Shown one piece after another: positions 1-64,000 of a DNA stretch of 64,000 nt. Within the stretch, counting starts at the first letter, position 1; the number at the start of each line of letters is the position of its first letter. The stretch spans positions 544,001-608,000 of the forward strand of contig OZ244057.1 of NCBI GenBank assembly GCA_965215515.1, written 5' to 3'. A model generated the notes under the pieces. The model had not been told where the DNA came from. It was given only the letters and a program-made list of their open reading frames with translations, and did not search any database. Source of the DNA: Oligoflexales bacterium. GTDB taxonomy: Bacteria > Bdellovibrionota_B > Oligoflexia > Oligoflexales > JAPPIL01. A program made the position numbers and the translations under genes.

Positions 1-10
1 CACCTGACGA

Positions 11-1240
11 TCAGCTTTTTTGCAGCTCATGCTTAATGTCAGCTAGCTCTTTTGTGCTAACCTGTGTAACGTCACAGATCTGCTTGTCAGGCATACCTCT
101 CGCCAACATCCGCGCGACAACATCCCGCTGCTTCTGCTCTACGCCCTTGCGCATACCTTGCTCGATCCCTTGCTCGATACCCTGCTCGATACCCTGCTCG
201 ATACCTTGCTCGATACCTTGCTCGATACCTTGCTCGATACCCTGCTCGATACCTTGCTCGATACCTTGCTCGATACCCTGCTCGATACCCTGCTCGATAC
301 CTTGCCGCTTGCCCTTGCGCATACCCTGCCGTATGCCCTCTTGTCTCGCTCTATCAAGGCCAAATTCCATCTCTGGCATCAGTCTCTCTTCCTCCTTCAG
401 GTGTGGAAAACGCTTACGTTCAATCTCCGCAAACCCCCTCACGTCGTACCCCTTATCGGCACATTCGTAGTAGTCCATTAACACATTGAGCATAAACTCT
501 CGCTCCTGTTGTGGCAACAGGCGTGCCTTCTTGAGAATCTTGACCACTACCTCTTCGTCCATATCCCAGTAGTTACGTATGCCGAACAACGCCAAGCTCA
601 CCACCTCGCCTCCGCGGCGCATGCGACGGTAGGATAAATCGTGTAAGTTCACTAAAGGACAAGCAAAATTGGCAATTTTCTTCAGTTGCCGCCTCAACTC
701 TTCGGGTGCACCCTGCTTTTGCAGTGCCCAACTAAGGTAATCGGAGGGGATAACTGCTCTCTTGTCCTTGCCACAGGTGACGATGATGGGGAGGATGATG
801 CCGCCTGTCTGTTGGGCGATCTCGTTGTAATAGCCCAGCATCTGCAGGATGGTGTCGTTGTCACGGTAACTCTTGTGCTCCAAGATGATAGTGATGATGA
901 CACGGGCTTTGGAAGGCCACAACGGCACTTCCAGTACGATGTCAGCTCTGCGTTCCTGTCCCTTCCTTCCCGCTGCGGTGCTTTCGGTGATCTGCAGCGC
1001 GGGCCAATTGAAGATGGTGTAGAAGCTAGGGGAAAGCAAGACCTGTAGCAAGGCACGGCAGTGTTCGGGACGCTTGAAGATTGTCTTGAAGACGCTGTCA
1101 TGAGGGTGGGAGTGACGGGCTTTGGCAGCCTTGTGGCGCTGTCTTTTCTGCCCTATGCGTCTTCGTCGCCCAATCATGTTCACCCTGTCATGCTGTGCTC
1201 GATATTTTAACACGAGACTGAGCCTGAGTTTCGCCTCCAA
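11..1240 (-). CDS. Rpn family recombination-promoting nuclease / YhgA-like putative transposase
   Basis: N-terminal PHDSVFK motif, RADIV...EHKS PD-(D/E)XK core, and C-terminal (GIEQ)n repeats followed by an HTH-like tail, all typical of Rpn proteins. True start may be the ATG near 1178. Confidence 0.88.
   Translation of the reverse strand: MEAKLRLSLVLKYRAQHDRVNMIGRRRRIGQKRQRHKAAKARHSHPHDSVFKTIFKRPEHCRALLQVLLSPSFYTIFNWPALQITESTAAGRKGQERRADIVLEVPLWPSKARVIITIILEHKSYRDNDTILQMLGYYNEIAQQTGGIILPIIVTCGKDKRAVIPSDYLSWALQKQGAPEELRRQLKKIANFACPLVNLHDLSYRRMRRGGEVVSLALFGIRNYWDMDEEVVVKILKKARLLPQQEREFMLNVLMDYYECADKGYDVRGFAEIERKRFPHLKEEERLMPEMEFGLDRARQEGIRQGMRKGKRQGIEQGIEQGIEQGIEQGIEQGIEQGIEQGIEQGIEQGIEQGIEQGIEQGMRKGVEQKQRDVVARMLARGMPDKQICDVTQVSTKELADIKHELQKS
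157..300. repeat. 12-bp in-frame tandem repeat (about 12 copies) encoding GIEQ in the Rpn C-terminus
   Basis: Repeated (c/t)tgctcgatacc units read directly in the sequence. Confidence 0.95.
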
Positions 1241-1268
1241 AATTGTAAAGCATTGATATTATTAAAGT

Positions 1269-2078
1269 TTATGAGACACGGGGCACGGGCAGTTTTACGA
1301 GGTTGCAGAAATTATGCAACACTTGTCGGCGTGCTTCCGTCTCACTGAGGCTACGGACGGTGGCCAGGTGTGCGATAGTGAGCGCGACATTCTGCGGCTC
1401 ATTGCGTGTGCCGCGCACGGGGGCAAGCCACGGGGCATCGGTCTCGGTTAAAATATACTCGATAGGCAAAGTGGCAAGCATGCGTTGAAACCCTTGATGG
1501 ACATGTGAGTTGGTAGGGATAGAAAAATAATAACCCTGTTCTTCCGCCAAGCGTTGCGCGAGTTTTGTTTTGCCGCAAAAACAGTGCAAATTGACACGGC
1601 GCACCCCGTGATGCACAAGTATTTCCGCGATACGGCGTTCACGTTTACGGCTGTGCACAATGACGGGCAAATCATGCTGCATGGCAATTGCACACAACTC
1701 CAGAAAGACCCGCTCCTGTGCGGCGAAAGTCTCCTCCCCGACCAAATGCCCGTCAAGACCACACTCGCCAATGGCAAGCAGCTTGCCCTGAGCAGCCTGT
1801 GTCGCGATGAAAGCAACCTCATCAGCGACGGAAAAATGTTCTACAGCATACGTGTGGGGCAACATGTCCACCACAGCCTCGACAGGGTAGATGCCGAGGG
1901 CAGGCTGCACCACCTCGTACTGTTCCGCCATCGCCAAAATAGCACGGTTAGACCGCGGCTCAAGACCGTTGACGACGATATGACTCAAACCACGGGTAAC
2001 CGCCTTAGCGATTACCATGTCAAGATCAGCAGCGAAACGCGCATGCGTCAGATGAGTGTGGATATCGATGTAAGACAT
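1269..2078 (-). CDS. tatD: TatD family DNase/hydrolase
   Basis: DIHTHL, GECGLD, HSR, LHCF, ETDAPW and RNEP motifs. Confidence 0.93.
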   Translation of the reverse strand: MSYIDIHTHLTHARFAADLDMVIAKAVTRGLSHIVVNGLEPRSNRAILAMAEQYEVVQPALGIYPVEAVVDMLPHTYAVEHFSVADEVAFIATQAAQGKLLAIGECGLDGHLVGEETFAAQERVFLELCAIAMQHDLPVIVHSRKRERRIAEILVHHGVRRVNLHCFCGKTKLAQRLAEEQGYYFSIPTNSHVHQGFQRMLATLPIEYILTETDAPWLAPVRGTRNEPQNVALTIAHLATVRSLSETEARRQVLHNFCNLVKLPVPRVS

Positions 2079-3099
2079 ACACGCGCCTCAGCAAAGCAAA
2101 CAACAGCGGCAACGACAATACCATTAAACCATAACGAGAAGCCGCTGGCGAGGACGAGATTGTGCCACACCCACCGCCAAAATCAGCATCGTCGCGGGCA
2201 GAAGCCACCTCCGCAACTTGCGTCGTGATACCGAGATAACCATGCGCAGATCTGCGCGTGTCAATTATCTGCGCGACAGCCTGACGGACGATGTTCGCAG
2301 GCACCGCGAAACCCACATTATCGCCACCGTCGATGCTTGCCGTATTGACCCCCACCACCCGTCCTTGCATATTGAGCAGGGGGCCACCGCTATTGCCTGG
2401 GTTAAGCGCGGCATCGGTTTGAATGAAATTGCCCACAGCCGTATGGCCATCCAAGTTGCCACGGTTTAAAGCCGACACAATGCCTTTAGAAACACTGCCC
2501 CTGAGAGCATACGGGGCTCCTAAAGCTATCACGCTCTCCCCCACCTCTAGACTACCGCTGTCGTCGATCAATGCCAACTGAGCAAACCCCTCAGGGTTGA
2601 AACCACTGACCTGCACAACCGCAATGTCCGTGTCCTCGTCCACACCCACCACCGCCACCGCGCCAACACCTTCGCCGTTCGCTAACTTCAGAGTGGTATA
2701 TATATTGCCCGCGACAACATGCGCATTGGTAACGACATAGCCATTCTCGAGATCGACAAAAAAACCCGAACCCCTCACAGGATAGATCGCGAGCGAGTCG
2801 GGCCGCTCAGGAAGACGACGCGGCCAAGGAAAAATGTGCCGAGCCAACTCAAGCAAACTCGGCCCAACTTCCTCCGCGAGGTCATTCTCACGCATGCCAG
2901 CGATGAACACCAATGCCTTGCTCGCCTCTCGCACGATCTCAGGTACAGTAAGGTTCAGCTCCTTCCCCCTCTCTAGAGGAAAATCATAAGCCTGCAGCCC
3001 CGTTGCCAGTAGCATCATTATCAGACAACGGGTAATGTTTTGAATAAGCAACTGTTTTTCTCCATTAAAAAATATAAAATAACCATGTAGTTGTATCAT
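2026..3099 (-). CDS. HtrA/DegP-like trypsin serine protease without PDZ domain, with a C-terminal GGGC-TM-RR anchor
   Basis: GSGF, TNAHV (His), DTDIAV (Asp) and NPGNSGGPL (Ser) motifs; C-terminal GGGCGT plus hydrophobic helix plus RR. Start probably later (~3018). Confidence 0.88.
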   Translation of the reverse strand: MIQLHGYFIFFNGEKQLLIQNITRCLIMMLLATGLQAYDFPLERGKELNLTVPEIVREASKALVFIAGMRENDLAEEVGPSLLELARHIFPWPRRLPERPDSLAIYPVRGSGFFVDLENGYVVTNAHVVAGNIYTTLKLANGEGVGAVAVVGVDEDTDIAVVQVSGFNPEGFAQLALIDDSGSLEVGESVIALGAPYALRGSVSKGIVSALNRGNLDGHTAVGNFIQTDAALNPGNSGGPLLNMQGRVVGVNTASIDGGDNVGFAVPANIVRQAVAQIIDTRRSAHGYLGITTQVAEVASARDDADFGGGCGTISSSPAASRYGLMVLSLPLLFALLRRVYVLHRYPHSSDACAFRC

Positions 3100-3179
3100 A
3101 TATTTTTTTTAAGCAAAGATTATAAAGGTAAAGTCTTATAATTACAGGGAGGTGACCTCAGCCTTGCTGCGCTGCTGCA

Positions 3180-3890
3180 TCACAATTCCGCCGCGGCACA
3201 GCCTGTGGCGGGGGAGGCGTGGTCGTTAAGGTAGGCACTGATGTCATTCATGTGCCCGCGCACAGCGTTTGCCCAGCCGTTGTCGGAGGCGTACATGCAG
3301 CTCATCCCCGCCAACGATGCGCCACAATCTTGTCTGCTACAGCCTCCCTGGCGGGAATAGCGTGGGAAGTGTGCGGGTGGGTCGCAGGATTTGTAGAAGC
3401 GCCCGTCAGGACTCAGGTAGGAGTGCTTGATGCGATTGAAGACAGTATTGAAGCCTTGCGTGTAGGAAACGAAGGTCGCAGCACGATATTCTTGACCATC
3501 GACGGCATTCCAGCCCCAGAGGTTGTGTCTCCCACGTGCGATAGAGCTAGTACCCCAGCCTGACTCGTGAATAGACAGCGCCAGGGCGAAGATAGGGTTG
3601 ATGCCATACAGTTCCTTAACCAGCATCAAGCCACGCAGTAGATCATCGATATCACCCTGCCCCTTGCCCTCCTGCTTGAACGGTGTGGTCGCATAACGGC
3701 GGGCAAGGTTTTTGTTCAGCACGTAGGTACGCAAGGCATCGATGGTGGTCGTATCGGCTTGCAACAAGTCCCTGCTGTAAACATCACCACAAGGCAGACC
3801 ATCGCCACACGCAAATTTAGTCAAGGCATGCGTCTCACCCCTACCACATCCGTGCAATACCAGAAAGGAGAAAGCTAACAACACCTGCAT
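3180..3890 (-). CDS. glucosaminidase-domain (GH73-like) peptidoglycan hydrolase, putative lipoprotein
   Basis: YGINPIFALALSIHESGWGTS, NLWGW and YASD..W motifs; lipobox-like LVLHGC after the ATG at 3890. Confidence 0.8.
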   Translation of the reverse strand: MQVLLAFSFLVLHGCGRGETHALTKFACGDGLPCGDVYSRDLLQADTTTIDALRTYVLNKNLARRYATTPFKQEGKGQGDIDDLLRGLMLVKELYGINPIFALALSIHESGWGTSSIARGRHNLWGWNAVDGQEYRAATFVSYTQGFNTVFNRIKHSYLSPDGRFYKSCDPPAHFPRYSRQGGCSRQDCGASLAGMSCMYASDNGWANAVRGHMNDISAYLNDHASPATGCAAAEL

Positions 3891-4091
3891 CAACACACCC
3901 GACCATCCGCGCGTTATATCTACAATTCTAACATGTTCCGCCCCTCCACACGTATTTGTCTCCCTCAGCAGAGGCAACTTCTGCAGCTGCAACTATCTAA
4001 AATAAAACAAACAATTAGCTGAGCTAAAGCTCTCTCCAGAAATTCCGAAGTGTCGGCACGGAGTAGGCCCTGAGGAAAGGAGGAAAGCAGC

Positions 4092-4622
4092 GTGAAAATT
4101 TTGTCGCTGTCCATCGCCGTGTTGCTGTGTACTAGTGCCAGCATCGCCCTAGCTGAAGAGCACGTCGCTCACGAGCATACTGACCAGCACAGTGTGCCAA
4201 CAGATGGCGATGAGTTGGTGGAGATGCCCCTGCGCCGCTACATCATAGGCGGAGCAGTAGGTACACTCTTCGGTTTTGGTATCGGGCACGCAGTGCAGAA
4301 ACGCTATCTTGCCGACGGCTGGCTGTATACCCTAGGTGAGCTCAGCGGTGCAGTACTGATGGGAACAGGCTTTTTTCACACACACGTCTGCAAAAAGGAA
4401 GAAGGTCTCGACCGTGCTAGCTGTACCGATCGCGGTGAAATGATGGCCTTCGCTGGCTATCTCATGGTTGCAGGCTGGAGAGTTGCGGAGATCGTCAACG
4501 TGTGGCTGCCGCCCGAAGACCGCTATCTCATCGTCGACGGACAAGCACGGCGCAATAAACCGCGTGTGCTGCCCGTCTTCAATACCTGGTCATACGGCCT
4601 GGCACTCATCACGCCGCTGTAG
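4092..4622 (+). CDS. hypothetical exported/membrane protein
   Basis: Strong SD (aaggagg), signal peptide, and hydrophobic GGAVGTLFGFGIGHAVQ segment. Confidence 0.7.
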   Translation: MKILSLSIAVLLCTSASIALAEEHVAHEHTDQHSVPTDGDELVEMPLRRYIIGGAVGTLFGFGIGHAVQKRYLADGWLYTLGELSGAVLMGTGFFHTHVCKKEEGLDRASCTDRGEMMAFAGYLMVAGWRVAEIVNVWLPPEDRYLIVDGQARRNKPRVLPVFNTWSYGLALITPL

Positions 4623-4685
4623 ACTGCGTGTTTGCCACGATGCCCGTGTCGCTCAGGCATTCAGCGAGTGCAGCGAGTGCAGCGA

Positions 4686-5102
4686 TCACTGAACACTGAA
4701 CGCACTAAACGGCGGTTTATACGGCGGCGGGACATCCTGTGCAGGTTTTGTCAGCTCAGGGGAAGAATACCCAGCGGGCCTACCGTGAATCATACGATCT
4801 GACAGCAGCTCTTGATATTTTACCGCAAGGGGCATATCTGCACGCAGGAAGACCTCCATCTCCTCTGGAGAACGAGGGTTAACCCTCAACAAGGCCCTAT
4901 ACGCCGCAGACATTTCCCCGATGACAAGCCTAGCCTGTGGCAGCGAACTGACCTGCCCTACCGCATTGCGCAACAGACCGACACCACCCTGAACCGTACC
5001 GCCCGCACACAACGCACCCCCACACGCCAGCAGGCACGCCAGCCTCTTCGCCAAAACTCCCCCCACCATGCCGATTCCTCCATAAAATATTAAAAACAAC
5101 AA
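4686..5102 (-). CDS. hypothetical protein, possibly secreted
   Basis: ORF with SD-like ggagg before an ATG near 5069 and a signal-peptide-like N-terminus. Confidence 0.45.
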   Translation of the reverse strand: MLFLIFYGGIGMVGGVLAKRLACLLACGGALCAGGTVQGGVGLLRNAVGQVSSLPQARLVIGEMSAAYRALLRVNPRSPEEMEVFLRADMPLAVKYQELLSDRMIHGRPAGYSSPELTKPAQDVPPPYKPPFSAFSVQ

Positions 5103-5242
5103 ACATTGCTCTTCTATCTGTGATATAACTATGCTGTCAAGCCTTTTTTTTTAAAAAATATATTACCGACAGAGCTTGAGGGTCGAGCTTACCTTGCCGA
5201 CAAGGGGGGCGGGGTAGGTTAAGCACTGCGGTAGGGCCGGTC

Positions 5243-6871
5243 ATGTCGTCTCCTACGGTCAAGCAATTGCAGACAAAACTGTATCGGCAAGCACGCTCTG
5301 CTGCGCAGGAGTTGATTGCAGGTGACGATGTTGCCATCATCGGATATTCACGCAAATTTGAACAAAGTCTACCTCGCCGTTTCAAAAAAATAAATCGTGA
5401 AGATTTTTTTACAGGTATTGTTAGTGCTGACATTATTCTGTACGGTGATTTTCACACGCTCAAGCAGTCACAAAAAGGTTTCGTATGTCTACTGCAGGAA
5501 TTAGCAGTGTTCGATCCTGCACGCCCACGTCTTATCGCGATGGAAGCTTTTCAAGCCACCCAGCAAGATGTGCTGGATAAATTTCAACAACAAAAAATCG
5601 ACGAGCAGCAATTTTTGCAAAGCGTAGATTACGAAAAAACTTGGGGGTTTCCGTGGCAAAATTACCAGCGTATCGTTGCCTATGCGATCGCGGAAAAAAT
5701 TCCCATCTTCGGCATCAACAGTGTGAAAAGCAAAGGTAAAAACAAACTCACCCAACGTGATCGTTTCTGCGCTCGAAAACTTGCCCAACTGACACAGCGA
5801 TTTCCGCACCATCAAATACTGTGCATCACAGGTGAATACCATCTTGCTGACCAACAACTGCCTGCGGCGTTAACAAATAGTCTGCAAAAAACAAAAACCA
5901 AATACAAAAAAGTTGTGCGTATTGTTGCTAACATAGATCAGTATTATTTTGGTTTAAACTTTCCCTCCGAGTTCACTATTAGCCACTACCTCTACTTGAA
6001 AAAAAATCTCTACTGCTTGATGGATACACCCCCGTGGGTAAAGTGGCATTCCTATACTTTTTGGGAAGAGCAACGCAGCGATAGTGAACAACTAGATAGC
6101 AGTGAACGACTCTATAACGAAATTATGATCGATCTTGATTACCATGTGTTATCGCTGGTGTCTGATTTGGTTAAGTTTTTTAAATTTTCCAGCAATCCCG
6201 TCATCCTAACTTTGTTCAATATTGTCTCTGGCGAGCCAGAAAAAATTATTCGTCAAGCACAGCGACAAAAACTTGTTTCACCCTGTGAGTTAAAAGCAGT
6301 AGCTGTGCGTCTAGCACTGGATGAATTTTTTTATGTTGATAAAAGCAAAACAATTTTGTTGACAAAAATATCGCTCAATAATCTTGCCGAAGCTGCGGGA
6401 CAGTTTCTCTATGAGACCGTTGCACGGGCAAATTTTAAAAAAACTGCGCTCAATAACTTTTACCAACGAGTAATAAGATTTTCTCTCGGTATTCTTTGCT
6501 CTAAAATTATCAATCCCAAACGTAAGCTTACCAACTACTATCGTTACGTCGATATCGCCCAAGGCAAAGAACATGTCGATCGTGAACAGCGTGAGGTCGC
6601 ACGTGAAATTGTGCGTTTCCACAGCTGGATGTTGCACCGTGTCGAGCACTGTGATGGGCACATTGTGCGTCATCTCCAGCGCACGGTAGCGATGGATGAA
6701 CGAGTTGCGTTTGAAATCTCCAAAGCACTGGGGAAGATTATCGGGGTAAAAATTTATCGACAAACGATCAAGCATCACACGCCCGCGGCGGAAATACGAG
6801 AGCTTTTTCAGCCACAACCACCCTCACACCAGCCCTGGCATGTGGTAGTCGCCATGTATCGCTGTTTTTAG
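5243..6871 (+). CDS. ChaN/Tiki-superfamily domain protein with long C-terminal extension
   Basis: IILYGDFH, IAMEAF, WGFPW..Y, RD and GEYHL motifs characteristic of ChaN-like domains. Confidence 0.65.
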   Translation: MSSPTVKQLQTKLYRQARSAAQELIAGDDVAIIGYSRKFEQSLPRRFKKINREDFFTGIVSADIILYGDFHTLKQSQKGFVCLLQELAVFDPARPRLIAMEAFQATQQDVLDKFQQQKIDEQQFLQSVDYEKTWGFPWQNYQRIVAYAIAEKIPIFGINSVKSKGKNKLTQRDRFCARKLAQLTQRFPHHQILCITGEYHLADQQLPAALTNSLQKTKTKYKKVVRIVANIDQYYFGLNFPSEFTISHYLYLKKNLYCLMDTPPWVKWHSYTFWEEQRSDSEQLDSSERLYNEIMIDLDYHVLSLVSDLVKFFKFSSNPVILTLFNIVSGEPEKIIRQAQRQKLVSPCELKAVAVRLALDEFFYVDKSKTILLTKISLNNLAEAAGQFLYETVARANFKKTALNNFYQRVIRFSLGILCSKIINPKRKLTNYYRYVDIAQGKEHVDREQREVAREIVRFHSWMLHRVEHCDGHIVRHLQRTVAMDERVAFEISKALGKIIGVKIYRQTIKHHTPAAEIRELFQPQPPSHQPWHVVVAMYRCF

Positions 6872-7389
6872 TTTTGCAGAGAGGTATCTACACTACCAAA
6901 CAAGCAGGCTTTATCCCCGCCCCCTCGGCTATTCACCAACTCACTACCGTGCGACGCGGCGGTGAGAACGATGGCGGGCTTGTGAACGACTTCGATGCCG
7001 CCCTGCGGCAGAAGGTGCAGTGAGCTACGGTCATGGTAGCCCCGCTGGTAGTAGACACGGCGCACCGAGCCGAGGTTAATAAGACGCTTGGCACAGCGTG
7101 CGCACGGCAGATGTGTGACGAAAACAAGCTTGTCTTGCGCTCGCGGTGTATCACAGTGGATGACCGCGTTTTCTTCCGAGTGCAAGCAACCGCAGTTTCC
7201 CCGCTCGTCACGATCACAGCAGTTGGGCAAACCGCGCGCATTGCCGTTGTAGCCGATGGCCAGCACCTTGTGATAGTCCGTAGTAGTGATGACCGTACCC
7301 ACCTGCAGACGCTTGCAAGTCGAACGCTGTGCTAAGTGTTGTGCAAAGGCGAGAAATATGTCCTCGAACGCAGGGCGAGCAGCAACCAT
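6868..7389 (-). CDS. dCMP deaminase (ComEB-like) zinc-dependent deaminase
   Basis: RSTC..LQVG, GYNG, HSEENA and PCARC motifs. Confidence 0.88.
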   Translation of the reverse strand: MVAARPAFEDIFLAFAQHLAQRSTCKRLQVGTVITTTDYHKVLAIGYNGNARGLPNCCDRDERGNCGCLHSEENAVIHCDTPRAQDKLVFVTHLPCARCAKRLINLGSVRRVYYQRGYHDRSSLHLLPQGGIEVVHKPAIVLTAASHGSELVNSRGGGDKACLFGSVDTSLQN

Positions 7390-7392
7390 AGC

Positions 7393-7668
7393 TTAAGGCG
7401 AGCAGACCTTCTTCAGCAAAAGGTGCAGGCGTTTGGTTCTGCGTGCAACGGTGTTCTTGGGCAGAATGTTCTTGCGCCAGGCACGTGCCAGCAACGACTG
7501 TGCGGTACGGAAGACAGACTGAAGCTGGTCCTGATCGATGTCGGCCGCGCTGGCTGCCGTGCGAAAGTTTTTCACCGCGGTGCGTACCCGCGACAGGTAC
7601 TGCTTGTTGCGCAGTTGGCGTTGGTGATCGGTCTTGATGCGTTTCTTGGCTGATTTGTGATGTGCCAT
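7393..7668 (-). CDS. rpsT: 30S ribosomal protein S20
   Basis: MAHHKSAKKRIK...RNK..LSRVRTAVK...KNTVARR. Confidence 0.96.
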   Translation of the reverse strand: MAHHKSAKKRIKTDHQRQLRNKQYLSRVRTAVKNFRTAASAADIDQDQLQSVFRTAQSLLARAWRKNILPKNTVARRTKRLHLLLKKVCSP

Positions 7669-7689
7669 GTGCTCACTTAATACTTGTGT

Positions 7690-7890
7690 TTACGTCGCAG
7701 CAGCCTTGCGCTGCCCCCCGCGTTTGATCGCAACCTTGCCGCTTCTGGCTGATTTCGTGGGGGCAGTCTTAGGGGCAACAACCGTCCTGGCGGTGACAGT
7801 TGCCCGCAACCTTCTCTGCTGCTCCTTGCGGCGTTTCTGCCCGCGGCGGCGAAGCATCTTTGCAGTACGGCGATTATCACCCCGTCCCAC
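7690..7890 (-). CDS. small, very basic protein between rpmB and rpsT (MGRGD start, Thx/bS31-like N-terminus)
   Basis: GTG start overlaps the rpmB TAG, with SD ggagg upstream; K/R-rich 66 aa. Confidence 0.6.
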   Translation of the reverse strand: MGRGDNRRTAKMLRRRGQKRRKEQQRRLRATVTARTVVAPKTAPTKSARSGKVAIKRGGQRKAAAT

Positions 7891-8117
7891 TACCCCTGTC
7901 CTCCCTTGGACGCGACATAGTTATCAATCCCCACCTTATCCAGCGTGCGCAAAGTCGCAGCCGCCACCCGCAAGGTCACGAAACGCCCTCGTGCAGGCGA
8001 CCAGATCCGCTTGCGGTGCAAATTAGGCAGAAAACGATGCCGCCGCCTGTTTTTGGCATGCGACACACGGCAACCGCTCTGTACTCCCCTCGCACTCAAT
8101 TGACAACGCCTTGCCAT
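7890..8117 (-). CDS. rpmB: 50S ribosomal protein L28
   Basis: MARRCQL...G..VSHAKNR..HRFLPNL...LRTLDK.G. Confidence 0.96.
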   Translation of the reverse strand: MARRCQLSARGVQSGCRVSHAKNRRRHRFLPNLHRKRIWSPARGRFVTLRVAAATLRTLDKVGIDNYVASKGGQG

Positions 8118-8126
8118 TCCTCATCC

Positions 8127-8423
8127 CTACCAGCGATCAGAAACACCCGCCGCGGCCGCCGACGCGGTCATTTCACCCGCAAAACCACGTTCAGTGCAGT
8201 GCGAGACCGTGTACGGCAACAAGGCCAGATAGCGGGCACGCTTGACCGCCTTAGCTATTTTACGCTGCTGCGCTGCCGTTGCTCCTGAGATACGACTGGG
8301 AATTATCTTGCCACGATCGGTGATGAAACGCTTCAGAATGTCAGGACGGCGGTAATCGATCAGCACATCGGGGTCGAGAAACTTCTTGCGACGCGGTAAC
8401 AGCCGTCGGCGCTTCTTGTACAT
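8127..8423 (-). CDS. rpsR: 30S ribosomal protein S18
   Basis: [25 protein letters not shown]...QR...[14 protein letters not shown]; lacks Zn-binding Cys (C-minus form). Confidence 0.96.
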
Positions 8424-8748
8424 AAGGACTAACTCCACCAAACCTCACGGGCGGGGAGGATAGATAAGGCGAGAGAAAATTGCAAGTTTTTTATGCCCCC
8501 TTGTTAACTTCTGCCGACAACATCACTCTCAAGCATCGCCTATCTTGACATGGCGCACCAGATGACAAAGAAAGAAACCCGCACAGGGGAATTTAAGCAT
8601 TGTCTTGTCCCCCTACCGTGTGTTAGCCCTGGCGGGCCTTGCGTGGACATGTGATGACTTACACTTACGCGATCTTGTACGTGTGTGATCCCGATGGTTT
8701 TTTAGTGGACATTGGCTCGCCGCTGGATGCTGCTTAAGGCTACGCAGA

Positions 8749-10029
8749 ATGGGTATCCTCGGTGTTGTCGTTTTTACGGGTATCTGCTGGTTGTTTTCCG
8801 ACGCACGGCGACACATCAGCGTGCACGTGCTGGTCTGGGGGATGGCACTGCAATTTGTGCTAGCCTTCTTGGTGCTCGGTATACCCGCCTGGCACGTTCC
8901 TGGGGTGTTGCAACCGTTGTTTGCCGCACTGGGCAGCGCGGTAATCGCGTTGCTGGGCTTTTCGCTGGAAGGCATTCGATTTCTTTTCGGTGATCTGGCC
9001 GATAGCGAGAAATCTGGTTTTATTCTCGCCCTCCAAGTGCTGATGGTCATCCCGTTTTTCGCCGCACTGATGGCGGTACTTAACCACTGGGGAGTATTGC
9101 AAAGAGTTGTCTATTTTTTGGGCAAATTGATGCAAAAGACGATGCATCTCAGCGGTGCGGAGTCACTGGCAGTGGCAGCCAATATCTTTGTCGGGCAAAC
9201 CGACGCTCCACTCGTCATCCGCCCTTATCTAGCGAACTTAACCCGTTCGGAGCTGTTGTGCTTGATGGTAGGTGGCTTGGCCACCACCTCGGGCACAATC
9301 CTCGCGGCCTACGTCGGGGTGTTGCAGAACGCAGTCCCCGATGTCGCCGAACACCTGCTTACCGCCAGTGTGATGTCAGCCCCCGCCGCCCTGCTGGCCG
9401 CTAAACTGCTTATCCCCGAAACCGAGACTCCCCAAACCGCGGGTAACGTGACGGCGGTCACAACTACCACTATCGATAGCTGTAATACCATCGATGCCGC
9501 GGCCACGGGAGCGAGGGAAGGTCTCTACCTGGCTTTCAACGTCACTGCCATGCTACTCGCCTTCATCGGACTCGTGGCACTGCTCAATGCTGTGCTCGGC
9601 GGTGCAGGCGAGTGGATCGGTTTCGACAGCTGGGGCAAGGGACTAGTTCCTGCAGGCAGAGATGCGCAACTGAGCCTGCAAATCATCTTCGGTTGGATCT
9701 GCGCTCCGCTCGTGTGGATGATGGGTGTGCCCTGGTCTGAAGCGCTCGTCGCGGGCATACTGCTGGGGGAAAAGATAGTCCTTAACGAATTCGTCGCCTA
9801 CCTGAGTCTCTCTCAACTGGAAGGAGTGCTCACACCGCGCTCAGCGATCATCATGTCGTATGCCCTGTGCGGTTTCGCTAACTTCAGCTCGATCGGTATT
9901 CTCATCGGCGGTATCGGTAGTCTCGCGCCTGAACGCCAACACGACGTTGCCCGTCTCGGTCTCCGTGCCCTGCTCGGCGGCACGATCGCAGCGATGATTA
10001 CCGCCGCAATCGCAGGGCTGTTCATCTAA
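8749..10029 (+). CDS. nupC: NupC/CNT family nucleoside:cation symporter
   Basis: SGAESL..AANIFVGQTDAP, KIVLNEFVAY and YALCGFANFSS motifs. Confidence 0.92.
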   Translation: MGILGVVVFTGICWLFSDARRHISVHVLVWGMALQFVLAFLVLGIPAWHVPGVLQPLFAALGSAVIALLGFSLEGIRFLFGDLADSEKSGFILALQVLMVIPFFAALMAVLNHWGVLQRVVYFLGKLMQKTMHLSGAESLAVAANIFVGQTDAPLVIRPYLANLTRSELLCLMVGGLATTSGTILAAYVGVLQNAVPDVAEHLLTASVMSAPAALLAAKLLIPETETPQTAGNVTAVTTTTIDSCNTIDAAATGAREGLYLAFNVTAMLLAFIGLVALLNAVLGGAGEWIGFDSWGKGLVPAGRDAQLSLQIIFGWICAPLVWMMGVPWSEALVAGILLGEKIVLNEFVAYLSLSQLEGVLTPRSAIIMSYALCGFANFSSIGILIGGIGSLAPERQHDVARLGLRALLGGTIAAMITAAIAGLFI

Positions 10030-10146
10030 CCACCCTGTCCGCGGGGCTTTGCTAAATAAGGATGGCGCGCGGCAGGTTTTTTGCTATGCTGACGAGCAGA
10101 AGGTGGTTGCCAGCCACTTTGAATGTGATTTTCACCCCCTGCGCCG

Positions 10147-11739
10147 ATGAACATGAACATTGCCGACCTGCTCAATACACACGCCGCACAGCACCCCTCT
10201 CGTATCTGCTTGTTGCGCGCCCACGGCAAAAACTGGCAACAGCTCAACTACATACAGCTGGCACGGCGTGTCGCCCAAACCGCCCACCGTCTCCAGACAT
10301 TGGGAGTGCAAGCAGGAGCCAAAACCCTACTGGCGTTACCACCAACCCTGGATTTTTTTGTGCTGGTCTACGCCCTGTTCAAAATCGGCGCAGTGCCCGT
10401 CTTCATCGACCCACGTATGGGGCGCGCGAATTTACGCCGCTGTCTGCACCAGGTACAACTCGACTTGCTCATCGCCTCCGCAGCAGTGCGTCTGTGGCTG
10501 CGCGTCATCGCCGCCCTCCGCAGCACACACACCCTCAACCCCTCCACCTGCTTGCGTCCCACCACCGCCTCCTCCACCCCCAGCTGGCAGGCAAGGAAGA
10601 GAAGCATCGCCGCCATAACTTTCACGAGCGGCAGCACAGGCACACCGAAAGGCGTGCTTTATACGCATCATATCCTCGCCGCCCAACTCGCCGCTTTACG
10701 CGACATGTTTGCTATCAAAGGCGACAGCTACGACCTCGCCACCTTCCCGCTCTTCGCCCTCTTCGGCCCGCTGCTGGGTCGCACAACGGTACTCGCCGCG
10801 ATGGACATGACTCGCCCTGCCCGCGTCAAACCCACACGGTTAATTACCGCCATCAACCGCTACCACATCGCCTCGATGTTCTGCTCGCCTGCCGTGCTCG
10901 ATAAACTCGCCACCTACGGCAGACAACACGGGATCAGCCTGCCATCCCTGCGCCAGATAATTTGCGCGGGCGCACCCGTCAATCCTCGCATCTTGCACAC
11001 CGTCGCCCCGCTGTTAGCAGTAGACACCGAGATCTTCACCCCCTACGGGGCGACCGAAGCCCTACCCGTGGCACTCATCGGCAGTCGGACGATTATGCGT
11101 ACCACCGCCCCCGCGACAGCACGCGGTGCAGGCATCTGTATCGGCAAACCCCTCGCCACAGTCGATGTCAGGATAATTAAAATTTATGACGGTGCATTGC
11201 CGTACGATAAAGATTTCCACACCGCCCCAGGGGACATAGGCGAGATCACCGTCAGTGCTCCGTGGCTGTCACACTCTTATCACGAGAACACCGCCGCCGA
11301 TAACGAAGCAAGATACACCCACGGAGGTAAAATCTACCATCGCATGGGTGATCTCGGCTACTACGACAAGGAAGGGCAACTGTGGTACTGCGGACGCAAA
11401 TCACAGCGTGTGCGCTGCAGTGCGGGCACGCTGTATACCGTATGCTGTGAGGGAATTTTCAACGCCCACACCGCGGTAAAATGCAGCGCACTGATCGCCA
11501 TCAAAGTGCAAGGACAACGACAGGCTGGTGTGTGCGTAGAAACTCTGCACAAACTAGCAGCGCAGCAACGGCAAAAGCTACGGCGAGAATTACAACAACT
11601 AGCACGGAAATTCAAAACTACTGCCGCGATCACGCATTTTTACTTCTTAAAAAAATTGCCCGTCGATAGACGACACAACGCCAAAATTTTGCGAGAACAA
11701 CTGACACACAAGATAGGTAAACGTCTTGTCTCCCCCTAA
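10147..11739 (+). CDS. oleC: OleC-like AMP-forming ligase / olefin beta-lactone synthetase
   Basis: FTSGSTGTPKG, DLATFPLFALF, TPYGATEALPV, HRMGDLGY and PVDRRHNAKI motifs; directly upstream of an OleD-like gene. Confidence 0.8.
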   Translation: MNMNIADLLNTHAAQHPSRICLLRAHGKNWQQLNYIQLARRVAQTAHRLQTLGVQAGAKTLLALPPTLDFFVLVYALFKIGAVPVFIDPRMGRANLRRCLHQVQLDLLIASAAVRLWLRVIAALRSTHTLNPSTCLRPTTASSTPSWQARKRSIAAITFTSGSTGTPKGVLYTHHILAAQLAALRDMFAIKGDSYDLATFPLFALFGPLLGRTTVLAAMDMTRPARVKPTRLITAINRYHIASMFCSPAVLDKLATYGRQHGISLPSLRQIICAGAPVNPRILHTVAPLLAVDTEIFTPYGATEALPVALIGSRTIMRTTAPATARGAGICIGKPLATVDVRIIKIYDGALPYDKDFHTAPGDIGEITVSAPWLSHSYHENTAADNEARYTHGGKIYHRMGDLGYYDKEGQLWYCGRKSQRVRCSAGTLYTVCCEGIFNAHTAVKCSALIAIKVQGQRQAGVCVETLHKLAAQQRQKLRRELQQLARKFKTTAAITHFYFLKKLPVDRRHNAKILREQLTHKIGKRLVSP

Positions 11740-12733
11740 CTCCATGCATGCCCTCGTAACAGGAGGGGGCGGGTTTCTCGGTCTAGAACTGGTCAAACAA
11801 TTGTTGGCCGCGGGTTATCGAGTACGTTCGTTTGCACGCCAACATCATGCCGTTCTCGACCGACTCGGTGTCGCTAGTGTGCGCGGCGACCTCACCCATG
11901 CCGAGGCCGTACAACGCGCCGTACAAGGGGTCGATATTGTCTTTCACGTTGCGGCACGCGCAGGAGTGTGGGGCAAACGACAGCTGTACTACGACACCAA
12001 CGTCATCGGCACACAACATGTCGTGGCGGCTTGCTTGCGACACAAAACGAAATACCTTATCTATACGGGCAGTCCGAGCGTTACCTTCGACGGGCGAGCA
12101 CAGGAAGGTGTTAACGAGGACACGCCCTACACACAAAAATTTTTCTGTGCCTACCAAGAGACAAAAACCATCGCGGAACGTTATGCTCTACAAAATCGTT
12201 GTCCCGACCTCTACACGGTGGCCTTGCGTCCACATCTGATCTGGGGGGTAGGTGATCCGCATTTTTTGCCGCGCTTGCTGGCACACAGTAAACGTCTGCG
12301 TTTTATCGGCGAAGGCACAAACCTTATCGACACGACTTACGTCAGCGATGCTGCCGCGGCACACGTGTGCGCCGCGCAAGCTCTGCGCCACAATCATGCC
12401 CTCAGTGGACGCAGTTATTTTATCAGCGGCGGAGAACCGCAGCGCGTGTCCGTCTTTCTCAACGCCCTGCTCACCGCATGCGGACGGCCTGCGCGGCACA
12501 AAAAAATTCCGCGGCGCATCGGCTTGTGTCTCGGCACACTGTGCGAAACGATCTTTCGTGCACTAGGTAGTCAGCGTGAACCGCCGCTGACGTATTTTGT
12601 CGCGGCACAGCTGGCGAAGGCACACTGGTATGACATCAGCAGAGCAAAACAAGAGCTGGGTTACAACCCCCAAGTATCGTTGACACAGGGTTGTGCCTGG
12701 CTGCGAGAAGAGCACAGACGGGCGAAGTATTGA
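11726..12733 (+). CDS. oleD: OleD-like 3-beta-HSD/SDR, 2-alkyl-3-oxoalkanoate reductase
   Basis: TGGGGFLG, FHVAA.AGVWG, YxxxK and LRPHLIWG motifs; coupled to oleC. Confidence 0.8.
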   Translation: MSPPNSMHALVTGGGGFLGLELVKQLLAAGYRVRSFARQHHAVLDRLGVASVRGDLTHAEAVQRAVQGVDIVFHVAARAGVWGKRQLYYDTNVIGTQHVVAACLRHKTKYLIYTGSPSVTFDGRAQEGVNEDTPYTQKFFCAYQETKTIAERYALQNRCPDLYTVALRPHLIWGVGDPHFLPRLLAHSKRLRFIGEGTNLIDTTYVSDAAAAHVCAAQALRHNHALSGRSYFISGGEPQRVSVFLNALLTACGRPARHKKIPRRIGLCLGTLCETIFRALGSQREPPLTYFVAAQLAKAHWYDISRAKQELGYNPQVSLTQGCAWLREEHRRAKY

Positions 12734-12808
12734 CATTACCTGCTGATCGATGTTTAAAGCGTCGGCGCGACGAACGGCACGCGGTGTTAACGGGCAACGG
12801 GATTAACC

Positions 12809-13519
12809 ATGATAACTAAAGAAATCACGTACGAGCACGGCAGAACAACCCTCGCGGGCTACCTCGCCCATCGGGAAGATGACGCACCCCTCCCCGCGGT
12901 ACTGATCTGCCATGCGTGGAAGGGACGAGACCAGTACGTGTGTGACAAGGCGGTCGCACTGGCTAAAAACGGCTATGTCGGCTTTGCTCTCGATGTTTAC
13001 GGCCAGGGGGTGCTCGGCACGAGTGTGGAAGAAAACACCCGCCTGATGACTCCCTTCATGGAGGATCGAGACTTCCTGCTTCAGCGTCTGCTGGCTGGTT
13101 ATGAGACACTGTGTCAGTTGCCACAGGTGGATGAACAACGCATCGCAGCTATCGGCTACTGTTTTGGCGGGCTGTGTGCTCTCGATCTCATGCGTACGGG
13201 CACGCGCCTGCGCGGCGTAGTAAGTCTGCACGGCTTGTTAACCCCGCGGGGCAAAGACAACAACGTTAGCCAGACCGCCACCAGAGCACTGGTACTGCAC
13301 GGTGGCAGCGATCCGATGGTTAGTCTTGACGACGTGGTGGCTTTCCACGGCGAGATGCAAAAAATGCAGGCTGAGTGGCAACTGCACATGTATAGCGACG
13401 CACAGCACGCCTTCACTAATCCCGACGCACATGACCAGCAACTCGGCACCGTCTACAACGAGCGTGCCGCGGCTCACGCCGACTTCTTGCTGCAGCGTTT
13501 TTTACGAGAAGTTTTTTAA
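12809..13519 (+). CDS. dienelactone hydrolase family protein
   Basis: GYCFGG nucleophile elbow, HGGSDP and HAFTNP. Confidence 0.92.
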   Translation: MITKEITYEHGRTTLAGYLAHREDDAPLPAVLICHAWKGRDQYVCDKAVALAKNGYVGFALDVYGQGVLGTSVEENTRLMTPFMEDRDFLLQRLLAGYETLCQLPQVDEQRIAAIGYCFGGLCALDLMRTGTRLRGVVSLHGLLTPRGKDNNVSQTATRALVLHGGSDPMVSLDDVVAFHGEMQKMQAEWQLHMYSDAQHAFTNPDAHDQQLGTVYNERAAAHADFLLQRFLREVF

Positions 13520-13584
13520 CGCGCGACAACACCGCTAGCACCCACAAGAAGCTTGCGTGCAGTAACGCAGTGGCTGACCCTGGC

Positions 13585-15231
13585 TTAAACATCGGACAGC
13601 ATATCACGCATCGCTCGTCCTGAGGGATCAGCTTTGGTTGCGAAACGCTGATCCCACTCCAAAGCCGCGGCTGACGAGCAGGCGATGCTTTTTTCGTGAG
13701 GTACACAGTCGAGAGTGTGTGTGGCGAAAGATTGTGCGTAAAGCTGACGATAGAGGTATTCTTCTTTGGTGCGAGGGGTTTTGCGGGGAAAATCTTGCGC
13801 ACGAGCGGCGAACTGCTGATCGTTTATCTCTTTCTCCGCATGTGCTTGCAAAGCATCTATCCAGCGATAGCCGACCCCATCGGAAAACTGCTCTTTCTGT
13901 CGCCACACGATGGCATGCGGCAGGTAAGCGGCGAAAGCCTGACGCAAGACATGTTTCTCCATACGTGTGCCGCGGGGCATTTTTATCTGAGGCTGCATGT
14001 TCATGGCACGATTGAGAAAATCAATATCGAGAAACGGGACACGTGCCTCCACTCCCCACGCTGCCATCGCTTTGTTAACACGCAGACAGTCGTAGCGATG
14101 CAGTGCTTTAATCTTGCGCAGTATCTCGCGCTGAAACTCCTGCTCGTTAGGGGCACGGTGAAAATACAGATAACCGCCGAACACTTCATCCGCTCCTTCA
14201 CCCGACAACACCATCTTGATCCCCATCGCTTTGATCTTACGTGCCAACAAATACATCGGCACGGACGCACGCACCGTCGTGATGTCAAACGTTTCGATGT
14301 GGTAGATGACATCGGCAAGTGCATCCAAACCTTCCTGCTCCGTAAAGGTAAAGGCATGGTGAGCAGTGCCGATATGCTCTGCCACCACCTGTGCGGCCGC
14401 AAGATCAGGAGCGTCAGGCAAACCGATGGTGAACGAGTGCAGGCGTGGCCACCACGCCGCGCTGCCATCTTCAACCCGTTGGGCGGCAAAACGTGCGGCG
14501 ATAGCGGCGATAAGCGACGAGTCCACCCCCCCAGAGATGAGCAGACCGAAAGGTACATCACACATCAACTGGCGGTGCACCGCTTCCTCCAGGGCAAGAC
14601 GCATACGTTTGGGAGTGGTGTACCTTTGCGGCAAGGAAAAATCGCGCTGCAGCCAGCCTGGCCTGAACCAACGCTGTAGTTTACCATCGAGCAGTGCGTG
14701 CCCTGGGGGAAATTCCCACACCCTCGTGCAGACATCGGTGATCGCCTTCAACTCGGAGGCGACGAAGAGGTTATGCTCACAGTCACGTCCGTAGTAAAGC
14801 GGCACAACCCCGATCGCATCTCTGGCCACGAGATAACTGTGGCGATGGCGATCGTAAAGTACGAAAGCAAAGATACCATTCAGGGCGCGCAGAAAATCAA
14901 CTCCCTGCTCTTCGTAAAGATACATCAAGATCTCGCAATCGGAGGAGGTCTTGAAGTTGTGCTGTCTGCTCAAAAAGCCGCGCAGCTCGCGGTGATTGTA
15001 AATCTCGCCGTTGACGCAGAGTACCTTGCCACTGTCGCTCTGTAACGGCTGTGCACCGCTCTCGACATCGACGATCGCCAAGCGTTCATGTGCCAACACC
15101 GCTCGCTCGTCCGCATAAATCCCGCTCCAATCAGGGCCGCGATGACGCAGACGACGGGCAAGCTGCAAGGCGCGTGTCCGCAAATCACGCGGGCTACGGG
15201 TTATTTCGAGAATTGCCACTACCGCACACAT
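13585..15231 (-). CDS. asnB: asparagine synthase B (glutamine-hydrolysing)
   Basis: Start set at MCAVV (Ntn Cys2); HRGPD, SGGVDSS, SGEGADE and RQKEQFSDGVG motifs. Confidence 0.95.
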   Translation of the reverse strand: MCAVVAILEITRSPRDLRTRALQLARRLRHRGPDWSGIYADERAVLAHERLAIVDVESGAQPLQSDSGKVLCVNGEIYNHRELRGFLSRQHNFKTSSDCEILMYLYEEQGVDFLRALNGIFAFVLYDRHRHSYLVARDAIGVVPLYYGRDCEHNLFVASELKAITDVCTRVWEFPPGHALLDGKLQRWFRPGWLQRDFSLPQRYTTPKRMRLALEEAVHRQLMCDVPFGLLISGGVDSSLIAAIAARFAAQRVEDGSAAWWPRLHSFTIGLPDAPDLAAAQVVAEHIGTAHHAFTFTEQEGLDALADVIYHIETFDITTVRASVPMYLLARKIKAMGIKMVLSGEGADEVFGGYLYFHRAPNEQEFQREILRKIKALHRYDCLRVNKAMAAWGVEARVPFLDIDFLNRAMNMQPQIKMPRGTRMEKHVLRQAFAAYLPHAIVWRQKEQFSDGVGYRWIDALQAHAEKEINDQQFAARAQDFPRKTPRTKEEYLYRQLYAQSFATHTLDCVPHEKSIACSSAAALEWDQRFATKADPSGRAMRDMLSDV

Positions 15232-15289
15232 ACCCGAAAAGGGTATGATACAATTTGGGTTTCTGCGAGTTATTTTTAAAGGTCGCGCG

Positions 15290-15886
15290 GTGAAAAACAT
15301 CGCCATCTACTATCGTGTGTCGACCGAACGGCAGGATTTGCGTAGCCAAACAGAGGCAATCGAGAGCTGGCTAGCCAAGCGAGACCAACAACCCCAGAAG
15401 GTTTACACTTTCAAGGACACGGGCTATTCAGGCAGCCACCAAAACCGCCCTGCTTACCGTGACCTGATGAAGCTTGCCATCAACGGACGCATCGACACCA
15501 TCGTTGTCTACCGCCTCGACCGTTTTAGCCGCAGTGCCAGCAACGCTATCCGCACCTTGTTGGAACTCGACGACTACGGTGTAGCGTTCGTCAGTGTCAC
15601 GCAGCCTGTACTGAGTCTCGGTCACGACAATCCCTTTCGGCGCACGATGCTCGCGGCTTTCGCCGAGATCGCGGAGATAGAGCGCGACACCATCGTCGCA
15701 CGTGTTAAGTCAGGCTTGCAAGCAGCCCGCAAACGCGGCATTAAGCTCGGTCGTCCCTCGAAAGGCACCGCCGAGCTCCTAGCCCGCGTGCGTTCCCTGC
15801 GTCGGCAAGGGCTATCATACCGCGCCATTGCCGCACGCGTGCAGCTGAGCAAAGGCAAAGTGCACAACATGCTCAACCAGCGATAG
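15290..15886 (+). CDS. small serine recombinase (resolvase/invertase) with C-terminal HTH
   Basis: YYRVST, DTGYSG..RP, RLDRFSRS and E.ER..I..R...G..LGRP motifs; probable GTG start at 15290. Confidence 0.92.
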   Translation: MKNIAIYYRVSTERQDLRSQTEAIESWLAKRDQQPQKVYTFKDTGYSGSHQNRPAYRDLMKLAINGRIDTIVVYRLDRFSRSASNAIRTLLELDDYGVAFVSVTQPVLSLGHDNPFRRTMLAAFAEIAEIERDTIVARVKSGLQAARKRGIKLGRPSKGTAELLARVRSLRRQGLSYRAIAARVQLSKGKVHNMLNQR

Positions 15887-16040
15887 TGATAAGTAAGCAC
15901 CACCGTTAGGCTAACACGAGCAGCACATCACCCTCCATCCCGCGTGTCAGCAAACAAAAGCTTGCATTTCTGTCTTAGCTGTGTTACGCGCCGCAGCGAT
16001 ACTTGCTGCAGGAAATTTGTTTTTGTTACTGGAGGGATCG

Positions 16041-19016
16041 ATGCAGTTTCTAATTGTGTTGGCAGTGCTGACTGTGAGCAGTACGGCTCTGTGCCGCAAC
16101 GTGCAGTTGCCTAGAGGCGTGGCGGGCAAGGTGCATCTGTTGCATCGTCTGATTATGGCGGGGGAGCAGACGGAGCTGGTACGTTTGCTGTCGCAGCTGC
16201 AACGACATGTCAACGACGGTGACCATGAAGGGCATACGCCGCTGCACTGGGCTGTCTATGCAGACGACCTCGACAGCGCAAAATCTCTGCTGAAGTACAA
16301 AGCTGATCCCAATATCGCGGATAAATACGGGCGCACAGCGCTACACGAGGCAGCACGGGTGGGCAGCAACGAGATGCTCAACCTCCTGATAGACAGTGGC
16401 GGTGATCCTGAAGCACCTGACGAACAGTACGGCTGGGATGCCCTCTTCTGGGCGGCGTACTCGGGCACTAAGGAGTCGCTGCAAACGTTGATAGAGCGGG
16501 TCGGTTCGCAGCACGAGAAGACGGGTGAGAAGACGGGTGGTGCCGACATTTACGCTGTCGTCTTGCAACAAGACGATCCCAGTAAAATGTCGGGCGAGGA
16601 CAACGACAAGATAGCCAAGGTGGAGCTGTTGCTGGCTGCGGGGGTTGTGCCCGACATCGGCGTGGCGATGATGCTAGTCCCGTTGGAAAAGATGACATCG
16701 CTAGCTGCAGTGTTCAATGCTCACGCGGGTGAGGTAGAGTTCAACACTTCTAATATCAATGGCATAGATCCAAGGAACTGGAAGACCTTGCTGATGAAGG
16801 CGATGGCGGCAGGAAGTGTTCCCGCCGCGGAGTTTTTGCTCCGTCAGGGGGCGGACCCCCATGCGGTCGACGGGAAAGGCCGTCATGTCCTCATCTCCGA
16901 CTACCAGAAGGGCGCACAGCTGGAGATAGCGAAGCTCTTGCTCGAACATGGGGTCGAAGTGCAGAACGCAGGTGTCGAGGCAGCCTTCTACGCAGCTCTG
17001 AGGCACGATGACGTGGAACTAGCAGAATTGCTGTTGGCGAAGGTGACAGAAGATGGCGAAAACCCCGTGCCCGATGCATGGGTCATTTTTCGCGGCGTAC
17101 CTAACGTGGGCTTAGCACCCGCGATACAGTTAGCGAAGAGTGAGGAGATGCAGGAGCTGTTGCTGCTGTACGGTCTGGGCGAGCAAGACAGACTGAATGC
17201 GATCGTGCGCACCCTCGAACAGAGAGTTAAACAAAAACAGGGCGGTAGCGTTACACGAGAAACGGCGCGCTCCGTGCCTGATTTTCTGATAGACTTCAAC
17301 GCCCTCGCCGCGGCGGGCAAGTTTAAGCCCGTCATCGGCCGCGAACGGGAAATACAACAGGTGATCACGGCGCTGGCCCGCAAGGAGAAAAACAACCCGC
17401 TGCTGGTCGGGGAGGCTGGTGTCGGCAAGACCGCCATCGTCGAAGGCCTGACGCAGCGTATCGTCGCGGGAGACGTGCCCCCTATCATGCGCGACAAGAC
17501 CGTCTACGCCCTAGACATGGGTTTATTGCTCGCCGACAACATGCATCGCGGTCAGCTCGAAGCTGTCATCACCGAAGAGCTGTTACCTTTCATCGCCGAA
17601 AACGAGAGTAATGCCATTCTTTTCGTCGATGAGATCCATCAGCTCATCAGTTCAGCGGCGGCACGGGGGATCGCGGACTTGTTGAAACCTGCCCTGGCGC
17701 GGGGGGACATACACTGCATCGGTGCGACGACGCAGGACGATTATCAGCAACACATTATGCTGGACAGTGCGTTAGAGAGACGTTTCTTCCCTGTCACCGT
17801 CGCCGAGCCGTCGGTCGCAGACACGATCGCTATCGTCAGCGGCTTGAAGAGGGTGTATGAACAGCACCACGGCATTACCATCAGCGACAGTGCCGTACAG
17901 GGTGCGGTAAAACTTGCTGACCAGTATATCACTAACCGCTACCATCCCGACAAAGCCATCGATCTGATCGACATGGCGGCGGCAAAAGTCGTGGTCAATG
18001 AAGGCAAAGATCTGCAATTTTTACAGGTAGCTGAAGTCGTCGCCGACGTGACGGGCGTGGCGGTGGAACGCATCTTGATCCGTCCCCAGGATAAGGTTGA
18101 CCGACTGTTGCCTTTTATGCAGCGACGTATCTTTGGACAGGACGAGGGATTGGAAGAAATCGCCAGATACCTTTCCCCTTTTCTCATGGGGGTCGGCGAT
18201 CAGGACAGACCTGCGTCGCTGTTGCTGCTGGGGCCGACTGGAGTTGGCAAGACAGAAACGGCAAAGGTGCTGGCGGAACATTTTTTCGGAGCAGATGACA
18301 ACCTGATCAACATCAACCTCAGCGAATACCGCGAGAGACACGATGTCGCGAGTCTGATCGGTGCTCCCTCAGGTTACATCGGCTACGAACAAGGTGGTAT
18401 TCTGACCGAAGCCGTGCGCCGTAAACCCTTCTCGGTGGTGTTGTTCGATGAAATAGGCGAGGCACACCCAGATTTTGCTGGCATTCTGTTAAAAATTCTC
18501 GATGAGGGTGAGCTTACCGACAAGAGAGGACGTACGACCAATTTTAGAAACACCATTATCGTCATCACAGGCAACACCGAGACCAGCAAAAGCCGTGGCA
18601 GTGTCGGTTTCAAAGCGGGGACGGAACAGGCATCCCCCAGTGGCGTGAGTGCGAGCCAAGTCCCGATACAGGCCAAATTGCAAGGGCGTTTAGGAAAAAT
18701 TATCACCTACGCTTCCTTGCCAGCAGAAGTGATGGGGAGACTGATCAGCAAAGAACTCGCCCGTTTCAATGCCCAACTGGCACAAAAAAACATCTCTATA
18801 TCGCTCACCGCTACCTTGCGTAAACATTTGCGTGAACGGGGTTATAAACCTGAACTGGGAGCGAGGTCACTGCAAAACATGCTTGTGGAGTTGGTGGAAA
18901 GTCCGCTGTCAGCTAAGCTTGCCACCGGTGAATTGCAAGAAAATCGCCACTACCGTATCGGCATCAGAAACGGCAAGATAACGATTAAGGAACAACCCGC
19001 AACACGTCAAAAATAA
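16041..19016 (+). CDS. signal peptide + ankyrin repeats fused to a two-domain ClpA/ClpC-type AAA+ ATPase
   Basis: SD ggaggg then MQFLIVLAVLTVSSTALC; ankyrin GHTPLHWA and GRTALHEA; D1 KNNPLLVGEAGVGKT/FVDE; D2 GPTGVGKT/LFDE; APSGYIGY pore loop. Confidence 0.9.
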   Translation: MQFLIVLAVLTVSSTALCRNVQLPRGVAGKVHLLHRLIMAGEQTELVRLLSQLQRHVNDGDHEGHTPLHWAVYADDLDSAKSLLKYKADPNIADKYGRTALHEAARVGSNEMLNLLIDSGGDPEAPDEQYGWDALFWAAYSGTKESLQTLIERVGSQHEKTGEKTGGADIYAVVLQQDDPSKMSGEDNDKIAKVELLLAAGVVPDIGVAMMLVPLEKMTSLAAVFNAHAGEVEFNTSNINGIDPRNWKTLLMKAMAAGSVPAAEFLLRQGADPHAVDGKGRHVLISDYQKGAQLEIAKLLLEHGVEVQNAGVEAAFYAALRHDDVELAELLLAKVTEDGENPVPDAWVIFRGVPNVGLAPAIQLAKSEEMQELLLLYGLGEQDRLNAIVRTLEQRVKQKQGGSVTRETARSVPDFLIDFNALAAAGKFKPVIGREREIQQVITALARKEKNNPLLVGEAGVGKTAIVEGLTQRIVAGDVPPIMRDKTVYALDMGLLLADNMHRGQLEAVITEELLPFIAENESNAILFVDEIHQLISSAAARGIADLLKPALARGDIHCIGATTQDDYQQHIMLDSALERRFFPVTVAEPSVADTIAIVSGLKRVYEQHHGITISDSAVQGAVKLADQYITNRYHPDKAIDLIDMAAAKVVVNEGKDLQFLQVAEVVADVTGVAVERILIRPQDKVDRLLPFMQRRIFGQDEGLEEIARYLSPFLMGVGDQDRPASLLLLGPTGVGKTETAKVLAEHFFGADDNLININLSEYRERHDVASLIGAPSGYIGYEQGGILTEAVRRKPFSVVLFDEIGEAHPDFAGILLKILDEGELTDKRGRTTNFRNTIIVITGNTETSKSRGSVGFKAGTEQASPSGVSASQVPIQAKLQGRLGKIITYASLPAEVMGRLISKELARFNAQLAQKNISISLTATLRKHLRERGYKPELGARSLQNMLVELVESPLSAKLATGELQENRHYRIGIRNGKITIKEQPATRQK

Positions 19017-19062
19017 AAACTCAGTGGCTACCACACCGCTTGTGCTGCACAATTAGCAAAAA

Positions 19063-20670
19063 TTGTGGGTGCAAACGATGTGGTTTGCTCTTTGGACAGG
19101 AGGCTTTCTCGCTGGCTGGTTGCTGGCTAGGGTCGGGCAGTTTGACTTCTTGTCGTGGTCATGGTTGGCCTTTTTGCTGGCGTTGCTGCTGTTGCCGCGG
19201 GCGCGCCATGCCTGGCTGTGGGCGGCTGTCGGTCTTTGTTTCGGCAGTTACCACAGTGCACCCTTCCCCAGCCAACCCCTCGCAGCTGTGCGCAGTGTAC
19301 AGCATAATCCCTTGCAATTTTTTTACAGCCCCACCATCGCCACCACCAGCACCCAGGCACGCTGGCAGGTAAGGAGCTATCCACACAGTCAGGGTAGCGT
19401 GCCTGAAAGCGCAGGGAAACAACCCCACTTCATCTTCCCCCGCCCGCCACATTTGCGTGCGGAGCTAGCAAGCGGCGAACAAGCCAGGCGGAGCGCAGCG
19501 GAGCTAACAAGCGGCGAACAAGCCAGGCGGAGCGCAGCGGAGCTAGCAAGCGGCGAACAAGCCAGGCGGAGCGCAGCGGAGCTAACAAGCGGCGAACAAG
19601 CCAGGCGGAGCGCAGCGGAGCTAACAAGCGGCGAACAAGCCAGGCGGAGCGCAGCGGAGCTAACAAGCGGCGAACAAGCCAGGCGGAGCGCAGCGGAGCT
19701 AGCAAGCGGCGAACAAGCCAGGCGTGCCTCGCCTCCACCGCTCGTGCACACGATGCGCCGCTATCTTTTGCGCCAAGCTGACAACCTATGCGAGCCAGTA
19801 CACAGCTGGATTGTCAGCATCACGCTGGGCAAACGCAAGGACATGCCACACCCCTGGCGGGAGGCGTTTCGTCTGCTCGGTTTGTTTCACGTTCTGGTAA
19901 TCAGCGGGTTGCACATCACCATCATCGCGATGGGAGGTAAAAAACTGCTCGACCTTACCCTGCGTTCCCTCTACGTCGTGCGTCTGTTGACTCCTAACAG
20001 TTGGCTGCTGCTGACCAAACTGGCCAGTCTGTTGAGTTGCCTGCTGATTCTGTTTTACGGTTGTCTGGTCGGTTTCTCCGCCCCCGCACAACGTGCAGTG
20101 CTGTTGTTCCTCGCCCACCAAGGTTGTGCCCTAGGGGAACATCACGTTTCCCTGACGGAGAAGATCAAGCTGGTGTTCTTCTTGCAGATGTTGCTTTTTC
20201 CCATCGGGTTCTTATCCGACTCGTTGCTGCTCAGCTGGGGGGCTTACCTCATCGTGCTGCACTGTTTTCGAGAAGTGAAGCATGCACAGTCGTGTGGCGG
20301 CAAGCTTGCCGCCACGCTGCGTTCCCAGTTGCTCATCACGGCTCTTATTCTGTGTTTTTTCAGGGAGTTGAGTGTCTTGTCGATTCCGCTCAACATCTTG
20401 CTACTGCCTTTCATCCCCTATCTGGTGATGAGCGGGTTTCTGTTGCTGTTGTTGCCTGCGAGTACACCTCTCGCGGGGTGGATCGAGTACTCGCACCTGT
20501 TCTTTCTGCAACAAATTGCCCGTCTCGCTGAAATAGCCTCTACTTACAGCTGGTTAATCATCGACCTGCACGATAGCCCTCCTCTGCGGGTCGGTCTGTT
20601 CGTCATTTTGATCCTTATGGTCTTAAGGAGAAGCATGTTTGTGACGAAAAGGGATGCGGGGCGAAGTTAG
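19063..20670 (+). CDS. comEC: ComEC/Rec2 competence domain protein
   Basis: GLFHVLVISGLHI and GFSAPAQRA motifs with multiple TM segments; no metallo-beta-lactamase domain. Confidence 0.82.
   Translation: MWVQTMWFALWTGGFLAGWLLARVGQFDFLSWSWLAFLLALLLLPRARHAWLWAAVGLCFGSYHSAPFPSQPLAAVRSVQHNPLQFFYSPTIATTSTQARWQVRSYPHSQGSVPESAGKQPHFIFPRPPHLRAELASGEQARRSAAELTSGEQARRSAAELASGEQARRSAAELTSGEQARRSAAELTSGEQARRSAAELTSGEQARRSAAELASGEQARRASPPPLVHTMRRYLLRQADNLCEPVHSWIVSITLGKRKDMPHPWREAFRLLGLFHVLVISGLHITIIAMGGKKLLDLTLRSLYVVRLLTPNSWLLLTKLASLLSCLLILFYGCLVGFSAPAQRAVLLFLAHQGCALGEHHVSLTEKIKLVFFLQMLLFPIGFLSDSLLLSWGAYLIVLHCFREVKHAQSCGGKLAATLRSQLLITALILCFFRELSVLSIPLNILLLPFIPYLVMSGFLLLLLPASTPLAGWIEYSHLFFLQQIARLAEIASTYSWLIIDLHDSPPLRVGLFVILILMVLRRSMFVTKRDAGRS
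19459..19724. repeat. 39-bp in-frame tandem repeat (6 full + 1 partial) inside comEC
   Basis: Unit gcggagcta(g/a)caagcggcgaacaagccaggcggagcgca encodes AEL(A/T)SGEQARRSA. Confidence 0.95.
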
Positions 20671-20680
20671 GAGGTGACAA

Positions 20681-21100
20681 TTGAACATCGGAAAAAATTG
20701 GCAGGGACAGAGAGTACTTATCGTCGATGATGCCAAAGTGGTAAGAACTGCGGTGGGCAGGATATACACCGAAGCGGGCTTACACGTCTGCGGTGAGGCG
20801 GAAAACGGGCTGCGGGCACTGGATTTTCTGGAGAAAAATTCCGTAGACCTGCTCAGCCTAGACGTGATCATGCCAGAGATGAACGGCATCGATTGCTTGC
20901 GCCGCATTAAACGCATCGGGATGCCGTTACGCACGGTCTTTTTGAGCTGTCTCTTCGACGACCGCAAGGTCGTGGCGCGCCTGCAGGAAGAATTTTCTGA
21001 TGTCGCCTTCGTGAGCAAACCGTTGACCAGAGAAAGCCTTGCCCAAGCACTGCACCATCTCTCTGGCACTGGACGTAGGGAGATGGCGATGAGTGCTTGA
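20681..21100 (+). CDS. single-domain CheY-like response regulator
   Basis: LIVDDA, LDVIMPEMNG and KP motifs; SD aggaggt upstream. Confidence 0.9.
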   Translation: MNIGKNWQGQRVLIVDDAKVVRTAVGRIYTEAGLHVCGEAENGLRALDFLEKNSVDLLSLDVIMPEMNGIDCLRRIKRIGMPLRTVFLSCLFDDRKVVARLQEEFSDVAFVSKPLTRESLAQALHHLSGTGRREMAMSA

Positions 21101-21170
21101 TGTTCCCCCGCTTCGGTACACACAGTTGCCGAGCGCGAGTTTTTGTGCTACTCTCCGCCGCTCGTACAGT

Positions 21171-21186
21171 CCACAGGAATTTGTGG
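21171..21186. promoter_or_regulatory. possible NrdR-box-like palindrome upstream of nrdJ
   Basis: 16-bp CCACAGGAATTTGTGG with CCACA/TGTGG arms; the centre deviates from the NrdR consensus. Confidence 0.3.
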
Positions 21187-21340
21187 TGCGAGCCTCGTGG
21201 TCGCCGATTTTCGCGGTGGACGGCCGCGTTTTTTTCTGTTAGACTGGCCAGAATTTTAATAAATCATGACTCGTGAGGAACGTGATGTTGGTTGCGGCGC
21301 TACGCTTTGTCCTATTGTTGTCTCTTAACTCGGCACGTCC

Positions 21341-24300
21341 ATGAGGGTGGCGAGACTTTTTACAGCCCACAAAACCAGCCCGTACGATGGTTTGGAGTTC
21401 GAACAGCGCCAATCTGAACTGAAAAACCCCGACGGCAGTGGAGCGAGTGCGGCACTAGAGGTTACCGTCCCCAAAAGCTGGAGCAATGTTGCCTCCGACA
21501 TTATGGCACAGAAATATTTTCGGCGGCGTGGTGTTCCCGAACAGGGAGCGGAGAAGGATGCACGGCAGGTGTTTCATCGTCTCGCAGGGTGCTGGCGGTA
21601 TTGGGGGGAGAAACACGGCTATTTTGACAGTACCGAGAGCGCCGCGGCTTTCTACGATGAAGCCTGCTTCATGCTGGCACATCAGTACGGTGCGCCGAAC
21701 AGCCCGCAATGGTTCAACACAGGCCTGCACTTCGCCTACGGACTGGAGGGGCCGCCACAAGGTCACTACTACGTCACACAGAGCGGCGAGATCGTCGCGT
21801 CGGATAACGCTTACGAACGGCCACAGCCACATGCCTGCTTCATCCAAGCGGTACGGGACAATCTCGTCAGCGAGGGTGGCATCATGGATTTGTGGGCGAA
21901 GGAAGCACGCCTCTTCAAGTACGGTAGCGGGACGGGGACTAACTTCAGCAGTCTGCGGGGCAGAGGTGAGCCGTTGTCGGGGGGTGGAGTGTCCTCGGGC
22001 TTGATGTCGTTCTTGCGCGTCGGGGATCGTGCTGCAGGAGCGATCAAGAGCGGCGGCACAACGCGTCGTGCCGCGAAGATGGTCTGTCTCGATATCGACC
22101 ACCCCGACGTTGAGGATTTCGTCAACTGGAAACTGCACGAAGAACAGAAAGTAGCCGCCCTGGTCGCGGGGGCACAGGCTCTCAAACAGCATCTGGAGAG
22201 GGTGCTCGTAGCTTGCCAGCAAGGTGGCAAGGTCTCAGCCGAGAGCTGCGATGCGAGCCGCAACAAGGTGTTGGGCAAGGCTTGTCGTGCCGCACAGCAA
22301 GCACACGTGCCGCCCAACTACATCGCTAGAGTGCTGGAGTTGGCACGGCAGGGTCATACGCAGATAGATGTGCAGAGTTTTGACACCGACTGGAATTCGG
22401 AAGCTTACCAAACTGTCGCGGGACAGAATTCCAACAACTCGGTACGCATCAAGAACGCTTTCATGCAAGTTTTGGCAGAGAAACAAGATTGGGCGTTGAC
22501 TGCCCGCAGCGATGGTAGTGTCGTGCGCCGCGTGTCTGCGACGCAGTTGTGGAACGATATTTGTTTCGCCGCCTGGTCGTGCGCCGACCCAGGCTTACAG
22601 TTCGACGACACCATCAACGAGTGGCATACCTGTCCTCAAGACGGGAGAATCAGAGCTTCCAATCCTTGTTCGGAGTACATGTTTCTCGACGATACGGCCT
22701 GTAACCTCGCATCGCTCAACCTACTCAAGTTTTACGATTATGCGCGGGGCACTTTCAACGTCGAGGCTTTCCGTCACGCCTGCCGCCTATGGACGGTGGT
22801 GCTCGACATTTCGGTGCAGATGGCACAGTTTCCTAGCCGTGAGATCGCTCGCCAGAGCTGGAACTATCGCACCCTCGGTCTCGGTTATGCCAATATCGGC
22901 GCACTGTTGATGACGATGGGCATTCCTTATGGCAGCGAGCGTGCCACCGCCATCGGTGCGGCATTGACCGCGTTGATGACCGCAGAAGCTTACCGCACCA
23001 GTGCGGAATTGGCACAGCAACTTGCTCCGTTTCCGCGCTTTGCGGCCAATCGTGCCGACATGTTGCGGGTTATCGGCAATCATCGTGCCGCTACCCACGC
23101 TGAACTACCGTTCGACAAACTATCTTGCCAACCGCAGCGGATTGCCGCCGAGCACTGTCCCCCCTACCTGCTGGCCGCCGCCCAGCAGTGTTGGGACGAA
23201 GCATTGGCACTCGGTACACAGTATGGCTACCGCAATGCTCAGACGACCGTCATCGCACCGACAGGCACAATCGGGTTGCTGATGGATTGCGACACGACAG
23301 GCATCGAGCCTGATTATGCGCTGGTCAAATACAAAAAACTGGCGGGAGGTGGTTATTTCAAAATTATCAACCAATCTGTGCCTCGTGCCCTGCAACCGCT
23401 CGGTTATCGCCCTCAACAGATCAAAGAAATCGTTACCTATTGTGTAGGGCACGGCACGTTAGCAGAAGCACCCCACATTAACTTTGCGAGCTTGAAAGAA
23501 AAGGGTTTCACCGATGACATGTTGGTCACACTCAATGCTAAGATGCCACATATTTTTGATATTTCTTTTGCTTTCACCAAATGGACGTTGGGCGAGAGGT
23601 TTTGTGTCGAAACTCTGAAAATCGAGCGTGCACTGCTCGACGATCCGACTTGCAACATTTTGCCCCACATCGGCTTTTCGGCCGCGGAAATCGCCGCCGC
23701 GAATGAATATGTCTGTGGCACGATGACTTTGGAGGGTGCACCTCATCTACGAGAAGAGCATCTCGCGGTGTTCGACTGTGCCAACAAATGTGGACGACAG
23801 GGGAAACGTTATATTTCTCCCTCCAAGCATCTCGCGATGTTGGCGGCAGCACAGCCACATGTATCGGGTGCGATCAGCAAAACGATCAACTTGCCTTACG
23901 AAGCGACGTTGGCCGATATCGACCGTGTTTATCGGCAGGCGTGGGCATCGATGATCAAGGCGATTGCTCTTTATCGTGATGGCTCGAAACTCAGCCAGCC
24001 ACTGGCCACACAGCAAAGCGAGTGGTACGAGGAGGGCGTGGATGTGCGGGGCGTGGGGGAAGATTTGGTGCGTTTCCACAAGGGAACGCGACGGCATCTG
24101 CCCAACAAGCGTTCAGGCTACACGCAAAAGGTGAAGATAGAGGGGCACAATATTTATTTGCGCACGGGTGAATATGAAAACGGCGATCTAGGGGAAATTT
24201 TTCTCGACATGAATAAGGAGGGCACGTTGCTCGGTGGCATCATGAACAGCTTTGCCATCGCGGTCAGTCTTGGTCTGCAGTACGGCGTACCGCTCGATGA

Positions 24301-24628
24301 GTTCGTCGATGTCTTCACCTTCAGTCGTTTTGAGCCGAGCGGTTTGGTGTTAGGGCACAATAACATCAAGCACTCCACTTCTATTATAGATTTTCTGTTT
24401 CGAGATTTGGCGATCAATTATCTCGATCGCGGCGATTTGAGCAACACCCCTCATAAGGAGCGGCTACTAAAGTCCGAAACCCAGCTGGCTCTCGCGGCAC
24501 CGTTGGAACAGGCACGTGCCAGCGGCTATGCAGGTGAGCCTTGCCCTAGCTGCAACTCATTGACTCTGGTGCGCAACGGCTCGTGCCTGAAGTGTTTAAG
24601 CTGCGGCGAGACAACGGGCTGCAGTTAG
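21341..24628 (+). CDS. nrdJ: class II adenosylcobalamin-dependent ribonucleotide reductase
   Basis: PNSPQWFN, QPHACFI, NPCSEY, APTGTI and SGAISKT motifs; C-terminal TSCPD domain and CxxC...CxxC. Confidence 0.96.
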   Translation: MRVARLFTAHKTSPYDGLEFEQRQSELKNPDGSGASAALEVTVPKSWSNVASDIMAQKYFRRRGVPEQGAEKDARQVFHRLAGCWRYWGEKHGYFDSTESAAAFYDEACFMLAHQYGAPNSPQWFNTGLHFAYGLEGPPQGHYYVTQSGEIVASDNAYERPQPHACFIQAVRDNLVSEGGIMDLWAKEARLFKYGSGTGTNFSSLRGRGEPLSGGGVSSGLMSFLRVGDRAAGAIKSGGTTRRAAKMVCLDIDHPDVEDFVNWKLHEEQKVAALVAGAQALKQHLERVLVACQQGGKVSAESCDASRNKVLGKACRAAQQAHVPPNYIARVLELARQGHTQIDVQSFDTDWNSEAYQTVAGQNSNNSVRIKNAFMQVLAEKQDWALTARSDGSVVRRVSATQLWNDICFAAWSCADPGLQFDDTINEWHTCPQDGRIRASNPCSEYMFLDDTACNLASLNLLKFYDYARGTFNVEAFRHACRLWTVVLDISVQMAQFPSREIARQSWNYRTLGLGYANIGALLMTMGIPYGSERATAIGAALTALMTAEAYRTSAELAQQLAPFPRFAANRADMLRVIGNHRAATHAELPFDKLSCQPQRIAAEHCPPYLLAAAQQCWDEALALGTQYGYRNAQTTVIAPTGTIGLLMDCDTTGIEPDYALVKYKKLAGGGYFKIINQSVPRALQPLGYRPQQIKEIVTYCVGHGTLAEAPHINFASLKEKGFTDDMLVTLNAKMPHIFDISFAFTKWTLGERFCVETLKIERALLDDPTCNILPHIGFSAAEIAAANEYVCGTMTLEGAPHLREEHLAVFDCANKCGRQGKRYISPSKHLAMLAAAQPHVSGAISKTINLPYEATLADIDRVYRQAWASMIKAIALYRDGSKLSQPLATQQSEWYEEGVDVRGVGEDLVRFHKGTRRHLPNKRSGYTQKVKIEGHNIYLRTGEYENGDLGEIFLDMNKEGTLLGGIMNSFAIAVSLGLQYGVPLDEFVDVFTFSRFEPSGLVLGHNNIKHSTSIIDFLFRDLAINYLDRGDLSNTPHKERLLKSETQLALAAPLEQARASGYAGEPCPSCNSLTLVRNGSCLKCLSCGETTGCS

Positions 24629-24667
24629 GCAGGCTTCCTTGACACGGGTGGACACTCAGCGCAACAC

Positions 24668-25822
24668 TCATCCCGCGCTGCTTGCCACCACGTTACGTAT
24701 CACAGCCGCCATGCGTGCGATGTCATGCCGATCGCCCTGGGTGGTAAAACTGGCACGAACCGCATTGCTCGCAGCATTTTCCCCATAGCCCATCGCCTTG
24801 AGGACGCGGCTACTGCGGGCTATTCCTGAAGAACAAGCACTGCCGCTGGAGACAGCAAACCCCGCGAGATCGAGAGCCACAACCAGGTCTTCACCACGCA
24901 CACCGTCGATATGGAAGCTTACCGTGTTAGGCAAACAGTGTGCTGGATCACCGTGCAAAACAGCATGCGGGATGTCAGCGAGGGCAGCACACAGCGTGTC
25001 CTTGAGTTGTTGCACATGCTGGCAGACATGCGGAAGCCGTTCCGCTAAGGCTGCGACGATGAGGCCGAAGGAGATGATGCCGCTGAGGTTTTCCGTGCCT
25101 GCCCGCCGCTGCTGTTCTTGCGAGCCGCCGCTTATCTGGGCGGGTAACGCGTGGCTGTCCTTGACGTAAAGACCGCCGCAGCCTTTCAATGCTCCCAGTT
25201 TATGAGCCGAGAAGGCAGCACTGTCGATGACGGTGCGAGCGAAACAACCCCGCAGATCGAGTTTACCCAATGTCTGCACCGCATCGCAGTGCACATGTAT
25301 CTGCGGTTGTAGTTCCTTCACCAGTTGTGCGAGTGCCGCAACATCGTTAATGACCCCCGTTTCGCTATTAGCGTGCGTCAAACAGACCAGCACGGTGTCA
25401 TCGCAGAGCAGCGAGGCAAGTGCGGCACGTTGCACGATACCGTGACGATCGAGAGGTATCTTGTCGATACGGCACAGACCTTGTTCGTGCAAGCACGTTG
25501 CCGTAGTACGTACCGAGGGGTGGTCGCCCGCGGTATAGACAATATGCGGTGTTTTTTTGCCCGCCGCCAGCCGTGCCCGTATGACGAGATTGTTGCTCTC
25601 CGTGCCGCCAGAGGTGAAGACGAACTGCTCACTGCCTATCTGGAGATAGTCGCAGATAGCACGGCGCGCTTCTTCCAACGCGATGCGTGCCTTACGTCCG
25701 CACGTATGAACGCTCGACGGGTTACCGTCCGCAGCGAGCAGACGCGCACACACCTGCGCGAGATGACGGCTGGTAACGGGTAGACCCGCATTGGCATCGG
25801 CGTAGAGAATTTTTTTGCTCAT
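24668..25822 (-). CDS. iscS: cysteine desulfurase (IscS/NifS family)
   Basis: GNPSS.H, FTSGGTESNN, DAVQ, SAHK and SSGSACSSG motifs. Confidence 0.88.
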   Translation of the reverse strand: MSKKILYADANAGLPVTSRHLAQVCARLLAADGNPSSVHTCGRKARIALEEARRAICDYLQIGSEQFVFTSGGTESNNLVIRARLAAGKKTPHIVYTAGDHPSVRTTATCLHEQGLCRIDKIPLDRHGIVQRAALASLLCDDTVLVCLTHANSETGVINDVAALAQLVKELQPQIHVHCDAVQTLGKLDLRGCFARTVIDSAAFSAHKLGALKGCGGLYVKDSHALPAQISGGSQEQQRRAGTENLSGIISFGLIVAALAERLPHVCQHVQQLKDTLCAALADIPHAVLHGDPAHCLPNTVSFHIDGVRGEDLVVALDLAGFAVSSGSACSSGIARSSRVLKAMGYGENAASNAVRASFTTQGDRHDIARMAAVIRNVVASSAG

Positions 25823-28380
25823 CGCACTGCGGTCACCAAAGCGAGCACGTCCTTCTTGCGTAAACGTTGCGGGGCAGGCACAGGACGAGCAACGGGCAAC
25901 AGTCTAGCGCAGACGAGAGCCTCGCGCATGTTAGCTACGAGGTGAAAGGAAAGCGCACGCAACACCTCGTCGGGCACATCCAGTAGATCACGCACATTGG
26001 CACGCGGTAAGATGATCTCCTTCTTGCGGTAGCGGAAAGCCGCGAGCATTTTCTCTTTGATGCCGCCAACAGGCAATACTTGCCCACGCAGGGTTATCTC
26101 GCCGCTGACGGCAAGGCTAGCTCTTAGCTTGCGGCGGGTCAGGAGGCTGGTTAAGGCCAGCAACACCGCCAAACCAGCACTGGGGCCGTCCTTGGGAGTT
26201 GCCCCGTCGGGCAGATGCACATGCAAGCGTGAGTTTTCCAAGCAGGAAGTAGCGATACCTAGTTCTTCTGCCAGAGCGGTGATTACCGAACGTGCCATCG
26301 CCGCACTTTCCTGCATCACCTTGCCAGGTAGCCCCGTCAGCAGTAGCCCGCCGTTTTTATCCGTCATCTGCATCGTCTCGACATACATGATTTCACCCCC
26401 GAAGGCGGTGCAAGCCAGTCCGATCGCGACCCCAGGCGGGAGGCTCAGATCGTTCGGTTCAGCGTGATAGAGCGGTGTACCGAGATGCTGTGCGATGTCA
26501 GCGGCGTTGAGTGTCGCGGGAATGTCCTGCTGCGTGGCGACATGCTGTCTGATGACCTTGCGCCCAACGTCTTCTATCTTACGTTGGAGCTGACGCACAC
26601 CTGCCTCTTGGGTGTAGTTTTTGATGATAGTGAACAGTGCCTCCTTATCAAAACTGAAACGGCGCGGCGCGATGTGTAGTTTTTTTCTGATTTGCGGCAA
26701 GAGATGTTTCTGGGCAATTTTTATCTTCTCCTGATCGCTGTAGGAAGACAGTGCGACGATTTCCATGCGACTCAACAGCGGGGTAGGAATCGTGCTGCTA
26801 TCGTTCGCGGTAGCCACGAACAAAATACCCGACAGATCGAAAGGCACATCGAGATAAAGATCCTTGAAAGCCTTGTTCTGCTGGTAATCTAACACCTCCA
26901 GCAGCGCGGCTTGTACATCGTTGTGCTTGTCGCGGTTACCGAGTTTGTCGAGTTCGTCGAGCAGAATGACCGCACTGCTATCACCGACTTGCTTGATGGC
27001 TTGCATGATACGCCCTGGCATCGCCCCTACGTAGGTACGGCGCAGACCACGGATCTCGATCTCCTCCCGCATGCCGCCGAGAGAAATTTTAACCATCTTG
27101 CGTTGCAGTGCATCGGCAATCGATCTGACCAGAGAAGTCTTGCCTACGCCAGGCGGCCCGACGAACAGCAGTATCTGTCCCTCGATTTTGCGTTTGTGGA
27201 TTATCACCGCGAGGTGTTCGAGAATACGTTCCTTGATGGCAGTAAGGCCGAAGTGGTTTTTATCAAGTATCCTCATGGCCTTAGCCAAATCAGGCAGCAC
27301 AAAGGGTTTGCTGTGCCAGGGCAGGTCTTTCAACCAGCTGAGGTACTGGTGTGAAATCATGTACTCGCTAGAACCGTAGGGGGCGAGGTCGATTTTCTCT
27401 AGCTCGCTGAAGACGACCTCACGCACCTGCGGGGGCAGGTCGGCAGACTGCAGTGCGTGTGTCAAACTCTTGACCTCCGCACTGTGCTCGTCGAGGTCAG
27501 CGAGTTCGCCCTGCAGAGTCTTGATCTGTTCTCTGACAAAGTTAGCGCGTTCGCCCGCGGTGATCTGCTCCTCGACTTGTTTCTGAATGTCGGACGAATA
27601 CTTGAGCAGTTCGACTTCACGTTGCAGGTATTTGCTGGTCAGGGCGAGGCGGGTGGTAAGCTGTGGCAACGACAACAGCGGCAGTTGTTCTTCGTAGGTC
27701 ATGGTCAGGTGCGGGGCGAGCAAATCGCAGAGACGATGCGGATCTTCGGTGCTGCTCAACAGCAGAGCACGGGTCTTGTTGTCGATGTTCTCGTTTAATT
27801 TCAATAACTTCGACAACGAAGCACGTATACTGCTGACTTGGCGCAGAATACGGCGGGAGGAGACACGGGCACTGTTCTCGATCGGTCTCACTACCGAATG
27901 ATAGCCATCGCCCTCTCTGCGTGCCAGCGAAGAGACGAACATACGGCGGACACCTCGCACCAGATAACCCTTCTCACCGTCATCGAGGTTGAGAGACTTG
28001 ACCAGCTTGGCTTCTATGCCTACCTGGCAGAAATCAGGCGAGTGTGTATCCCTATCGGTCAACGAGATAAACACGAAACCATCACGCTTGGCTTTCTGCA
28101 AATTCTGGCTCTTGCGCAACCACAGACGGGAAGGCATGTCGAGGTCGTCACTGGCCAACGTCGTCTGCCCTGAGGGAAACACGATACGCTTCTTTATGGC
28201 ACAAGCATTTAATTTTATTGTATTTTTCTCGGCACGTGGCACTTGCAAAGCCGTTGCAGTTTCAAGGTGAAAAGACTTTAAATACTTAGCGACGGTATAC
28301 ATGACACCACTTCTGCAACAGGTGGGAGGGGCAGCGCCCGACAGGTGATAAAAATACCTGCCGAGTATTTTCGTTGTCAA
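25819..28380 (-). CDS. lon: ATP-dependent Lon protease
   Basis: GPPGVGKTS, RRTYVGAMPG, LDELDK, PKDGPSAG and PVGGIKEK motifs; exact start uncertain. Confidence 0.95.
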   Translation of the reverse strand: MTTKILGRYFYHLSGAAPPTCCRSGVMYTVAKYLKSFHLETATALQVPRAEKNTIKLNACAIKKRIVFPSGQTTLASDDLDMPSRLWLRKSQNLQKAKRDGFVFISLTDRDTHSPDFCQVGIEAKLVKSLNLDDGEKGYLVRGVRRMFVSSLARREGDGYHSVVRPIENSARVSSRRILRQVSSIRASLSKLLKLNENIDNKTRALLLSSTEDPHRLCDLLAPHLTMTYEEQLPLLSLPQLTTRLALTSKYLQREVELLKYSSDIQKQVEEQITAGERANFVREQIKTLQGELADLDEHSAEVKSLTHALQSADLPPQVREVVFSELEKIDLAPYGSSEYMISHQYLSWLKDLPWHSKPFVLPDLAKAMRILDKNHFGLTAIKERILEHLAVIIHKRKIEGQILLFVGPPGVGKTSLVRSIADALQRKMVKISLGGMREEIEIRGLRRTYVGAMPGRIMQAIKQVGDSSAVILLDELDKLGNRDKHNDVQAALLEVLDYQQNKAFKDLYLDVPFDLSGILFVATANDSSTIPTPLLSRMEIVALSSYSDQEKIKIAQKHLLPQIRKKLHIAPRRFSFDKEALFTIIKNYTQEAGVRQLQRKIEDVGRKVIRQHVATQQDIPATLNAADIAQHLGTPLYHAEPNDLSLPPGVAIGLACTAFGGEIMYVETMQMTDKNGGLLLTGLPGKVMQESAAMARSVITALAEELGIATSCLENSRLHVHLPDGATPKDGPSAGLAVLLALTSLLTRRKLRASLAVSGEITLRGQVLPVGGIKEKMLAAFRYRKKEIILPRANVRDLLDVPDEVLRALSFHLVANMREALVCARLLPVARPVPAPQRLRKKDVLALVTAVR

Positions 28381-28525
28381 GACGGTTTCGGGTTTTCTGC
28401 TGGGAAGATGGGGGCATCTACACGAGTTTTGTGCTTGAGGTTAAGCACTACCCGTGCCAAACACGTTCGTCTCAGCTGTTTATTTCCTGTATTGTGGCCA
28501 GACTGAGCTTGTGAGGTAGCGGTTT

Positions 28526-29407
28526 GTGGTCGTCGCCCGAGACAGAATAGTAGCCATCGTCGGCCCCACGGCGGCGGGCAAAAGTGCGTTGGCCATGCGT
28601 CTCGCACAGCAACTGCGGGCAGAGATAGTCATCTGTGACTCGGTGCAGGTTTACCGCGGTTTTGACATCGGTGCAGTCAAACCGAGTGTCGCGGCACGAC
28701 GGCAGGTTGTACACCACCTCATCGACAGCGTAGAGGCACACGAAGACTACAGTGCGGGGCGTTATCGCCGTGCGGCACGGGCGGTGATCGCCACCATCCT
28801 GGCTCGCGGGCACAGGGCACTGGTAGTGGGCGGCTGCGGTCTCTACTGGCGTGCTTTGCTGGGGCACGAATGGCACGACACTCCTCCCGCGGCGGCGCAG
28901 CTGCGGGCGGAATTGGCTTGCCTGAGCAACGTTCAGCTAGTGCAGCGTTTGCGCGCCCTCGATCCGTCACGCGCGGTGGAGGTGCATCCTGCCGATCGTG
29001 TGCGGTTGCTGCGGGCGATCGAGATTGCACAGGTGAGTGGCAAGGCACGGCACGAGTTACCGCGGGCGGTTGGCACAACCCTGTCGCCACGGGTCATTTA
29101 TCTCAAACCCGCGCGGGAGGAACTGCATCGTCGTATCGCCGCCCGCACACGAGGTATACTCGCCGCGGGGTTGGTGACGGAGGTTAAGGCATTGCTGGCG
29201 AGCGGTTGCCCTCCACATGCTAAACCGATGCAGAGTATCGGCTATCGGCAGGTCGTTGCCTACTTGCAAGGGGAGTTAGCGGAGGGAGAGTTGGCGACGA
29301 GAATTATTTACGCGACGCGCCAATATGCTAAACGTCAGATGACCTGGTTCAATAAGAGCGAGTACGATGTCTGTGTTGCGGCGGGGGAAGAGTTTGCATG
29401 TCTATGA
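28526..29407 (+). CDS. miaA: tRNA dimethylallyltransferase
   Basis: GPTAAGKS, DSVQVYRG.DIG, SIGY and TRQYAKRQ.TWF motifs. Confidence 0.95.
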   Translation: MVVARDRIVAIVGPTAAGKSALAMRLAQQLRAEIVICDSVQVYRGFDIGAVKPSVAARRQVVHHLIDSVEAHEDYSAGRYRRAARAVIATILARGHRALVVGGCGLYWRALLGHEWHDTPPAAAQLRAELACLSNVQLVQRLRALDPSRAVEVHPADRVRLLRAIEIAQVSGKARHELPRAVGTTLSPRVIYLKPAREELHRRIAARTRGILAAGLVTEVKALLASGCPPHAKPMQSIGYRQVVAYLQGELAEGELATRIIYATRQYAKRQMTWFNKSEYDVCVAAGEEFACL

Positions 29408-31389
29408 CCTGGCAAAAACTGAGCGACTACTTGCGCGCGATGGTCATCGATGCTGTGCAAGAAGCGCAGAGCGGACATATCGGCGGGGCACTGTCGGCGA
29501 TGGACGTGGCCACCGTGTTGTTCGCGGACTATCTGCGCTACGATCCCGATGAGCCGCAGTGGCGATGGCGTGATCGCTTTATTTTGAGTGCAGGGCATCT
29601 GTCGATGTTGCTCTATGCCTTACATTACGCCATCGGTTACCTCAAACGAGAAGACCTGCACAACTTTCGCCAACTCCATTCTCGTACCCCTGGCCATCCT
29701 GAACAGCACTTCCCTGCGGTGGAATGCACGACGGGGCCGCTCGGTCAGGGGGCGGCGATGGCGGTGGGATTTGCCGTTGCCGCACTGCATCAGCGGGCGA
29801 AGTTCGGCGCGGAGCTGTGCGATCAGCAGATCGTCGCCCTGTTGGGTGATGGCTGCATGCAGGAGGGAGTTACTTTAGCGGCGGCTTCTTATGCGGGACA
29901 TCTTGCGCTGGCGAATTTGACTTGGCTTTACGACAAGAACAACCGCCAAATTTCAGGTGCCATCGAGCGTGTCACTTCCGACGATTATCCTAGAATTTTC
30001 GCTGGTTTCGGCTGGCAAGTGGTAAGTATCGACGGGCATAATTACGAGCAGATCGACGCTGCTTTGCGGTTAATCCGTCAGCCGCGTCGCCAGCCGCTGT
30101 TGGTTATCTGTAATACGGTGCTGAGCAAGGGCACGCATACGGTCGAGGGTGACCATCGTTATCACGGTGCACCTCTGCCCGCACGGGAAGCGCAGCTCAG
30201 CCGTAAGATGCTCGGTGTGGAGGGCGAGACGAAATTTTATTGGCCTGTGGCGGCACGAGATTTTTGGCGAAGCAAAATGTGTGTTCAGCGTGCGTGGGTG
30301 CGGAGAAAAAATGCGTGTTGGAGGGAAAAGCTGGCCGACAAGAACTTTGCCGCGGCTTGGCAACAGCATTATCGGGACGAAGTTGATTTCCGTGCTGTAC
30401 CGTATCTGGCTTGGTCGCAGAAAAAGCAGGCGACACGCAAGGCTTTCGGTATAATTTTGCGTCACTATGCTGCGTATTTGCCGACCTTGATGGGCGGTAG
30501 TGCTGACTTAGAACCGTCCAACATGACGGCGGAATTCAACACTTACGGCGGTGAGTTCAGTGCTGCGCAGCGTGCGGGTCGGGGTTTGGCTTTCGGTGTG
30601 CGGGAATTTCCCATGGCGGCTATCGTCAACGGCATGGCATTGTTCGGCGGTACGTTGCCTTTTGCTGCCACCTTTCTGTGTTTCTCCGACTATATGCGAC
30701 CTGCGCTGCGGTTGGCGGCGATGCAGCGTCTGCGGGTGATATATGAGTTCACTCACGACTCTTTCTTGGTCGGCGAAGACGGGCCAACTCACCAGCCTGT
30801 CGAGCATTTGGCGAGTTTGCGCGCGATTCCTGGCCTGCGTGTCGTCCGTCCCGCCGATGCCGAGGAGACGGAAGTGTTGTTCCGTCAGGCGGTGAATAGC
30901 TCCTTGCCTACTGTCTTTTGCTTGACGAGGCAAGACGTGCCATTGTTGTCACGCACCGCTGCCCAGCGTGCTGACATTGCTCGCGGTGCTTATGTGCTGG
31001 CAGGCGAGGAGGCACATGATTTGCTGTTCATCGCGACGGGTAGCGAAGTGGTACTAGCATTGCGGGTTGCCGCACGTCTTCGTGCACAGGGTTTACGTGC
31101 ACGTGTTGTCTCGATGCCTTGTCGTGAAATTTTTGCCCAGCAGGAACGTGCCTACCGTGCGCGGGTATTGCCTGCGACGCAACGTAAGCGGGTAGTCATC
31201 GAAGCGGGAATCGCACAGGGTTGGGAGGGTTATCGGGGCGATGCGGGGTTGTGTATCAGCATCGAGCAGTTCGGCAAAAGTGCTCCTGGGGAAGACCTTG
31301 CCGCCTACTTCGGCTTCACGGTCGATGCCGTCGTGACGCGAGTGCTGCAATTTTTCTTTCGAGAAAATAAACCGCACGGTGCAGTTTAA
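29398..31389 (+). CDS. tkt: transketolase
   Basis: SGHIG, TPGHPE, TTGPLGQG, GDGCMQEG, GVREF and GEDGPTHQP motifs. Confidence 0.96.
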   Translation: MSMTWQKLSDYLRAMVIDAVQEAQSGHIGGALSAMDVATVLFADYLRYDPDEPQWRWRDRFILSAGHLSMLLYALHYAIGYLKREDLHNFRQLHSRTPGHPEQHFPAVECTTGPLGQGAAMAVGFAVAALHQRAKFGAELCDQQIVALLGDGCMQEGVTLAAASYAGHLALANLTWLYDKNNRQISGAIERVTSDDYPRIFAGFGWQVVSIDGHNYEQIDAALRLIRQPRRQPLLVICNTVLSKGTHTVEGDHRYHGAPLPAREAQLSRKMLGVEGETKFYWPVAARDFWRSKMCVQRAWVRRKNACWREKLADKNFAAAWQQHYRDEVDFRAVPYLAWSQKKQATRKAFGIILRHYAAYLPTLMGGSADLEPSNMTAEFNTYGGEFSAAQRAGRGLAFGVREFPMAAIVNGMALFGGTLPFAATFLCFSDYMRPALRLAAMQRLRVIYEFTHDSFLVGEDGPTHQPVEHLASLRAIPGLRVVRPADAEETEVLFRQAVNSSLPTVFCLTRQDVPLLSRTAAQRADIARGAYVLAGEEAHDLLFIATGSEVVLALRVAARLRAQGLRARVVSMPCREIFAQQERAYRARVLPATQRKRVVIEAGIAQGWEGYRGDAGLCISIEQFGKSAPGEDLAAYFGFTVDAVVTRVLQFFFRENKPHGAV

Positions 31390-31491
31390 CCACATCCATT
31401 GTAGCCACTAACCTCTTGAAGTTCATACAGACAGAAAAAATCCTACTGCCAGGCGGTGAAAATGCCGATAGCGCTGCGCGGGGGGGGTGTA

Positions 31492-31977
31492 GTGAAGAAG
31501 TTTGGTAAGAAGTTGTTGTTTGGATTCAGCCTCGTCGAACTGATGGCCGCGGTCTCGATTGTCGCTGTCCTCGTCGCTCTCGCCCTACCGCGTTTCCGTG
31601 TTTTCTTGGCCCGCAGTCGCATGGCGGAGGCGAAGACTAACCTGGGTATTATTTACGGGCTCCAGCAGTCGTATAAAGCGGAATATGAGGCATTCGGTAC
31701 GATAGCGGGTGGTGGTATGGGGTGTGGAATAGCAAATGGCTGTCGGACTACAGCAGATGGCAGCAATGCGAAAAACGAACTCGGTTTTAGGGTTACCGAC
31801 TGTGGCGAGTTGCGCTACCTGTACACGAGCAGTATTTCTAATCTTAGCAACGCTAGAGCCAGCGGTGTTGGTAGATGCAAGATTTATCCCGATTGTGCTG
31901 AAGTGGATCAATGGAATATGAACGCAAACAGGGAGCTAGGTCACCCCACGAATGTCGTCAGGGCATGCGACGAGTAA
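31492..31977 (+). CDS. type IV pilin (prepilin-type N-terminal cleavage/methylation domain)
   Basis: G|FSLVELM..VSIVAVLVALALP, SRMAEAKTNL and a Cys-containing C-terminus; probable GTG start at 31492. Confidence 0.9.
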   Translation: MKKFGKKLLFGFSLVELMAAVSIVAVLVALALPRFRVFLARSRMAEAKTNLGIIYGLQQSYKAEYEAFGTIAGGGMGCGIANGCRTTADGSNAKNELGFRVTDCGELRYLYTSSISNLSNARASGVGRCKIYPDCAEVDQWNMNANRELGHPTNVVRACDE

Positions 31978-32150
31978 ACGAGTAAAGGTATATGGGTAAC
32001 ATTTTCATGTTACTGCTTGTAAGACTATGCCTTGAGAATATTACAACTTCGTTGAATACTGGCGTGTCCAGTCTTACATTACGGTTGTGTATTTATGGGT
32101 AAGTGTGTTAGGCGGGTAAAATCTGTTTGTTATTAAGGAACTGGGCTGCC

Positions 32151-33143
32151 ATGTATAAATTTCCTTTGATGGTAGTTGTTGTGTTGTTTGTCGCATCGCA
32201 GCTCGCGGCGGCGCAGGGAGGTGGGTTGGCGGGGCTGCGGACGGTTTTCCCCCGTCTGTTAGCTAGGATGCAGGCACAGGAGCTGGCCACGATGGAGATC
32301 GAGTTAGCTGCGGCTGCGTCTTTACGGCAGCTCGCGGTTGTGGTGGATGGTAGGGCGGTGTCGTCGCCGCAGCTCGGCAAGCCGCTGCCGCCTCTTGTGC
32401 AGGCGAGGATGATGTTACATGAGCGGGAAGCGTTGTTGGCTGTGTTGCGCAGCTCGCGTCATACTATCCGTACTTCTCTGCGTAGTATCGTCCGTCTCGC
32501 GGGTGAGGGTGAGGTCGTGGTGCGGCATGCTGGTGGTGCTACGCAGCAGGTTGTTCTGGAGAAGGCTAGTCTTTCTGCCGCGACGGATTTTTACACTCAA
32601 AACGTGCGGGAGTTGGTGGGGGAAGGGGTGTTTGTTATTGTCGGTAGCAAAGAGCCTCTGTCCATGCTCAGCCTCAGCGATTATCTCAAGGAGCATGGCA
32701 AGCATGTTGTTTCTTTGTTGATGCGAGTAGGGGAGCGGAAAAGAACGGGTCGTCGGGACATTGCCCGTGCCTTGCGTGAGCTGGGCAGCGCGGGCGACGG
32801 TGCTTATCTGCCTGAGCGGGGGCGTACTGCGGTGGTGGGCACAGATTTTGCGGTACGTACCACGGCGCGGGCTGAGCCTATCATCGACGCAGGGGAAGAA
32901 ACGGCACTGCTCGGGATCGAGACCAAGGCTGATATTTTTGAGTTTGCTGCACGTCTCGCGGCGACGAGGGGTGATGGCGAAGCGGTGCGGGCGAATTTGC
33001 GCAGTGTTCTTGCCCTCAACAACGATAGCGATCGTCTCACGATGACGATTGCTGTGCAAGACGGGGAGGTAGTTTTATTGAACGAAGCAAATTTGTTTGA
33101 GGTGCAGCGATTGTACTTACAAATTTTTGCTCCTACCGAGTGA
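32151..33143 (+). CDS. hypothetical secreted protein
   Basis: Signal-peptide-like MYKFPLMVVVVLFVASQLAAA followed by a long ORF. Confidence 0.6.
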   Translation: MYKFPLMVVVVLFVASQLAAAQGGGLAGLRTVFPRLLARMQAQELATMEIELAAAASLRQLAVVVDGRAVSSPQLGKPLPPLVQARMMLHEREALLAVLRSSRHTIRTSLRSIVRLAGEGEVVVRHAGGATQQVVLEKASLSAATDFYTQNVRELVGEGVFVIVGSKEPLSMLSLSDYLKEHGKHVVSLLMRVGERKRTGRRDIARALRELGSAGDGAYLPERGRTAVVGTDFAVRTTARAEPIIDAGEETALLGIETKADIFEFAARLAATRGDGEAVRANLRSVLALNNDSDRLTMTIAVQDGEVVLLNEANLFEVQRLYLQIFAPTE

Positions 33144-33273
33144 TCCAAACGAGAATGAGTTGCCGATTTTCAGGACGCATCGCTGCTCCGCCGATCCTAC
33201 TGAATTGACTTGATTTTTACGGGTGCTCGCGGTAGTTTCAGGGGAAGGTGATCGTTGCTCGGGAGCAGTAGGG

Positions 33274-33957
33274 ATGAGTGGTAAGGGAAAACCGCCAGTG
33301 CGGGAGGAGAGGCTCGATCGTTTCGAGGCGGCTTTAGCGGCCGAGCGCGAAGCGCGCGCCGCTGACCGCAAAGACTTCGAGGACAAGCGCAAGGCTGACC
33401 GCAAAGATTTCGAGGACAAGCGCAAGGCTGACCGCAAAGATTTCGAGGACAAGCGCAAGGCTGACCGCAGGGATTGGGCGGTGAAGATAGGCGAGATATC
33501 CAGCATGTGGGGACAGCTGGCTGAGTTTGTGATCAAGTCGGGTATTCTCGCGACCCTCGACGGTCACGCGGGTATCAGTGTCGATGATCTCGTTCCCAAC
33601 GTCGATGTGTATTGCCCCCAAGCGGGGGGCGAGGATGAATACGGCGAGATCGATATCGTTGCTAGCGGTGAACGTGACATCGTAGTCGTTGAAACCAAGG
33701 TAACCATGCACCACGATGATATCGGTAGATTTGTGGACAAGTACCTACGCAATTTCCCGCGTTGGAAACCTTGCTCGCAATATATTCTTCTCCCCGCTTG
33801 CCGCGGCAAGCGGGTCTTTGGTTGTTTGGCCTATGCGAAAGCGAACGCGAGTGTTGAGAAGACGGCGGTTAAGGCGGGGTTGATCACTGTGCATGTTTTT
33901 GGCGACAGCAGCAAGCTAGCCCACCCCGACACCGAACTGACCGACTTCCATCTTTAG
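33274..33957 (+). CDS. coiled-coil repeat + PD-(D/E)XK nuclease-like protein
   Basis: WGQLAE and EIDIV...VVETK motifs after a charged repeat. Confidence 0.7.
   Translation: MSGKGKPPVREERLDRFEAALAAEREARAADRKDFEDKRKADRKDFEDKRKADRKDFEDKRKADRRDWAVKIGEISSMWGQLAEFVIKSGILATLDGHAGISVDDLVPNVDVYCPQAGGEDEYGEIDIVASGERDIVVVETKVTMHHDDIGRFVDKYLRNFPRWKPCSQYILLPACRGKRVFGCLAYAKANASVEKTAVKAGLITVHVFGDSSKLAHPDTELTDFHL
33361..33469. repeat. 33-bp in-frame tandem repeat (x3.3) encoding ADRKDFEDKRK
   Basis: gctgaccgcaaaga(c/t)ttcgaggacaagcgcaag units. Confidence 0.93.
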
Positions 33958-33986
33958 ACCTTGTATCCCTTCGGAAGGTCACTCAC

Positions 33987-34943
33987 ATGTATTTTGAACA
34001 CCTGATCGCCAAGCGACAGCAGGATTATCTTGCTCCTTCTGTTGCGTTGCACGGGGTGCGCCAGCGGGCGATTGCAATCCTCAAACAGCAGTGGGTGCGT
34101 TACCGAGCGATCTTTGCTACGCCTGCACATCTCGCACAACATGTAAACTTTCGCGGTGATGCCGTTACTATCGGGGCGGCGGAAGAACTGGGCACTGCGG
34201 CACAGCGTACGTTACGGCAACATTGCCAGGCCTTCAAGCCGTGGAAAAAGGGCCCTTGGTCGTTGTTTGGTATCGACATCGATGCGGAATGGCGCAGTGA
34301 TTGGAAATGGCAGCGGCTGGCGAAGAAACTTAACGGTGTGCAAAATAAAAAAATCGCCGACATCGGTTGCCACAACGGTTATTTTATGTTTCGTCTCGCC
34401 GCACAAAACCCCTCTCTCGTGGTGGGGTTTGAGCCTAATGCACGTTGTTATTTTAATTTTCATTTCTTGCAACGCTATGCTCAAGTGGCAAACCTCTACT
34501 TCGAGCCGTTCGGTGTTGAACATCTCCAGCATTATCCTGTCTTTTTCGATCTTGTCCTCTGTCTCGGCATTCTTTATCATCATACTGATCCTGTTGCGAT
34601 TTTGCGCCGCATTCATCACAGTCTTGTTGCGGGCGGGCGTGTGTTGATCGATTGTCAGGGGATCAACAGTTCTGCACCTATGTTGCTCTTGCCTGCGCGG
34701 CGTTATGCGGGGGCGGCGGGTATATGGTATTTACCTTCCCCGACAGCTTTACGGCATTGGCTGCAACGCAGTAATTTTCGCCGTATCAACTTTTTTTACG
34801 AAGACTATCTCTCCGCGGCTGAACAGCGCCGTACTGCCTGGGCTGATATCGCTAGTCTTGCTGACTTTGTCTGCCACGAGACACACACTACGGTGGAAGG
34901 TTACCCCGCACCGTGGCGGATGTATGTGGAGGCGTACAAGTGA
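33987..34943 (+). CDS. cmoB: tRNA U34 carboxymethyltransferase CmoB
   Basis: PWKKGP, IDAEWRSDWKW, DIGCHNGY, GILYH and T.EGYPAP motifs. Confidence 0.93.
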   Translation: MYFEHLIAKRQQDYLAPSVALHGVRQRAIAILKQQWVRYRAIFATPAHLAQHVNFRGDAVTIGAAEELGTAAQRTLRQHCQAFKPWKKGPWSLFGIDIDAEWRSDWKWQRLAKKLNGVQNKKIADIGCHNGYFMFRLAAQNPSLVVGFEPNARCYFNFHFLQRYAQVANLYFEPFGVEHLQHYPVFFDLVLCLGILYHHTDPVAILRRIHHSLVAGGRVLIDCQGINSSAPMLLLPARRYAGAAGIWYLPSPTALRHWLQRSNFRRINFFYEDYLSAAEQRRTAWADIASLADFVCHETHTTVEGYPAPWRMYVEAYK

Positions 34944-35059
34944 CTTTCGTTAGCTGTGTTTTATCCTGAGTTCCGCAGGTAAATTTCCCAACATACTGTA
35001 ATTACAGGGATGTGCTTCCTGTGTAGGGCACTACATGTGCGCAAGTTTTGCGCAGTAGT

Positions 35060-35500
35060 TTAGAGCTTAAAGGGTGCAGAGGAGCATTTCAGTCCGACGA
35101 TGCGGTAGAGGTTTTCGGCCCGCGGGGAGGCTTTTATGTTAGGCATGCCGTACAGCTCTCCTGTCTTGATATGCCGCAACAGGGTAAATCTTGTCCGCCT
35201 GAGCGTGTCGCACAAATTCTCATAGCTGATCGTCTCGCCTTGCCGCATCCTGTAACGACACATTAACTGACGGACAAGGGCATAGGTGGTGGTAATCAAG
35301 GCCACCACCACCTGTGTTTCCTTTTCTTGTATTATTGCATTCAAGAGATGCCAACCTGTCACTGTCATAAACGCGTAGGGCGTTGCCATTGGTGCTGATC
35401 CTTGTTCAATATAGAAAGGCTCTCCAAAATCAGCAAAGTAACCTCTCAGTTCATCTTCCGTATCAGATGGCAACTTCGGCAGTGGAAATGCCTTTAACAT
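35060..35500 (-). CDS. hypothetical protein or fragment
   Basis: 146-aa ORF with no recognised motif. Confidence 0.35.
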   Translation of the reverse strand: MLKAFPLPKLPSDTEDELRGYFADFGEPFYIEQGSAPMATPYAFMTVTGWHLLNAIIQEKETQVVVALITTTYALVRQLMCRYRMRQGETISYENLCDTLRRTRFTLLRHIKTGELYGMPNIKASPRAENLYRIVGLKCSSAPFKL

Positions 35501-35699
35501 ACTAAGTTTAAGCGAGTGTCCAAACCTTTGTTAGGCTTCAGTTGATTTGTTGCCGCTGTAGACAGGGAAAATGGGTGCAACGCGTATACCAGAGGCATTT
35601 GCTCTTCTTTATTCAGTGGTGATGGTTGTAACTTACGTCTTGGCGAACGAACAACGATCTTGGCAGGCATCCTGCTGCGGATGTTGATGATAAGCTTTG

Positions 35700-36764
35700 T
35701 CATCTTTGCCATCGGCTTACTCACGCTTTGTCTACTGCTATGCCAAAGCTGAGTTAACGGTGCATGCCTACTGGAATCGTCCGTTCCCCATGCCTGTCGA
35801 TATTACTGAAATCTGGAAAACTTTTTACTATGCCTTTGAGACCGATAACATGTCTCGCTGGCGTGAAGTGCTTGCCATGCGTGTCCCGCTACGCATCGGC
35901 TCGATGTCCGATTCTTTTATGTTTATAGATAAGAAATACCAAGTCACACAAGAACTGCTCAAAATTATCAACTACTACGATTATCCTTATATCATCTTTA
36001 CGCGTTCCGATTTGATTGCCCACGATGAATATATGTAGTTGCTACGTGCTGATCTTTGTTCAATACAGATGAGTATTGCTTCGATTGACGATACCATGAA
36101 CCGCCTGATAGAGCCAGGTGCACCTAGCGCTAAGCGGCGACTGCTAGCTTTACAAAAACTGGTGCGTAGTGGCTTTTGGACGACAGCAAGGCTTAACCCC
36201 TTCTTCCCTATCTATCCCGATGGTTATTTCACTGATCCTAACTTTGATCGTAACAATATGCCTGCACCCTTCCACTATTCCAGTTTTGACATAGTAGATG
36301 CTGTTGCTGAACACGGCGTGCCAGCGATTTTAGCGGGTATTGTCAGACTTTCGAGTTTTTCTCTCAATCAAATAGAAAAGGCTAGCGGGCGAAATTTGCG
36401 AGAATTTTACCGCGACGATACTAAAAAGACGGCGATCTTCACCGAGAAAAAATCGCGTGACTTTCACTATAGCGATGCCGAGATCAGAGCCTACTATGAG
36501 CGTATCCATGCCAAGTGTGTGCAAAGAGGCATGCAATTCACCACCTGCTACATCGGTAATGGTGAGAATCATTTTTGGCAAGACCAAGACCTGTGGTCTA
36601 ATAAGAAAGACTGCTGCAATGCCATCGACCGCGTTGAAAAATTTGCTAAAACCAAAACCGCGCGTGATATAACTTGGGATGTAAGGATGAAACACACTAA
36701 CAACAAGTGCCTCAAGCCTTACGACAAAAGCACTTTGCATCGCCCCCTCAACCATCATGACTAA
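35700..36764 (+). pseudogene. radical SAM protein (spore photoproduct lyase-like), disrupted
   Basis: Partial ...VYCYAK motif, RIGSMSDSF, IFTRSD and IEPGAPS..RRL; in-frame TAG at 36036-36038 and a damaged N-terminus. Confidence 0.7.
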
Positions 36765-37143
36765 AAAAACCTACACAGGTATCAACATTCAATGGCCTAT
36801 CTCCAGAGAAATTCTTGCAGGCAGAAAAACCATCGAAACCCGCATCTACCCTATCCCACCACACTATCTTAACAAAGACATGCTACTAATCGAGACCCAT
36901 GGTTGCACAGGTAAATTCAAGTCTCGTATTACTGCTATCATCAAATTTACCAAGTGCTTCAAATACAAAGATCCTAAGTTATTCTATGCCGATTACCCCC
37001 GACACCGTGTAGATAAAAACTCCCCCTGGGCATGGGACAAACCGAAGTGGGGGTGGTATGTCGAAGTTGTTAGAGTTATCGACCCACCCGTTACTTTTTT
37101 GGGCAAGAAAGGTATTGTTTACACTAAGAATATTTTGGTTTGA
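36757..37143 (+). CDS. ASCH domain protein
   Basis: INIQWPISREILAGRKTIETR matches the ASCH GxKxxExR signature; overlaps the rSAM stop. Confidence 0.8.
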   Translation: MTKKTYTGINIQWPISREILAGRKTIETRIYPIPPHYLNKDMLLIETHGCTGKFKSRITAIIKFTKCFKYKDPKLFYADYPRHRVDKNSPWAWDKPKWGWYVEVVRVIDPPVTFLGKKGIVYTKNILV

Positions 37144-37167
37144 GGCTTTTACCATCACAGGCTAATA

Positions 37168-37790
37168 TCAAGCACCTTTATTCGCCCAGCCGTCAATGCC
37201 ACCATCATCGGATTTCTTCGGGTTGCACTCCCAGCCCATAAACCCACAGATTTTTTCGGCAAAGGTGTGACCACCCATTTCTAGCCACTCCGTTTTGGTG
37301 CGAGGAACGTTAAGCAAGTCAAATTCCGGTGTATCAGTTATTTTGCTGAGCCTATCACTGATAACCCGCACGGCCACAGGTGATACATCGCCCACAATAA
37401 ATTTTCTGTTGAGTTTAGCTGCCACAGCTGCTGTAGTCCCCCCACCACCAAAGCAGTCAAGCACTATGTCACCTTCATTAGTTGAGCATTTGATGATACG
37501 CTCAAATAGATGAATCAATTTAACTCTTTTTTCCATCCATTCTATGTAGGTAAGAATCTCACCTCTCCAGCGATCTTCAGAAGAGCGACGTTCGTAGCCA
37601 TTGCCCCAAATAATTTCATAGTTTTTGTTTGAGAAAAAAGGCGGGTCAATGTAACACACATCAACCGATGCGGGCGGTATATCCTCAAGCCAATCTATAC
37701 AATCTCCACAGATAACATAGTTCTGCTTTGCGTCTATCTTTAATCTTTTCTTTGTTGGAAAATCAACAATGTTTTTTCTATGTTGCTCTT
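37168..37790 (-). pseudogene. amino-DNA methyltransferase / restriction endonuclease fusion remnant
   Basis: CGDC, YIDPPF and VLDCFGGGGTT motifs with the middle region missing, truncated just after DGGIDG. Confidence 0.78.
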
Positions 37791-38008
37791 TCCTTAACGA
37801 AATGTCCGCACCCCCCTACAAGGGTGTGGACGCAAATTGCATATCGGATTGGATGGTGGAGAATGAAGGTGTATACCCTTGGATTCCTTCTCCACTTGGC
37901 GGAAGACTGGGCGAAGGATTTGCTAGTTATTTTAGAAAGTTGCCGTAACACTTCGGCATGTGAAAATCAGGGCAAATCCAAGCTACAGCAGTAACTAGCT
38001 CTTTAAGC

Positions 38009-38776
38009 GTGCGAAACCAGTGGAGACGATGCGTGAGCAAGAAGAGTTTTTTGATACTGGAATGGGGACAGGGGGAAATTCACACATCGGCGTGGTTTCA
38101 AAAACGGAAAATCGGCCGCCCTCTTATCCACAAGTATTTGGCTACTGGTCTGTTACAACGGCTGGGGGGTGGAGCTTACCTCAAAGCTGGCGATCATCTC
38201 GATTGGCAAGCCGCCCTCTATGCCGCCCAAAATGAACTAAAGCTTCCCATGCATGTTGGCGGTCGCAGTGCACTTGAGCTGTTAGGAGTGAGCCATTACC
38301 TGAATATGGGCAACAGACCTGCGGTATTTTTAATCGCAACGAGACGCTTTAGAATGCCTATCTGGATAAGAACAAACGACTGGGGAGTTGATCTTCGCGT
38401 CAGAACTTCCAGTATGTTCAAAGATGACATAGGCATCGAGATCTTGAAAAGGTCTAATTTTGCTTTAAAGATTTCTTCCCGTGAGCGGGCAATTATGGAA
38501 GTCATCGACACAGTAGATTTGAGCCATTTATTTGAGGAGATAGAACAGTATGCCGAGAATCTTTTAAACATTAGATCGAGCTTGACACAGAAATTGCTTG
38601 AGAAATGCGCATCTATCAGAACTAAACGTGTATTTCTTTACATAGCAAGCAAGATGAATTTACCTGTGGTTAAAAAACTACATATCGACAAGATAAATTT
38701 AGGCAGAGGCGACAGAACTATTGCTTTAAACGGAAAGTTTGACAAAAAATTTGCTATCACAGTGCCTGCTGAATAG
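38009..38776 (+). CDS. abiEi: type IV TA AbiEi-family antitoxin / transcriptional regulator
   Basis: TSAW, LGGGAY, HVGGRSALELLG.SHY, SSRERAIME and LLEKC.SIRTKRVF motifs. Confidence 0.85.
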   Translation: MRNQWRRCVSKKSFLILEWGQGEIHTSAWFQKRKIGRPLIHKYLATGLLQRLGGGAYLKAGDHLDWQAALYAAQNELKLPMHVGGRSALELLGVSHYLNMGNRPAVFLIATRRFRMPIWIRTNDWGVDLRVRTSSMFKDDIGIEILKRSNFALKISSRERAIMEVIDTVDLSHLFEEIEQYAENLLNIRSSLTQKLLEKCASIRTKRVFLYIASKMNLPVVKKLHIDKINLGRGDRTIALNGKFDKKFAITVPAE

Positions 38777-38788
38777 GAAAATAGCCGT

Positions 38789-38914
38789 ATGGAAGACAGA
38801 TATGTCGAACAGTTTGAACTTCTCCTTGATGTTCTTCCCGTTGTAATGTTGGAAGAGAGGTTCGCCCTGAAGGTTGTCATTTCATCCGCGAGGTTGTCTT
38901 TTTCTCGCTCTTAG
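38789..38914 (+). pseudogene. abiEii: AbiEii nucleotidyltransferase toxin, 5' remnant only
   Basis: MEDRYVEQFELLLDVLP...FALK breaks off just before the expected GGTA motif. Confidence 0.7.
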
Positions 38915-38953
38915 TGGGGGGAAGTTTTTTCAATTTCATCATGGAGGTGCACC

Positions 38954-39781
38954 ATGTCAGTTGTTTTTGCAGTCGATAGGCAAGCCAAACACCCAAGTTT
39001 GCGGATGAGTGATTATTTTGCCAGAGACAGGGTATTCACACGTGTTGTGTTGGGTGAGCGTGATTGGCGGATAATGCGGTTGTTGTTTGAGAACAAGATC
39101 GTTAGCAGGGAGCAGATAGGTAACCAGTTCTTTCCCAATGTCTGCAAAGATACGGTGAACAGGAGATTGCGCAAGATTGCAGGGTTAGGCTTGATCAAAA
39201 AAACTACGGTGTATGTCGGACGCAGGGCAATTTCGGGCTACTCGCTGACACTACGCGGCCTTACCAAAATTACACCAACATTGCCTTACGAAGTAAAAAC
39301 CAAAGCTACACGCAGTGAATGTCCTCTGCATGACATCGCCCTGAACGATATTCGCAAGGTATTTGAAGCTAAAGACAAAGTGCAAAGCTACTACACCGAA
39401 AATATCCTGCAAACTCGTATATATTTCAAAAACAATGAGTGGTTCAAGCCATTCGTTGAACTGAACAGTGATGCGATGACCGAAGTAGATTCAAAAGTTG
39501 GCACGTTGTATTTGGCTATCGAATTCGACCTGACGCACAAAAGCCATCGCAGCTATAGGCGCAAGCTCTATGCCTATTATCGCCAACAAAAGATTGATGA
39601 AGTGCTCTACATCTGTGCGAACAGATACATTTTACACACCATACTGAAGCTAGATGCGGAGGCAGCAGAACGCCATCACTGTCACCCTAGATTGTATTTT
39701 GCTTTATTCGATGATGTCACTGGCAAGCATGATGAATTGCGTTTCACAAATGCGAACAAGCGCATTTTCTGTGTGCGTTAG
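38954..39781 (+). CDS. replication-relaxation family protein (wHTH + nuclease-like)
   Basis: LGERDWRIM...RRLRKI, HDI, SDA...AIEFDLT.KS...Y..K motifs; SD ggaggt. Confidence 0.7.
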   Translation: MSVVFAVDRQAKHPSLRMSDYFARDRVFTRVVLGERDWRIMRLLFENKIVSREQIGNQFFPNVCKDTVNRRLRKIAGLGLIKKTTVYVGRRAISGYSLTLRGLTKITPTLPYEVKTKATRSECPLHDIALNDIRKVFEAKDKVQSYYTENILQTRIYFKNNEWFKPFVELNSDAMTEVDSKVGTLYLAIEFDLTHKSHRSYRRKLYAYYRQQKIDEVLYICANRYILHTILKLDAEAAERHHCHPRLYFALFDDVTGKHDELRFTNANKRIFCVR

Positions 39782-39940
39782 GGGCATGTAGGGTGCTCTT
39801 TGCTCCTGATGCCGAGATGATGTCGGGGTAAGCAGGCAAATCGAGATAACTTATTGATGTTACGTTATTTTTAGCGATGATATTTTCTCAGTCAAGAGAG
39901 CTACCACCATTATGTTTATTTTCACTTAAAATGAGGAACA

Positions 39941-41600
39941 GTGCCAACTGCGGGCGACTTGCTGCAGAAGCTCCCTGACAAGGAGAAGGCCAAGATCGCT
40001 AACACCTTGCTTGACGATGTGCGTAAACGCCTCGGCAATTCGAGATTGAGCCTAGTTGCTAATGATACACTAGACAATCTAGCCGTGGATTTCTGGCGCG
40101 TTTCGTCCACCGATCAGCGCGATGGCTACTCCCTCGACGCTCAGGAAAGCAAAGCGGTGGAGTATAAGAAAGCTGCTTGCCTTAAAAGCGTAAAATCTTG
40201 GGCGGTAAGTGAATCGGCATCGAAAGAGTTCGACCGTAAGAAATTCTTTGAGATGATCGGTTTCGTCGTAGAAAATGGCATCAAGAATGTTGTCTTTGAC
40301 AAGATCGATCGTGCTTGTAGAGGTCTAAGGGCAGCTGTGCTGATTGAGGACTTAATCGAATCTGGTGTGCGCTTCTACTTAGGTGTTGTGCTGGCTAAGT
40401 GGTATATCGACAACCTCAAGACCGAGATCAAGAAGGGGCTAAATACGCGGCTAGCTGAAGGCTATTTCAACGCTAGAGCACCCGTTGGCTATATCAACGT
40501 CCGTCCTAAATTTGGCAAGGCTAACCTTGAGGTGCGAGAGGGGGTGGGAGCGTTCATAAGTGAGTGCTTTGAACTCTACAAGACGGGAAACTATTCCCGT
40601 TTAGACCTTGAGAAGCTCGGCATTGCGAAAGGTATCAGCTGGGAATCCGAGCAGCGGGTCTTCAATGAGAACGGCAGGAGCAAGTTAGTTCTCACCACAA
40701 AACACGTCACTGCCAAGATGGCTTGAAAATATCTTGGTAAACCCCGTCTACTGCCAGTGCAGACGGGTTGATAACAAAATCGTAAAGGTCGAGAACGCCA
40801 AGTGGCCAGATCTTACCTCCTACACAACCTTCATGGCTTGCCAGAAGGTAAAAGGGATCAGAGCAATGCAAAGCCACTCCAAAGCAGCCGTTAGCATCCC
40901 AAAACCGCTGATGCAGCTAATGATGTGCCGAGCATGTAGTCACACCGTGACAGGTGAGGTAAAACGCAAAGCTTCAGGCAAGACGTATGTGTATTACCAT
41001 TGTGCCAACCCGCGTTGCTCACAGCGTCGCATCAATACGGAACAGAGAGAGCTGTTTCGGCAGTTTGCCGTTGCCTTTGAACCATTTGCAAGGTTTACCC
41101 CTAAAGCCACTGCCGCCTTCTTGAAGCTGATAAGGGAGCGAGTGAAAGACATCAGCCTCTACTCGGTGGAAGCAGTTAACAAGTTGAAAGCGAAACAGGC
41201 TGAACTCAATCAACGCCTGCAGGAGATTGAAGACTTACAGCAGAAAGGTTTACTGTCGTCTAAAGAGCTAGCCAACCTCAAAGCGGCAAGAGATCAGGAA
41301 GTCGAGGCAGCTGAGGTTGAGATCGGTGCACACATAAAAGCTGATATGCGAACTTTAGAGGTTGGGCTAAACATCATCGAACTGCTAAAGAATGCCCGTG
41401 ACTTCATGCACTTAGATGGGTTTGAACTGGAAAAAGCACGACTGCTAAAAGCAATGCTATCGAACCCGACCTTGGAAGATGGAATTATTGAATTTAATTA
41501 CCGAAAACCGTTCGACGACCTCCTGCACTTGACAGGGGGTCGGAATTGGTGGAGTTTAGCAATCGCGACACAGAATCCGTGCTCATTCCACAATTCCTAA
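39941..41600 (+). pseudogene. large serine recombinase with Zn ribbon, frameshifted (39941-40726 and 40734-41600)
   Basis: WRVSSTDQ..GYSL..Q, DKIDR, AP.GY and C..C...YYHC motifs; frameshift near 40726 and an apparent internal deletion. Confidence 0.8.
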
Positions 41601-41609
41601 GGGCAAGGG

Positions 41610-41933
41610 ATGGCATCTACATACAGGGGAGCAGTAGCTAGCATGGCAGCAACGGGCGGCAAAGGTGCACTGAAGGGAGTGCTCTTCGGGGCGGCGATCG
41701 GTGCTGCTAGCAGCTACCTGATCCACAAGGCGTTGCAGAAAAGGGATAGCAAGACGAGGCGGCAGACGCTACTCAACCTCGATAAGTTTTCAGTCTCTGC
41801 ACCGACAAGAGGGCAAGGTGTACAGAACTTTCGGTTGTCAGCTCCTGACGTAGATGCGGGAACAATGTATAAAAAGCGTATGAACCACAAGGAGATGAAG
41901 GCACTGGTGCTGAAGGTTGTGGCGTGGAGCTAG
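41610..41933 (+). CDS. hypothetical protein fragment with glycine-zipper-like segment
   Basis: GALKGVLFGAAIGAASSY; appears chimeric or truncated. Confidence 0.35.
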   Translation: MASTYRGAVASMAATGGKGALKGVLFGAAIGAASSYLIHKALQKRDSKTRRQTLLNLDKFSVSAPTRGQGVQNFRLSAPDVDAGTMYKKRMNHKEMKALVLKVVAWS

Positions 41934-42019
41934 AAAGCGGTAAGTAGCCGCGCTGCGCGGCCTTGCTGAACAGCACATCAGGAGCTGGCAACCGTTTAAT
42001 AAGGAGTGGCCAACGCTTG

Positions 42020-43600
42020 AAGGGGCAGTTTACTTGCGTCTATCGGATGATACGCAGGTAGCCGTTGAACGGGGATCGCTGGAACAACAAATTCACATCG
42101 CCATCTCTGAAGCCGTATATCGATCAGAGCAGGAGCGGATGAATTACAGGATTACCGAGTTCTACATTGAGCCAGGCATCACGGGCACGCATGGCAATCG
42201 CCCTCTGTTGCCGCTTTCTCGCTCCACATCAGGCTACAGCACAACATCAGCCTCAAAAAACATGGCAATAGCAATTACACCAGCGAACAAGAAGCGAGCT
42301 AGCAAGCGAGCGTTACAAAAAGGCGGCGTAGCGGTTCTTCAGGCTGTGCCAGAAATACGATTGCGAGATATGCCTTAGAGGACTGCCGTTCAACCCTAAC
42401 GACCCCGCTTCGATCTTGCAGCTTGATCAGCTGGCAGCCTTTGCTGAATTTGAATCACGGACGACCTCCAAGCGTATCAGGGAAAGTAATCACTCTGCTT
42501 TGTTGACATCAGGGAAGTTTAACACCCACTACCCGCTATTGGGGTTTGATGTGGTCAGAAATGAATACGGCGAATGCACAGGCATCTACAAGCCCAACAA
42601 GGCAGAGCTAAAGCAGGTTGAGCTGATTATGAAACAATTTCTGCGCGTAGACAGGTTTAATCTGCTGATAGATTGGTGCAGGAAGATGAACATCAAAACC
42701 AAACGAGGCGAGAATTTCACTAAACACAGTATCAGAACGCTGCTGACCAATCCCCGTTACGTCGGCAAGTGGTATCGCAACAAGCACAACGAGGACAAGC
42801 GGCAGAGTAAGCTCATGCCTTATGAACGCTACACCGAAGTTAAATTGTGGCACGGTTGCGTTATCGACGAAGGGCTGTGGCTGCGAATTCAAAACAAGGT
42901 TAAGGAAATAGGCGAGTCGCGAGCACAGGCAATCAATCACTGCTACCCCTTATCTGGTTTGTTGTTTTTCAATGACGAATCAACTTTTGTCGGTAGTAGC
43001 GCATGGGGAAGAAAACGAAGATCGACCTACTACCACAATAGAGTTAACAAAATCAGGATCAGGACAGAGATTTTCGAGACGGCGGTAGAAACGGTCTTGC
43101 GTCAGATCATTGAAAACTCTCCAGAGTTTCAAGCAAGCATTGCAAATCATTCGGCACAAAAAGACACCGCGCTTAGTGTCGCAGCGGGAAAAATTGCCGA
43201 GATCGACACGAAACTAGACGAACTGGCAGACGAGAGGCAACGACTAGACCGCCGTTTGAACTTTCTGCTCGAAGACGATGATCTTGAGATGGCACGCTCT
43301 TTCAGGGAGGAGTATAGGGAGCGAGTTTCTGCTATGAAAGGCGAGGAACAGGAGCTTGCCGACAGGAAGCAACAGCTGCAGTTTGTGCAAAGACAGCTGG
43401 ATGAAACAAAGAACGTCAGCAAGAGCAGTTGGCTAGAGCATGTCAACCAAGCGCGATAAACTGTATAGGCAAGAAGGACTTGGTCGCACTCCAGTCTGCT
43501 TATAGGCGACTGTTTCACAAAATTATTGTTCACCCGTTGGAAAATGCAAAATTGCAGCTGGAGTTTGTTTTTAACGAAGTGTTTACATCTGCTTGCAGGG
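42020..43600 (+). pseudogene. second large serine recombinase, fragmented
   Basis: YLRLS...GSLEQQ, EPGITG..NRP, then AFAEFESRTTSKR, LGFD, NPRYVG and LSG followed by a coiled coil; interrupted at ~42200-42400 and 43459. Confidence 0.75.
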
Positions 43601-43683
43601 GAATGGACAAAATATGTCCCTCGGTTGATAGAATGGGCTCTAGAAATGAAGAGACAGAATTTTTGTTCAACCAACAGTTATCA

Positions 43684-44145
43684 ATGAAATCAAGCAGCTA
43701 TGACACTTCTTCTCTTATCCCTGAACCCCTGATCAAACAAAAATACCTCGAAGATTGCCTTTCAATTCGAGAAATTGCTAGAGAGTTTTCTTGTTCAAAA
43801 ACACACATCAGAAACCAGCTTCTCAAATACAACATCCCCATTAGAGAACCATCCAAGTATCACAAAGATCACAGCCGCACTTATGGAAAACGGAGGGTCG
43901 GTGGCAAAACCGTAGACCACAAAAGAGAGCAGAGAACCATTGCCACCATCAAAGAGATGTATAGCGAGGGAATCAAGCCAACTTCAATCGCTAGATTCTT
44001 GGATACCATGAAAACTCCCACCAAACAGCAGGGTAAGGGCTGGCATCATCACACGGTTATCACAATTCTCAAGCGAGAAGGGCTATATGTAACAAAAAAC
44101 AAACCTAGGAGGAGAAAATGGACACCATCGTCAATCTCATCATGA
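43684..44145 (+). CDS. HTH + recombinase DNA-binding domain protein
   Basis: LSIREIAREFSCSKT HTH; YG...IARFL...PTK..G..W...TV..IL recombinase-domain signature. Confidence 0.65.
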   Translation: MKSSSYDTSSLIPEPLIKQKYLEDCLSIREIAREFSCSKTHIRNQLLKYNIPIREPSKYHKDHSRTYGKRRVGGKTVDHKREQRTIATIKEMYSEGIKPTSIARFLDTMKTPTKQQGKGWHHHTVITILKREGLYVTKNKPRRRKWTPSSISS

Positions 44146-44751
44146 CAGTATTACTCTTGGCTGGAGCAGGCTATGCTGCCAAGAAGCTTTTACCCCTCGT
44201 GCAGAAAACCGCTATCGAACGCATCGACAAGGGTCTATCCTCTACTGAGGAGCTTACCCGAAAACTGACGGGGGAGTAGGTCGATTTTTGATGGTCAGGT
44301 GGATGTCTCGTACTGTACGGATGCCCATCAAGAAAGCTTCAGTCGCTTTGTCATCTCCACAACTGCAAGGCGAGTTACTTATATGGATGAGATACTCCTA
44401 AAATCTGTGGGTAGGAGCACATCCTTATATCAGCCAATGCCAACAACTAGTCATTATATTATTTCCTGTAAAAAACTGATCAATTTGTTGTCAAGTCAGC
44501 TCCTACTTGTATCTTAGAAGCACTTACTATTTTACGAAGCCAAGAAGATCACCAAGCAATGAACTGATGCTCCCCAATGTAGTAGCCCTATGAAAAAGAT
44601 GAGGAGTATTTCCCATCGTCAGTTCCCCAGTACTAGTGGAAATTAGCACTTTACTTTAGGAATATATCTCAAATTTCCGAAAAGTAATGAGTTGGGGTAG
44701 TTTCCTTTTCGGAAACTATACGCTTCTAGGAGTAGCTCCCAACGCAGAATC

Positions 44752-44782
44752 AATAAGCTTGTGAAAAACAAGCTTATTTTTT
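44752..44782 (+). terminator. perfect hairpin followed by a T-run (terminator-like or operator)
   Basis: aataagcttg-tgaaaaa-caagcttatt-tttt; AT-rich stem. Confidence 0.4.
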
Positions 44783-44860
44783 GCTAGAGGGTACACCTGC
44801 TTGCTCTTAAACCCTCAGTTAGTCTTGGACAGTCGTAGCAATGGGGGTTGTTGGCTAGTT

Positions 44861-46957
44861 ATGGTGAAAAGAATAATATACTCAATTCTAGCATGGACAA
44901 GATGGCTGTTGACTGGCACGGAAGACTCTATAACGCCTAGACCACCTGCCATCACACGGCAGAGAAGAAAGGATTCAAACAGCCATAGAGAATCTCTGAG
45001 TAGTCAAGATAGCCTGACTTACGAAACCCCCACCGAACAACCTTCAGATGACGATGTATCTGCAGTGTCAACAATCACCACAGTCAATGAGTCTTGCTCA
45101 GTCCCCTCTAATGATGCGTCACCATCTCCAAACACTAATGGTCTGGAGCTAGAGTCTTCCAGCCTGTCAGAAGCCACGCAAAAAGAGATGAAGATGCCAT
45201 CTACACAGCAGTCTGCTAGAATTCCACAAAAAACTTCGCATGAAGTCGTCAAACAACCCGGAGGCAACTCTCATCAAGAAATGCCTAATACTGCAGGTGC
45301 AGGCAATATAGAACCCAAGAAGCCAAAACTGCCACGCAAGATTGGAGGAAGACGTAGGCCAAAAGAACAAAAAACAACGCGACAGCCACCAAAACCTCGT
45401 CCAGAATTGATTTGTCGCGAGAATTGTGAATCTCAGCAGTGGGAGATAATCCTGACCGCAGGTGACGAATGCCAGATCAAGACCGTACATCAAAACGGTG
45501 TTTCTTTGGACATGAGAGACCATGAGTATCGCCTCTCGTCACTCACCAAACCATTGCAAATAGTTCTTGAGAGCGGGGAAGAATATGGATTCCCACTGTT
45601 TGAAGAGAAGCCATTTATTTTTAAATTGAGAAATGACTGGAAAGACAAGGGGCGTAAGACGGCTAGCATCAACAGGGGGCACTTTCTTGTAATTGTACCA
45701 AAAGAATGGGAACGAACAGGTCATGTTCCAGTTGAACCAAGCTTTTGCATGAACAAAAGTTTTAAGGCACATTATTTTTTCGGAGAGGATAATTATTTGG
45801 AAGAAGACATTGGAGGTTTTAGTCAGTGTGCTTTACCAACCAAATCAATTTTTAAGCTTACTGGCCAGCGTGTCTTCGATGATTCTGATGGCGGTGAACT
45901 GTTTGTTGGTGCTGTCCCAAGCTTAAAGCTTTTACAAGATATTGGTTGGGTGCGAATAGGAGAGGAGAAAAAAGGCGGTTGGAAGGGTGAAAATTTCAAT
46001 TCCAATGAGCAGAATATAACAGACATATTGAGTAATCGTGAGGGACATTTTTTTATCAGAGTTTATGATAACGAAGCTAGACAACTGGATAGTGGCGAAT
46101 TTCGTTATCTGAGTGATCTCGAAAAAATACTTGTGAATGGTAAGCCATACGAAAGAAATATGGTTCTTGTCCCGCCGCCGACTGGCTACCCTACGATAAA
46201 CGTGAGTTTCATTAGCAAAAATAACACAACCCTGCGTCCTATCTTGATGCACGATACGCAACACACTAAAGTGCAGGGAAGTAACCTCATTGTCGAGGCA
46301 CACCCAGATGGAGACAGTATATCTTGTAAACTTGAAAGCAACACAGGCAGTGTTGATCTCATATTAAATCTGCCGCGTATCTGGTGGAAAATTACCAGTG
46401 GTAAGTCTGATGAGTGGCATGACACACCACTTGTAATGACACGGCAGGAATTTTCTAAACATGCCAAACTGGATACCTATATCCAAATCCGTTTGTCACA
46501 ACGATTACGACATATTGGTGTTGGTTTCAACGACGAGTTAGAGCGAAAGTATAGTCGGGAGGGAGGTAAAAATGGCATTAACATCAGGTTGAAGGATTTC
46601 ATCGATTACTCACAAATAGATCAAAGGCTGGATAAGGATGCCGTGTTTAACATCAAGTGCGATGAAGAGATACTAACAATAATCAAGATTTCCTCCGATC
46701 CTATACCTGATAATGTCTCCGATGTAACCAAAAGTGTCACAGTATCTCAGCTGATAAAGCAAACAGGTAAACCAACAGCTATTGTAAGGAAAGTTACTGG
46801 TGGTTGGCGGAGAGGCAGGGGGTTTAGCATTGGCGAGATTAAAGATGCTGGGCTTACAGCTGCTGAAGCTATACACAGCTCTATTTCAGTTGACAAGCGG
46901 CGAAGAAGCACGCATTCAACTAACACAAAATTCATTAGGATACTGATAAATGCCTGA
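44861..46957 (+). CDS. large hypothetical protein with C-terminal ribosomal L13e-like domain
   Basis: Low-complexity N-terminus; C-terminal RRGRGFSIGEIKDAGL...ISVDKRRRSTH..N; stop overlaps the helicase start. Confidence 0.75.
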   Translation: MVKRIIYSILAWTRWLLTGTEDSITPRPPAITRQRRKDSNSHRESLSSQDSLTYETPTEQPSDDDVSAVSTITTVNESCSVPSNDASPSPNTNGLELESSSLSEATQKEMKMPSTQQSARIPQKTSHEVVKQPGGNSHQEMPNTAGAGNIEPKKPKLPRKIGGRRRPKEQKTTRQPPKPRPELICRENCESQQWEIILTAGDECQIKTVHQNGVSLDMRDHEYRLSSLTKPLQIVLESGEEYGFPLFEEKPFIFKLRNDWKDKGRKTASINRGHFLVIVPKEWERTGHVPVEPSFCMNKSFKAHYFFGEDNYLEEDIGGFSQCALPTKSIFKLTGQRVFDDSDGGELFVGAVPSLKLLQDIGWVRIGEEKKGGWKGENFNSNEQNITDILSNREGHFFIRVYDNEARQLDSGEFRYLSDLEKILVNGKPYERNMVLVPPPTGYPTINVSFISKNNTTLRPILMHDTQHTKVQGSNLIVEAHPDGDSISCKLESNTGSVDLILNLPRIWWKITSGKSDEWHDTPLVMTRQEFSKHAKLDTYIQIRLSQRLRHIGVGFNDELERKYSREGGKNGINIRLKDFIDYSQIDQRLDKDAVFNIKCDEEILTIIKISSDPIPDNVSDVTKSVTVSQLIKQTGKPTAIVRKVTGGWRRGRGFSIGEIKDAGLTAAEAIHSSISVDKRRRSTHSTNTKFIRILINA

Positions 46958-49900
46958 CAAAGACGACATAAAGGATTGGCCTAAGAAAATTTGCCAACGC
47001 TACGAGAGCTACTTAAAAACATCCTTCTTCTTTAAATATCCTAATCTCAGAAAATCTTTCCAAGAAGCATTGAGGAAAGAAGGCAGTCTTATGAAAGATC
47101 CAATCCCTGAAGAATATCGTAGTTTTAAGAAAGGCTTGACAGCTCAGGCATTAGCACAGAAATTTTTCCCTAGTAACAGCGATAGTCTTCTTCCAACTCT
47201 GATCGACGAGCAACTTTATACTCACCAAGAGAATGCTATTCGAGCCGCACATTCAAATTTTAACATCGTCGTTGCCACTGGCACAGCTAGCGGCAAGACC
47301 GAGAGTTTTCTTTACCCGATATTGTTCGAGCTGTATCAACAATATCTTGACGGCGAGCTTGAGAGGACTGGTGTGCGTGCTATGATTCTTTATCCTATGA
47401 ATGCACTTGCCAACGATCAGCGCGAGCGTCTTGGTGAAATCTGCAAGAATCTGGAAGATGCTGGTTCTAGGTTCAAGCCAACATTTGGGCAATACATCGG
47501 TCAGACACCTAATAACGCTCGTGACTATCACCGTAATGCTACAACACGAAGAGAAGATCGTCTGCCTGGAGAGCTTATTTTCCGTGATGATATGCGAAAA
47601 ACACCACCCCACATATTGTTGACCAACTACTCGATGTTAGAATATCTGCTCATTCGTCCTGACGACAGTCCACTGTTCGACAACGGTATGGGTAAACATT
47701 GGCAATTTATTGTGCTCGACGAGGCACATCAGTATCGTGGTGCTAAGGGCATGGAAATGGGTATGCTTATTCGGCGACTCAAACAGCGGTTACGAGACGG
47801 AGGGCGACAAGAGCCATTCCGTTGTATCGCTACCAGTGCCACCATTTCTTCTGGTAAAAGTGAGCAAGATAAGCAAGTGGTTGCTAATTTTGCTAAGGAA
47901 CTCTTTGGAGAAAAATTTTCTGCAAATGATGGCATTATTTTTGGTGATCCTGCACCCTCTAATAACGAAACACCTACTCGTTATCACGCCTTCTTTCGAG
48001 CACTTGAAGGGGCGTTTCTAATCCATAAAAACGGCGAAGATATTGTGGTACTCAATCGCAAAAGTGAGGGCGAAAACGAGAAGAGTGCAGTACCATTGGA
48101 AATAGCCTTGTGCAGAGAATGTGGCCAGCACTACTACGTTGGACGAGAGCATGAGGGAAAACTAGTGGAAGCTATACGAGATCCTAGTGACCCCCACTTC
48201 GGTGTAGACTACTACCTGCCTTTAAAGGATGACGATAATACGGGTGATGGACACGCACTATTGTTGTGCAGGAGCTGTAGTAAGATATCAAAATCCAAGC
48301 CAGAGTGCAGTTGCAATGCGACAATTTTTGTCAAAAAATGCGAACCACATAAAGATCATGCAGATCAGCTAGTGAAATGTGAGATCTGTGACTATAAGCG
48401 CGGTGGCATTGGTGACCCAGTGCAGGAAATTGTGCATGGCACTGATGGTCCCAATGCGGTTATAGCGACTGCTATGCACGAGTTATTGCCAGAGAATAAG
48501 CGCAAGGTACTTGCATTCGCTGATAGCCGTCAGGAAGCAGCGTTCTTTGCTTGGTACGCTGAGGATTCTTATGAAAAATTACGCGATCGCAACCTCCTTT
48601 TGAGAGCTATGACATTCAGTCGAGTTGACAAGGAGGGCTTATCCATAGATGATCTTAAAAACCGCCTATTACGCCAGTGTGAACAAGCTGGTCTATTTGT
48701 TAAAGCAGAAACCAAAGAGCAAAAGAGTTGGCAGGTACTAACGTCAATTTTGCGTGAAGCACTTACAGATGAAAGAAGATTATCCTTGAGCGGGGTTGGA
48801 TTAGTTAAGTGGTTTGTTAAGATTCCAGAAGATTTGATTGTACCAGAAATTATGCTACAGCCGCCGTGGAGTTTCACAAGAGAAGAAGCACTTTGTTTAA
48901 TTGGTTACCTATTGGATGAGCTACGCCTACACCGTGCCATGAATTTGCCAGAGAATGCCGCTACTCCAGATTGGAACGATGTCTCACCTGATCGTATACA
49001 AATTAGCTATTGCAAGGGGAAACCAGGAAGACAAAAGGGCGTGTCACAGTGGGGAAGTCCTCAGTCTGCTGTTGTCAAATACTTTCTGCGCAGGCTACTA
49101 GAAGGTAGTAACCTTCTAGTCGAGCAACATCAGGGAGAGTCAACAAAGCTGATGGAAGAAATATGGGATGTAATAAGAAAAATCAAAGATCCCCCAATTC
49201 TCTCTACTGGCTCGAATAACGGAACGTTTCGCCTCAACCCATGCTGGCTGCGCATCAAACCCGTTAAATTTGATGAGATATGGCAATGCGACACCTGCGC
49301 AAGTCTGAGTACTCACAACATTAGAAATGTTTGTCCACGCAATCGTTGCCCTGGCTTTCTGAATAATGTCGAGGAGAAGCAAACTGAGGAAAACCACTAC
49401 CGAATCATCTACAAAAGCACTGAGTTACCTCCTTCACTTAGTGCCAAAGAGCATACGGCACAGATTGATACCGACAAGGCACGGCAGCGGCAGCAAGAAT
49501 TCAAGGACGGAAAGATCCATCTACTAAGCTCTTCGACAACTTTTGAGGTTGGTGTCGATTTGGGTGATCTAGAAATCGTGTTTCTCCGTAACGTGCCACC
49601 AGAATCTTTCAACTACATCCAGCGTGTCGGACGGGCAGGAAGACGGGATACACCAGGTTTGGCAATAACCTACTGTCGTCGTAATCCACACGACCTCTAT
49701 CATTATGAAGATCCAAATAGAGCAATAAAGGGTACTATACACCCACCACACCTGAATATGACAAACGAAAAAATTGTATTGCGACACATGGTCGCTACCG
49801 TACTATCAGCGTTCTTCAGAGAAAATGAAGGTCGCTTCAAAGGCGTGGAGAGCTTTATCAAGAACTGGGACAGCCCGGCGATGGTAGGCGATGTAAGACA

Positions 49901-51197
49901 ATATTGTGAGGAAAACAACAAATTGCAAGATTACTTATGTCAAATTGTGCCCCAAGACATGCACGAGAAAACAGGGCTTGAGAATGGTGAATGGGTCAAA
50001 TATATTACTGGCGACAACAGTCGCCTCGCAATATCAGAGAAAGAAGTTAGCGAGGACTATAAACACATGGATAAAATAAGAGAAGAGGAGGCTAGTAAGA
50101 AAAATTATAGCCGTGCAGGTCGCATCGTCAGTCGCATGAAAACAATTGCCAGTGAGAAAACATTAGATTTTCTTTCTCGCAAAGCTGTTATACCGAAATA
50201 TGGCTTCCCCGTAGATGTTGTCGAGCTAGATACTCGCTCCGCGGATAAAAACAAAAGTGGCATCACTCTCCAGCGAGATCTATCTCAAGCTATTGCTGAG
50301 TATGCTCCCGATGGAAAAGTGGTAGCCAACAAGCTAGAGTGGAAATCGTGTGGAGTAAAAGTTGTATCTGGCAAAAGATTTCCTGTAAGATATTATCAAT
50401 ACGATAATGCTCGCAATTTTAACCAGTGGAACGAGGGTGATCCATCCAAACCGGAAGATGTTGAAAAAAAATATCTTATCCCAGAGTTTGGCTTTGTTAC
50501 TCCCTTTCTTGAGAAACCCAAACCACCGTCCAGACGGACACCACGTCTTTACACAACGCGTCCATTTTTTTTAAAGCCTAAAGAAGAAAATGAACTTGAG
50601 CCTAAAAACATTCTCGGCGTACAGGTGATCGCTCCACAGCCAGGTACTCTGGTTATTCTCTGTGAGGGAAAAAACATGAACAGATTCTATGTTTGCCTTG
50701 ACTGTGGTTGCCACATGGCAAAGACAAAAAAAGAACACAAATCTCCTTTTGGCTCAGATTGCAAAGGAATGTTAAAACGGTTTTCACTCGGCCACGAAAT
50801 GGTCACAGATGTTGTGCGCTTACAATTTCCAGATGTGTGTAACGAGTGGAAAGCCTATTCTGTTGCTTATGCCGTCTTACTTGGTACAGCGGAAACACTG
50901 AGCGTTCCTGCCAGTGACCTGAATGTAACCATAACTGGTGGCCGCAAGCCAGACGAATCCGCTATCGTGCTCTATGATAACGTACCTGGTGGAGCGGGGC
51001 TGGTGGCACAATTGGAACAGGAGGAGGTATTTCGTGAGATGATCACCAACGCGAAGAACAGAGTTGTAGGCAATTGCGGCTGTGATTCCAGTTGTTATGG
51101 TTGTCTGCGTAGCTACCGCAACCAATTCGCACACCCTCACCTAGATCGTAGGCTGGCACTAGAAGTTCTCGAAGGTGTAGAAAAGAACGAGATCTGA
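46950..51197 (+). CDS. DEAD/DEAH helicase with C-terminal DUF1998 Zn domain (DruE/DrmA-like defence helicase)
   Basis: LYTHQ, TGTASGKTE, YPMNALANDQ, DEAH, SAT, QRVGRAGR, YGFPVD, LYDNVPGGAG and C.CDSSCYGCL motifs. Confidence 0.92.
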   Translation: MPDKDDIKDWPKKICQRYESYLKTSFFFKYPNLRKSFQEALRKEGSLMKDPIPEEYRSFKKGLTAQALAQKFFPSNSDSLLPTLIDEQLYTHQENAIRAAHSNFNIVVATGTASGKTESFLYPILFELYQQYLDGELERTGVRAMILYPMNALANDQRERLGEICKNLEDAGSRFKPTFGQYIGQTPNNARDYHRNATTRREDRLPGELIFRDDMRKTPPHILLTNYSMLEYLLIRPDDSPLFDNGMGKHWQFIVLDEAHQYRGAKGMEMGMLIRRLKQRLRDGGRQEPFRCIATSATISSGKSEQDKQVVANFAKELFGEKFSANDGIIFGDPAPSNNETPTRYHAFFRALEGAFLIHKNGEDIVVLNRKSEGENEKSAVPLEIALCRECGQHYYVGREHEGKLVEAIRDPSDPHFGVDYYLPLKDDDNTGDGHALLLCRSCSKISKSKPECSCNATIFVKKCEPHKDHADQLVKCEICDYKRGGIGDPVQEIVHGTDGPNAVIATAMHELLPENKRKVLAFADSRQEAAFFAWYAEDSYEKLRDRNLLLRAMTFSRVDKEGLSIDDLKNRLLRQCEQAGLFVKAETKEQKSWQVLTSILREALTDERRLSLSGVGLVKWFVKIPEDLIVPEIMLQPPWSFTREEALCLIGYLLDELRLHRAMNLPENAATPDWNDVSPDRIQISYCKGKPGRQKGVSQWGSPQSAVVKYFLRRLLEGSNLLVEQHQGESTKLMEEIWDVIRKIKDPPILSTGSNNGTFRLNPCWLRIKPVKFDEIWQCDTCASLSTHNIRNVCPRNRCPGFLNNVEEKQTEENHYRIIYKSTELPPSLSAKEHTAQIDTDKARQRQQEFKDGKIHLLSSSTTFEVGVDLGDLEIVFLRNVPPESFNYIQRVGRAGRRDTPGLAITYCRRNPHDLYHYEDPNRAIKGTIHPPHLNMTNEKIVLRHMVATVLSAFFRENEGRFKGVESFIKNWDSPAMVGDVRQYCEENNKLQDYLCQIVPQDMHEKTGLENGEWVKYITGDNSRLAISEKEVSEDYKHMDKIREEEASKKNYSRAGRIVSRMKTIASEKTLDFLSRKAVIPKYGFPVDVVELDTRSADKNKSGITLQRDLSQAIAEYAPDGKVVANKLEWKSCGVKVVSGKRFPVRYYQYDNARNFNQWNEGDPSKPEDVEKKYLIPEFGFVTPFLEKPKPPSRRTPRLYTTRPFFLKPKEENELEPKNILGVQVIAPQPGTLVILCEGKNMNRFYVCLDCGCHMAKTKKEHKSPFGSDCKGMLKRFSLGHEMVTDVVRLQFPDVCNEWKAYSVAYAVLLGTAETLSVPASDLNVTITGGRKPDESAIVLYDNVPGGAGLVAQLEQEEVFREMITNAKNRVVGNCGCDSSCYGCLRSYRNQFAHPHLDRRLALEVLEGVEKNEI

Positions 51198-51382
51198 TAC
51201 CACCAGTAGTAGACCATTGCCGTAGCCTACAATCACATTCAGAAATTCACACAACCAAACTTGTTTGTTAAAACTGCAAGCTGATACATCAAAGTGGAAA
51301 ACAGTGCGTTAACTACCCTACCTTGATCGGTCGAGTGTGTGCAGGCTATCATATATTATATATCAGCTCTGGAGAAAATCAA

Positions 51383-52570
51383 ATGGCATTAGAAATGGTA
51401 GTGCTGTTTTTAGTTACCTTACTGGTTACATGGGTAGCCACCTTTTTCTTTCAGGTTAAACCAATTAGCAGACGAGCTTCCAATGCTGAAAAAGATCTTA
51501 CAGAAGCAAAAGCACGAATTAGTGCGTGGGAAAACACGGAGGCTCGCTTTTCCTCTTTGGCATACAAGGCTCTAAATTCCAATAGCGAACACTACCTAAA
51601 CCTTGTAAGTGAACGATATAGTCAACATGATAAAGATGCAAAAAATGACTTAGATAAACGACAAGAAGCCATAAAAACCCTTGTCTCACCTATAAGTAAG
51701 AGCCTGTCAGAATTTGAAGGTAAGGTTGGTGAGATCAAGAAAGAGTACGGATCGGTGACAGCAAAGGTTAGCTCTATGAATGACATCCAAGATAAACTAC
51801 GCTCGGAAACTAATCGCCTAGTGAGAGCTCTCCAACGTCCAGAAGGGCGCGGTGCCTGGGGAGAGCTTCAATTCCGTAATGTGGTTGAGATGGCTGGGAT
51901 GGCAGAACACATAGATTTTGAAGAACAAAGCACTATCTATGGCAAGGAAGACAAGTCACGTCCTGATGCAATTATTCGCCTTCCTAATGATAGGCTGCTT
52001 GTGGTGGATACAAAAACGCCAATTGACTCATATTTGGAAGCATCAAAAGCATCTAACGAAGACGAGCGCAAGGTTTATATGAAGAACTATGTAAACAATT
52101 TCAGAAAAAGCATAGATGACCTTTCTTACAAGAGTTATTGGGGTAAGCTACAGGATAAGCTAAAACGTGTACCTGACTTCGTAGTCATGTTCGTACCAGG
52201 AGAGGCATTCTTTTCTGCTGCCCTAACCTCTGACCCTAAACTAATTCAATATGGAGTAGAGAAGAATGTAGTGATTGCCAGTCCAACTACTCTTATAGCT
52301 CTTTTGAGGACAGTTGCCTACTGCTGGCAGCAGCACAAGTTCACCGAAAATGTGGAGGAGGTTTCAAAGCAGGCAAAAAAGCTATTTGAAAGCATCAAGA
52401 CGTTTGGTGAGCATATGTCAGGTCTTCGTAAAACTTTAGAAAATGCAGTGAAAAAATTCAACGACAGTATTGGCTCACTTGAGCGAAATGTATTACCAAA
52501 AGCAAGGAAATTTGTGGATTTAGGTGTTATTCCTGCCAAGGAGGAAATTCCGGAAATATCCTCCATCTAA
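51383..52570 (+). CDS. rmuC: DNA recombination protein RmuC
   Basis: N-terminal TM, RGAWGE.Q, RPDAII.LP...VDTK, DFVVMFVPGE and SPTTLIALL motifs. Confidence 0.92.
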   Translation: MALEMVVLFLVTLLVTWVATFFFQVKPISRRASNAEKDLTEAKARISAWENTEARFSSLAYKALNSNSEHYLNLVSERYSQHDKDAKNDLDKRQEAIKTLVSPISKSLSEFEGKVGEIKKEYGSVTAKVSSMNDIQDKLRSETNRLVRALQRPEGRGAWGELQFRNVVEMAGMAEHIDFEEQSTIYGKEDKSRPDAIIRLPNDRLLVVDTKTPIDSYLEASKASNEDERKVYMKNYVNNFRKSIDDLSYKSYWGKLQDKLKRVPDFVVMFVPGEAFFSAALTSDPKLIQYGVEKNVVIASPTTLIALLRTVAYCWQQHKFTENVEEVSKQAKKLFESIKTFGEHMSGLRKTLENAVKKFNDSIGSLERNVLPKARKFVDLGVIPAKEEIPEISSI

Positions 52571-52602
52571 ATGCCACAAATATTTTCCTGCCATACCTCC
52601 TT

Positions 52603-54438
52603 TTATGTAATAAGAACCTCAACTGGTATCTGTTCCTGAATCACCTTTGGAACTATCGCTAGGCCGATCTGAGAGCATTTTTCGTATATCCAGTTACTGT
52701 TGCCGCTAGATGTAACTAATATAGATCGGGCATGTAATTTCATTTGTTCGACAAAATCAATGCCCGTTAATTCAGAGTCTCCTAACTCGTTGTCTATCAA
52801 CAGGACGTAGTCCTCATCATTTTTCTCTAATTTCAGAATGATCTTTCTAGCTGACTTTAAATCCTTTGCATACACAGTTTTGATGTTGTTTTTCTCAAGA
52901 TCGAATCCAGCAAATCTTTTTTGCCAAACCTTATAGACAAGTGGATCGTCATCAACCACTACAACAGTCATATTCGCTGCGAATGCTAAGCTTGCTGGGT
53001 AGAGAATGTTTTCCTCTGCTTGTGGAATTAAAATCTCAATTGTTACTCCCTTGTCTTCTGGTGACTTGATATCGAGTGTGCCACCCCATTTGCTAACATC
53101 TTCGATGGCAGAAGAAAGGCCAACCCCTGTGCCATCCTTCTTGCCAATGGTTACACCTCTCTTACCCACCTTTTTCAGGTTCTCTGTGGCTATGCCTTTG
53201 CCATTATCGGAGATGACAATAGAAACCATACCACCGTCTGTGCTAACACGTGTCTTCACAAACCCTGCTGAGTCAATAGCCTCAATAGAGTTCTTATACA
53301 GATTGATGAGATCACGCTTGAATTTGTTCGGCTCTACCTCACAGTAGGAAGCAAAGCCATCGCCATCACAGCTAATATCAAATTTAATATCCTTACCTTC
53401 ACACAACTTCGACAGTTTGATCTCTCCGACGATTTGATAAATTAGAGCACTAACATGACAAGATCGCAGAATATCCTTAGGCTGATCTACTGAAACCTTA
53501 CTCATAGCTGCCAATCGCATTTCGTCTTCCGTCAAACTGCCAATCTTCGGTATATCAGTAACTGTGTTGCTGATTCTTTCAAAAACGGATTTTATGATTC
53601 CAACTTGAGCATCTTTTTGATCTAAACGATCTACAGCTGACTCTCCAATTACAAGAGAAGCGATAACGTCATGCCTTACTCTTGTTGCTACTTTGGCTAC
53701 TTGTGCTTTAGAAATTGCTCTTCTCGCAATAGCTTCGTTGCTCTTGCTCCTCTTGATGTACTTAAGGAGAATGGTGTTAAATTTGAAAATCTCTGAAAAC
53801 CTATTCAGTCCGTGATTAGACTCCAGAAACTTTTCCTTATTCGCATTCTTATCCAGCTCTTCAGAGTAATCATGAAGGGGAGTAGAGACACTTCTAGCTA
53901 GCCTCAGTATGTGTAAATATAGGTAAAGAGAAATTAAGGAAAATAGGATGCAAATTAAAGTGGCGAACCCCAAAATAGTCAGCACAGGAATTTGATAACC
54001 GACGTGAAGTATGCCTACTTCGGTATCGTGATAATAAATAGGCTCTGAAACCAAAACATGCGGCATCCCATTGTTCCAGTAATAGCTCTTGTTATTTATT
54101 TTTGCTAACTCTGTGGGATTCAGTCTCCTGTGATCAGAGATATAAACCTTTCCGCTGGGTAAAGTTATCCAAACATTCTTAAAGTTTCCCGACTTAACCA
54201 GTGTCTTTACAACTTGCGTAGGTAAAAAATCTCCGCCTAAAGCTACTGGCTGGCTTAAGCTTTTGCTGACAACTCCCAACGTCTGCAAGAGCTGACTGTG
54301 GTAGTAATAAGCACCAAATAGTAAGCCAACAAGGAAAGTGCTGACTGCACCAACGATAAATATCTTCAGCGATAACGCCTTTGCTTTTTTCTTAGCAAAG
54401 GCAATTATAGATTGAGGTTCATTAGGCTGATTTTGCAT
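52603..54438 (-). CDS. membrane hybrid sensor histidine kinase (2 TM, HATPase, C-terminal receiver)
   Basis: RVRHD H-box, NLYKNSIEA, ISDNGKGI, GTGVGL, and VVVDDD...LLID receiver. Confidence 0.9.
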   Translation of the reverse strand: MQNQPNEPQSIIAFAKKKAKALSLKIFIVGAVSTFLVGLLFGAYYYHSQLLQTLGVVSKSLSQPVALGGDFLPTQVVKTLVKSGNFKNVWITLPSGKVYISDHRRLNPTELAKINNKSYYWNNGMPHVLVSEPIYYHDTEVGILHVGYQIPVLTILGFATLICILFSLISLYLYLHILRLARSVSTPLHDYSEELDKNANKEKFLESNHGLNRFSEIFKFNTILLKYIKRSKSNEAIARRAISKAQVAKVATRVRHDVIASLVIGESAVDRLDQKDAQVGIIKSVFERISNTVTDIPKIGSLTEDEMRLAAMSKVSVDQPKDILRSCHVSALIYQIVGEIKLSKLCEGKDIKFDISCDGDGFASYCEVEPNKFKRDLINLYKNSIEAIDSAGFVKTRVSTDGGMVSIVISDNGKGIATENLKKVGKRGVTIGKKDGTGVGLSSAIEDVSKWGGTLDIKSPEDKGVTIEILIPQAEENILYPASLAFAANMTVVVVDDDPLVYKVWQKRFAGFDLEKNNIKTVYAKDLKSARKIILKLEKNDEDYVLLIDNELGDSELTGIDFVEQMKLHARSILVTSSGNSNWIYEKCSQIGLAIVPKVIQEQIPVEVLIT

Positions 54439-55246
54439 AAGACCTCAAGTCTTCATAGAGAATCTGACCTAGTTCAGTAAAAGTCACACCGTCGTAAGTA
54501 TTGAGTGATTTTATGAAATCATCTCTCAATGAGTTCAATACCTGATTGTAATACTTTTGCTCTTTCTTATCAGGGGTAACTTGGGTCAGGAATCTAACCA
54601 TAAAAGCCAAAGCAACCGTCGCATGGAAAGCTTGAATTGCTGGTCTATATGTTTTTCTAACGTAAGAAAAAACAGGAATGTCTAGTCCCTGTGCAATTAT
54701 TGGGTCAGCTGTCTGATAGATGTAAAGGCATTGATGTCCTAGCTCATGAGCAATGTTAATGGCAAGCTCTAGTTTCTTATTCGGCACACTCAGAAAAACG
54801 CTACCTTTAGCTAGGTGTGTGCTAAAGCCGATGCCAGCACTGCGACTCTTCAGCTTGCTGATATTTATCGGTACAATATGCTTTACCACTTCGTCAAACA
54901 ACACCGAAACATCTTGATTGCTACTTCCCTGAACCAAATATACCGCGGTCTTGAGTGTTTCAAGCTCTTGAGAAGAGATATTGCCCAACGAAAGATTTTT
55001 ATCGTCTTTACCATAGAGGTATAGCTGCTCAAGTTTTTCAGAGATATTTTTGTCTAGCAAGATACGATCGTCTATCTCAAAGAGTGTGCTCAAGTCATGC
55101 AAATGCTCTAGGTTACTCATCCAAGGGGAATAGACTTTGTAGTTGGTACCTAGGACAGAGTTAACCAGCCTCACGGTCTTTACCTTGAAAGTACAGCTCA
55201 ACTCTTGAATCTTGGCCAATCCATATTTTCCAAAAAACCACTCCAT
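54422..55246 (-). CDS. HExxH-motif peptide-modification protein (alpha-KG-HExxH dioxygenase-like)
   Basis: GFS..LAKGSVFL, IAHELGHQ.LY and FSYVR...RP..AFHA, the pattern of RiPP-associated HExxH proteins. Confidence 0.8.
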   Translation of the reverse strand: MEWFFGKYGLAKIQELSCTFKVKTVRLVNSVLGTNYKVYSPWMSNLEHLHDLSTLFEIDDRILLDKNISEKLEQLYLYGKDDKNLSLGNISSQELETLKTAVYLVQGSSNQDVSVLFDEVVKHIVPINISKLKSRSAGIGFSTHLAKGSVFLSVPNKKLELAINIAHELGHQCLYIYQTADPIIAQGLDIPVFSYVRKTYRPAIQAFHATVALAFMVRFLTQVTPDKKEQKYYNQVLNSLRDDFIKSLNTYDGVTFTELGQILYEDLRSYAKSA

Positions 55247-55254
55247 TCACACCT

Positions 55255-56765
55255 CTAGTGTAGAACCGTGCGTTCTAAAAAGAAGGTGATGCCACCGTCT
55301 TGAACACCAACACTCTTAACCCGTTTTGAATTAACAGATACTAGCAATTTTTTTTCAAACAAAGGCACTAGCCATACATTGTCCTGTACGTATTGGGATA
55401 GTTTTTTTACAGCAGCTACCCTCTGCTCAAGTGTGTTTGAAAGTTGCGCTTTGTTAAACAAGTCCTCATACTCCTTATCGTGCAAGGGGAAGTGCGGCCG
55501 CTTAGGTGATTTTTCCCCTCTAAGCAAGCCAAATAAGATCAACGGATCAGCAACACCAGCACCGAGTGAAGTGAGACGAAACAGTGTATCTTTGTTGTCA
55601 GTTGGAAAGAACTTAACTGTTGACCGCACCAGTTTGATTTTTAAACCAACCAACGCAAGTTGTTTCACCAGTTCTCGAATATAACCTCCGTATTTTTCAT
55701 CATCCAAACTTCCGTAAAAACTGGGATCTCATACTGTTTAGTTAAGTCAAGGTTAGGCACGCTTTTTAGCAATTTTTTAGCTGCTTCTGTGTCTCTAACT
55801 ATCTTTACCTCTGTGCGCCCCCAAAAGTGCTGGGCTAGAAATTCGTGAGCTGGGGTATATGTCTCAACACCTTCAGCAATTTTATCTCTGTCGATGGCGA
55901 TGTTTATCGCTTTTCTAAACCTTATGTCGGCTGCTATTGGGTTGTTGAAATTGAAGTTAATACTGGTGAGACCAGCAGCACGCTTTGATATCACCATATC
56001 CATATCTTTCCTAGGAACTGTCATTTCAATATCAGCATTACGCAACTCGCTTCCGTAGTACAGCGCAATTTCTTTTGCTGAAGTCACATCACCTACCTTC
56101 TCCAAAATGAGAGTTTTTGCATCTCGATTGTGAGCTTTGACTTTGTAGTTGCCAGCTCCGATCGGCACATCCTTCCAAGCCTCGTAGTCATCTGTGAAAG
56201 CTTCGATAGGAACGATAGAAAAATACGGACTAGCTAAGGAATGTAGAAATAAAGGGTTAGGTTTTCTCAGTTTTACGCTCAGAGTTCTATCATCAATAAT
56301 TTCTATACCGCTTACCTTCCCACTAACAAATTTTGTACTCCCTTCTACAGCTTCAGTCCCCTCTATTTCATTAAGGAAAGGAACAAAAAATGATCTGCGG
56401 TTAGAGTAAAAGCCACGAAGAATAGAAAACTCTAAGTCCTTTGCAGTAACTTTACGACCGTTATGAAACTCAAGTCCTTTCCTTATTCTCAAGATGTATG
56501 CTTCTTTTTCGTAATCCCAGTTGAAGGATTCCAGCAATCCTGGTTTCAGATCGTAAGAGTTCGATGTATAAACAAGCTGCCCTAGTACCGGAACGACAGT
56601 TGCTCTTAAAACATCGACTGGTACATCTTTGACAAAAGGAACTTGTCCTCCTGAGTCTAACTGAACACGAAGCACATCTTGTTTCGATGCTGTTGCTGAC
56701 TTGCTTTCAGATGTTGATACTACTGTCATGATAATTCCCCAAGTTGTTAGCATAAAATAGAGCAT
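55255..56765 (-). CDS. family-5 (OppA/DppA-like) solute-binding protein, split by a 1-nt frameshift
   Basis: PGLLES, FHNGRKVTAKDL.FS, PIGAGNY, FRKAINIAIDR and C-terminal VPLF; frame restored by one extra T at 55716-55720. Confidence 0.85.
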
Positions 56766-56766
56766 A

Positions 56767-56973
56767 TCACCTTACATCATGTTCATGTCGAGAGTGAACA
56801 ATCAGGTCTTCTCTCAATATTGGCGTTGTTCTTTCTTTCAGCTTCTCCAAAATTTTTTTGCTTGCCATAATGGGAGGAGCAGTATCTGTAACTACAGGAT
56901 CAATAGCCCAGCCTTCATTTGTCTGAGAGAACCCCAGTGCTGCCGCCAACATCAGTAGTGTTTTCCTGAACAT
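56767..56973 (-). CDS. 68-aa exported peptide, candidate RiPP/signal precursor
   Basis: SD aggaggt just upstream of the ATG; signal-peptide-like N-terminus; C-terminal VHSRHEHDVR. Confidence 0.78.
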   Translation of the reverse strand: MFRKTLLMLAAALGFSQTNEGWAIDPVVTDTAPPIMASKKILEKLKERTTPILREDLIVHSRHEHDVR

Positions 56974-56988
56974 GATACCTCCTCTTAA

Positions 56989-58395
56989 TCAAACACCTCG
57001 ATTAGAAACTAAGCCAAGGCTTTTGCGTTTATGTATGTAAGTCGTATATGGTAAATCTATCAAGCGAGCCGCTTCTACACGTTTTCCATCGGCAAGCATC
57101 ATAGCCTTTTCGAGGTAGTCACGTTCCAAACGATTTCGTATCTTTTCGACGAACTCCTTATAGGTAGGAAAATCTTCTGGCCTTTCGATTTTTTTGAGTG
57201 ATAATCTGCTGTCATTGTTTTCAAACAAGCTTGAGAATGAAAAGCAATCAATAACGTTACCAGCTAGGGCGTAGGCTTTGCGTATCTCACTACTCAATTC
57301 CCTGACGTTTCCAGACCATGCACGGGTCTTTAAGATTTCTATCGCGTCATCAGTGATACGTTTTTGTGAACCGGTTTCTAAATTCTTTTTTTCGACGATA
57401 AATCTGGCAATTGGCTCGATGTCTTCTTTTCTCTCTGCTAGGGATGGCACATGTATGTGAAATATATTTAGCCGATAGTACAAATCTTCACGAAAATTGC
57501 CCTTCCTCACCTCGTCGAATAAGCTTTTGTTGGTGGCAGCAATAGCTCGAACATCAATCTTTGTTGATGTATTACTCCCGACTGGGACAACTTCTTGCTC
57601 CTGCAACACTCGGAGCAACTTAACTTGCATGTCGAGAGGCATTTCTCCGATTTCGTCTAAAAATATCGTTCCAGAGTCAGCAGCAACAAATTTCCCCGTT
57701 TTGTTTCTGTATGCTCCTGAAAAAGAACCTTTGGTGTGCCCGAACAACTCACTTTCAACAAGTTCTTTAGGAATAGCTCCACAGTTTATAGCGATGAAGT
57801 TGTTAGATTTTCTTTGCGAGTTGTTGTGAATTGAACGAGCTACCTGTTCTTTACCTACACCTGATTGGCCAGTAATAAGGACATTTTCACTGGCTTTAGC
57901 GTATTTATATACCTCTGTGGCAACGTTTGCTAAAGCGGAGGAATAGCCACGCAGGTTTAATACTTTTTGAATCCACCTATCGTTGGCCTCTTGCTCTTCA
58001 TTAGAGAGCTTGCCATATTTTATTCTCAATGACGCTATTTCAGAGATAAGCAGGATAACCTCTTTGCTCTTCTGCTTCAGGTAGGTGTGATCAGCTCCAG
58101 CTGAAGTACACAAGACCGATTCCTCGTGAGATAAGCACGCCGAGAGGATGACCGTATGCATCATGGGATCAATCCTCTTGATCGCTCTCACTACTTCGTC
58201 GCCTTTGGTAGGCATATCGAAGTCCACTATTGCCATCCGAAACGGCGTATCGTCTGCCTTAGCCTGTTCAATGGCGCGCAGAGCCTGTTCTGGATCGGTG
58301 AAGGTCGCTAAAGGAATCTGTCTTTCGCTGAAGAGTGTCCTAGTAGCCGTTAGGAACATCTCATCATCGTCGATAGCTATGACCCTTGGATTCAT
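56989..58395 (-). CDS. sigma-54-dependent response regulator (NtrC family)
   Basis: Receiver IDDD/VDFDMP, GQSGVGKE, ESELFGH.KGSFSGA, FLDEIGE, FREDLYYRL, WSGNVREL and Fis HTH; SD ggagg before the ATG at 58395. Confidence 0.93.
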   Translation of the reverse strand: MNPRVIAIDDDEMFLTATRTLFSERQIPLATFTDPEQALRAIEQAKADDTPFRMAIVDFDMPTKGDEVVRAIKRIDPMMHTVILSACLSHEESVLCTSAGADHTYLKQKSKEVILLISEIASLRIKYGKLSNEEQEANDRWIQKVLNLRGYSSALANVATEVYKYAKASENVLITGQSGVGKEQVARSIHNNSQRKSNNFIAINCGAIPKELVESELFGHTKGSFSGAYRNKTGKFVAADSGTIFLDEIGEMPLDMQVKLLRVLQEQEVVPVGSNTSTKIDVRAIAATNKSLFDEVRKGNFREDLYYRLNIFHIHVPSLAERKEDIEPIARFIVEKKNLETGSQKRITDDAIEILKTRAWSGNVRELSSEIRKAYALAGNVIDCFSFSSLFENNDSRLSLKKIERPEDFPTYKEFVEKIRNRLERDYLEKAMMLADGKRVEAARLIDLPYTTYIHKRKSLGLVSNRGV

Positions 58396-58446
58396 GGTTT
58401 CCTCCGTGCTCAAGTAAACATTTTCGTCCGCAAAAGGCAGAGTGTA

Positions 58447-58462
58447 GGCAAAGTTCGTGCCA
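58447..58462 (-). promoter_or_regulatory. sigma-54 (-24/-12) promoter of the peptide-signalling operon
   Basis: Minus strand reads TGGCACGAACTTTGC, matching TGGCACG-N4-TTGC. Confidence 0.85.
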
Positions 58463-58818
58463 AAACATATAACATCCTTAAATCACAGATTTTTTATGCG
58501 GAAGGGGAAACAGCAGTCAAATCTCTACAAGATGTTGTAGCCCTCCAAGCTCAACTCCTCTAAGCAGGTCAACAAGCTATCCAGATAACTGGAAAAAGAG
58601 CGTATGCGATCGATCTGGTTATGGCTACAACTTTTTTTGTGGTTTATGGCAAAATCAGATTTAATTACTGATAAATTATTAAAACTAGGGGACTTATTTC
58701 TGAAAGTTGATTGCAACAAAAAGTTGTAGCTGCTGGGTTGAGGGGGGACTACCAGTCATGGCTGTTCTCCTCTTCCGAGGAGCTTGCGGTGCGAATGACG
58801 TGGATGATGGGCTTGTAG

Positions 58819-58866
58819 CGCAATATGTAACGCAGTATGTAACGCAATATGTAATTGAGCATGTAA
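58819..58866. repeat. 12-bp tandem repeat (3 near-perfect + 1 degenerate)
   Basis: cgcaatatgtaa cgcagtatgtaa cgcaatatgtaa ttgagcatgtaa. Confidence 0.85.
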
Positions 58867-58890
58867 TGAATTTTTTCCCCATTGAAATCA

Positions 58891-58919
58891 TTGACAAAAA
58901 TTAAATTCTCCTGCATAAT
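58891..58919 (+). promoter_or_regulatory. sigma-70 promoter of the abiE operon
   Basis: TTGACA-17 nt-CATAAT. Confidence 0.75.
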
Positions 58920-58945
58920 ATTCATGTAGTGCATGAGTTTTGTGC
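58915..58945. repeat. 31-bp direct repeat, copy 1 (palindromic operator-like)
   Basis: ataatattcatgtagtgcatgagttttgtgc; 29/31 identical to 60419-60449. Confidence 0.9.
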
Positions 58946-58950
58946 GTTAA

Positions 58951-59529
58951 ATGAGGAACGAGAAGTATTCGTTACTATACCAGATTGCCCTTGAGCAGCA
59001 GGGGCTGTTTACCGCCAAGCAAGCTAAACAGGCAGGCTTTGATGGGCGCAATCACCCATACTATGTGGCGAGAGGCGATTGGGAAAAAGAACACCGCGGG
59101 ATATATCGTTTGTGTCACTTTCCCAACGAGCCATCATCGGAATATACCCTCTGGTCTCTGTGGTCATGCAACCGGGATGGTGAGCCTCAGGGTGTCTACT
59201 CTTATGAAACGGCACTCAGTATTTATGACCTCACAGATCTAAATCCTGCTAAGATAACGATGACAGTACCGCTTGGCTTTCGCCGCAACGCACAGATACC
59301 CGGTATCCTTATTCTCCGCAGGGGAAAGCTTACATCAGCTGATTGGCAGGCGATAGAGGGTTACAGAGTTACCACCCCTGTTAGGACTTTGTATGATGTT
59401 ATTTTTTCCGACCATATACCTGAGGAGTTCATCTATCAGGCGGTAAGAGAGGGCTTCGCAAACGGACTATATCCCAAACGCAAGTTGCAAGAATACGGAA
59501 TACTCGACAAGGTAAAAAAATACCGATGA
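58951..59529 (+). CDS. abiEi: type IV TA AbiEi-family antitoxin
   Basis: A.EQQGLFT, RGIYRL, SYETAL..Y.L and VTTP.RTL.D motifs. Confidence 0.88.
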   Translation: MRNEKYSLLYQIALEQQGLFTAKQAKQAGFDGRNHPYYVARGDWEKEHRGIYRLCHFPNEPSSEYTLWSLWSCNRDGEPQGVYSYETALSIYDLTDLNPAKITMTVPLGFRRNAQIPGILILRRGKLTSADWQAIEGYRVTTPVRTLYDVIFSDHIPEEFIYQAVREGFANGLYPKRKLQEYGILDKVKKYR

Positions 59530-60386
59530 AATATAAATCGGCAACTGCCCTTCGACATGCAATACAGCACCGCCTGAGTTTAATCTCAGAAGGTAGGGAA
59601 GAGAGCGTGCAACGTCTGCGTCGGCATCTTGCCTTTGAGCGTTTGTTGGCAAGAGTCTTCAAGCAACCATCATCACCTTGGGTTCTGAAGGGTGGTTATG
59701 CTATGGAGCTGCGGCTACAAAGCTCTAGGACAACTAGAGACGTTGATCTCGCTGTATCGGAGGAGCGTCTGCTCACTTCAGGACACGAGCAGGTAGCAAA
59801 AGCTGTGCATACTAGGCTAATGGAATCACTAGCTGAAGATTTGGGTGATTTTTTCTCGTTCAAATTAAAGGAAAAGTACACTAAATTGTTTGCACCGCCT
59901 AGTGGTGGTGTCCGACTCTATGTTGATGCGATACTAGATAACAAACTGTTCTCCAGATTTCATATAGATGTTGGAGTTGGTGATGCCGAGATAATGCCTT
60001 TAGAAAACCTGACTAGTAGAAATCTGTTGGCCTTTGCCGGCATCGACTGCCCGCCGTTCCCATCTATTCCACGTGAACAGCATTTCGCTGAAAAAGTGCA
60101 TGCCTACACAACGCTGTATAATGGTCAAATGAGTTCACGCGTCAAGGATTTGATCGACATGGTGCTACTCATCCAAGGCGGCAAGATGGACAAAGTGAAA
60201 TTAGCAAAGGTGCTACCTCAAACTTTCAGCGTACACAAGAAGCATGCATTGCCACAAAAACTGCCAACACCACCTGCAAAATGGGCAACGAAGTTCGCCA
60301 CTCTTGCAGCAGAATGCCATTTGGAGTTGAGTCTTGAAGATGCCTTTGATCTCGTTAGCAGATACTACGATGAGTTGTCTACCTGA
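59526..60386 (+). CDS. abiEii: AbiEii/AbiGii nucleotidyltransferase toxin
   Basis: WVLKGG..ME.R...RTTRDVDL, AEKVHA and SRVKDL.D motifs; ATGA overlap with the antitoxin. Confidence 0.9.
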   Translation: MKYKSATALRHAIQHRLSLISEGREESVQRLRRHLAFERLLARVFKQPSSPWVLKGGYAMELRLQSSRTTRDVDLAVSEERLLTSGHEQVAKAVHTRLMESLAEDLGDFFSFKLKEKYTKLFAPPSGGVRLYVDAILDNKLFSRFHIDVGVGDAEIMPLENLTSRNLLAFAGIDCPPFPSIPREQHFAEKVHAYTTLYNGQMSSRVKDLIDMVLLIQGGKMDKVKLAKVLPQTFSVHKKHALPQKLPTPPAKWATKFATLAAECHLELSLEDAFDLVSRYYDELST

Positions 60387-60408
60387 TCTATCTACTAGAT
60401 AGGATCAG
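60383..60408. terminator. hairpin immediately after the toxin stop
   Basis: ctgatc-tatcta-c-tagata-g-gatcag inverted repeat; no U-tract. Confidence 0.35.
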
Positions 60409-60418
60409 TCGCATTCGT

Positions 60419-60449
60419 ATAATATTCATGTAGTGTATGAATTTTGTGC
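60419..60449. repeat. 31-bp direct repeat, copy 2
   Basis: ataatattcatgtagtgtatgaattttgtgc. Confidence 0.9.
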
Positions 60450-60704
60450 ATACAAGGCGGAACCATAGGTACTCGTTGTGTGCCAGATTGCCCTAGAGTA
60501 ACAGGGTCTATCTACTGCCAAGCGTGCTAATCAGGCAAGATTTGGTGGGTACAATCATCCATGCTATCTAGCGATGGGGCAATATGAAAAAATCTGCTCC
60601 AACTGTTGACCCAGCTGGAACCGTGCTTACACTCCAAATGTGATGACCAACAAGCAACACATATTATGCTGTCGGCGGGTTGATAGTTGAACTGACGAGG
60701 AGTA

Positions 60705-61445
60705 TTGACAATGGACACAGAATCGAGCACGCATAGCAATGGGCAGGTGGTACCTGTCTTGGATGAAACGACGTTTGAGACGGTTTCAGCAACTATCCTG
60801 CAGGTAGTGGGTAACACTGTCCCTTTAGTAGGTGCAGTTTCTGGGCTATTTCTGCAGGAAATTTCTGGAAGGCGACTAAAACGATTCAAACTTTATATTG
60901 AGGTACTAAACAACAAGTATGAAAATTTGGAAAAGCTCTGTCACTCTCACGATACGAGACTAAATCTAGTAGAGGAAGGGGTTTACCACGCGACTAGAGC
61001 CTACTCAGAGGAGAGGATAAAGCACATTGCCTCTATCATCGCTAATGGCATCTCTGGCAAGGGAAAAGAGGAAACTGAAGCAAGTCGAATGCTGAAAATT
61101 TTGGCAGAGCTGGAGGACGAGCAGATTATCGTGCTGGCTTACTACTTGGATAAGAACAGGGATAACGAGGAGTTTTACAATACTCACGCCAATGTGTTGG
61201 AACAAAAGATTGACTTCATCGGTGGTGGTATTGAGCGATCAGACGAGGCTACAATGCAGGAAACAGCCAAGCTACAACTTGTTCGCCTCGGACTGTTGCA
61301 GCATATTTTCAAAAAGCCACGCGAAGGCGAAATTCCTGATTTCGACCCGAAAACTGGCATGATTAAAGCATCGGGTTACATGCTGACTTGGCAAGGCAGC
61401 ATGTTTTTGCGCTACCTCGGTCTTGCTGAACCAGGGGAACTTTGA
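60705..61445 (+). CDS. hypothetical protein (DUF4393/Abi-alpha-like layout)
   Basis: VPLVG N-terminus, IASIIAN...KIL.EL...I..L helical core and wHTH-like C-terminus; SD gaggag. Confidence 0.55.
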   Translation: MTMDTESSTHSNGQVVPVLDETTFETVSATILQVVGNTVPLVGAVSGLFLQEISGRRLKRFKLYIEVLNNKYENLEKLCHSHDTRLNLVEEGVYHATRAYSEERIKHIASIIANGISGKGKEETEASRMLKILAELEDEQIIVLAYYLDKNRDNEEFYNTHANVLEQKIDFIGGGIERSDEATMQETAKLQLVRLGLLQHIFKKPREGEIPDFDPKTGMIKASGYMLTWQGSMFLRYLGLAEPGEL

Positions 61446-61458
61446 GGGTTATGTACAC

Positions 61459-62817
61459 ATGAAAAAAGACAAATCAGGCAAAAGATATGCTTTCCCCTTT
61501 GGAATATTCCAAAGAGGAGTGATTGACATTACACTCAGCAAGTGGGAAATTCTCAAGCAATTGACCTTCATTCAGAAAATTTTGTTTCTGCTGGGACTTC
61601 GACACGAGAAAAATATTGAAGACATGGAGCGTAGAATCACTAATTTAGCTACAAGAATTTCTCATGATGAAATTTTTGGTTACGACTCTGATTTTGGAAA
61701 GCAGTTGTTCACAATCAACATGGAAGTTGGCAAGAGAAATTGGGATGTGGAAAAGAACCTTACACCTAAAGATTTAGAAAAAGCTGATGCCATCGTAGAC
61801 TCCAATCGTATAATAAGAAATAGGTTTATCGGTTTAGTGTCAGAGCCTCCGCTAAACATGTCTCTTATTGATGCTGATCCAGAAGTATGCCTAACCATTG
61901 TTCCAATGACCCCTTATGTGCTAGTGCAAAGCATTCGCTATTTTATTGATGTAAATCCGCACTACACATTTTCTGCCATTAGACAATCAAACCATCAGTA
62001 CAAGGATGAATTGATCGCATATCTCTACGAGTTGCTTGACCTCCAAGCAAAAAATGCCATGAGCTTGCTGGGGTTCTTAGAATTGTGTCACACTATCCAG
62101 CAAAAGAAGGGGTATTCTTCACTTATCAAGGAGGAACAGGACGCTTCCGAGAAAGCCAACTTGATTATAATTAGACTAAAATCATTTATAGAAAAAGTTA
62201 CAGCATTTGTAGGGGTGATATACGGGGACACTTCTGTAGATTCTTCTAATAAGCACAAATCACGTGAGAAAAAAATTGCCAGCCATATCAGAGAAAGCCA
62301 CAAGAAGCACCCTTACTACCAACAACTCACTGCTTATATTAAACGAGAAAACTTTGCAGAGCTTGACAACTATAGAACTGGTATTTTGCACAAAAAGGGG
62401 TCATCTGAAATGCAGCCCCATAGTTTTGTGGGAAAGAAATTTGACGAAACCCCTCTCAGAAAACTTCTTGGGGTAATTATGGAACACCGACAAAGGAGTT
62501 CAACAGCATTGATAAGTGCATTAGCGATTATGACTGACGAACTTGTAAACATGGAAGCACCGGAAAAGCGTTTCGTGATGTTTATGGATCTGCTTGAACT
62601 CACAAACACGCTATATCCTGACAAAAAGGAAAAGCAAATCAACATGCTTCCTGCTATGTTGCCAAAGCTTTTTATCATGTGCGAGGAGTATTTTGGGGTT
62701 GACGAGCCACAAGACGCTGATCAGTCAGCAGATGTTGAGAAGTCAGCACAAGCTGGAGAGCAACATGAGGGTAAGCAACAGACAGACAAACATCCACAAG
62801 GGGACAAACAGTCGTAG
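61459..62817 (+). CDS. hypothetical protein with HEPN-like RxxxxH motif
   Basis: LDNYRTGILHK in a helical region; likely co-transcribed with the upstream ORF. Confidence 0.55.
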   Translation: MKKDKSGKRYAFPFGIFQRGVIDITLSKWEILKQLTFIQKILFLLGLRHEKNIEDMERRITNLATRISHDEIFGYDSDFGKQLFTINMEVGKRNWDVEKNLTPKDLEKADAIVDSNRIIRNRFIGLVSEPPLNMSLIDADPEVCLTIVPMTPYVLVQSIRYFIDVNPHYTFSAIRQSNHQYKDELIAYLYELLDLQAKNAMSLLGFLELCHTIQQKKGYSSLIKEEQDASEKANLIIIRLKSFIEKVTAFVGVIYGDTSVDSSNKHKSREKKIASHIRESHKKHPYYQQLTAYIKRENFAELDNYRTGILHKKGSSEMQPHSFVGKKFDETPLRKLLGVIMEHRQRSSTALISALAIMTDELVNMEAPEKRFVMFMDLLELTNTLYPDKKEKQINMLPAMLPKLFIMCEEYFGVDEPQDADQSADVEKSAQAGEQHEGKQQTDKHPQGDKQS

Positions 62818-63065
62818 TAGCAAAACAACCATGCACACAACTAGTGGTACCCCGTAACTTGTTCTACAATATTTCACACTTTTTCCCATGAAAACTCAAA
62901 GTTTTTCTACCAATTTTCTCATCACACTATTCTGTTGAAATCATTGAATAGCCTAGTTTTCGCTACGAAACGTTGTAGATACATTTCTACGACACCTTGC
63001 AGAAGTTAATACTTAAAAAATTTCTTTCCAAGCAGTTCTAGTCGTTTAGCTAAAAAAGTAAATTT

Positions 63066-63081
63066 TGGCACACTCCTTGTA
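63066..63081 (+). promoter_or_regulatory. possible sigma-54 promoter
   Basis: TGGCAC-ACTCC-TTGTA (correct spacing, GT instead of GC at -12). Confidence 0.4.
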
Positions 63082-63123
63082 ATGCCTCTCTTTGCAAACG
63101 TTAACACAGTGAGGGAGAACACT

Positions 63124-63594
63124 ATGAGCAACGCGCAAGGAAAGCCATGGCTGAACGAGGATGGCAGCACCAAGTCGGACGAGGAGTTGAGGGAGATTAC
63201 CCCGAACTGGGGGGAGAGTATTTGGGAAAAATACCTCTCTACATTTGAGGTTAAACAGAAAGAAGATTCTGTTTTATCACCTTCTATAGTGGACACCTTC
63301 TCCGCAGAGGAATGTGCCGGATTGTTATTTTCCCTAGCAAGTGAGGAGAAACATCTCTGCCTCAAGGTTGCGCTCAATGTCTGTATCCGTGAGCTTTCCC
63401 CCAGACAAAGGGACATCATTATTGGCTACTACTGGGATGGTAAAACGGTCAATGAAATGGCTGCAAGCATGGGGATCAGCACACAAGCTGTATACAAGGC
63501 TATGAGAGTGGCTTTAGCAAAGCTAAAGGCAAGCCTGACAAGTGGTTCGATGCAGAAGCGGATGATGGCAGCAAGAGAAATACTGGCCTCCTGA
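63124..63594 (+). CDS. sigma-70 region-4 domain protein
   Basis: ELSPRQRDII...GKTVNEMAASMGIS..AV; ATG at 63124 with SD. Confidence 0.8.
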   Translation: MSNAQGKPWLNEDGSTKSDEELREITPNWGESIWEKYLSTFEVKQKEDSVLSPSIVDTFSAEECAGLLFSLASEEKHLCLKVALNVCIRELSPRQRDIIIGYYWDGKTVNEMAASMGISTQAVYKAMRVALAKLKASLTSGSMQKRMMAAREILAS

Positions 63595-63689
63595 GGTTTA
63601 CAAAAGGTTGGTATTTAGTCTTTTTGGTTGGTTATTTCCCTATTAGTGAGGGGACAATTTTTTTAATCACCAATTTAGGAGGTCACATA

Positions 63690-63941
63690 ATGCCCGCAAA
63701 ATTTTCAGTTGAAGATCAGATTATCGCTAGGTCATTGTCGAGAAAGCTGCGTCCCAGACAGCGGAAGGCGATTGTGCTGCGATTTTGGTACGAGTACTCG
63801 ATTTTTGAGGTAGCCAAGTCCCTAAGGGTAAGCTGGGAGGATGCAGACAGAACCATTAAGGACGCACTGGCCAAGCTAAAGCAAGATTGTATGGAGCAGC
63901 CGCACTTCTCAAGAGCCTTGAAACTACCGTTTGCCGCATAG
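63690..63941 (+). CDS. small sigma-70 region-4 domain protein
   Basis: LRPRQRKAIVLRFW...EVAKSL.VS; SD aggaggt. Confidence 0.75.
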   Translation: MPAKFSVEDQIIARSLSRKLRPRQRKAIVLRFWYEYSIFEVAKSLRVSWEDADRTIKDALAKLKQDCMEQPHFSRALKLPFAA

Positions 63942-63955
63942 TGCTAGGAGGGAAA

Positions 63956-64000
63956 ATGAAGGTGTTTGATGTTTTTAAGGGGCGTAAACGCAGAAGTGGC
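63956..64000 (+). CDS. partial ORF running off the window
   Basis: SD aggaggg followed by ATG. Confidence 0.45.
   Translation, partial: MKVFDVFKGRKRRSG

Follow-up and report, generated by a model that had tools for sequence, protein, structure and literature searches.

Gene model and domain architecture of P0001

P0001 lies in the analysed window, a 64,000-nucleotide stretch of an Oligoflexales genome (G000), and joins a predicted N-terminal leader, an ankyrin-repeat region and two AAA+ rings in a single protein (Table 1). On reading of the letters the ATG start has GGAGG just 5' of it, and the good Shine-Dalgarno sequence that a preliminary description of this DNA had reported ahead of a leader-bearing start was borne out by the homologous starts. 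An alternative in-frame GTG is found at 15981, however the orthologues begin at the leader and the frame of the orthologue from a related genome (G002) extends only 7 codons upstream, which argues against the GTG. The leader and all catalytic residues are retained in thirteen orthologues at 39-65% identity, and contigs from two of four runs (X2 and X3, both from one study) span 15000-19488 with zero differences; runs X5 and X6 covered the gene in short pieces only and were left out. Mis-assembly or a chance fusion, raised as a concern in the preliminary description, is thereby ruled out. The neighbours of the P0001-type gene were unrelated in all three genomes compared, so a conserved operon was rejected, and no pore gene was found in these three neighbourhoods.

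Table 1. Coordinates of P0001 and its features within the window
Feature	Position	Strand	Basis
Shine-Dalgarno-like GGAGGGA 5' of the ATG	16029..16035	+	6/6 homologous starts have a purine-rich tract here
Whole gene P0001, 991 aa	16041..19016	+	ORF; 13 full-length homologues
Predicted cleavable Sec/SPase I leader, residues 1-18, ending A-L-C	16041..16094	+	hydrophobicity; cleavage site by eye
Ankyrin-repeat region, residues 30-378, in place of Clp N-domain	16128..17174	+	Pfam; AlphaFold helix pairs, mostly pLDDT 75-94
Variable low-confidence linker, residues 379-412	17175..17276	+	column identity 0.37 over 381-412; pLDDT <50 at 396-410
AAA+ ring 1 (D1); Walker A/B, sensor 1 and Arg fingers intact	17277..17996	+	Pfam; alignment
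D1 pore loop, degenerate and variable; His502 in P0001	17532..17552	+	Tyr in 3/14, Tyr/Phe in 7/14
AAA+ ring 2 (D2) and small domain; catalytic motifs intact	18093..18959	+	Pfam; alignment
D2 pore loop GYIG	18372..18383	+	Tyr779 invariant, 14/14
VGF tripeptide, residues 855-857, at the ClpP-docking (IGF/LGF) loop position	18603..18611	+	alignment

In the N-terminal region Pfam detected Ank at 54-155 and a weak ANK at 248-341, and together with the AlphaFold model this indicates canonical repeats over residues ~30-158 followed by degenerate helix pairs. Pfam gave no Clp_N match in P0001. The ankyrins thus replace the Clp N-domain as first described, but over about 350 residues followed by a linker and not over the ~390 first given. 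A search of the ankyrin region against 1.84 billion representatives returned one family member among the best 150 matches, with long ankyrin proteins dominating, and a scan of genome contigs gave six unrelated ankyrin loci.

The C-terminal part contains AAA (454-581), AAA_lid_9 (591-658), AAA_2 (725-885) and ClpB_D2-small (893-973) by Pfam. In all 14 aligned proteins both rings retain the Walker A/B, sensor and Arg-finger residues, with a single T-to-S change in D2 Walker A, so that the intact Walker motifs of the original reading persist across 39-65% identity. The absence of a middle coiled coil was likewise confirmed, the D1 lid being separated from D2 by 53 residues compared to 156-157 in one subfamily-D protein and two short ClpBs. 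The degenerate D1 pore loop of P0001 had been overlooked in the earlier reading. The VGF tripeptide first noticed at the ClpP-docking position proved to be a conserved IGF-type element: its columns hold I, V or L in 14/14 proteins, G in 13/14 and F or Y in 14/14, with a column identity of 0.83 compared to 0.46 and 0.48 in the flanks.

A complex model of the D2 of the G002 orthologue with three copies of a G002 ClpP (ClpP3, below) scored 0.50, compared to 0.00 for the best of three controls. The mark applied is reached by 116 of 157 solved pairs and 2 of 215 mismatched pairs; among pairs that reach the mark, scores of 0.60 or less came from only 18 of the 157 solved pairs and from both mismatches. 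The model runs share at least 77% of contacts with a partner pLDDT of at least 72. The model may mirror likeness to solved ClpAP/ClpCP, and lends weak support to VGF docking of the G002 orthologue on its own ClpP3.

Family, ancestry and relation to known Hsp100 proteins

Homology searches, each scoring the best 8,000 candidates, defined an Hsp100 family of 41 members in four leader-bearing subfamilies (A-D), with P0001 in subfamily A. The marker region of P0001 was detected in 4 of 131 genomes, all of one bacterial family (f1). As the carriers with a known genome all come from one family, their co-occurrence with other features is not independent evidence. The IGF loop is absent from subfamilies B-D and the D2 pore loop from B and C, and apart from pattern misses the Walker A/B motifs of both rings occur in full-length B, C and D members. 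The missing D2 pore loops, with the degenerate D1 loop, would suit rings that serve as a passive scaffold of a secreted ankyrin adhesin or immune-modulating protein with ATP hydrolysis unused; the retention of all nucleotide-handling residues in 14/14 subfamily A proteins, and of the Walker motifs beyond it, makes this extremely improbable.

In the trees the P0001 family was sister to cytoplasmic short ClpB and apart from ClpA (L071 was dropped from the D2 tree). A ClpA origin of subfamily A was rejected, since the AU test excluded a clade of A with ClpA (p-AU 0.004). P0001 fell under every NCBIfam cut-off (ClpB 586 of 1232; ClpA 554 of 993; ClpV 527 of 885). On these comparisons the ATPase core is the descendant of a ClpB-type paralogue, and of neither ClpA nor Skd3. 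The family profile gave ~231 bits for Skd3 and 346 bits for a bacterial ClpB D2 fragment; orthology to Skd3 is therefore unsupported, the trees having been built without it. The ankyrin-Hsp100 fusion of P0001 most likely arose separately from that of Skd3, and would provide a second, probably independent, fusion for comparison with the human protein.

P0001 shares two AAA+ rings, the lid and the D2-small domain with the class I Hsp100/Clp proteins (ClpA, ClpB, ClpC, ClpI, ClpG/K, ClpV), and the best matches of its model in a structure search were ClpC, ClpB and ClpA. It differs from this class in its predicted export leader, ankyrins for the Clp N-domain, lack of an M-domain and degenerate D1 pore loop. 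ClpB has a long M-domain and no IGF loop, the opposite of P0001 on both counts. ClpA resembles P0001 in having no M-domain and an IGL/IGF-type loop, but differs in its Clp N-domain and is not an orthologue; ClpC shares the IGF/LGF-type loop but has a Clp N-domain and a short M-domain, neither of which occurs in P0001. Assignment to ClpV/TssH is opposed by the low NCBIfam score, the unrelated neighbours and the lack of a VipB match in G000. Loop-bearing and loopless subfamilies, as in the family of P0001, have been described in ClpI (PMC10149685). The closest likeness in layout is to Skd3 (human CLPB), described as having a targeting leader, ankyrins and a ClpB-type AAA+ domain whose pore loop reads GYVG, as lacking an M-domain and as acting outside the cytosol (PMC7343390). 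Skd3 has a single AAA+ ring compared to two in P0001, and the available portion of that source states no ClpP-docking role.

Leaders of P0001, its family and candidate partners

A hydrophobic N-terminus was present in 37 of the 41 family members (A 14/14, B 7/8, C 7/7, D 9/12) compared to none of 121 ordinary Clps. Three of the four leaderless members look N-truncated and the other scores 1.85. Leader sequences differ among the four subfamilies. The h and c regions were recognisable in all 14 subfamily A leaders (hydrophobicity and inspection by eye), the n-region of P0001 having no basic residue, and the Sec-like signal peptide proposed initially is, as judged from the sequences, conserved in all 13 orthologues. 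A lipoprotein (SPase II) identity of P0001 was rejected, as T-A-L-C is no lipobox by the consensus L-A/S-G/A-C (PMC9360617) and the Cys is replaced by G or A in 3/14 proteins.

Over the first 20 mature residues 35 of 36 members of the family carry a net positive charge, compared to 49% of 208 leader-bearing ORFs in G000 (the 36-member mature-start and anchor sets omit P0005, whose start is called late, P0285, P0290, P0297 and P0299; repeated pilin ORFs were dropped from the 208). In E. coli a basic mature N-terminus impedes export by Sec and is compatible with a reverse membrane anchor, and the positive starts therefore argue against plain Sec export. Mature starts of +4 were also found in other leader-bearing G000 proteins that resemble ordinary periplasmic proteins, to judge by the families we take them to belong to. 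In P0001 only ~11 residues separate the leader from the first ankyrin repeat. Most subfamily A members have an acidic residue within the first 10 mature residues, and the mature N-termini of subfamily C carry R-x-Y/F motifs. On a membrane-insertion scale the leaders were poor anchors (subfamily A 2.6-6.0; DnaK 5.1-9.3), with seven anchor controls overlapping them (-4.6 to 7.2).

Leaders were also found on potential partners. The extra Hsp70 copies of f1 carry a leader in 6/6 cases compared to 0/4 in other families, and none was seen on the housekeeping DnaKs inspected; the DnaK leaders contain Asp/Gln. A third ClpP (ClpP3), bearing a leader and the Ser/His/Asp motifs, is encoded by G002 and G003, two of the four family genomes, and was not found in G000 (94% complete) or G001. 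G000 encodes cytoplasmic-type ClpP1 and ClpP2. A leader-bearing ClpP1 isoform in G000 and G001 was rejected, the upstream frame being open for 28-30 codons with no convincing leader. A crude ClpP leader score went unused, as it flagged L178, 2/78 ordinary ClpPs and just one of the two ClpP3s; in the flagged ordinary ClpPs the score windows ran into the mature start. Of 80 metagenomic loci matched by ClpP3 at 55-66% identity, none covered the leader. A leader-bearing J-protein in L121 has no predicted membrane helix, and a giant J-protein has one ahead of its J-domain. The DnaK operon includes two large lineage-specific leader-bearing proteins; for an 885-aa partner protein AlphaFold gave a pLDDT of 52 and the ESM Atlas no usable match.

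A solute-binding protein of G000 and eight homologous ORFs in G001-G003 showed, by eye, a leader, a basic linker and a second lipobox signal. The linker, of 20-45 residues, is absent from P0001. Four more distant homologues (two in f1, two in other families) have a single signal. A genome-wide scan for tandem signals, with the repeated pilin ORFs again dropped, was weak (12/160 compared to 5/160 in a control window). A second lipoprotein signal would be sensible for a protein that is next presented, on the cytoplasmic side, to the Sec/Lgt of a bacterium.

The leader could instead be an uncleaved N-out/C-in anchor or an untranslocated tag, holding the ATPase on the cytoplasmic side of the maker's inner membrane with ClpP1/ClpP2 as a quality-control or envelope-assembly motor replacing ClpB. 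The positive mature starts and the n-region of P0001 would fit such a topology, ATP and two ClpPs reside in the cytoplasm, cytoplasmic ClpB was absent from the matches in all four family genomes (G000 encodes a separate ClpA and a ClpC-like gene), and the helix of the giant J-protein, if in the maker's own membrane, would place its J-domain inside. We nevertheless regard this as unlikely, because short hydrophobic cores with small-residue -3/-1 ends recur in the unrelated leaders of Clp, ClpP, DnaK and J-protein, the DnaK leaders with their Asp/Gln score 5-9 as anchors, the presumed periplasmic proteins of G000 share the +4 starts, and the first leader of the tandem-signal lipoproteins would be left without evident use.

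Possible site of action

Bacterial Clp/Hsp100, ClpP and DnaK proteins are regarded as cytoplasmic because the periplasm has no ATP. Leaders on all three, with catalytic residues kept, imply either an extracytoplasmic space that holds ATP or delivery of the machinery into another cell, and either would be new for bacteria within the literature searched. The leaders on ClpP and Hsp70 in relatives suggest that a whole unfolding kit leaves its own cytoplasm, possibly into another cell. We consider it modestly probable that P0001 is an exported, ClpP-coupled unfoldase acting in a foreign compartment that contains ATP, and most likely in another bacterial cell's cytoplasm. P0001 would be exported by Sec with removal of the 18-residue leader and leave the cell, a candidate route being the type II secretion system (G000 has gspD, E, F, G, K and an L-like gene). 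Markers of T3SS/flagellar, T6SS and VirB4 systems were not found in the 94% complete genome, which leaves no known injection route. The DnaK and J-proteins with leaders, and the two large partner proteins, may assist its entry into the ATP-holding compartment, most likely another bacterium's cytoplasm. A hexamer would form, the ankyrin region would pick the substrate, and D2 would thread it and pass it to ClpP via the VGF loop; substrate choice by ankyrins would account for the decayed D1 pore loop and the lost DnaK-binding M-domain, and P0001 would offer a natural design for a substrate-selecting degrader. For G000 this ClpP would belong to the target cell, and in G002 and G003 it could be co-exported ClpP3. 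The use of a foreign ClpP that was first suggested fits G000, which has no leader-bearing ClpP, but two of its three relatives encode their own. On this reading the open question of enzyme delivery into the cytoplasm of other cells by relatives of predatory bacteria becomes directly testable.

Exported P0001 might also stay in the maker's periplasm or an adjoining ATP-holding space, within a chaperone/protease network or as a translocon-pushing motor like HSP101 of Plasmodium PTEX, which has a signal peptide. HSP101 (ClpB2) is a two-ring, ClpB-class unfoldase at the host interface whose D2 pore loops grip cargo and thread it through a pore (PMC7355975), and is comparable, by analogy, to our reading of P0001 as an unfoldase turned to export. 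It is however a eukaryotic protein that retains the N- and M-domains and docks onto PTEX150/EXP2, whereas P0001 has an IGF-type loop and no known pore partner. Retention would agree with the full leader-bearing set of Hsp100, ClpP, DnaK and J-proteins, the two large proteins of the DnaK operon and the lack of an IGF loop in subfamilies B-D. We consider it quite unlikely, as the bacterial periplasm is described as being without ATP (PMC7685784), a TLC nucleotide carrier was not found in G000 (the same search gave no match in control genomes either), the variable neighbourhoods never place a pore gene beside P0001, and the second signals would go unexplained.

The 2.18 Mb genome of G000 has 21 ankyrin ORFs and no flagellar export marker, and P0001 might instead be secreted into a eukaryotic host; a sponge habitat would be conjecture. 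Its basic, acid-poor mature N-terminus would then lead to the mitochondrial matrix or cytosol and the use of host ATP and mitochondrial ClpP. This destination draws on the basic N-termini, the R-x-Y/F motifs of subfamily C and the stated absence of the matrix disaggregase Hsp78 from animals (PMC7343390). It is nonetheless very unlikely given the acidic residue early in most subfamily A mature sequences. The lipobox second signals also point to a bacterial target, since mitochondria are not known to have Lgt/LspA.

The action in another bacterium that we favour may be extended, tentatively and with some doubt, to a bacterial family that evolved organelle-style protein import into another bacterium. 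Cargo would exit through Sec and the type II system, cross the inner membrane of the target by a lineage-specific channel, drawn by an exported DnaK/J motor, and either act in the target cytoplasm (ankyrin-Clp, ClpP3) or be re-exported by the target's Sec/Lgt via its second signal, with the ankyrin-Clp as a programmable degrader aiming ClpP at target proteins. Organellar import motors (chloroplast ClpC/Hsp93 with cpHsp70; mitochondrial Hsp70 with Pam18) similarly have Hsp100, Hsp70 and a membrane J-protein at work beyond the membrane to be crossed, and their cargo has basic leaders. Here all parts are bacterial and the leaders of Sec type, and the likeness is an analogy. Motif scans of G000, in which the patterns for LepB, Lgt, GrpE and thioredoxin were uninformative, detected a single SecA, SecY, GroEL and FtsH.

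Architecture and conserved motifs of the ankyrin-Clp protein

Pfam analysis of P0001, the leader-bearing ankyrin-Clp protein, detected ankyrin repeats at residues 54-155 and, weakly, at 248-341, together with AAA, AAA_lid_9, AAA_2 and ClpB_D2-small domains; a Clp N-domain was not one of the 25 top-ranked families out of 31. The AlphaFold model (mean pLDDT 76) was of low confidence over residues 1-29 and displayed helix pairs over residues 30-376, after which two modules resembling Clp follow a loose linker; ClpC, ClpB and ClpA were the top structural matches in Foldseek. A homologue search, covering the best 120 of 7,999 scored candidates, recovered 14 proteins (query included) with ankyrin repeats and both AAA domains at 97-100% query cover and 39-65% identity; the remaining 106 were ordinary Clps covering at most 60% of the query. 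Contigs of two sequencing runs from one study spanned the gene without any difference. Together, Pfam, the 14 full-length proteins and these contigs confirm the joining of an ankyrin region to a two-ring Clp ATPase reported in the preliminary description, and the fusion is real. The gene has a different set of neighbours in each of three genomes. A serine resolvase gene (window 15245-15886, +) lies immediately 5' and was not observed next to the orthologues. A ComEC-like protein (window 19063-20670, +) carries approximately seven copies of a 14-residue repeat at about 19430-19740, where short-read contigs end, and over window positions of about 36000-64000 GC drops from about 0.55 to 0.40-0.50 in a mobile-island-like manner.

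Locations of the ankyrin-Clp gene and of other leader-bearing features (G000, source genome; C1, its contig; G002 and G003, genomes of the same family; L, locus)
Feature	Location	Strand	Description
Ankyrin-Clp gene (P0001)	window 16041-19016	+	single open frame, 991 aa, GGAGG tract upstream
Tandem-signal ORF	G000:C1:2077798-2079429 (L130)		
Tandem-signal ORF	G000:C1:503515-504723 (L089:516-1691)		
Tandem-signal ORF	G000:C1:1955447-1956571 (L132)		
Tandem-signal ORF	G000:C1:659691-660644 (L002:318-1268)		
DnaK operon	L089:3446-11885 = G000:C1:506442-514884		order in G000: 1,249-aa J-protein, 885-aa unknown protein, DnaK; all three leader-bearing
ClpP3 (G002, G003)	L180:1492-2184; L181:1375-2061	-; +	export leader, catalytic motifs intact

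Alignment of the 14 orthologues (subfamily A) displayed conservation of all nucleotide-handling residues in both rings, in agreement with the intact Walker A/B motifs first described; beside this conservation, the AAA+ rings acting as a passive scaffold is extremely improbable. Every orthologue keeps the D2 pore Tyr; the D1 pore loop is decayed (Tyr in 3/14, His in P0001). The VGF noted at the ClpP-docking loop was upheld as an IGF-type tripeptide conserved between variable flanks, and the middle coiled coil (M-domain) is indeed missing, with 53 residues from the D1 lid to D2 compared to 156-157 in a pair of short ClpBs and a subfamily D protein. P0001 shares the IGF loop and the lack of a DnaK-binding M-domain with ClpA and ClpC but belongs to neither, nor is it a member of ClpB, ClpV or Skd3; it is a class I Hsp100 of a new form. 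Excerpts of the comparison papers cover Skd3 (PMC7343390), HSP101/PTEX (PMC7355975), the LGF loop of ClpI (PMC10149685), and the VGF motif of ClpC and the lack of ATP in the periplasm (PMC7685784).

Leader-bearing Hsp100s and their origin

The source genome also encodes separate ClpA, ClpC-like and ClpX proteins and two leaderless ClpPs, and the other three genomes of the family (G001-G003) each hold a P0001 orthologue plus further leader-bearing Hsp100s. Subfamily B has an ankyrin N-region and lacks the D2 pore loop and IGF; C has a small non-ankyrin N-domain and is otherwise as B; D has an ankyrin N-region and an M-domain remnant and lacks IGF. A hydrophobic leader was present in 37/41 members of A-D compared to 0/121 ordinary Clps. 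No cytoplasmic ClpB occurred among the Clp matches of the four genomes (completeness 86-94%), every match being accounted for. Separate D1 and D2 trees (quick trees, no bootstrap) joined A-D with a short cytoplasmic ClpB (SH-aLRT 99 and 96) that occurs in other families and in Bacteriovorax. A single origin of A-D was compatible with the AU test (P = 0.51; 31 rows); a clade of A with ClpA was rejected (P = 0.004; 31 rows). The middle of the P0001 ankyrin region matched 4/131 genomes of the phylum-level group, all of this family.

The G003 subfamily B gene (L071:1510-4357, +) is interrupted close to the Walker A motif of D2, leaving two frames, and P0290 stops at a similar place. A 508-aa frame of G002 (L021; G002:C1:815551-816516, -), not long enough for both rings, matches the ankyrin region at 36% over 84-379. 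In ClpA-like proteins of family f8 (L054, L055; frames of 1102 and 884 aa), the N-domain is followed by long insertions that are acidic and of low complexity.

Other leader-bearing proteostasis proteins

A scan for leader-bearing ATPases revealed that the second DnaK of the source genome bears a leader. Extra Hsp70s had leaders in 6/6 cases from this family, compared to 0/4 from other families and no housekeeping DnaK examined. The DnaK operon (L120-L124) is duplicated in G001 and G002 and confined to this family among 131 genomes, with its 885-aa protein present in only 4/131. A third, leader-bearing ClpP was not found in the source genome (tblastn) or in G001, and the ClpP3 cluster has four members in the protein collection. 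As these genomes are kin and not independent, the co-occurrence of leaders is one evolutionary event, yet several unrelated proteins were affected. P0001 thus forms part of a group of proteostasis machines with leaders that is specific to this lineage. A small J-protein of the source genome (G000:C1:1373298-1373840, +) consists of leader, linker, hydrophobic segment and J-domain, and another (L121:515-1987, +) bears a leader and has no predicted membrane helix.

The complex model, which covers the G002 pair rather than P0001, combined D2 of the G002 orthologue with three copies of G002 ClpP3 and scored 0.50 (best control 0.00); the score mark was attained by 116/157 solved and 2/215 mismatched pairs, with only 18/157 solved pairs and both mismatches at 0.60 or below. 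Runs shared at least 77% of contacts with a partner pLDDT of at least 72. This lends weak support to a docking of the two, and likeness to solved ClpAP/ClpCP may explain the score.

Leaders, tandem signals and probable destination

Some leader-bearing proteins carry a leader, a basic linker and a second signal, often with a lipobox, a layout conserved in the family. A crude scan flagged it in 20/208 leader-bearing compared to 0/69 lipoprotein-like ORFs, but the scan is weak by itself because the count was only 12/160 compared to 5/160 in a position control. Inspected by eye, the second signal of a solute-binding protein from the source genome and of eight homologous ORFs in G001-G003 closes with a lipobox, four distant homologues have a single signal each, and a barrel-like protein and an S66 peptidase display the same tandem layout in relatives. 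Such conservation is stronger evidence than the genome-wide scan, and a second bacterial signal would be explained most simply if the protein next meets a bacterial cytoplasm. The source genome holds a T2SS gene cluster, and flagellar/T3SS, T6SS and VirB4 markers gave no match there.

We somewhat favour a mechanism in which P0001 would be exported from the maker's cell and delivered into a foreign compartment holding ATP, most likely the cytoplasm of another bacterium, where the ankyrin region would pick substrates and degradation of the unfolded substrate would be coupled to ClpP. The Sec-like signal peptide of the preliminary description stood in part: the predicted leader has a hydrophobic core in 14/14 orthologues and small residues at its end, but P0001 lacks a basic n-region and the mature N-terminus is net positive (leader and motif statements rest on alignment and simple hydrophobicity scales; for signal peptides see PMC9360617, excerpts). 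A lipoprotein signal was ruled out, the end of the leader being no lipobox. The first 20 mature residues were net positive in 35/36 family members compared to 49% of the leader-bearing background of the source genome (cleavage sites by eye), which fits a reverse anchor holding the motor at the inner face of the maker's membrane, ATPase inside. In P0001 the spacer ahead of the first repeat is short. The basic N-terminus could also be a transit-type feature, and the leaders score as poor anchors (subfamily A 2.6-6.0, DnaK 5.1-9.3), yet seven anchor controls span -4.6 to 7.2 on the same insertion scale; we consider the anchored motor unlikely. Work in the maker's own periplasm, which would have to hold ATP, or as a PTEX-like pusher, is less probable still. 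A reduced, ankyrin-rich member of the Bdellovibrionota lives in a sponge, according to an excerpt of PMC9944714; a eukaryotic host or mitochondrion as the target of P0001 is very improbable.

Full-text literature searches, with most subscription journals outside, found no bacterial signal-peptide or ankyrin Hsp100 and no exported ClpP/DnaK sets; the architecture could be present in tables that supplement papers on genomes. If delivery into another bacterium is true, the system would be categorically new. A C-terminal motif, T/P/R-W-G-x-L/I-K, was observed in 15 ORFs of the source contig, mostly ankyrin lipoproteins (e.g., G000:C1:1950189-1951610, L087), compared to three internal matches, and presumably resembles a motif of Poribacteria. 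A further lipoprotein (L088:1330-3006, -) contains ankyrin, dockerin-like and FlgD Ig domains.

Follow-up and report, generated by a model that had tools for sequence, protein, structure and literature searches.

We describe, in an Oligoflexales bacterium, a two-gene module in which a compact helicase, assigned by its sequence to the DruE-like members of the YprA/MrfA family, is encoded together with a partner protein that sequence searches indicate to belong to a new family. New here is the tail of this partner, which comparison across relatives points to as an exchangeable cassette. The module lies in a 64,000-nucleotide stretch of contig OZ244057.1, and this whole stretch is called the window below. 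On our analysis, its most likely explanation is a variant of Druantia-III-like defence, with the partner using a nucleic-acid- or ribosome-binding module derived from a ribosomal protein. To the more specific reading, a two-gene module of the Druantia III kind, the partner of which would take the role of DruH as sensor or adaptor with a tail binding nucleic acid, we give a probability of roughly 55%. A role in defence is suggested by the clade of the helicase, the genomic context and the patchy distribution.

Organization of the locus and the helicase

The module comprises the following features, with the evidence for each in brackets:

44752..44778, + strand: terminator-like hairpin and T run, ~80 bp 5' of the partner ATG (consensus scan, a pattern match only)
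44861..46957, + strand: partner gene, 698 aa (ORF and translation)
44918..45370, + strand: S/P/T/E-rich low-complexity N-terminal region of the partner, residues 20-170 (composition)
45317..45418, + strand: basic motif, conserved in the family, K.PR.IGGRR ... RPELICR, residues 153-186, leading into the folded core (family consensus)
45431..46735, + strand: predicted all-beta core, residues 191-625, an Ig-like beta-sandwich array (AlphaFold2 and Foldseek)
46796..46939, + strand: eL13-like tail, residues 646-693, a beta-hairpin and three short helices (Pfam, NCBIfam, profile and Foldseek)
46950..46957, + strand: overlap of partner stop and helicase start, 8 bp, ATGCCTGA (read from the sequence)
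46950..51197, + strand: DruE-like helicase gene, 1415 aa (ORF and translation, PADLOC, motifs)
47220..47849, + strand: DEAD/RecA1 domain, helicase residues 91-300 (Pfam PF00270, 2.5e-19)
49422..49646, + strand: Helicase_C / RecA2 core, helicase residues 825-899 (Pfam PF00271, 1e-10)
50865..51107, + strand: MZB (MrfA Zn-binding, DUF1998), helicase residues 1306-1386 (Pfam PF09369, 6.1e-12)

The overlapping gene pair that an earlier note on this DNA had described is borne out: both genes lie on the + strand, and the partner stop codon (46955-46957) and the helicase ATG (46950) both fall inside ATGCCTGA, an arrangement that points to translational coupling of the two products. With helicase ORFs taken as the longest ORF and called from the first ATG, GTG or TTG, the overlap recurs in related loci, the partner ending at 8560, 8731 and 8734 and the helicase ORF starting at 8544, 8721 and 8727 in L001, L002 and L003, respectively. 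The partner start at ATG 44861 agrees with homologues, query residue 2 aligning to residues 2-3 of P0123 and P0129; the frame is also open further upstream, from TTG 44801. The preceding hairpin (11-pair stem, 5-base loop and tail TTTTGC in the consensus scan) is a putative, terminator-like end of an upstream unit.

The same note had recognized a DUF1998 helicase of the DruE kind, shorter than usual, and the searches agree on both counts. Beside the MZB match, the PADLOC models DruE1 and DruE3 are matched at 5.4e-160 and 2e-148, and the motifs GTASGKT, DEAH and QRVGRAGRR as well as the Cys cluster are all intact; the 1415 aa compare with 2104 aa for DruE of the E. coli plasmid and, in the accessible text of PMC13316683, 1667 aa for that of M. 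smegmatis. Among PDB sequences, the helicase matches 9tu7_Y, a 2108-aa DEAD/DEAH helicase, at 3.7e-74 and B. subtilis YprA (6znp_A) at 5.8e-25. Pfam at E<=1 finds DEAD, Helicase_C and MZB with a weak SNF2 match and nothing else, that is, no PLD or other nuclease family, and the C-terminus follows directly after MZB (residue 1386 of 1415); nor did Pfam and PADLOC detect a recognizable nuclease in the partner. Over residues 16-1407, the window helicase is 66% identical to OXC42_09305 of locus L011, which stands beside a member of the partner family and is catalogued as "Druantia Type III-B-like" in the accessible part of the supplementary table to the published YprA tree. This identity places the window helicase, as far as sequence goes, in the published type III-B-like clade, which the accessible text describes as mostly devoid of nuclease domains.

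A partner family distinct from DruH

Upstream of its tail, the partner begins with a low-complexity region, the 151 residues of which (20-170) include 23 S, 16 P, 14 T and 13 E; no majority residue occurs across it in the family consensus, it varies among relatives and it is probably disordered. The basic motif that follows is found in the consensus of both A1 (102 sequences) and A2 (26 sequences). Residues 191-698, as modelled by AlphaFold2 with a mean pLDDT of 90.6, form almost nothing but strands up to model residue 420. With the core, Foldseek retrieves tandem Ig-like/beta-sandwich proteins from the PDB, namely the S-layer protein Sap, DSCAM, titin and contactins, at TM-scores of at most 0.17, which are low because the domain arrangements differ. 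The model thus predicts an array of Ig-like domains, joined to the tail by what appears to be a flexible linker (model residues 430-443, pLDDT <50).

In the accessible portions of two reports, canonical DruH consists of an alpha-helical (exonuclease) domain at the N-terminus, six Ig-like domains and, at the C-terminus, another domain of alpha-helical type (10.64898/2026.05.13.724313; 10.64898/2026.05.12.722862), the last of which is described as binding ssDNA (10.64898/2026.05.12.722862) and contacting DruE (10.64898/2026.05.13.724313). Set against this architecture, the window partner has the Ig-like array, residues 1-190 that are low-complexity by composition and a 48-residue C-terminal eL13-like fold. 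As it appears to lack the helical N- and C-terminal domains that define DruH, its sequence marks it as an analogue of DruH rather than DruH with an extra domain. PADLOC, with all its families, gave no match to the window partner at E<=1 and none at E<=0.01 to any of the four relatives tested, whereas the positive control, E. coli DruH, matched 11 DruH models; hhalign of the family profile with E. coli DruH returned a probability of 0.2%, and the PDB matches returned for the partner by sequence and by Foldseek include no DruH chain. An identification of the partner as DruH itself (YjiT / STY4851-ECs_5259 family; PADLOC DruH3) was rejected on the PADLOC and hhalign results. The Druantia-III-like variant proposed by the earlier note, one not fully explained by existing models, accordingly stands for its DruE-like helicase, its recruited eL13 domain and a partner that DruH models leave unmatched; the nucleic-acid sensor or regulator that the note saw in this domain is a role that it may have.

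With Druantia type III-A (DruH-DruE of E. coli and P. aeruginosa), the module has in common two co-directional overlapping genes with the partner upstream, a downstream helicase of the YprA family that carries DEAD, Helicase_C and MZB/DUF1998 domains and, going by the accessible descriptions, an upstream partner with an Ig-like array between terminal domains. It differs in a helicase ~700 aa shorter and without the PLD nuclease domains of III-A DruE, in a partner of 698 aa against about 1100 aa for DruH, in a low-complexity N-terminus where DruH has its helical exonuclease domain and in an eL13-like cassette in place of the helical C-terminal domain.

The partner has 182 relatives at E<=0.001 (90%-identity clusters), and the family, with proteins of about 550-1200 aa, counts 803 representatives at 50% identity (622 at E<=1e-10). 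At 43 of 46 genome loci drawn from 12 named phyla, a DruE-like tblastn match lies just 3' of the partner on the same strand; it is full length in 38, where it is 57-73% identical to the window helicase. At locus L005, a full partner is followed by 4.9 kb of downstream sequence devoid of a helicase, and at locus L017 there are helicase fragments only. No third gene is conserved: none of the 46 loci has any other window ORF in common, and the other recurring ORF clusters are shadow ORFs within the two genes. Of 31 genomes from the window's own order, 3 (G000 among them) have the partner, and the module occupies a low-GC stretch (0.40-0.50 versus 0.53-0.57) amid recombinase fragments and AbiE genes. 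Given this spread over phyla at such helicase identity, the sporadic occurrence within the order, the low GC and these neighbors, the two-gene module, self-contained by its gene content, appears to be horizontally mobile. We found no description of the partner family or its tail cassette in print, and the III-B-like clade paper and its supplementary files, in their accessible portions, make no mention of L13e, L13 or 'ribosomal'.

This distribution bears on the possibility that the genes encode no immune system at all and instead specify a DNA-repair pair for housekeeping or stress (an accessory protein beside an MrfA/YprA-like helicase) that sits in the island by chance. YprA/MrfA helicases include DNA-repair enzymes (10.1101/2025.09.15.676423, accessible part), the YprA match noted above is in keeping with this and an RmuC gene lies 3' of the helicase in the window. 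However, RmuC is kept at 0 of the 46 loci, the PADLOC DruE scores are far above the YprA match, the published tree, as far as it is accessible, has the closest catalogued relative on its defence branch, and both the patchiness within the order and the dispersal across phyla at high identity argue for a different role; we regard a repair pair as improbable.

The eL13-like tail and its replacements

The end of the partner, RRGRGFSIGEIKDAGLTAAEA...ISVDKRRRSTH..N (residues 650-688), had been read in the earlier note as a recruited ribosomal L13e-like domain, for which a Pfam scan was named as the check. That scan gives a significant match to Ribosomal_L13e (PF01294) at residues 649-685 (E 5.1e-7 and 30.2 bits, where the gathering cut-off is 24.9), covering profile positions 62-98, i.e. 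37 of 180. The NCBIfam archaeal L13e model NF008914 matches at E 1.5e-11 over positions 27-72 of 83 (46 positions), scoring 43.7 bits, under its equivalog cut-off of 96; by this coverage and score, the tail is the core of eL13 only, short of a full-length protein that could serve as a component of a ribosomal subunit. In a phmmer search, 61 PDB sequences matched at E<=1, the best 60 of the 61 being 58 eL13/L13 chains and two IcmE/DotG, with 9e6q_AH at the top (2.7e-5). A profile built from 35 tails, all of which keep G, F, S, E, D and R unchanged, matches eL13 of P. calidifontis at 8.1e-16 and that of eukaryotes at ~1e-9. With the predicted tail model (pLDDT 86), Foldseek gave 48 matches at E<=0.001, and the 50 listed are all eL13 chains (TMq 0.56-0.79, rmsd 2.0-3.5 A). 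As a six-frame search with PF01294 matched none of 14 control genomes and only the partner tail (E 6.8e-8) in the window's own 2.18-Mb genome, the likeness is far beyond chance. Both the likeness and the recruitment are thus upheld by PF01294, NF008914, the 35-tail profile and Foldseek: in sequence, the tail presents itself as a genuine conserved domain derived from the eL13 core, closest to the archaeal type, and it is predicted to have the eL13 fold. It shares with eL13 (PF01294; NF008914) the sequence signature and the predicted conserved-core fold, and differs in being the core alone, with which a bacterial protein of 698 aa ends; the gene, which adjoins that of a helicase, is not one for a ribosomal protein.

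One could still regard the likeness as an inactive relic or as chance resemblance at the motif level, in a functionless short basic peptide with a repeat-like G-F-S..E-L..A-G motif, given the small part of the Pfam profile that is matched and the half-motif GFS..EL..AG.T in the short repeats of IcmE/DotG, which tops the profile search by summed score with no single stretch passing alone. This we hold to be very improbable: the eL13 matches extend through D.RRRS.H..N, absent from the DotG repeats, more than half of the archaeal model is covered, the predicted fold and eL13 chains can be superposed, and among relatives the tail is kept in position and sequence or replaced by a folded domain. The family HMM assigns eL13-like tails to 236 of 292 family sequences (about 81%); among 60 unselected relatives, 19 score above the PF01294 threshold and 41 at E<=0.01.

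Other relatives carry S17 (P0074, 2.4e-30; L023, 2.7e-27), S6 (P0240, 6.6e-25; P0120, 5.7e-7), the N and C parts of S5 (P0155, P0234) or a full S2 (L045, 3.5e-92). The Pfam-assigned tails are ribosomal proteins (eL13, S2, S5, S6, S17), apart from single matches to MacB_PCD (P0197) and, weakly, HHH_5 (P0221). At least 21 tail changes are required on the core tree, where proteins with a replacement tail mostly have eL13-tailed sisters; a lost tail has another folded domain in its place, not a deletion. From these sequences, the tail position would be a swappable cassette, filled with whole bacterial S2, S5, S6, S17 or other small domains. At least 27 of the 292 tails (types A-E) have no family assignment, some of them looking HTH- or winged-helix-like by eye, and hence the common property of the tails may be nucleic-acid binding in general, with nothing specifically ribosomal about it.

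Certain relatives lend themselves to another, less likely interpretation, namely that the terminal cassettes mimic host gene-expression machinery, serving as ribosome or RNA polymerase plugs that survey expression or as decoys that bait phage factors, engagement of which would release or activate the helicase. Ribosomal proteins and sigma-70 are known targets of phage modification or binding, and the almost wholly ribosomal character of the assigned tails would fit such a role. Genome G001 encodes a fused S2 that shares 96% identity, over 680 bp of DNA as well as in protein, with the host's separate rpsB in the operon rpsB-tsf-pyrH; their 24 differences give a dN/dS of about 0.18, which indicates a recent host capture kept intact, and a host mimic fits this case better than a generic binding module. 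A third S2 copy in G001, 99% identical over 852 bp, is fused into another large gene, flanked by genes for a Sacsin-like ATPase and an SNF2 helicase. Two partners (L040, L042) bear N-terminal sigma-70 regions 2-4 in one open frame, the best match of which is RpoD (1.3e-106). These fusions, but not the window's partner, also resemble MzaA (NF041931), a sigma-70-family protein of the anti-phage system MZA (6.1e-91, under the model cut-off). Against mimicry, the commonest tail, the eL13-like one, has no bacterial counterpart to copy, the fused S17 is just 55% identical to the host's own and the sigma region 52-55% to host RpoD-like genes, several tail types are not recognizably ribosomal and we know of no phage trigger for the family. 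We offer only tentatively the view of the family as a modular immune sensor bearing copies of host gene-expression parts, as integrated decoys or ribosome/polymerase plugs, of which the eL13 tail would be a widespread, host-independent version.

Proposed action and implications

Under the preferred Druantia-III-like reading, the partner would act in the role of DruH, as a sensor or adaptor licensing the helicase, with the Ig array as scaffold and recognition surface and the tail as the nucleic-acid-binding part, directed at structured RNA, at the ribosome or perhaps at ssDNA, the last as for DruH's C-terminal domain. The helicase would then move 3'-to-5' on ssDNA, unwinding phage replication intermediates; as neither protein has a recognizable nuclease, killing would fall to host nucleases or to mechanical disruption of replication. 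The mechanism of DruH may not carry over, since the partner shows no sequence relation to it and apparently none of its terminal helical domains. To our knowledge, eL13 has no site on the bacterial ribosome, which leaves ribosome binding unsupported for the commonest tail.

Druantia III is under biochemical dissection and, as far as we know, only the DruH-type partner has been studied so far. Our findings indicate that the large III-B-like helicase clade is also paired with a wholly different partner family, which counts 803 clusters at 50% identity, spans 12 phyla and is missed by existing defence-finder models for DruH. They also document an archaeal/eukaryotic ribosomal-protein fold as domesticated and widespread in bacteria. 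The eL13 core, S2, S5, S6, S17 and other domains at one position form a natural domain-swap series, and hence recognition by the terminal domain of the partner is directly testable. Were the cassettes to mimic host parts or to anchor the partner to ribosomes, a DNA-targeting defence would be tied to the translation apparatus, a principle that we know of no description of in bacterial immunity. Should the host-copy sensor reading be true, bacteria would have in this family their own equivalent of integrated-decoy immune receptors, with a DNA helicase coupled to it.

The gene pair, its surroundings and its helicase

The earlier note had described two overlapping genes, a partner and a DUF1998 helicase, and both are confirmed on the forward strand with an 8-bp overlap. 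The ATG taken as the start of the partner agrees with its homologues, whose alignments begin at query residue 2. The half of the window that holds the pair is low in GC (0.40-0.50, as against 0.53-0.57 in the first 34 kb) and contains the features listed here.

Features of the pair and its surroundings in the window
37168-37659, DNA-methylase fragment
38009-38776, AbiEi_3-type gene
38954-39781, relaxase-like gene
39941-40726, 42416-43459 and 43429-44145, serine-recombinase pieces
44752-44778, terminator-like hairpin just upstream of the partner
44861-46957, forward strand, partner, 698 aa; frame open also from TTG at 44801
46950-51197, forward strand, helicase, 1415 aa; shares ATGCCTGA with the partner
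51323-52570, same strand as the helicase and 3' of it, RmuC-family gene (match 2.9e-89)
58951-60386, AbiEi/AbiEii pair

The lower-GC second half (34000-64000) resembles a mobile or defence island that has decayed; no tRNA genes were found in the window.

In the helicase, Pfam recognizes DEAD (residues 91-300), Helicase_C (825-899) and MZB/DUF1998 (1306-1386) domains, with no further domain of note at E≤1, and the protein retains intact GTASGKT, DEAH and QRVGRAGRR motifs as well as its terminal Cys cluster. The PADLOC models DruE1 (5.4e-160) and DruE3 (2e-148) both match it. Among sequences of solved structures the best matches are the DEAD/DEAH helicase 9tu7_Y of 2108 aa (3.7e-74), 9wae_A, a helicase of 1970 aa (1.7e-40), and YprA from B. 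subtilis (5.8e-25). As the earlier note had anticipated, this is a DUF1998 helicase shorter than typical DruE: its 1415 aa compare with 2104 aa in E. coli DruE, 1559 aa in a C. butyricum relative and 1667 aa in the M. smegmatis DruE, as given in PMC13316683. The protein stops soon after the MZB domain and lacks PLD, Vsr and any further nuclease domain (Pfam, E≤1); a recognizable nuclease is found in neither the helicase nor the partner. It is 66% identical to the helicase adjoining a family member at locus L011, which is listed in print as "Druantia Type III-B-like" and belongs to a branch in which, according to PMC12458937, a nuclease domain is most often absent.

An eL13-derived tail on a partner distinct in sequence from DruH

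The eL13 signature that had been noticed at the end of the partner is borne out by several comparisons. The Pfam scan proposed for it returned Ribosomal_L13e for residues 649-685 (E 5.1e-7), where the score of 30.2 bits exceeds the gathering cut-off of 24.9. The NCBIfam archaeal L13e model of 83 positions aligned its positions 27-72 with residues 648-693 (1.5e-11) and scored below the equivalog cut-off, as a fragment would be expected to. With phmmer the partner matched 61 PDB sequences at E≤1; eL13/L13 chains make up 58 of the 60 listed, and IcmE/DotG, a repeat protein, the other two. A profile of 35 tails from the genome loci recovered the eL13 of P. calidifontis (9e6q_AH, 8.1e-16) and eukaryotic eL13 (about 1e-9). 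Its nominal top match was IcmE/DotG, through summed short repeats (GFS..EL..AGFT) of which no single stretch was significant by itself, and this match shows only the simplicity of half the tail motif. For the final 69 residues, an AlphaFold2 model (pLDDT 86) gave 48 Foldseek matches at E≤0.001, and all 50 matches listed are eL13 chains (TMq 0.56-0.79, rmsd 2.0-3.5 Å). In the window's own genome the partner tail is the sole match to PF01294, and the same search of 14 control genomes gave none. Hence, the tail is a genuine piece of eL13. Looking for short proteins consisting of the tail by itself (region 640-698) yielded four candidates, none at E≤0.01, in a test weakened by the word index and the database size. 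In a longer partner model the linker between core and tail has pLDDT <50, so the tail is probably tethered flexibly.

Ahead of the tail, the partner comprises a variable region rich in S, P, T and E (residues 20-170), a basic motif conserved in the family consensus (K.PR.IGGRR ... RPELICR, residues 153-186) and a predicted all-beta array (residues 191-625, pLDDT about 90), the model of which matched tandem Ig-like or beta-sandwich proteins in Foldseek. By the family consensus, many relatives have an extra Ig-like domain ahead of the tail that is absent from the window partner.

Such an architecture is partly similar to that of DruH, the canonical companion of DruE in Druantia III, with the predicted Ig-like array as the sole shared feature; sequence profiles failed to support homology of the two arrays. 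No PADLOC family matched the window partner at E≤1 or any of the four relatives tested at E≤0.01, while E. coli DruH (L048:2501-5860, annotated as 'STY4851/ECs_5259 family'), used as a control, matched 11 PADLOC DruH models. Alignment of the family profile by hhalign gave probabilities of 0.2% against E. coli DruH and 0.5% against the C. butyricum partner, and no DruH chain was among the PDB matches returned by phmmer or Foldseek. The partner is therefore not DruH by sequence. In DruH, the C-terminal domain is an ssDNA binder that also touches the stalk of DruE, according to 10.64898/2026.05.13.724313 and 10.64898/2026.05.12.722862. A complex predicted from alignments of helicase residues 480-960 and of partner residues 191-698 scored 0.00 (mark 0.32), a value that weighs neither for nor against contact between the two. 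The suggestion of a Druantia-III-like variant is supported in so far as the DruE models match the helicase and existing DruH models do not explain the partner.

Exchange of the tail and capture of a host gene

The partner family comprises 182 relatives among 90%-identity clusters; at 50% identity it has 803 representatives, of which 622 reach E≤1e-10. The few with a source name are called hypothetical. We classified the tails of 292 family sequences (245 database proteins and 45 locus ORFs, not de-duplicated), 236 of which match the eL13-like tail profile; Pfam scans covered 60 unselected representatives (PF01294 in 41 at E≤0.01, with 19 over the threshold) and 49 members lacking the motif. 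In several members without an eL13-like tail, a bacterial ribosomal protein takes its place, namely Ribosomal_S17 (P0074, 2.4e-30; L023, 2.7e-27), Ribosomal_S6 (P0240, 6.6e-25; P0120, 5.7e-7), the N- and C-domains of Ribosomal_S5 (P0155, P0234) and a complete Ribosomal_S2 (L045, 3.5e-92; rpsB_bact 1.4e-93). A further 27 sequences bear five recurring tail types, A to E, that no Pfam or NCBIfam model matched, and 20 are truncated or unclassified. Type A (P0066, P0077, P0085, P0102, P0103, P0108, P0177 and L013) is a basic coiled-coil-like peptide (..KKQIKALKVKREAAL..RRQIRRLKRK..). By eye, types A-E can be likened to uL29-like, HTH, HARE-HTH-like and NusA-like HhH elements; ESM Atlas look-ups for two of the types gave DsrD and DUF3104 at 0.76-0.79, below a useful level. 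Single members matched MacB_PCD (P0197) and, weakly, HHH_5 (P0221).

The N-terminus also varies. Two partners, L040:4385-8434 (1349 aa) and L042:4358-8431 (1357 aa), carry sigma-70 regions 2-4, with region 1.2 also present, in one open frame, the best models being RpoD (1.3e-106) and the anti-phage MzaA sigma (6.1e-91). Three partners have an N-terminal DUF4389, and one with an eL13-like tail has an N-terminal PIN domain (P0175, 1.4e-5), making it a possible nuclease-bearing variant in a family otherwise without one.

The helicase is still found downstream in loci with replaced tails. On a FastTree phylogeny of 268 distinct cores, built with the tails omitted, tail type needs at least 21 changes, and most proteins with a replacement tail have an eL13-tailed sister; type C alone has four separate origins, each beside such a sister. 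The eL13 tail thus looks like the default state, replaced many times. This cassette swapping is a new observation, absent from the earlier note.

The source of one replacement is apparent. In genome G001, the partner-fused S2 and the stand-alone rpsB, the latter in a normal rpsB-tsf-pyrH operon, are 96% identical in both DNA (680 bp) and protein, with a dN/dS of about 0.18 (15 synonymous and 9 non-synonymous differences). A 697-aa ORF (L055:8737-10830), flanked by genes for a Sacsin-like ATPase and a SNF2 helicase, starts with a third S2 copy whose DNA matches the genome's own rpsB at 99% identity over 852 bp. L055 is a second defence-like operon in this genome with a captured S2. In this ORF the full S2 is followed by an acidic linker and a Cys/His-rich C-terminus, HNH-like by eye, in which Pfam found no match; an N6-methylase gene lies nearby. 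Elsewhere the resemblance is lower: the fused S17 of genome G002 is 55% identical to that genome's own S17, and host RpoD-like genes share 52-55% identity with the fused sigma regions of L040 and L042.

In an alternative reading, the cassettes imitate components of host gene expression, either to dock the partner or to serve as decoys. It is favoured by how closely the fused S2 matches the host gene and by the fact that most cassettes with an assignment are ribosomal proteins or sigma. Against it, eL13, the commonest cassette, is to our knowledge absent from bacteria, and the tails of types A-E have no assignment; we regard it as less likely than a nucleic-acid-binding tail.

Distribution of the module and its proposed role

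We scanned one genome per species with a 26-row alignment and obtained 46 loci, all in metagenome-assembled genomes, from 12 named phyla. This neighbourhood survey placed a DruE-like match directly downstream of the partner on the same strand in 43 of the 46, full length in 38 at 57-73% identity. The three exceptions are L004 (contig end), L046 (partner fragment) and L005, where a full partner has no helicase within 4.9 kb downstream; at L017 the helicase is present as fragments only. L017 and L040 share a contig, giving one genome two copies of the module, the former with an eL13 tail and helicase fragments, the latter with a sigma-70-fused partner and a full helicase. Conservation is far higher in the helicase (mean column identity 70%) than in the partner (30-63%). 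Within the window's order the partner occurs in 3 of 31 genomes, that of the window included.

Clustering of all ORFs of at least 90 aa from the loci ruled out a third conserved gene. No other window gene recurs in the 46 loci; RmuC, conserved in none of them, is rejected as a third component and is probably just a neighbour.

We found no published pairing of L13e with DUF1998, and none combining an integrated decoy, anti-phage function and a ribosomal protein. Publications naming PF01294 or an L13e-like domain are, judged by their listing, unrelated to the module, and no Druantia paper was among the best 10 of 769 ranked for Druantia with ribosomal-protein terms. The Druantia papers examined by term do not mention 'ribosomal' or 'ribosom', a point on which the 2026 bioRxiv supplements could bear; PMC13316683 does not mention 'L13', the sole term checked there, and the supplementary files of PMC12458937, with file 2 covered in part, contain no 'L13e', 'L13' or 'ribosomal'. 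The pair joins a Druantia-III-B-like helicase to a partner from an undescribed family that bears an eL13-derived, exchangeable ribosomal-protein cassette. Of the original proposal, then, the observation holds and the interpretation does so in part.

The anatomy of the module, its pairing and mobility, the eL13 homology of the tail and the swapping of cassettes are established. The studies 10.64898/2026.05.13.724313 and 10.64898/2026.05.12.722862 show the DruE of type III-A to be a motor on ssDNA-containing replication intermediates, and by analogy the helicase would be an ATP-driven motor on such substrates. The partner would act as the sensor or adaptor of the module, with its tail, on the simplest reading, serving as a nucleic-acid-binding element. 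We accordingly propose, at a probability of roughly 0.55, that the module is a Druantia-III-type anti-phage system in which a sensor or adaptor partner may bind nucleic acids through its tail.

Follow-up and report, generated by a model that had tools for sequence, protein, structure and literature searches.

Five genes in a 64,000-nucleotide stretch of Oligoflexales DNA (the window) probably make up a cassette for sensing and regulation on an integrative conjugative element (ICE) circulating in Bdellovibrionota, where they would serve as a self-activating switch for its conjugation genes. The cassette comprises an NtrC-type activator, a small protein with Sec signal peptide, an orphan family-5 solute-binding protein (SBP), an aKG-HExxH-type oxygenase homologue, and a hybrid histidine kinase (Table 1). 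The same type of enhancer box is found at the promoters of the cassette and of the transfer genes, and the DNA-binding helix of the activator changes together with it, which makes a switch for conjugation the best reading of the cassette. The conjugation operon, its likely output, was missed in an earlier note made from the window sequence alone, and the shared box is new in this analysis. The input of the cassette is possibly a self-made, enzyme-modified peptide, and quorum sensing, as put forward in the note, stays at the level of a hypothesis.

In the proposed mechanism, the phosphorylated activator would turn on its own operon (positive feedback) as well as the transfer genes. The input branch is less certain: the small protein would be made with its Sec signal peptide, the cytoplasmic enzyme would oxidise the conserved tail prior to export, most likely by hydroxylation, and the tail, probably trimmed to a short peptide, would be bound in the periplasm by the SBP. 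The ligand-bound SBP would set the activity of the hybrid kinase, which would hand its phosphate straight to the activator.

Organisation of the cassette

All cassette genes are encoded on the minus strand, separated by gaps of 15, 1 and 8 bp and one 17-bp overlap, and the ORF coordinates agree in this respect with the earlier note. The note had also described an SBP without permease or ATPase partners and a HExxH gene without radical SAM partner, and indeed none of these genes occur among the island ORFs scanned. It had, however, taken the SBP for one gene and missed a frameshift: compared to intact homologues of 493-517 aa, the gene lacks one base at approximately 55714-55716, beside a T5 run, and is split into two pieces in different frames. 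The remaining four are of full length, with no catalytic residue lost. The sequence at the frameshift site is the same in contigs of two runs of one study (depths 48.8 and 9.0), which are possibly the source data and as such do not constitute an independent confirmation.

Table 1. Features of the cassette, its promoters and the start of the transfer operon (window coordinates).
Feature	Position	Strand	Description
Sigma-54 activator ORF	56989-58413	minus	as listed; likelier start is the RBS-preceded ATG at 58395
NtrC-type response regulator	56989..58395	-	REC, AAA+, Fis-type HTH; 468 aa from ATG 58395
Small Sec-signal protein	56767..56973	-	68 aa; signal peptide and conserved C-terminal tail (KKILEKLKERTTPILREDLIVHSRH...)
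Family-5 SBP, N-terminal piece	55665..56765	-	366 aa; ends at frameshift-induced stop
Family-5 SBP, C-terminal piece	55255..55713	-	other frame; ORF 55255-55707 of 150 aa; homology restarts at ~55713
aKG-HExxH-type oxygenase homologue	54422..55246	-	274 aa; without signal peptide
Hybrid histidine kinase	52603..54438	-	2 TM, ~100-aa periplasmic domain, H-box, HATPase_c, receiver
Cassette sigma-54 promoter	58448..58462	-	TGGCACGAACTTTGC; exact match to TGGCAC-N5-TTGC
Proximal enhancer box	58525..58540		CTACAACATCTTGTAG; palindrome arms perfect
Middle enhancer half-site	58623..58636		TTGTAG arm kept, other arm degenerate
Distal enhancer box	58714..58729		CTACAACTTTTTGTTG on minus strand; 1 mismatch to CTACAA-N4-TTGTAG
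Second enhancer region	62963..63002		box CTACGAAACGTTGTAG (62963-62978), degenerate copy CTACGACACCTTGCAG (62987-63002)
Second, sigma-54-like promoter	63066..63080	+	TGGCACACTCCTTGT; -12 element TTGT, not TTGC
sigL1	63124..63594	+	small; sigma-70 region 4 (HTH) only; first gene of transfer operon
sigL2	63624..63941	+	second sigma-70-region-4 protein

With its SBP gene frameshifted, this genome probably has a disabled input branch and an open loop. That the cassette is a decaying remnant without present function is a real possibility, which we rate somewhat below even. Besides the frameshift, the small protein is shortened and the serine-recombinase ORFs of the element are fragmentary; the SBP of L009 and the kinase of L014 are also split, hence some copies of the cassette decay. 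The intact remaining four genes, promoter and boxes speak against such a remnant, as does the short small protein, which is common to this genome and three relatives and is thus not a one-off deletion. The reading moreover concerns this copy only, and not the family.

Distribution and synteny

Conserved synteny had been set beforehand as a test in the earlier note, and it is borne out. Of 26 genome loci, 14 have the full order of activator, small protein, SBP, HExxH protein and hybrid kinase (L002-L009, L011, L013-L016, L019). So do 8 of 18 metagenome loci, including one where tblastn misses the small gene; at least two of these eight are duplicates of genome loci. SBP and HExxH protein are neighbours in 20 of the 26 genome loci, down to a HExxH identity of 27%, and are followed by the kinase in 18. 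The loci with cassette are nearly all from Bdellovibrionota. The closest relatives of the host are Oligoflexales MAGs; the HExxH protein has no match in two genomes of the same genus and one of the same family, and the cassette was therefore probably acquired. In remote loci, small protein, SBP, HExxH protein and kinase also occur without NtrC (L012, L020, L023, L027), in contexts without transfer genes, so that the link to conjugation holds for a subfamily only.

Promoters and enhancer boxes

Self-activation of the operon via sigma-54, as had been proposed, is very probable: -24/-12 promoter and upstream enhancer sites are conserved, and the host genome harbors rpoN. The consensus promoter reported ahead of the operon is present and keeps its position in 10 of 12 related loci. 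An exact match within 64 kb is by itself not rare (at least one in 28 of 100 shuffles). Located 5' of this promoter are three copies of a 16-bp palindrome, CTACAA-N4-TTGTAG, of which the middle one is degenerate here; it lies halfway between the two full boxes, the position that the middle box also has in relatives. Three boxes, spaced by ~90 and ~100 bp, are conserved in L002, L003 and L007, and two boxes in L004 and L008.

A second box-preceded promoter is located 4.6 kb from the cassette promoter, ahead of the transfer operon. Its -12 element departs from TTGC, which we count against the proposed explanation; the same TTGT variant is found 5' of the homologous gene in L002 and L003. Each of the group-A loci contains 3-6 boxes (at most one mismatch), compared to 0.05-0.09 expected from base composition. 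These boxes cluster 5' of ntrC and beside transfer genes, with the exception of one L003 box (14034) away from both. We note that the genome-wide count (at most one mismatch) is below that of a reversed control pattern, 4 versus 15 sites, and the weight of the box rests on clustering and conservation rather than on site counts. Group-B loci have no CTACAA-N4-TTGTAG and instead have TTACGAA-N2-TTCGTAA at both sites (expected <0.01), and L013 has its own variant at both. The HTH of the activator differs correspondingly, being LPYTTYIHKRKSLGL in most group-A loci, LAYTTYISKRFKFGL in those of group B, and IAYSTYLSKRVKFGL in L013. At the level of sequence, box type and DNA-binding helix thus change together between clades.

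The transfer operon

The earlier note had placed the operon in a mobile element, and the conjugation genes found downstream of sigL1 agree with this location. Beyond the end of the window (L040), sigL2 is followed by genes for a pilin, VirB4/TraC, a VirB9-like protein, TrbI/VirB10, an FtsK-type coupling protein and Replic_Relax (domains P-loop_TraG/TraC_F_IV, T4SS_pilin, TrbI, FtsK_SpoIIIE, Replic_Relax). The T4SS ATPase, pilin, VirB10-like, coupling and relaxase-type proteins of a conjugative element are all present. The layout is repeated in L003/L051 (VirB4 80% identical) and L008/L053, and transfer genes of other types adjoin the cassette in L002, L007, L013, L015, L134, L137, L139, L140 and L141. 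Fragmentary serine-recombinase ORFs are the only recombinases seen in the element, and no flanking repeats of at least 14 bp were found. The GC content falls from ~0.55 to 0.40-0.47 between ~35 kb of the window and ~16 kb of L040.

Activator and kinase

The activator has the constituents of the NtrC family, namely a receiver (PF00072), an AAA+ sigma-54 interaction domain (PF00158, E 3.7e-68) and a Fis-type HTH (PF02954, weak), as well as PF25601. Its loop reads GSFSGA, the usual motif of sigma-54 activators being GAFTGA. The kinase shows no variation at H256, in the N and G boxes, or at receiver residues D549 and K598. Hybrid kinases normally require an Hpt step. Since this genome (estimated 93.9% complete) yielded no Hpt domain, direct transfer from kinase to activator is proposed, as an assumption.

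The proposed input branch

By both fold and sequence, the HExxH protein belongs to the aKG-HExxH family (TIGR04267 / IPR026337), and the earlier assignment to these peptide oxygenases agrees with score, profile and fold. The protein scores 45.0 bits against TIGR04267 (cut-off 40, residues 121-264), and its family profile matches ChlH (8s5f, E 1.5e-12). With the structure model (pLDDT 94.6), Foldseek retrieves 8s5f (E 6e-10, TMq 0.66) and SjiH (22ob, E 5e-6) as the only other entry below 0.1, all remaining E-values exceeding 0.1. Residues H167, E168, H171, R197, R201 and H208 do not vary among 29 sequences and align to HEHRHQ ... RP ... HA of ChlH. As outlined in PMC12636437 and PMC13060819, enzymes of this family hydroxylate His, Asp, Phe, Gln and Pro, and removal of a C-terminal tetrapeptide is also possible; they depend on O2, Fe(II) and 2-oxoglutarate (PMC13060819). 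An account of Sec-signal precursors modified by cytoplasmic non-haem iron enzymes prior to export is given in PMC12452194. Counted against a link between the enzyme and its candidate substrate is that the SBP gene keeps the HExxH gene and the small-protein gene apart.

The small protein has no Pfam or NCBIfam match. A signal-peptide ORF lies immediately 5' of the SBP in 18 genome loci, those where it was sought and found. What the earlier note called a peptide is a Sec-signal protein; it is short only in the closest clade (63-80 aa), whereas the other full cassettes encode 144-170 aa. Short and long forms have only signal peptide and C-terminal tail in common, and the closest clade lacks the middle part altogether. 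Within the tail, a helix ILxxLKExxTP is conserved and the final 6-10 residues vary by clade (RHSFIR, KASFIAGH, RHNFW, DHSFA, RHEHDVR). For the long forms, an alpha/beta middle part is predicted with moderate confidence (pLDDT 70-80), and by this model they resemble a periplasmic protein more than they do the precursor of a pheromone. The closest solved relatives of the SBP are the peptide binders DppE, OppA, MppA and PrgZ of pCF10 (the latter with E 2.3e-13). A DxxDP motif, shared by 15 cassette SBPs without variation, may correspond to the Asp that binds the free amino terminus of the peptide in OppA/DppA.

A true cell-to-cell quorum-sensing or pheromone loop, a sharpened form of the reading in the earlier note, is held to be unlikely. 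The modified tail would be trimmed in the periplasm, and the short peptide would pass through porins, accumulate with the density of element carriers and be captured by the SBP of neighbouring cells, with the clade-specific C-termini as pherotypes. Such a loop accords with signal gene, modifying enzyme, receptor, kinase and regulator in one self-activated operon, with a conserved helix and variable end that resemble a recognition sequence and variable core, and with the signal-peptide-plus-tail form of the closest clade. It also accords with the peptide-binding relatives of the SBP and the invariant DxxDP; peptide-controlled conjugation is established in Gram-positives, as described in PMC5552905. 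Conversely, no exporter, processing protease or outer-membrane route is encoded with the cassette, the small protein is long in most relatives, and the SBP is broken in this genome.

Unlikely to much the same degree is a private periplasmic circuit, in which the small protein would stay in the cell as a co-regulated periplasmic modulator of the SBP-kinase pair, perhaps much as CpxP acts on CpxA. The state of hydroxylation would report the cytoplasmic supply of O2, Fe(II) and 2-oxoglutarate, such that transfer genes are on only in well-supplied cells. The requirements of the enzyme family, a Sec signal without exporter, and the structured middle part in most relatives are consistent with this circuit, as is the occurrence of small protein, SBP, HExxH protein and kinase together even without activator or transfer genes. 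Against it, the middle domain is absent from the closest clade, and why a metabolic read-out should pass via the periplasm is not obvious.

Quite improbable is that the ligand of the SBP is of foreign origin, for example peptides or cell-wall fragments of potential recipients or prey, with small protein and HExxH protein being accessory or of other purpose: SBP-dependent kinases for outside ligands are known, for example CBP with ChiS (as presented in PMC12704726 and PMC10667598), the murein-peptide binder MppA is among the solved relatives, and the hosts are from a predator phylum, but the fixed order of small protein, HExxH protein, SBP and kinase across 27-77% identity is left unexplained.

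Comparison with known systems

The cassette enzyme shares HExxH motif, above-cut-off score and fold with the aKG-HExxH oxygenases ChlH/ChlBH, BpmH, PflC/PosC and PesO, and here too the operon includes a gene for a candidate substrate whose C-terminal tail is conserved. Known members are described in PMC12636437 and PMC13060819 as makers of natural products in RiPP clusters, together with radical SAM, MNIO, transporter or peptidase genes. In contrast, the gene of the cassette enzyme is flanked by those of an SBP and a sensor kinase, within the regulatory operon of a mobile element. In its candidate substrate, a Sec signal peptide takes the place of a leader. As with bufferins and other MNIO-modified Sec precursors, which are sometimes protein-sized according to PMC12452194, a cytoplasmic non-haem iron enzyme would act prior to export. 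The cassette differs from bufferins in enzyme family, in the lack of Cys motifs and of a partner protein, and in its signalling rather than metal-buffering context.

The pair of an orphan periplasmic SBP, without transporter partners, and an adjacent hybrid kinase with periplasmic domain is like CBP-ChiS of Vibrio. Other binding-protein-dependent two-component sensors are LuxP-LuxQ and TorT-TorS. All three respond to outside metabolites, whereas the cassette adds a secreted protein and a modifying enzyme, with conjugation genes, reached via sigma-54, as the likely output.

Like agr/com circuits, the cassette combines signal gene, maturation enzyme, kinase and regulator in one self-activated operon. 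The agr-like loop of the earlier note is nevertheless not sustained: no AgrB- or ComAB-type processing exporter is found in the operon or the island ORFs scanned, the kinase has two TM segments and is not of the polytopic HPK10 type (HATPase_c 55.8 bits, HATPase_c_5 19.2 bits), the regulator is a sigma-54 activator, and an SBP is interposed.

Conjugation is controlled by peptides in pCF10 (cCF10/iCF10 with PrgZ) and ICEBs1 (PhrI-RapI); no Gram-negative counterpart was found in literature searches. In common with these elements, the element considered here encodes a family-5 peptide-binding protein, the expression of transfer genes is the likely output, and the C-terminal part of a Sec-exported precursor would be the signal. 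The peptides of pCF10 and ICEBs1 are imported and act, without chemical modification, on a cytoplasmic regulator, whereas in the periplasm a kinase would sense the cassette peptide, which would probably be oxidised.

Gene order of the sensing cassette across relatives

The co-directional genes of the cassette that the earlier note describes are present, apart from a break in one of them, and the gaps it gives (15, 1 and 8 bp, plus an overlap of 17 bp) are exact. They encode, in this order, an NtrC-type sigma-54 activator, a small protein with a Sec signal, a family-5 solute-binding protein (SBP), an HExxH oxygenase, and a hybrid kinase. The likelier start of the activator is an ATG at 58395 behind a GGAGG, resulting in 468 aa compared to 467 in relatives. 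For the small protein, Pfam and NCBIfam searches returned no match and a protein atlas search no usable one.

Features of the low-GC stretch in the window
Feature	Position	Strand	Remarks
AbiEi-type gene	38009-38776		low-GC stretch
Replic_Relax protein	38954-39781		low-GC stretch
Fragmentary serine-recombinase ORFs	39941-44145		low-GC stretch
DruE-like giant helicase	46950-51197		low-GC stretch
RmuC	51323-52570		low-GC stretch
Sensing cassette	52603-58462	minus	low-GC stretch
Hybrid kinase, 611 aa		minus	HATPase_c and receiver (Pfam/NCBIfam)
HExxH protein, 274 aa		minus	TIGR04267 "aKG-HExxH-type peptide beta-hydroxylase", 45 bits (curated cut-off 40)
SBP_bac_5 protein, second piece, 150 aa	55255-55707	minus	other frame; Pfam/NCBIfam, homologues
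SBP_bac_5 protein, first piece, 366 aa	55665-56765	minus	Pfam/NCBIfam, homologues
Small protein ORF, 68 aa	56767-56973	minus	ORF listing; no family match
Sigma-54 activator ORF, 474 aa	56989-58413	minus	receiver, sigma-54 interaction (E 3.7e-68), AAA lid, weak Fis-HTH (Pfam, NCBIfam)
Cassette sigma-54 promoter	58448-58462	minus	TGGCACGAACTTTGC; sequence search
Box at cassette promoter	58525-58540
Half-site at cassette promoter	58623-58636
Box at cassette promoter	58714-58729
AbiEi/AbiEii pair	58951-60386		low-GC stretch
Two uncharacterised genes	60705-62817		low-GC stretch
Box at second promoter	62963-62978
Second promoter	63066-63080		TGGCACACTCCTTGT; ~100 bp downstream of box at 62963
Transfer operon	from 63124		low-GC stretch; continues past the window end
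sigL1, 156 aa	from 63124		sole domain sigma-70 region 4; good ribosome site behind second promoter

The SBP, which the earlier note took for a single gene, is broken into two reading frames. Compared to intact homologues of 493-517 aa, one base is lost at ~55714-55716, beside a run of five T. The site is identical in contigs of two sequencing runs from a single study, which may be the source data (depths 48.8 and 9.0), and the frameshift is therefore probably a genuine break in the DNA rather than an assembly error; runs X5 and X6 span other parts of the stretch, away from this site. The window's copy of the cassette is probably impaired as a consequence, and the finding concerns the family, not this copy. 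Split genes are also found elsewhere (the SBP in locus L009, the kinase in L014), hence decay or assembly error is not confined to the window.

A search with the HExxH protein yielded 58 relatives, the closest of which (P0002-P0009, 61-77% identical) come from metagenome assemblies. Scans of species-representative genomes gave 26 homologous loci: 21 labelled Bdellovibrionota (Bdellovibrio-like, Bacteriovoracaceae/Halobacteriovorax, Oligoflexia, and Silvanigrellaceae), one labelled only "bacterium", and four from Alpha- or Betaproteobacteria. Based on BLAST of called ORFs, the SBP lies directly upstream of the HExxH gene in 20 of the 26 loci (it is absent there from the four proteobacterial loci, L022 and L026), and the kinase directly downstream in 19 (L017 is cut by a contig end). 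A signal-peptide ORF directly precedes the SBP in 18 loci (L010 and L017 are cut there), and an NtrC-type activator is found upstream in 14. A lack of conserved synteny had been named beforehand as a refuting outcome. The finding is the opposite: the full five-gene order is kept in 14 of the 26 genome loci (L002-L009, L011, L013-L016, L019; L004-L006 are near-identical) as well as in 8 of 18 further loci from a metagenome scan. L133 and L139 duplicate L004 and L013, respectively, and in L141, one of the eight, the small gene was missed by tblastn.

Eight remote sets (L012, L020, L023, L027, L028, L029, L033, L034; 26-38% identity) consist of SBP, HExxH protein and mostly a kinase, without an NtrC gene; some of them occur in genomes of the host's own order. 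In L012, L020, L023 and L027, whose flanks were scanned, a small signal-peptide protein precedes the SBP and transfer genes did not turn up. The core of four genes thus predates the link to conjugation and is more widespread than it.

Enhancer boxes and the transfer operon

A repeat search identified a palindrome, CTACAA-N4-TTGTAG, upstream of the cassette promoter. L002, L003 and L007 have three copies each, ~90 and 101 bp apart, and L004 and L008 two copies each at no more than one mismatch. At this threshold the 2.18-Mb host genome (G000) holds four sites: two at the cassette promoter, one before a second promoter, and a distant one at 334458. A reversed control pattern is commoner genome-wide (15 sites versus 4). 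What carries the argument is therefore how the sites cluster and how they are conserved rather than how many there are, and the pattern alone defines no regulon. The host possesses rpoN and four strong sigma-54 activators, the cassette's own among them.

The second promoter heads sigL1. In L002 and L003 the sigL1 homologue is preceded by the same box arrangement and a GGCAC-N5-(T/C)TGT promoter. Downstream of sigL1, partly in the stretch past the window end (L040), the operon continues with sigL2, a second region-4 protein, followed in L040 by a TrbC/VirB2-type pilin, an 807-aa VirB4/TraC ATPase, a CagX/VirB9-like protein, TrbI/VirB10, an FtsK-type coupling protein, a Replic_Relax protein and a recombinase fragment; the coupling protein is made up of two ORFs, as it is in relatives. 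L003/L051 (VirB4 80% identical) show this operon behind sigL1, and L008/L053 (58%) behind the cassette. L002 harbors sigL1, a sigL2-like gene, a TraU-like protein and a VirB11-type ATPase, and L141 a pilin and VirB4. In L007, L013, L015, L134, L137, L139 and L140, genes for a 280-aa protein, a TrwB-type coupling protein and a VirB11-type ATPase are found ~1.3 kb behind the kinase, the ATPase being counted where the locus reaches that far.

The sigL proteins (window 63124-63941; L002 10631-12272; L003 327-1337), one or two per operon, have region 4 without region 2 and share the N-terminus KPWL..DG..W..WEEYL; candidate roles are an anti-sigma-like factor, an activator, or a part of the relaxosome. 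The genome that carries L002 has, on a separate contig, another transfer locus that includes a sigL1-like gene (L052; G061:C42). It has no CTACAA boxes and was not counted in support of the regulon; not all operons headed by sigL1 are thus under this cassette.

A second group of loci (group B: L011, L014-L016, L137, L138, L140, L142) has no CTACAA boxes. Its members instead carry three copies of TTACGAA-N2-TTCGTAA upstream of ntrC, with the ~100/89-bp spacing unchanged, and one or two more before a GGCAC-N5-TCGC promoter heading the transfer genes. In L013, both places have a separate variant (GACACGAA..TTCGTGTC). Each locus contains 3-6 boxes, compared to an expectation from base composition of 0.04-0.09 for the CTACAA box and less than 0.01 for the group B box, and the two types are never mixed within a locus. 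The recognition part of the activator's HTH shifts in step: LPYTTYIHKRKSLGL in most loci with CTACAA boxes (group A), LAYTTYISKRFKFGL in group B, and IAYSTYLSKRVKFGL in L013. The boxes were also considered as sites of sigL1. This was ruled out, since the group B loci give no tblastn match to sigL1 yet have boxes at both places, and the factor shared by both sites is therefore the activator. Judged from sequence, there is good comparative evidence that the activator drives the transfer operon as well as its own.

The proposed input: enzyme, substrate candidate and binding protein

Membership of the HExxH protein in the aKG-HExxH family, as proposed earlier, stands: TIGR04267 score, family profile and fold agree. 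The profile matches ChlH (E 1.5e-12), and a Foldseek search with the AlphaFold model (pLDDT 94.6) finds the ChlBH HExxH domain (E 6e-10, TMq 0.66) and SjiH (E 5e-6), all other entries having E >0.1. The HExxH motif and several Arg/His positions are invariant in the alignment, and the protein is devoid of a signal peptide. In PMC12636437 and PMC13060819, members of the family are described to hydroxylate His, Asp, Phe, Gln and Pro, and PflC/PosC additionally to cut off a C-terminal tetrapeptide oxidatively. A study of bufferins (PMC12452194) describes cytoplasmic non-haem iron enzymes that modify precursors with Sec signals, some of them protein-sized.

Common to the small proteins are a signal peptide at the N-terminus and a tail at the C-terminus. 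The latter consists of a helix-like (E/K)I(L/M)xxL(K/L)xxx(T/S)P, an acidic position, and a short clade-specific end (RHSFIR, KASFIAGH, RHNFW, DHSFA), and offers Pro, Asp and His to the chemistry of the enzyme family. The window's form lacks a middle part of ~90 residues, as do three relatives of 63-80 aa; two of these are found on contigs equal in length to those of the two closest HExxH relatives, and may thus belong to the same cassettes. The short form is therefore a feature of the clade, with signal peptide and tail as the minimal unit.

Among proteins of solved structure, those closest to the SBP are the peptide binders DppE, OppA, MppA and PrgZ. Its invariant DxxDP motif presumably contains the Asp that holds the peptide's free amino end in OppA/DppA. 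The kinase retains H256, the N and G boxes, and the receiver Asp and Lys, and has ~100 periplasmic residues between two hydrophobic segments. We suppose that the HExxH enzyme oxidises the tail ahead of Sec export, and that the SBP would bind the tail and then set the activity of the kinase. No Hpt domain (PF01627) was detected genome-wide in G000 (completeness estimate 93.9%), despite at least one hybrid kinase. We therefore assume that phosphate would pass directly from kinase to activator, the kinase's own receiver acting as a modulator. A predicted complex of the intact SBP and the small protein from L003 (alignments A3 and A2) scored 0.00 compared to a mark of 0.32, and counts neither way.

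We consider a signal acting between cells and a private periplasmic circuit, in which the hydroxylation state would report the supply of O2, iron and 2-oxoglutarate, about equally likely. Action between cells is favored by a tail whose design is conserved and then variable, by the clade reduced to signal peptide and tail, by a peptide-type SBP with its invariant motif, and, by analogy, by pCF10 and ICEBs1. However, the cassette encodes neither exporter nor protease, a 45-residue peptide cannot pass the outer membrane unaided, and the protein of most relatives has 144-170 aa with a predicted folded core of moderate confidence; the model of a 160-aa member as a whole has a mean pLDDT of 60.8, too low for a fold search. 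A specific form of the between-cell reading, which we hold to be rather unlikely as a whole, is a Gram-negative conjugation pheromone: an element-encoded precursor, oxidised by the HExxH enzyme and exported via Sec, would yield after trimming a short, modified C-terminal peptide able to pass through porins, to be read by the SBP and kinase of the element in the periplasm of neighbours, with the clade-specific C-termini as pherotypes telling whether these already carry the element. An unrelated antibiotic RiPP cluster placed here by chance was dismissed, because the order with SBP and kinase is fixed across distant relatives.

Island and host

The GC content drops from ~0.55 to 0.40-0.47 from ~35 kb of the window onward, and rises again ~14 kb past its end. 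A housekeeping protein from the high-GC part is 86-89% identical to proteins of two complete Oligoflexales MAG chromosomes, which places the host in Bdellovibrionota. The HExxH protein has no match in the two same-genus genomes and one same-family genome searched. In an order-wide scan, relatives of merely 26-36% identity occur in 5 of 60 other genomes. The flanks of the island contain direct repeats of only 12-13 bp, a size expected by chance. At the two ends of the low-GC stretch (38954-44145; L040 10500-13549) there are two Replic_Relax genes together with several fragmentary ORFs for serine recombinases, and the island may be a composite or two elements in tandem.

Several genes in the vicinity resemble cargo. 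The helicase within 44801-52570 (1415 aa; MrfA Zn-binding domain at the C-terminus) matches Druantia DruE in PADLOC (E 5e-160). An uncharacterised 718-aa protein, whose ORF overlaps that of the helicase, precedes it, and RmuC follows; the element probably carries this region as Druantia-type defence cargo. Head-to-tail 12-bp repeats (TGTAACGCAGTA-like, ~four units) and an inverted partial copy (58814-58861 and 58943-58952) are found just before the abiEi start at 58951 and may be the operator of the AbiEi/AbiEii pair. Next to several cassettes (L013 176-2383, L016 1124-2560, L022 6008-8146) there are heavy-metal P-type ATPases and a multicopper oxidase, which likely represent metal-resistance genes that these same elements carry as cargo.

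Comparison with known systems

The timing of transfer is understood for few families of Gram-negative conjugative elements, and the cell-cell signals involved are mostly acyl-homoserine lactones. Within the literature searched, with subscription journals largely outside reach, we found no description of this gene combination, nor of sigma-54 or peptide control of Gram-negative conjugative elements. The cassette represents a widespread modular switch with legible wiring: two promoters, clade-specific boxes and a matching DNA-binding helix. To our knowledge, aKG-HExxH oxygenases have so far been known solely from natural-product clusters. Their occurrence in a sensory operon points to a signalling role of peptide hydroxylation in bacteria, and the family gains a candidate substrate with a Sec signal peptide. 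If the peptide acts between cells, the control of gene transfer by pheromones would reach into the diderm bacteria. If true, the pheromone proposal would provide the first RiPP-type oxygenase making the signal of a two-component sensor, and the first peptide-controlled transfer in diderms.

The individual parts are of known kinds. SBP and kinase resemble the binding-protein-dependent hybrid kinase system CBP-ChiS, and NtrC-type activators with sigma-54 promoters, aKG-HExxH oxygenases and conjugative elements are likewise familiar. The novelty lies in how they are combined: a sensory operon includes a RiPP-type oxygenase along with a candidate substrate bearing a Sec signal, and appears to be wired, via enhancer boxes specific to each clade, to the transfer genes of a Bdellovibrionota element family.
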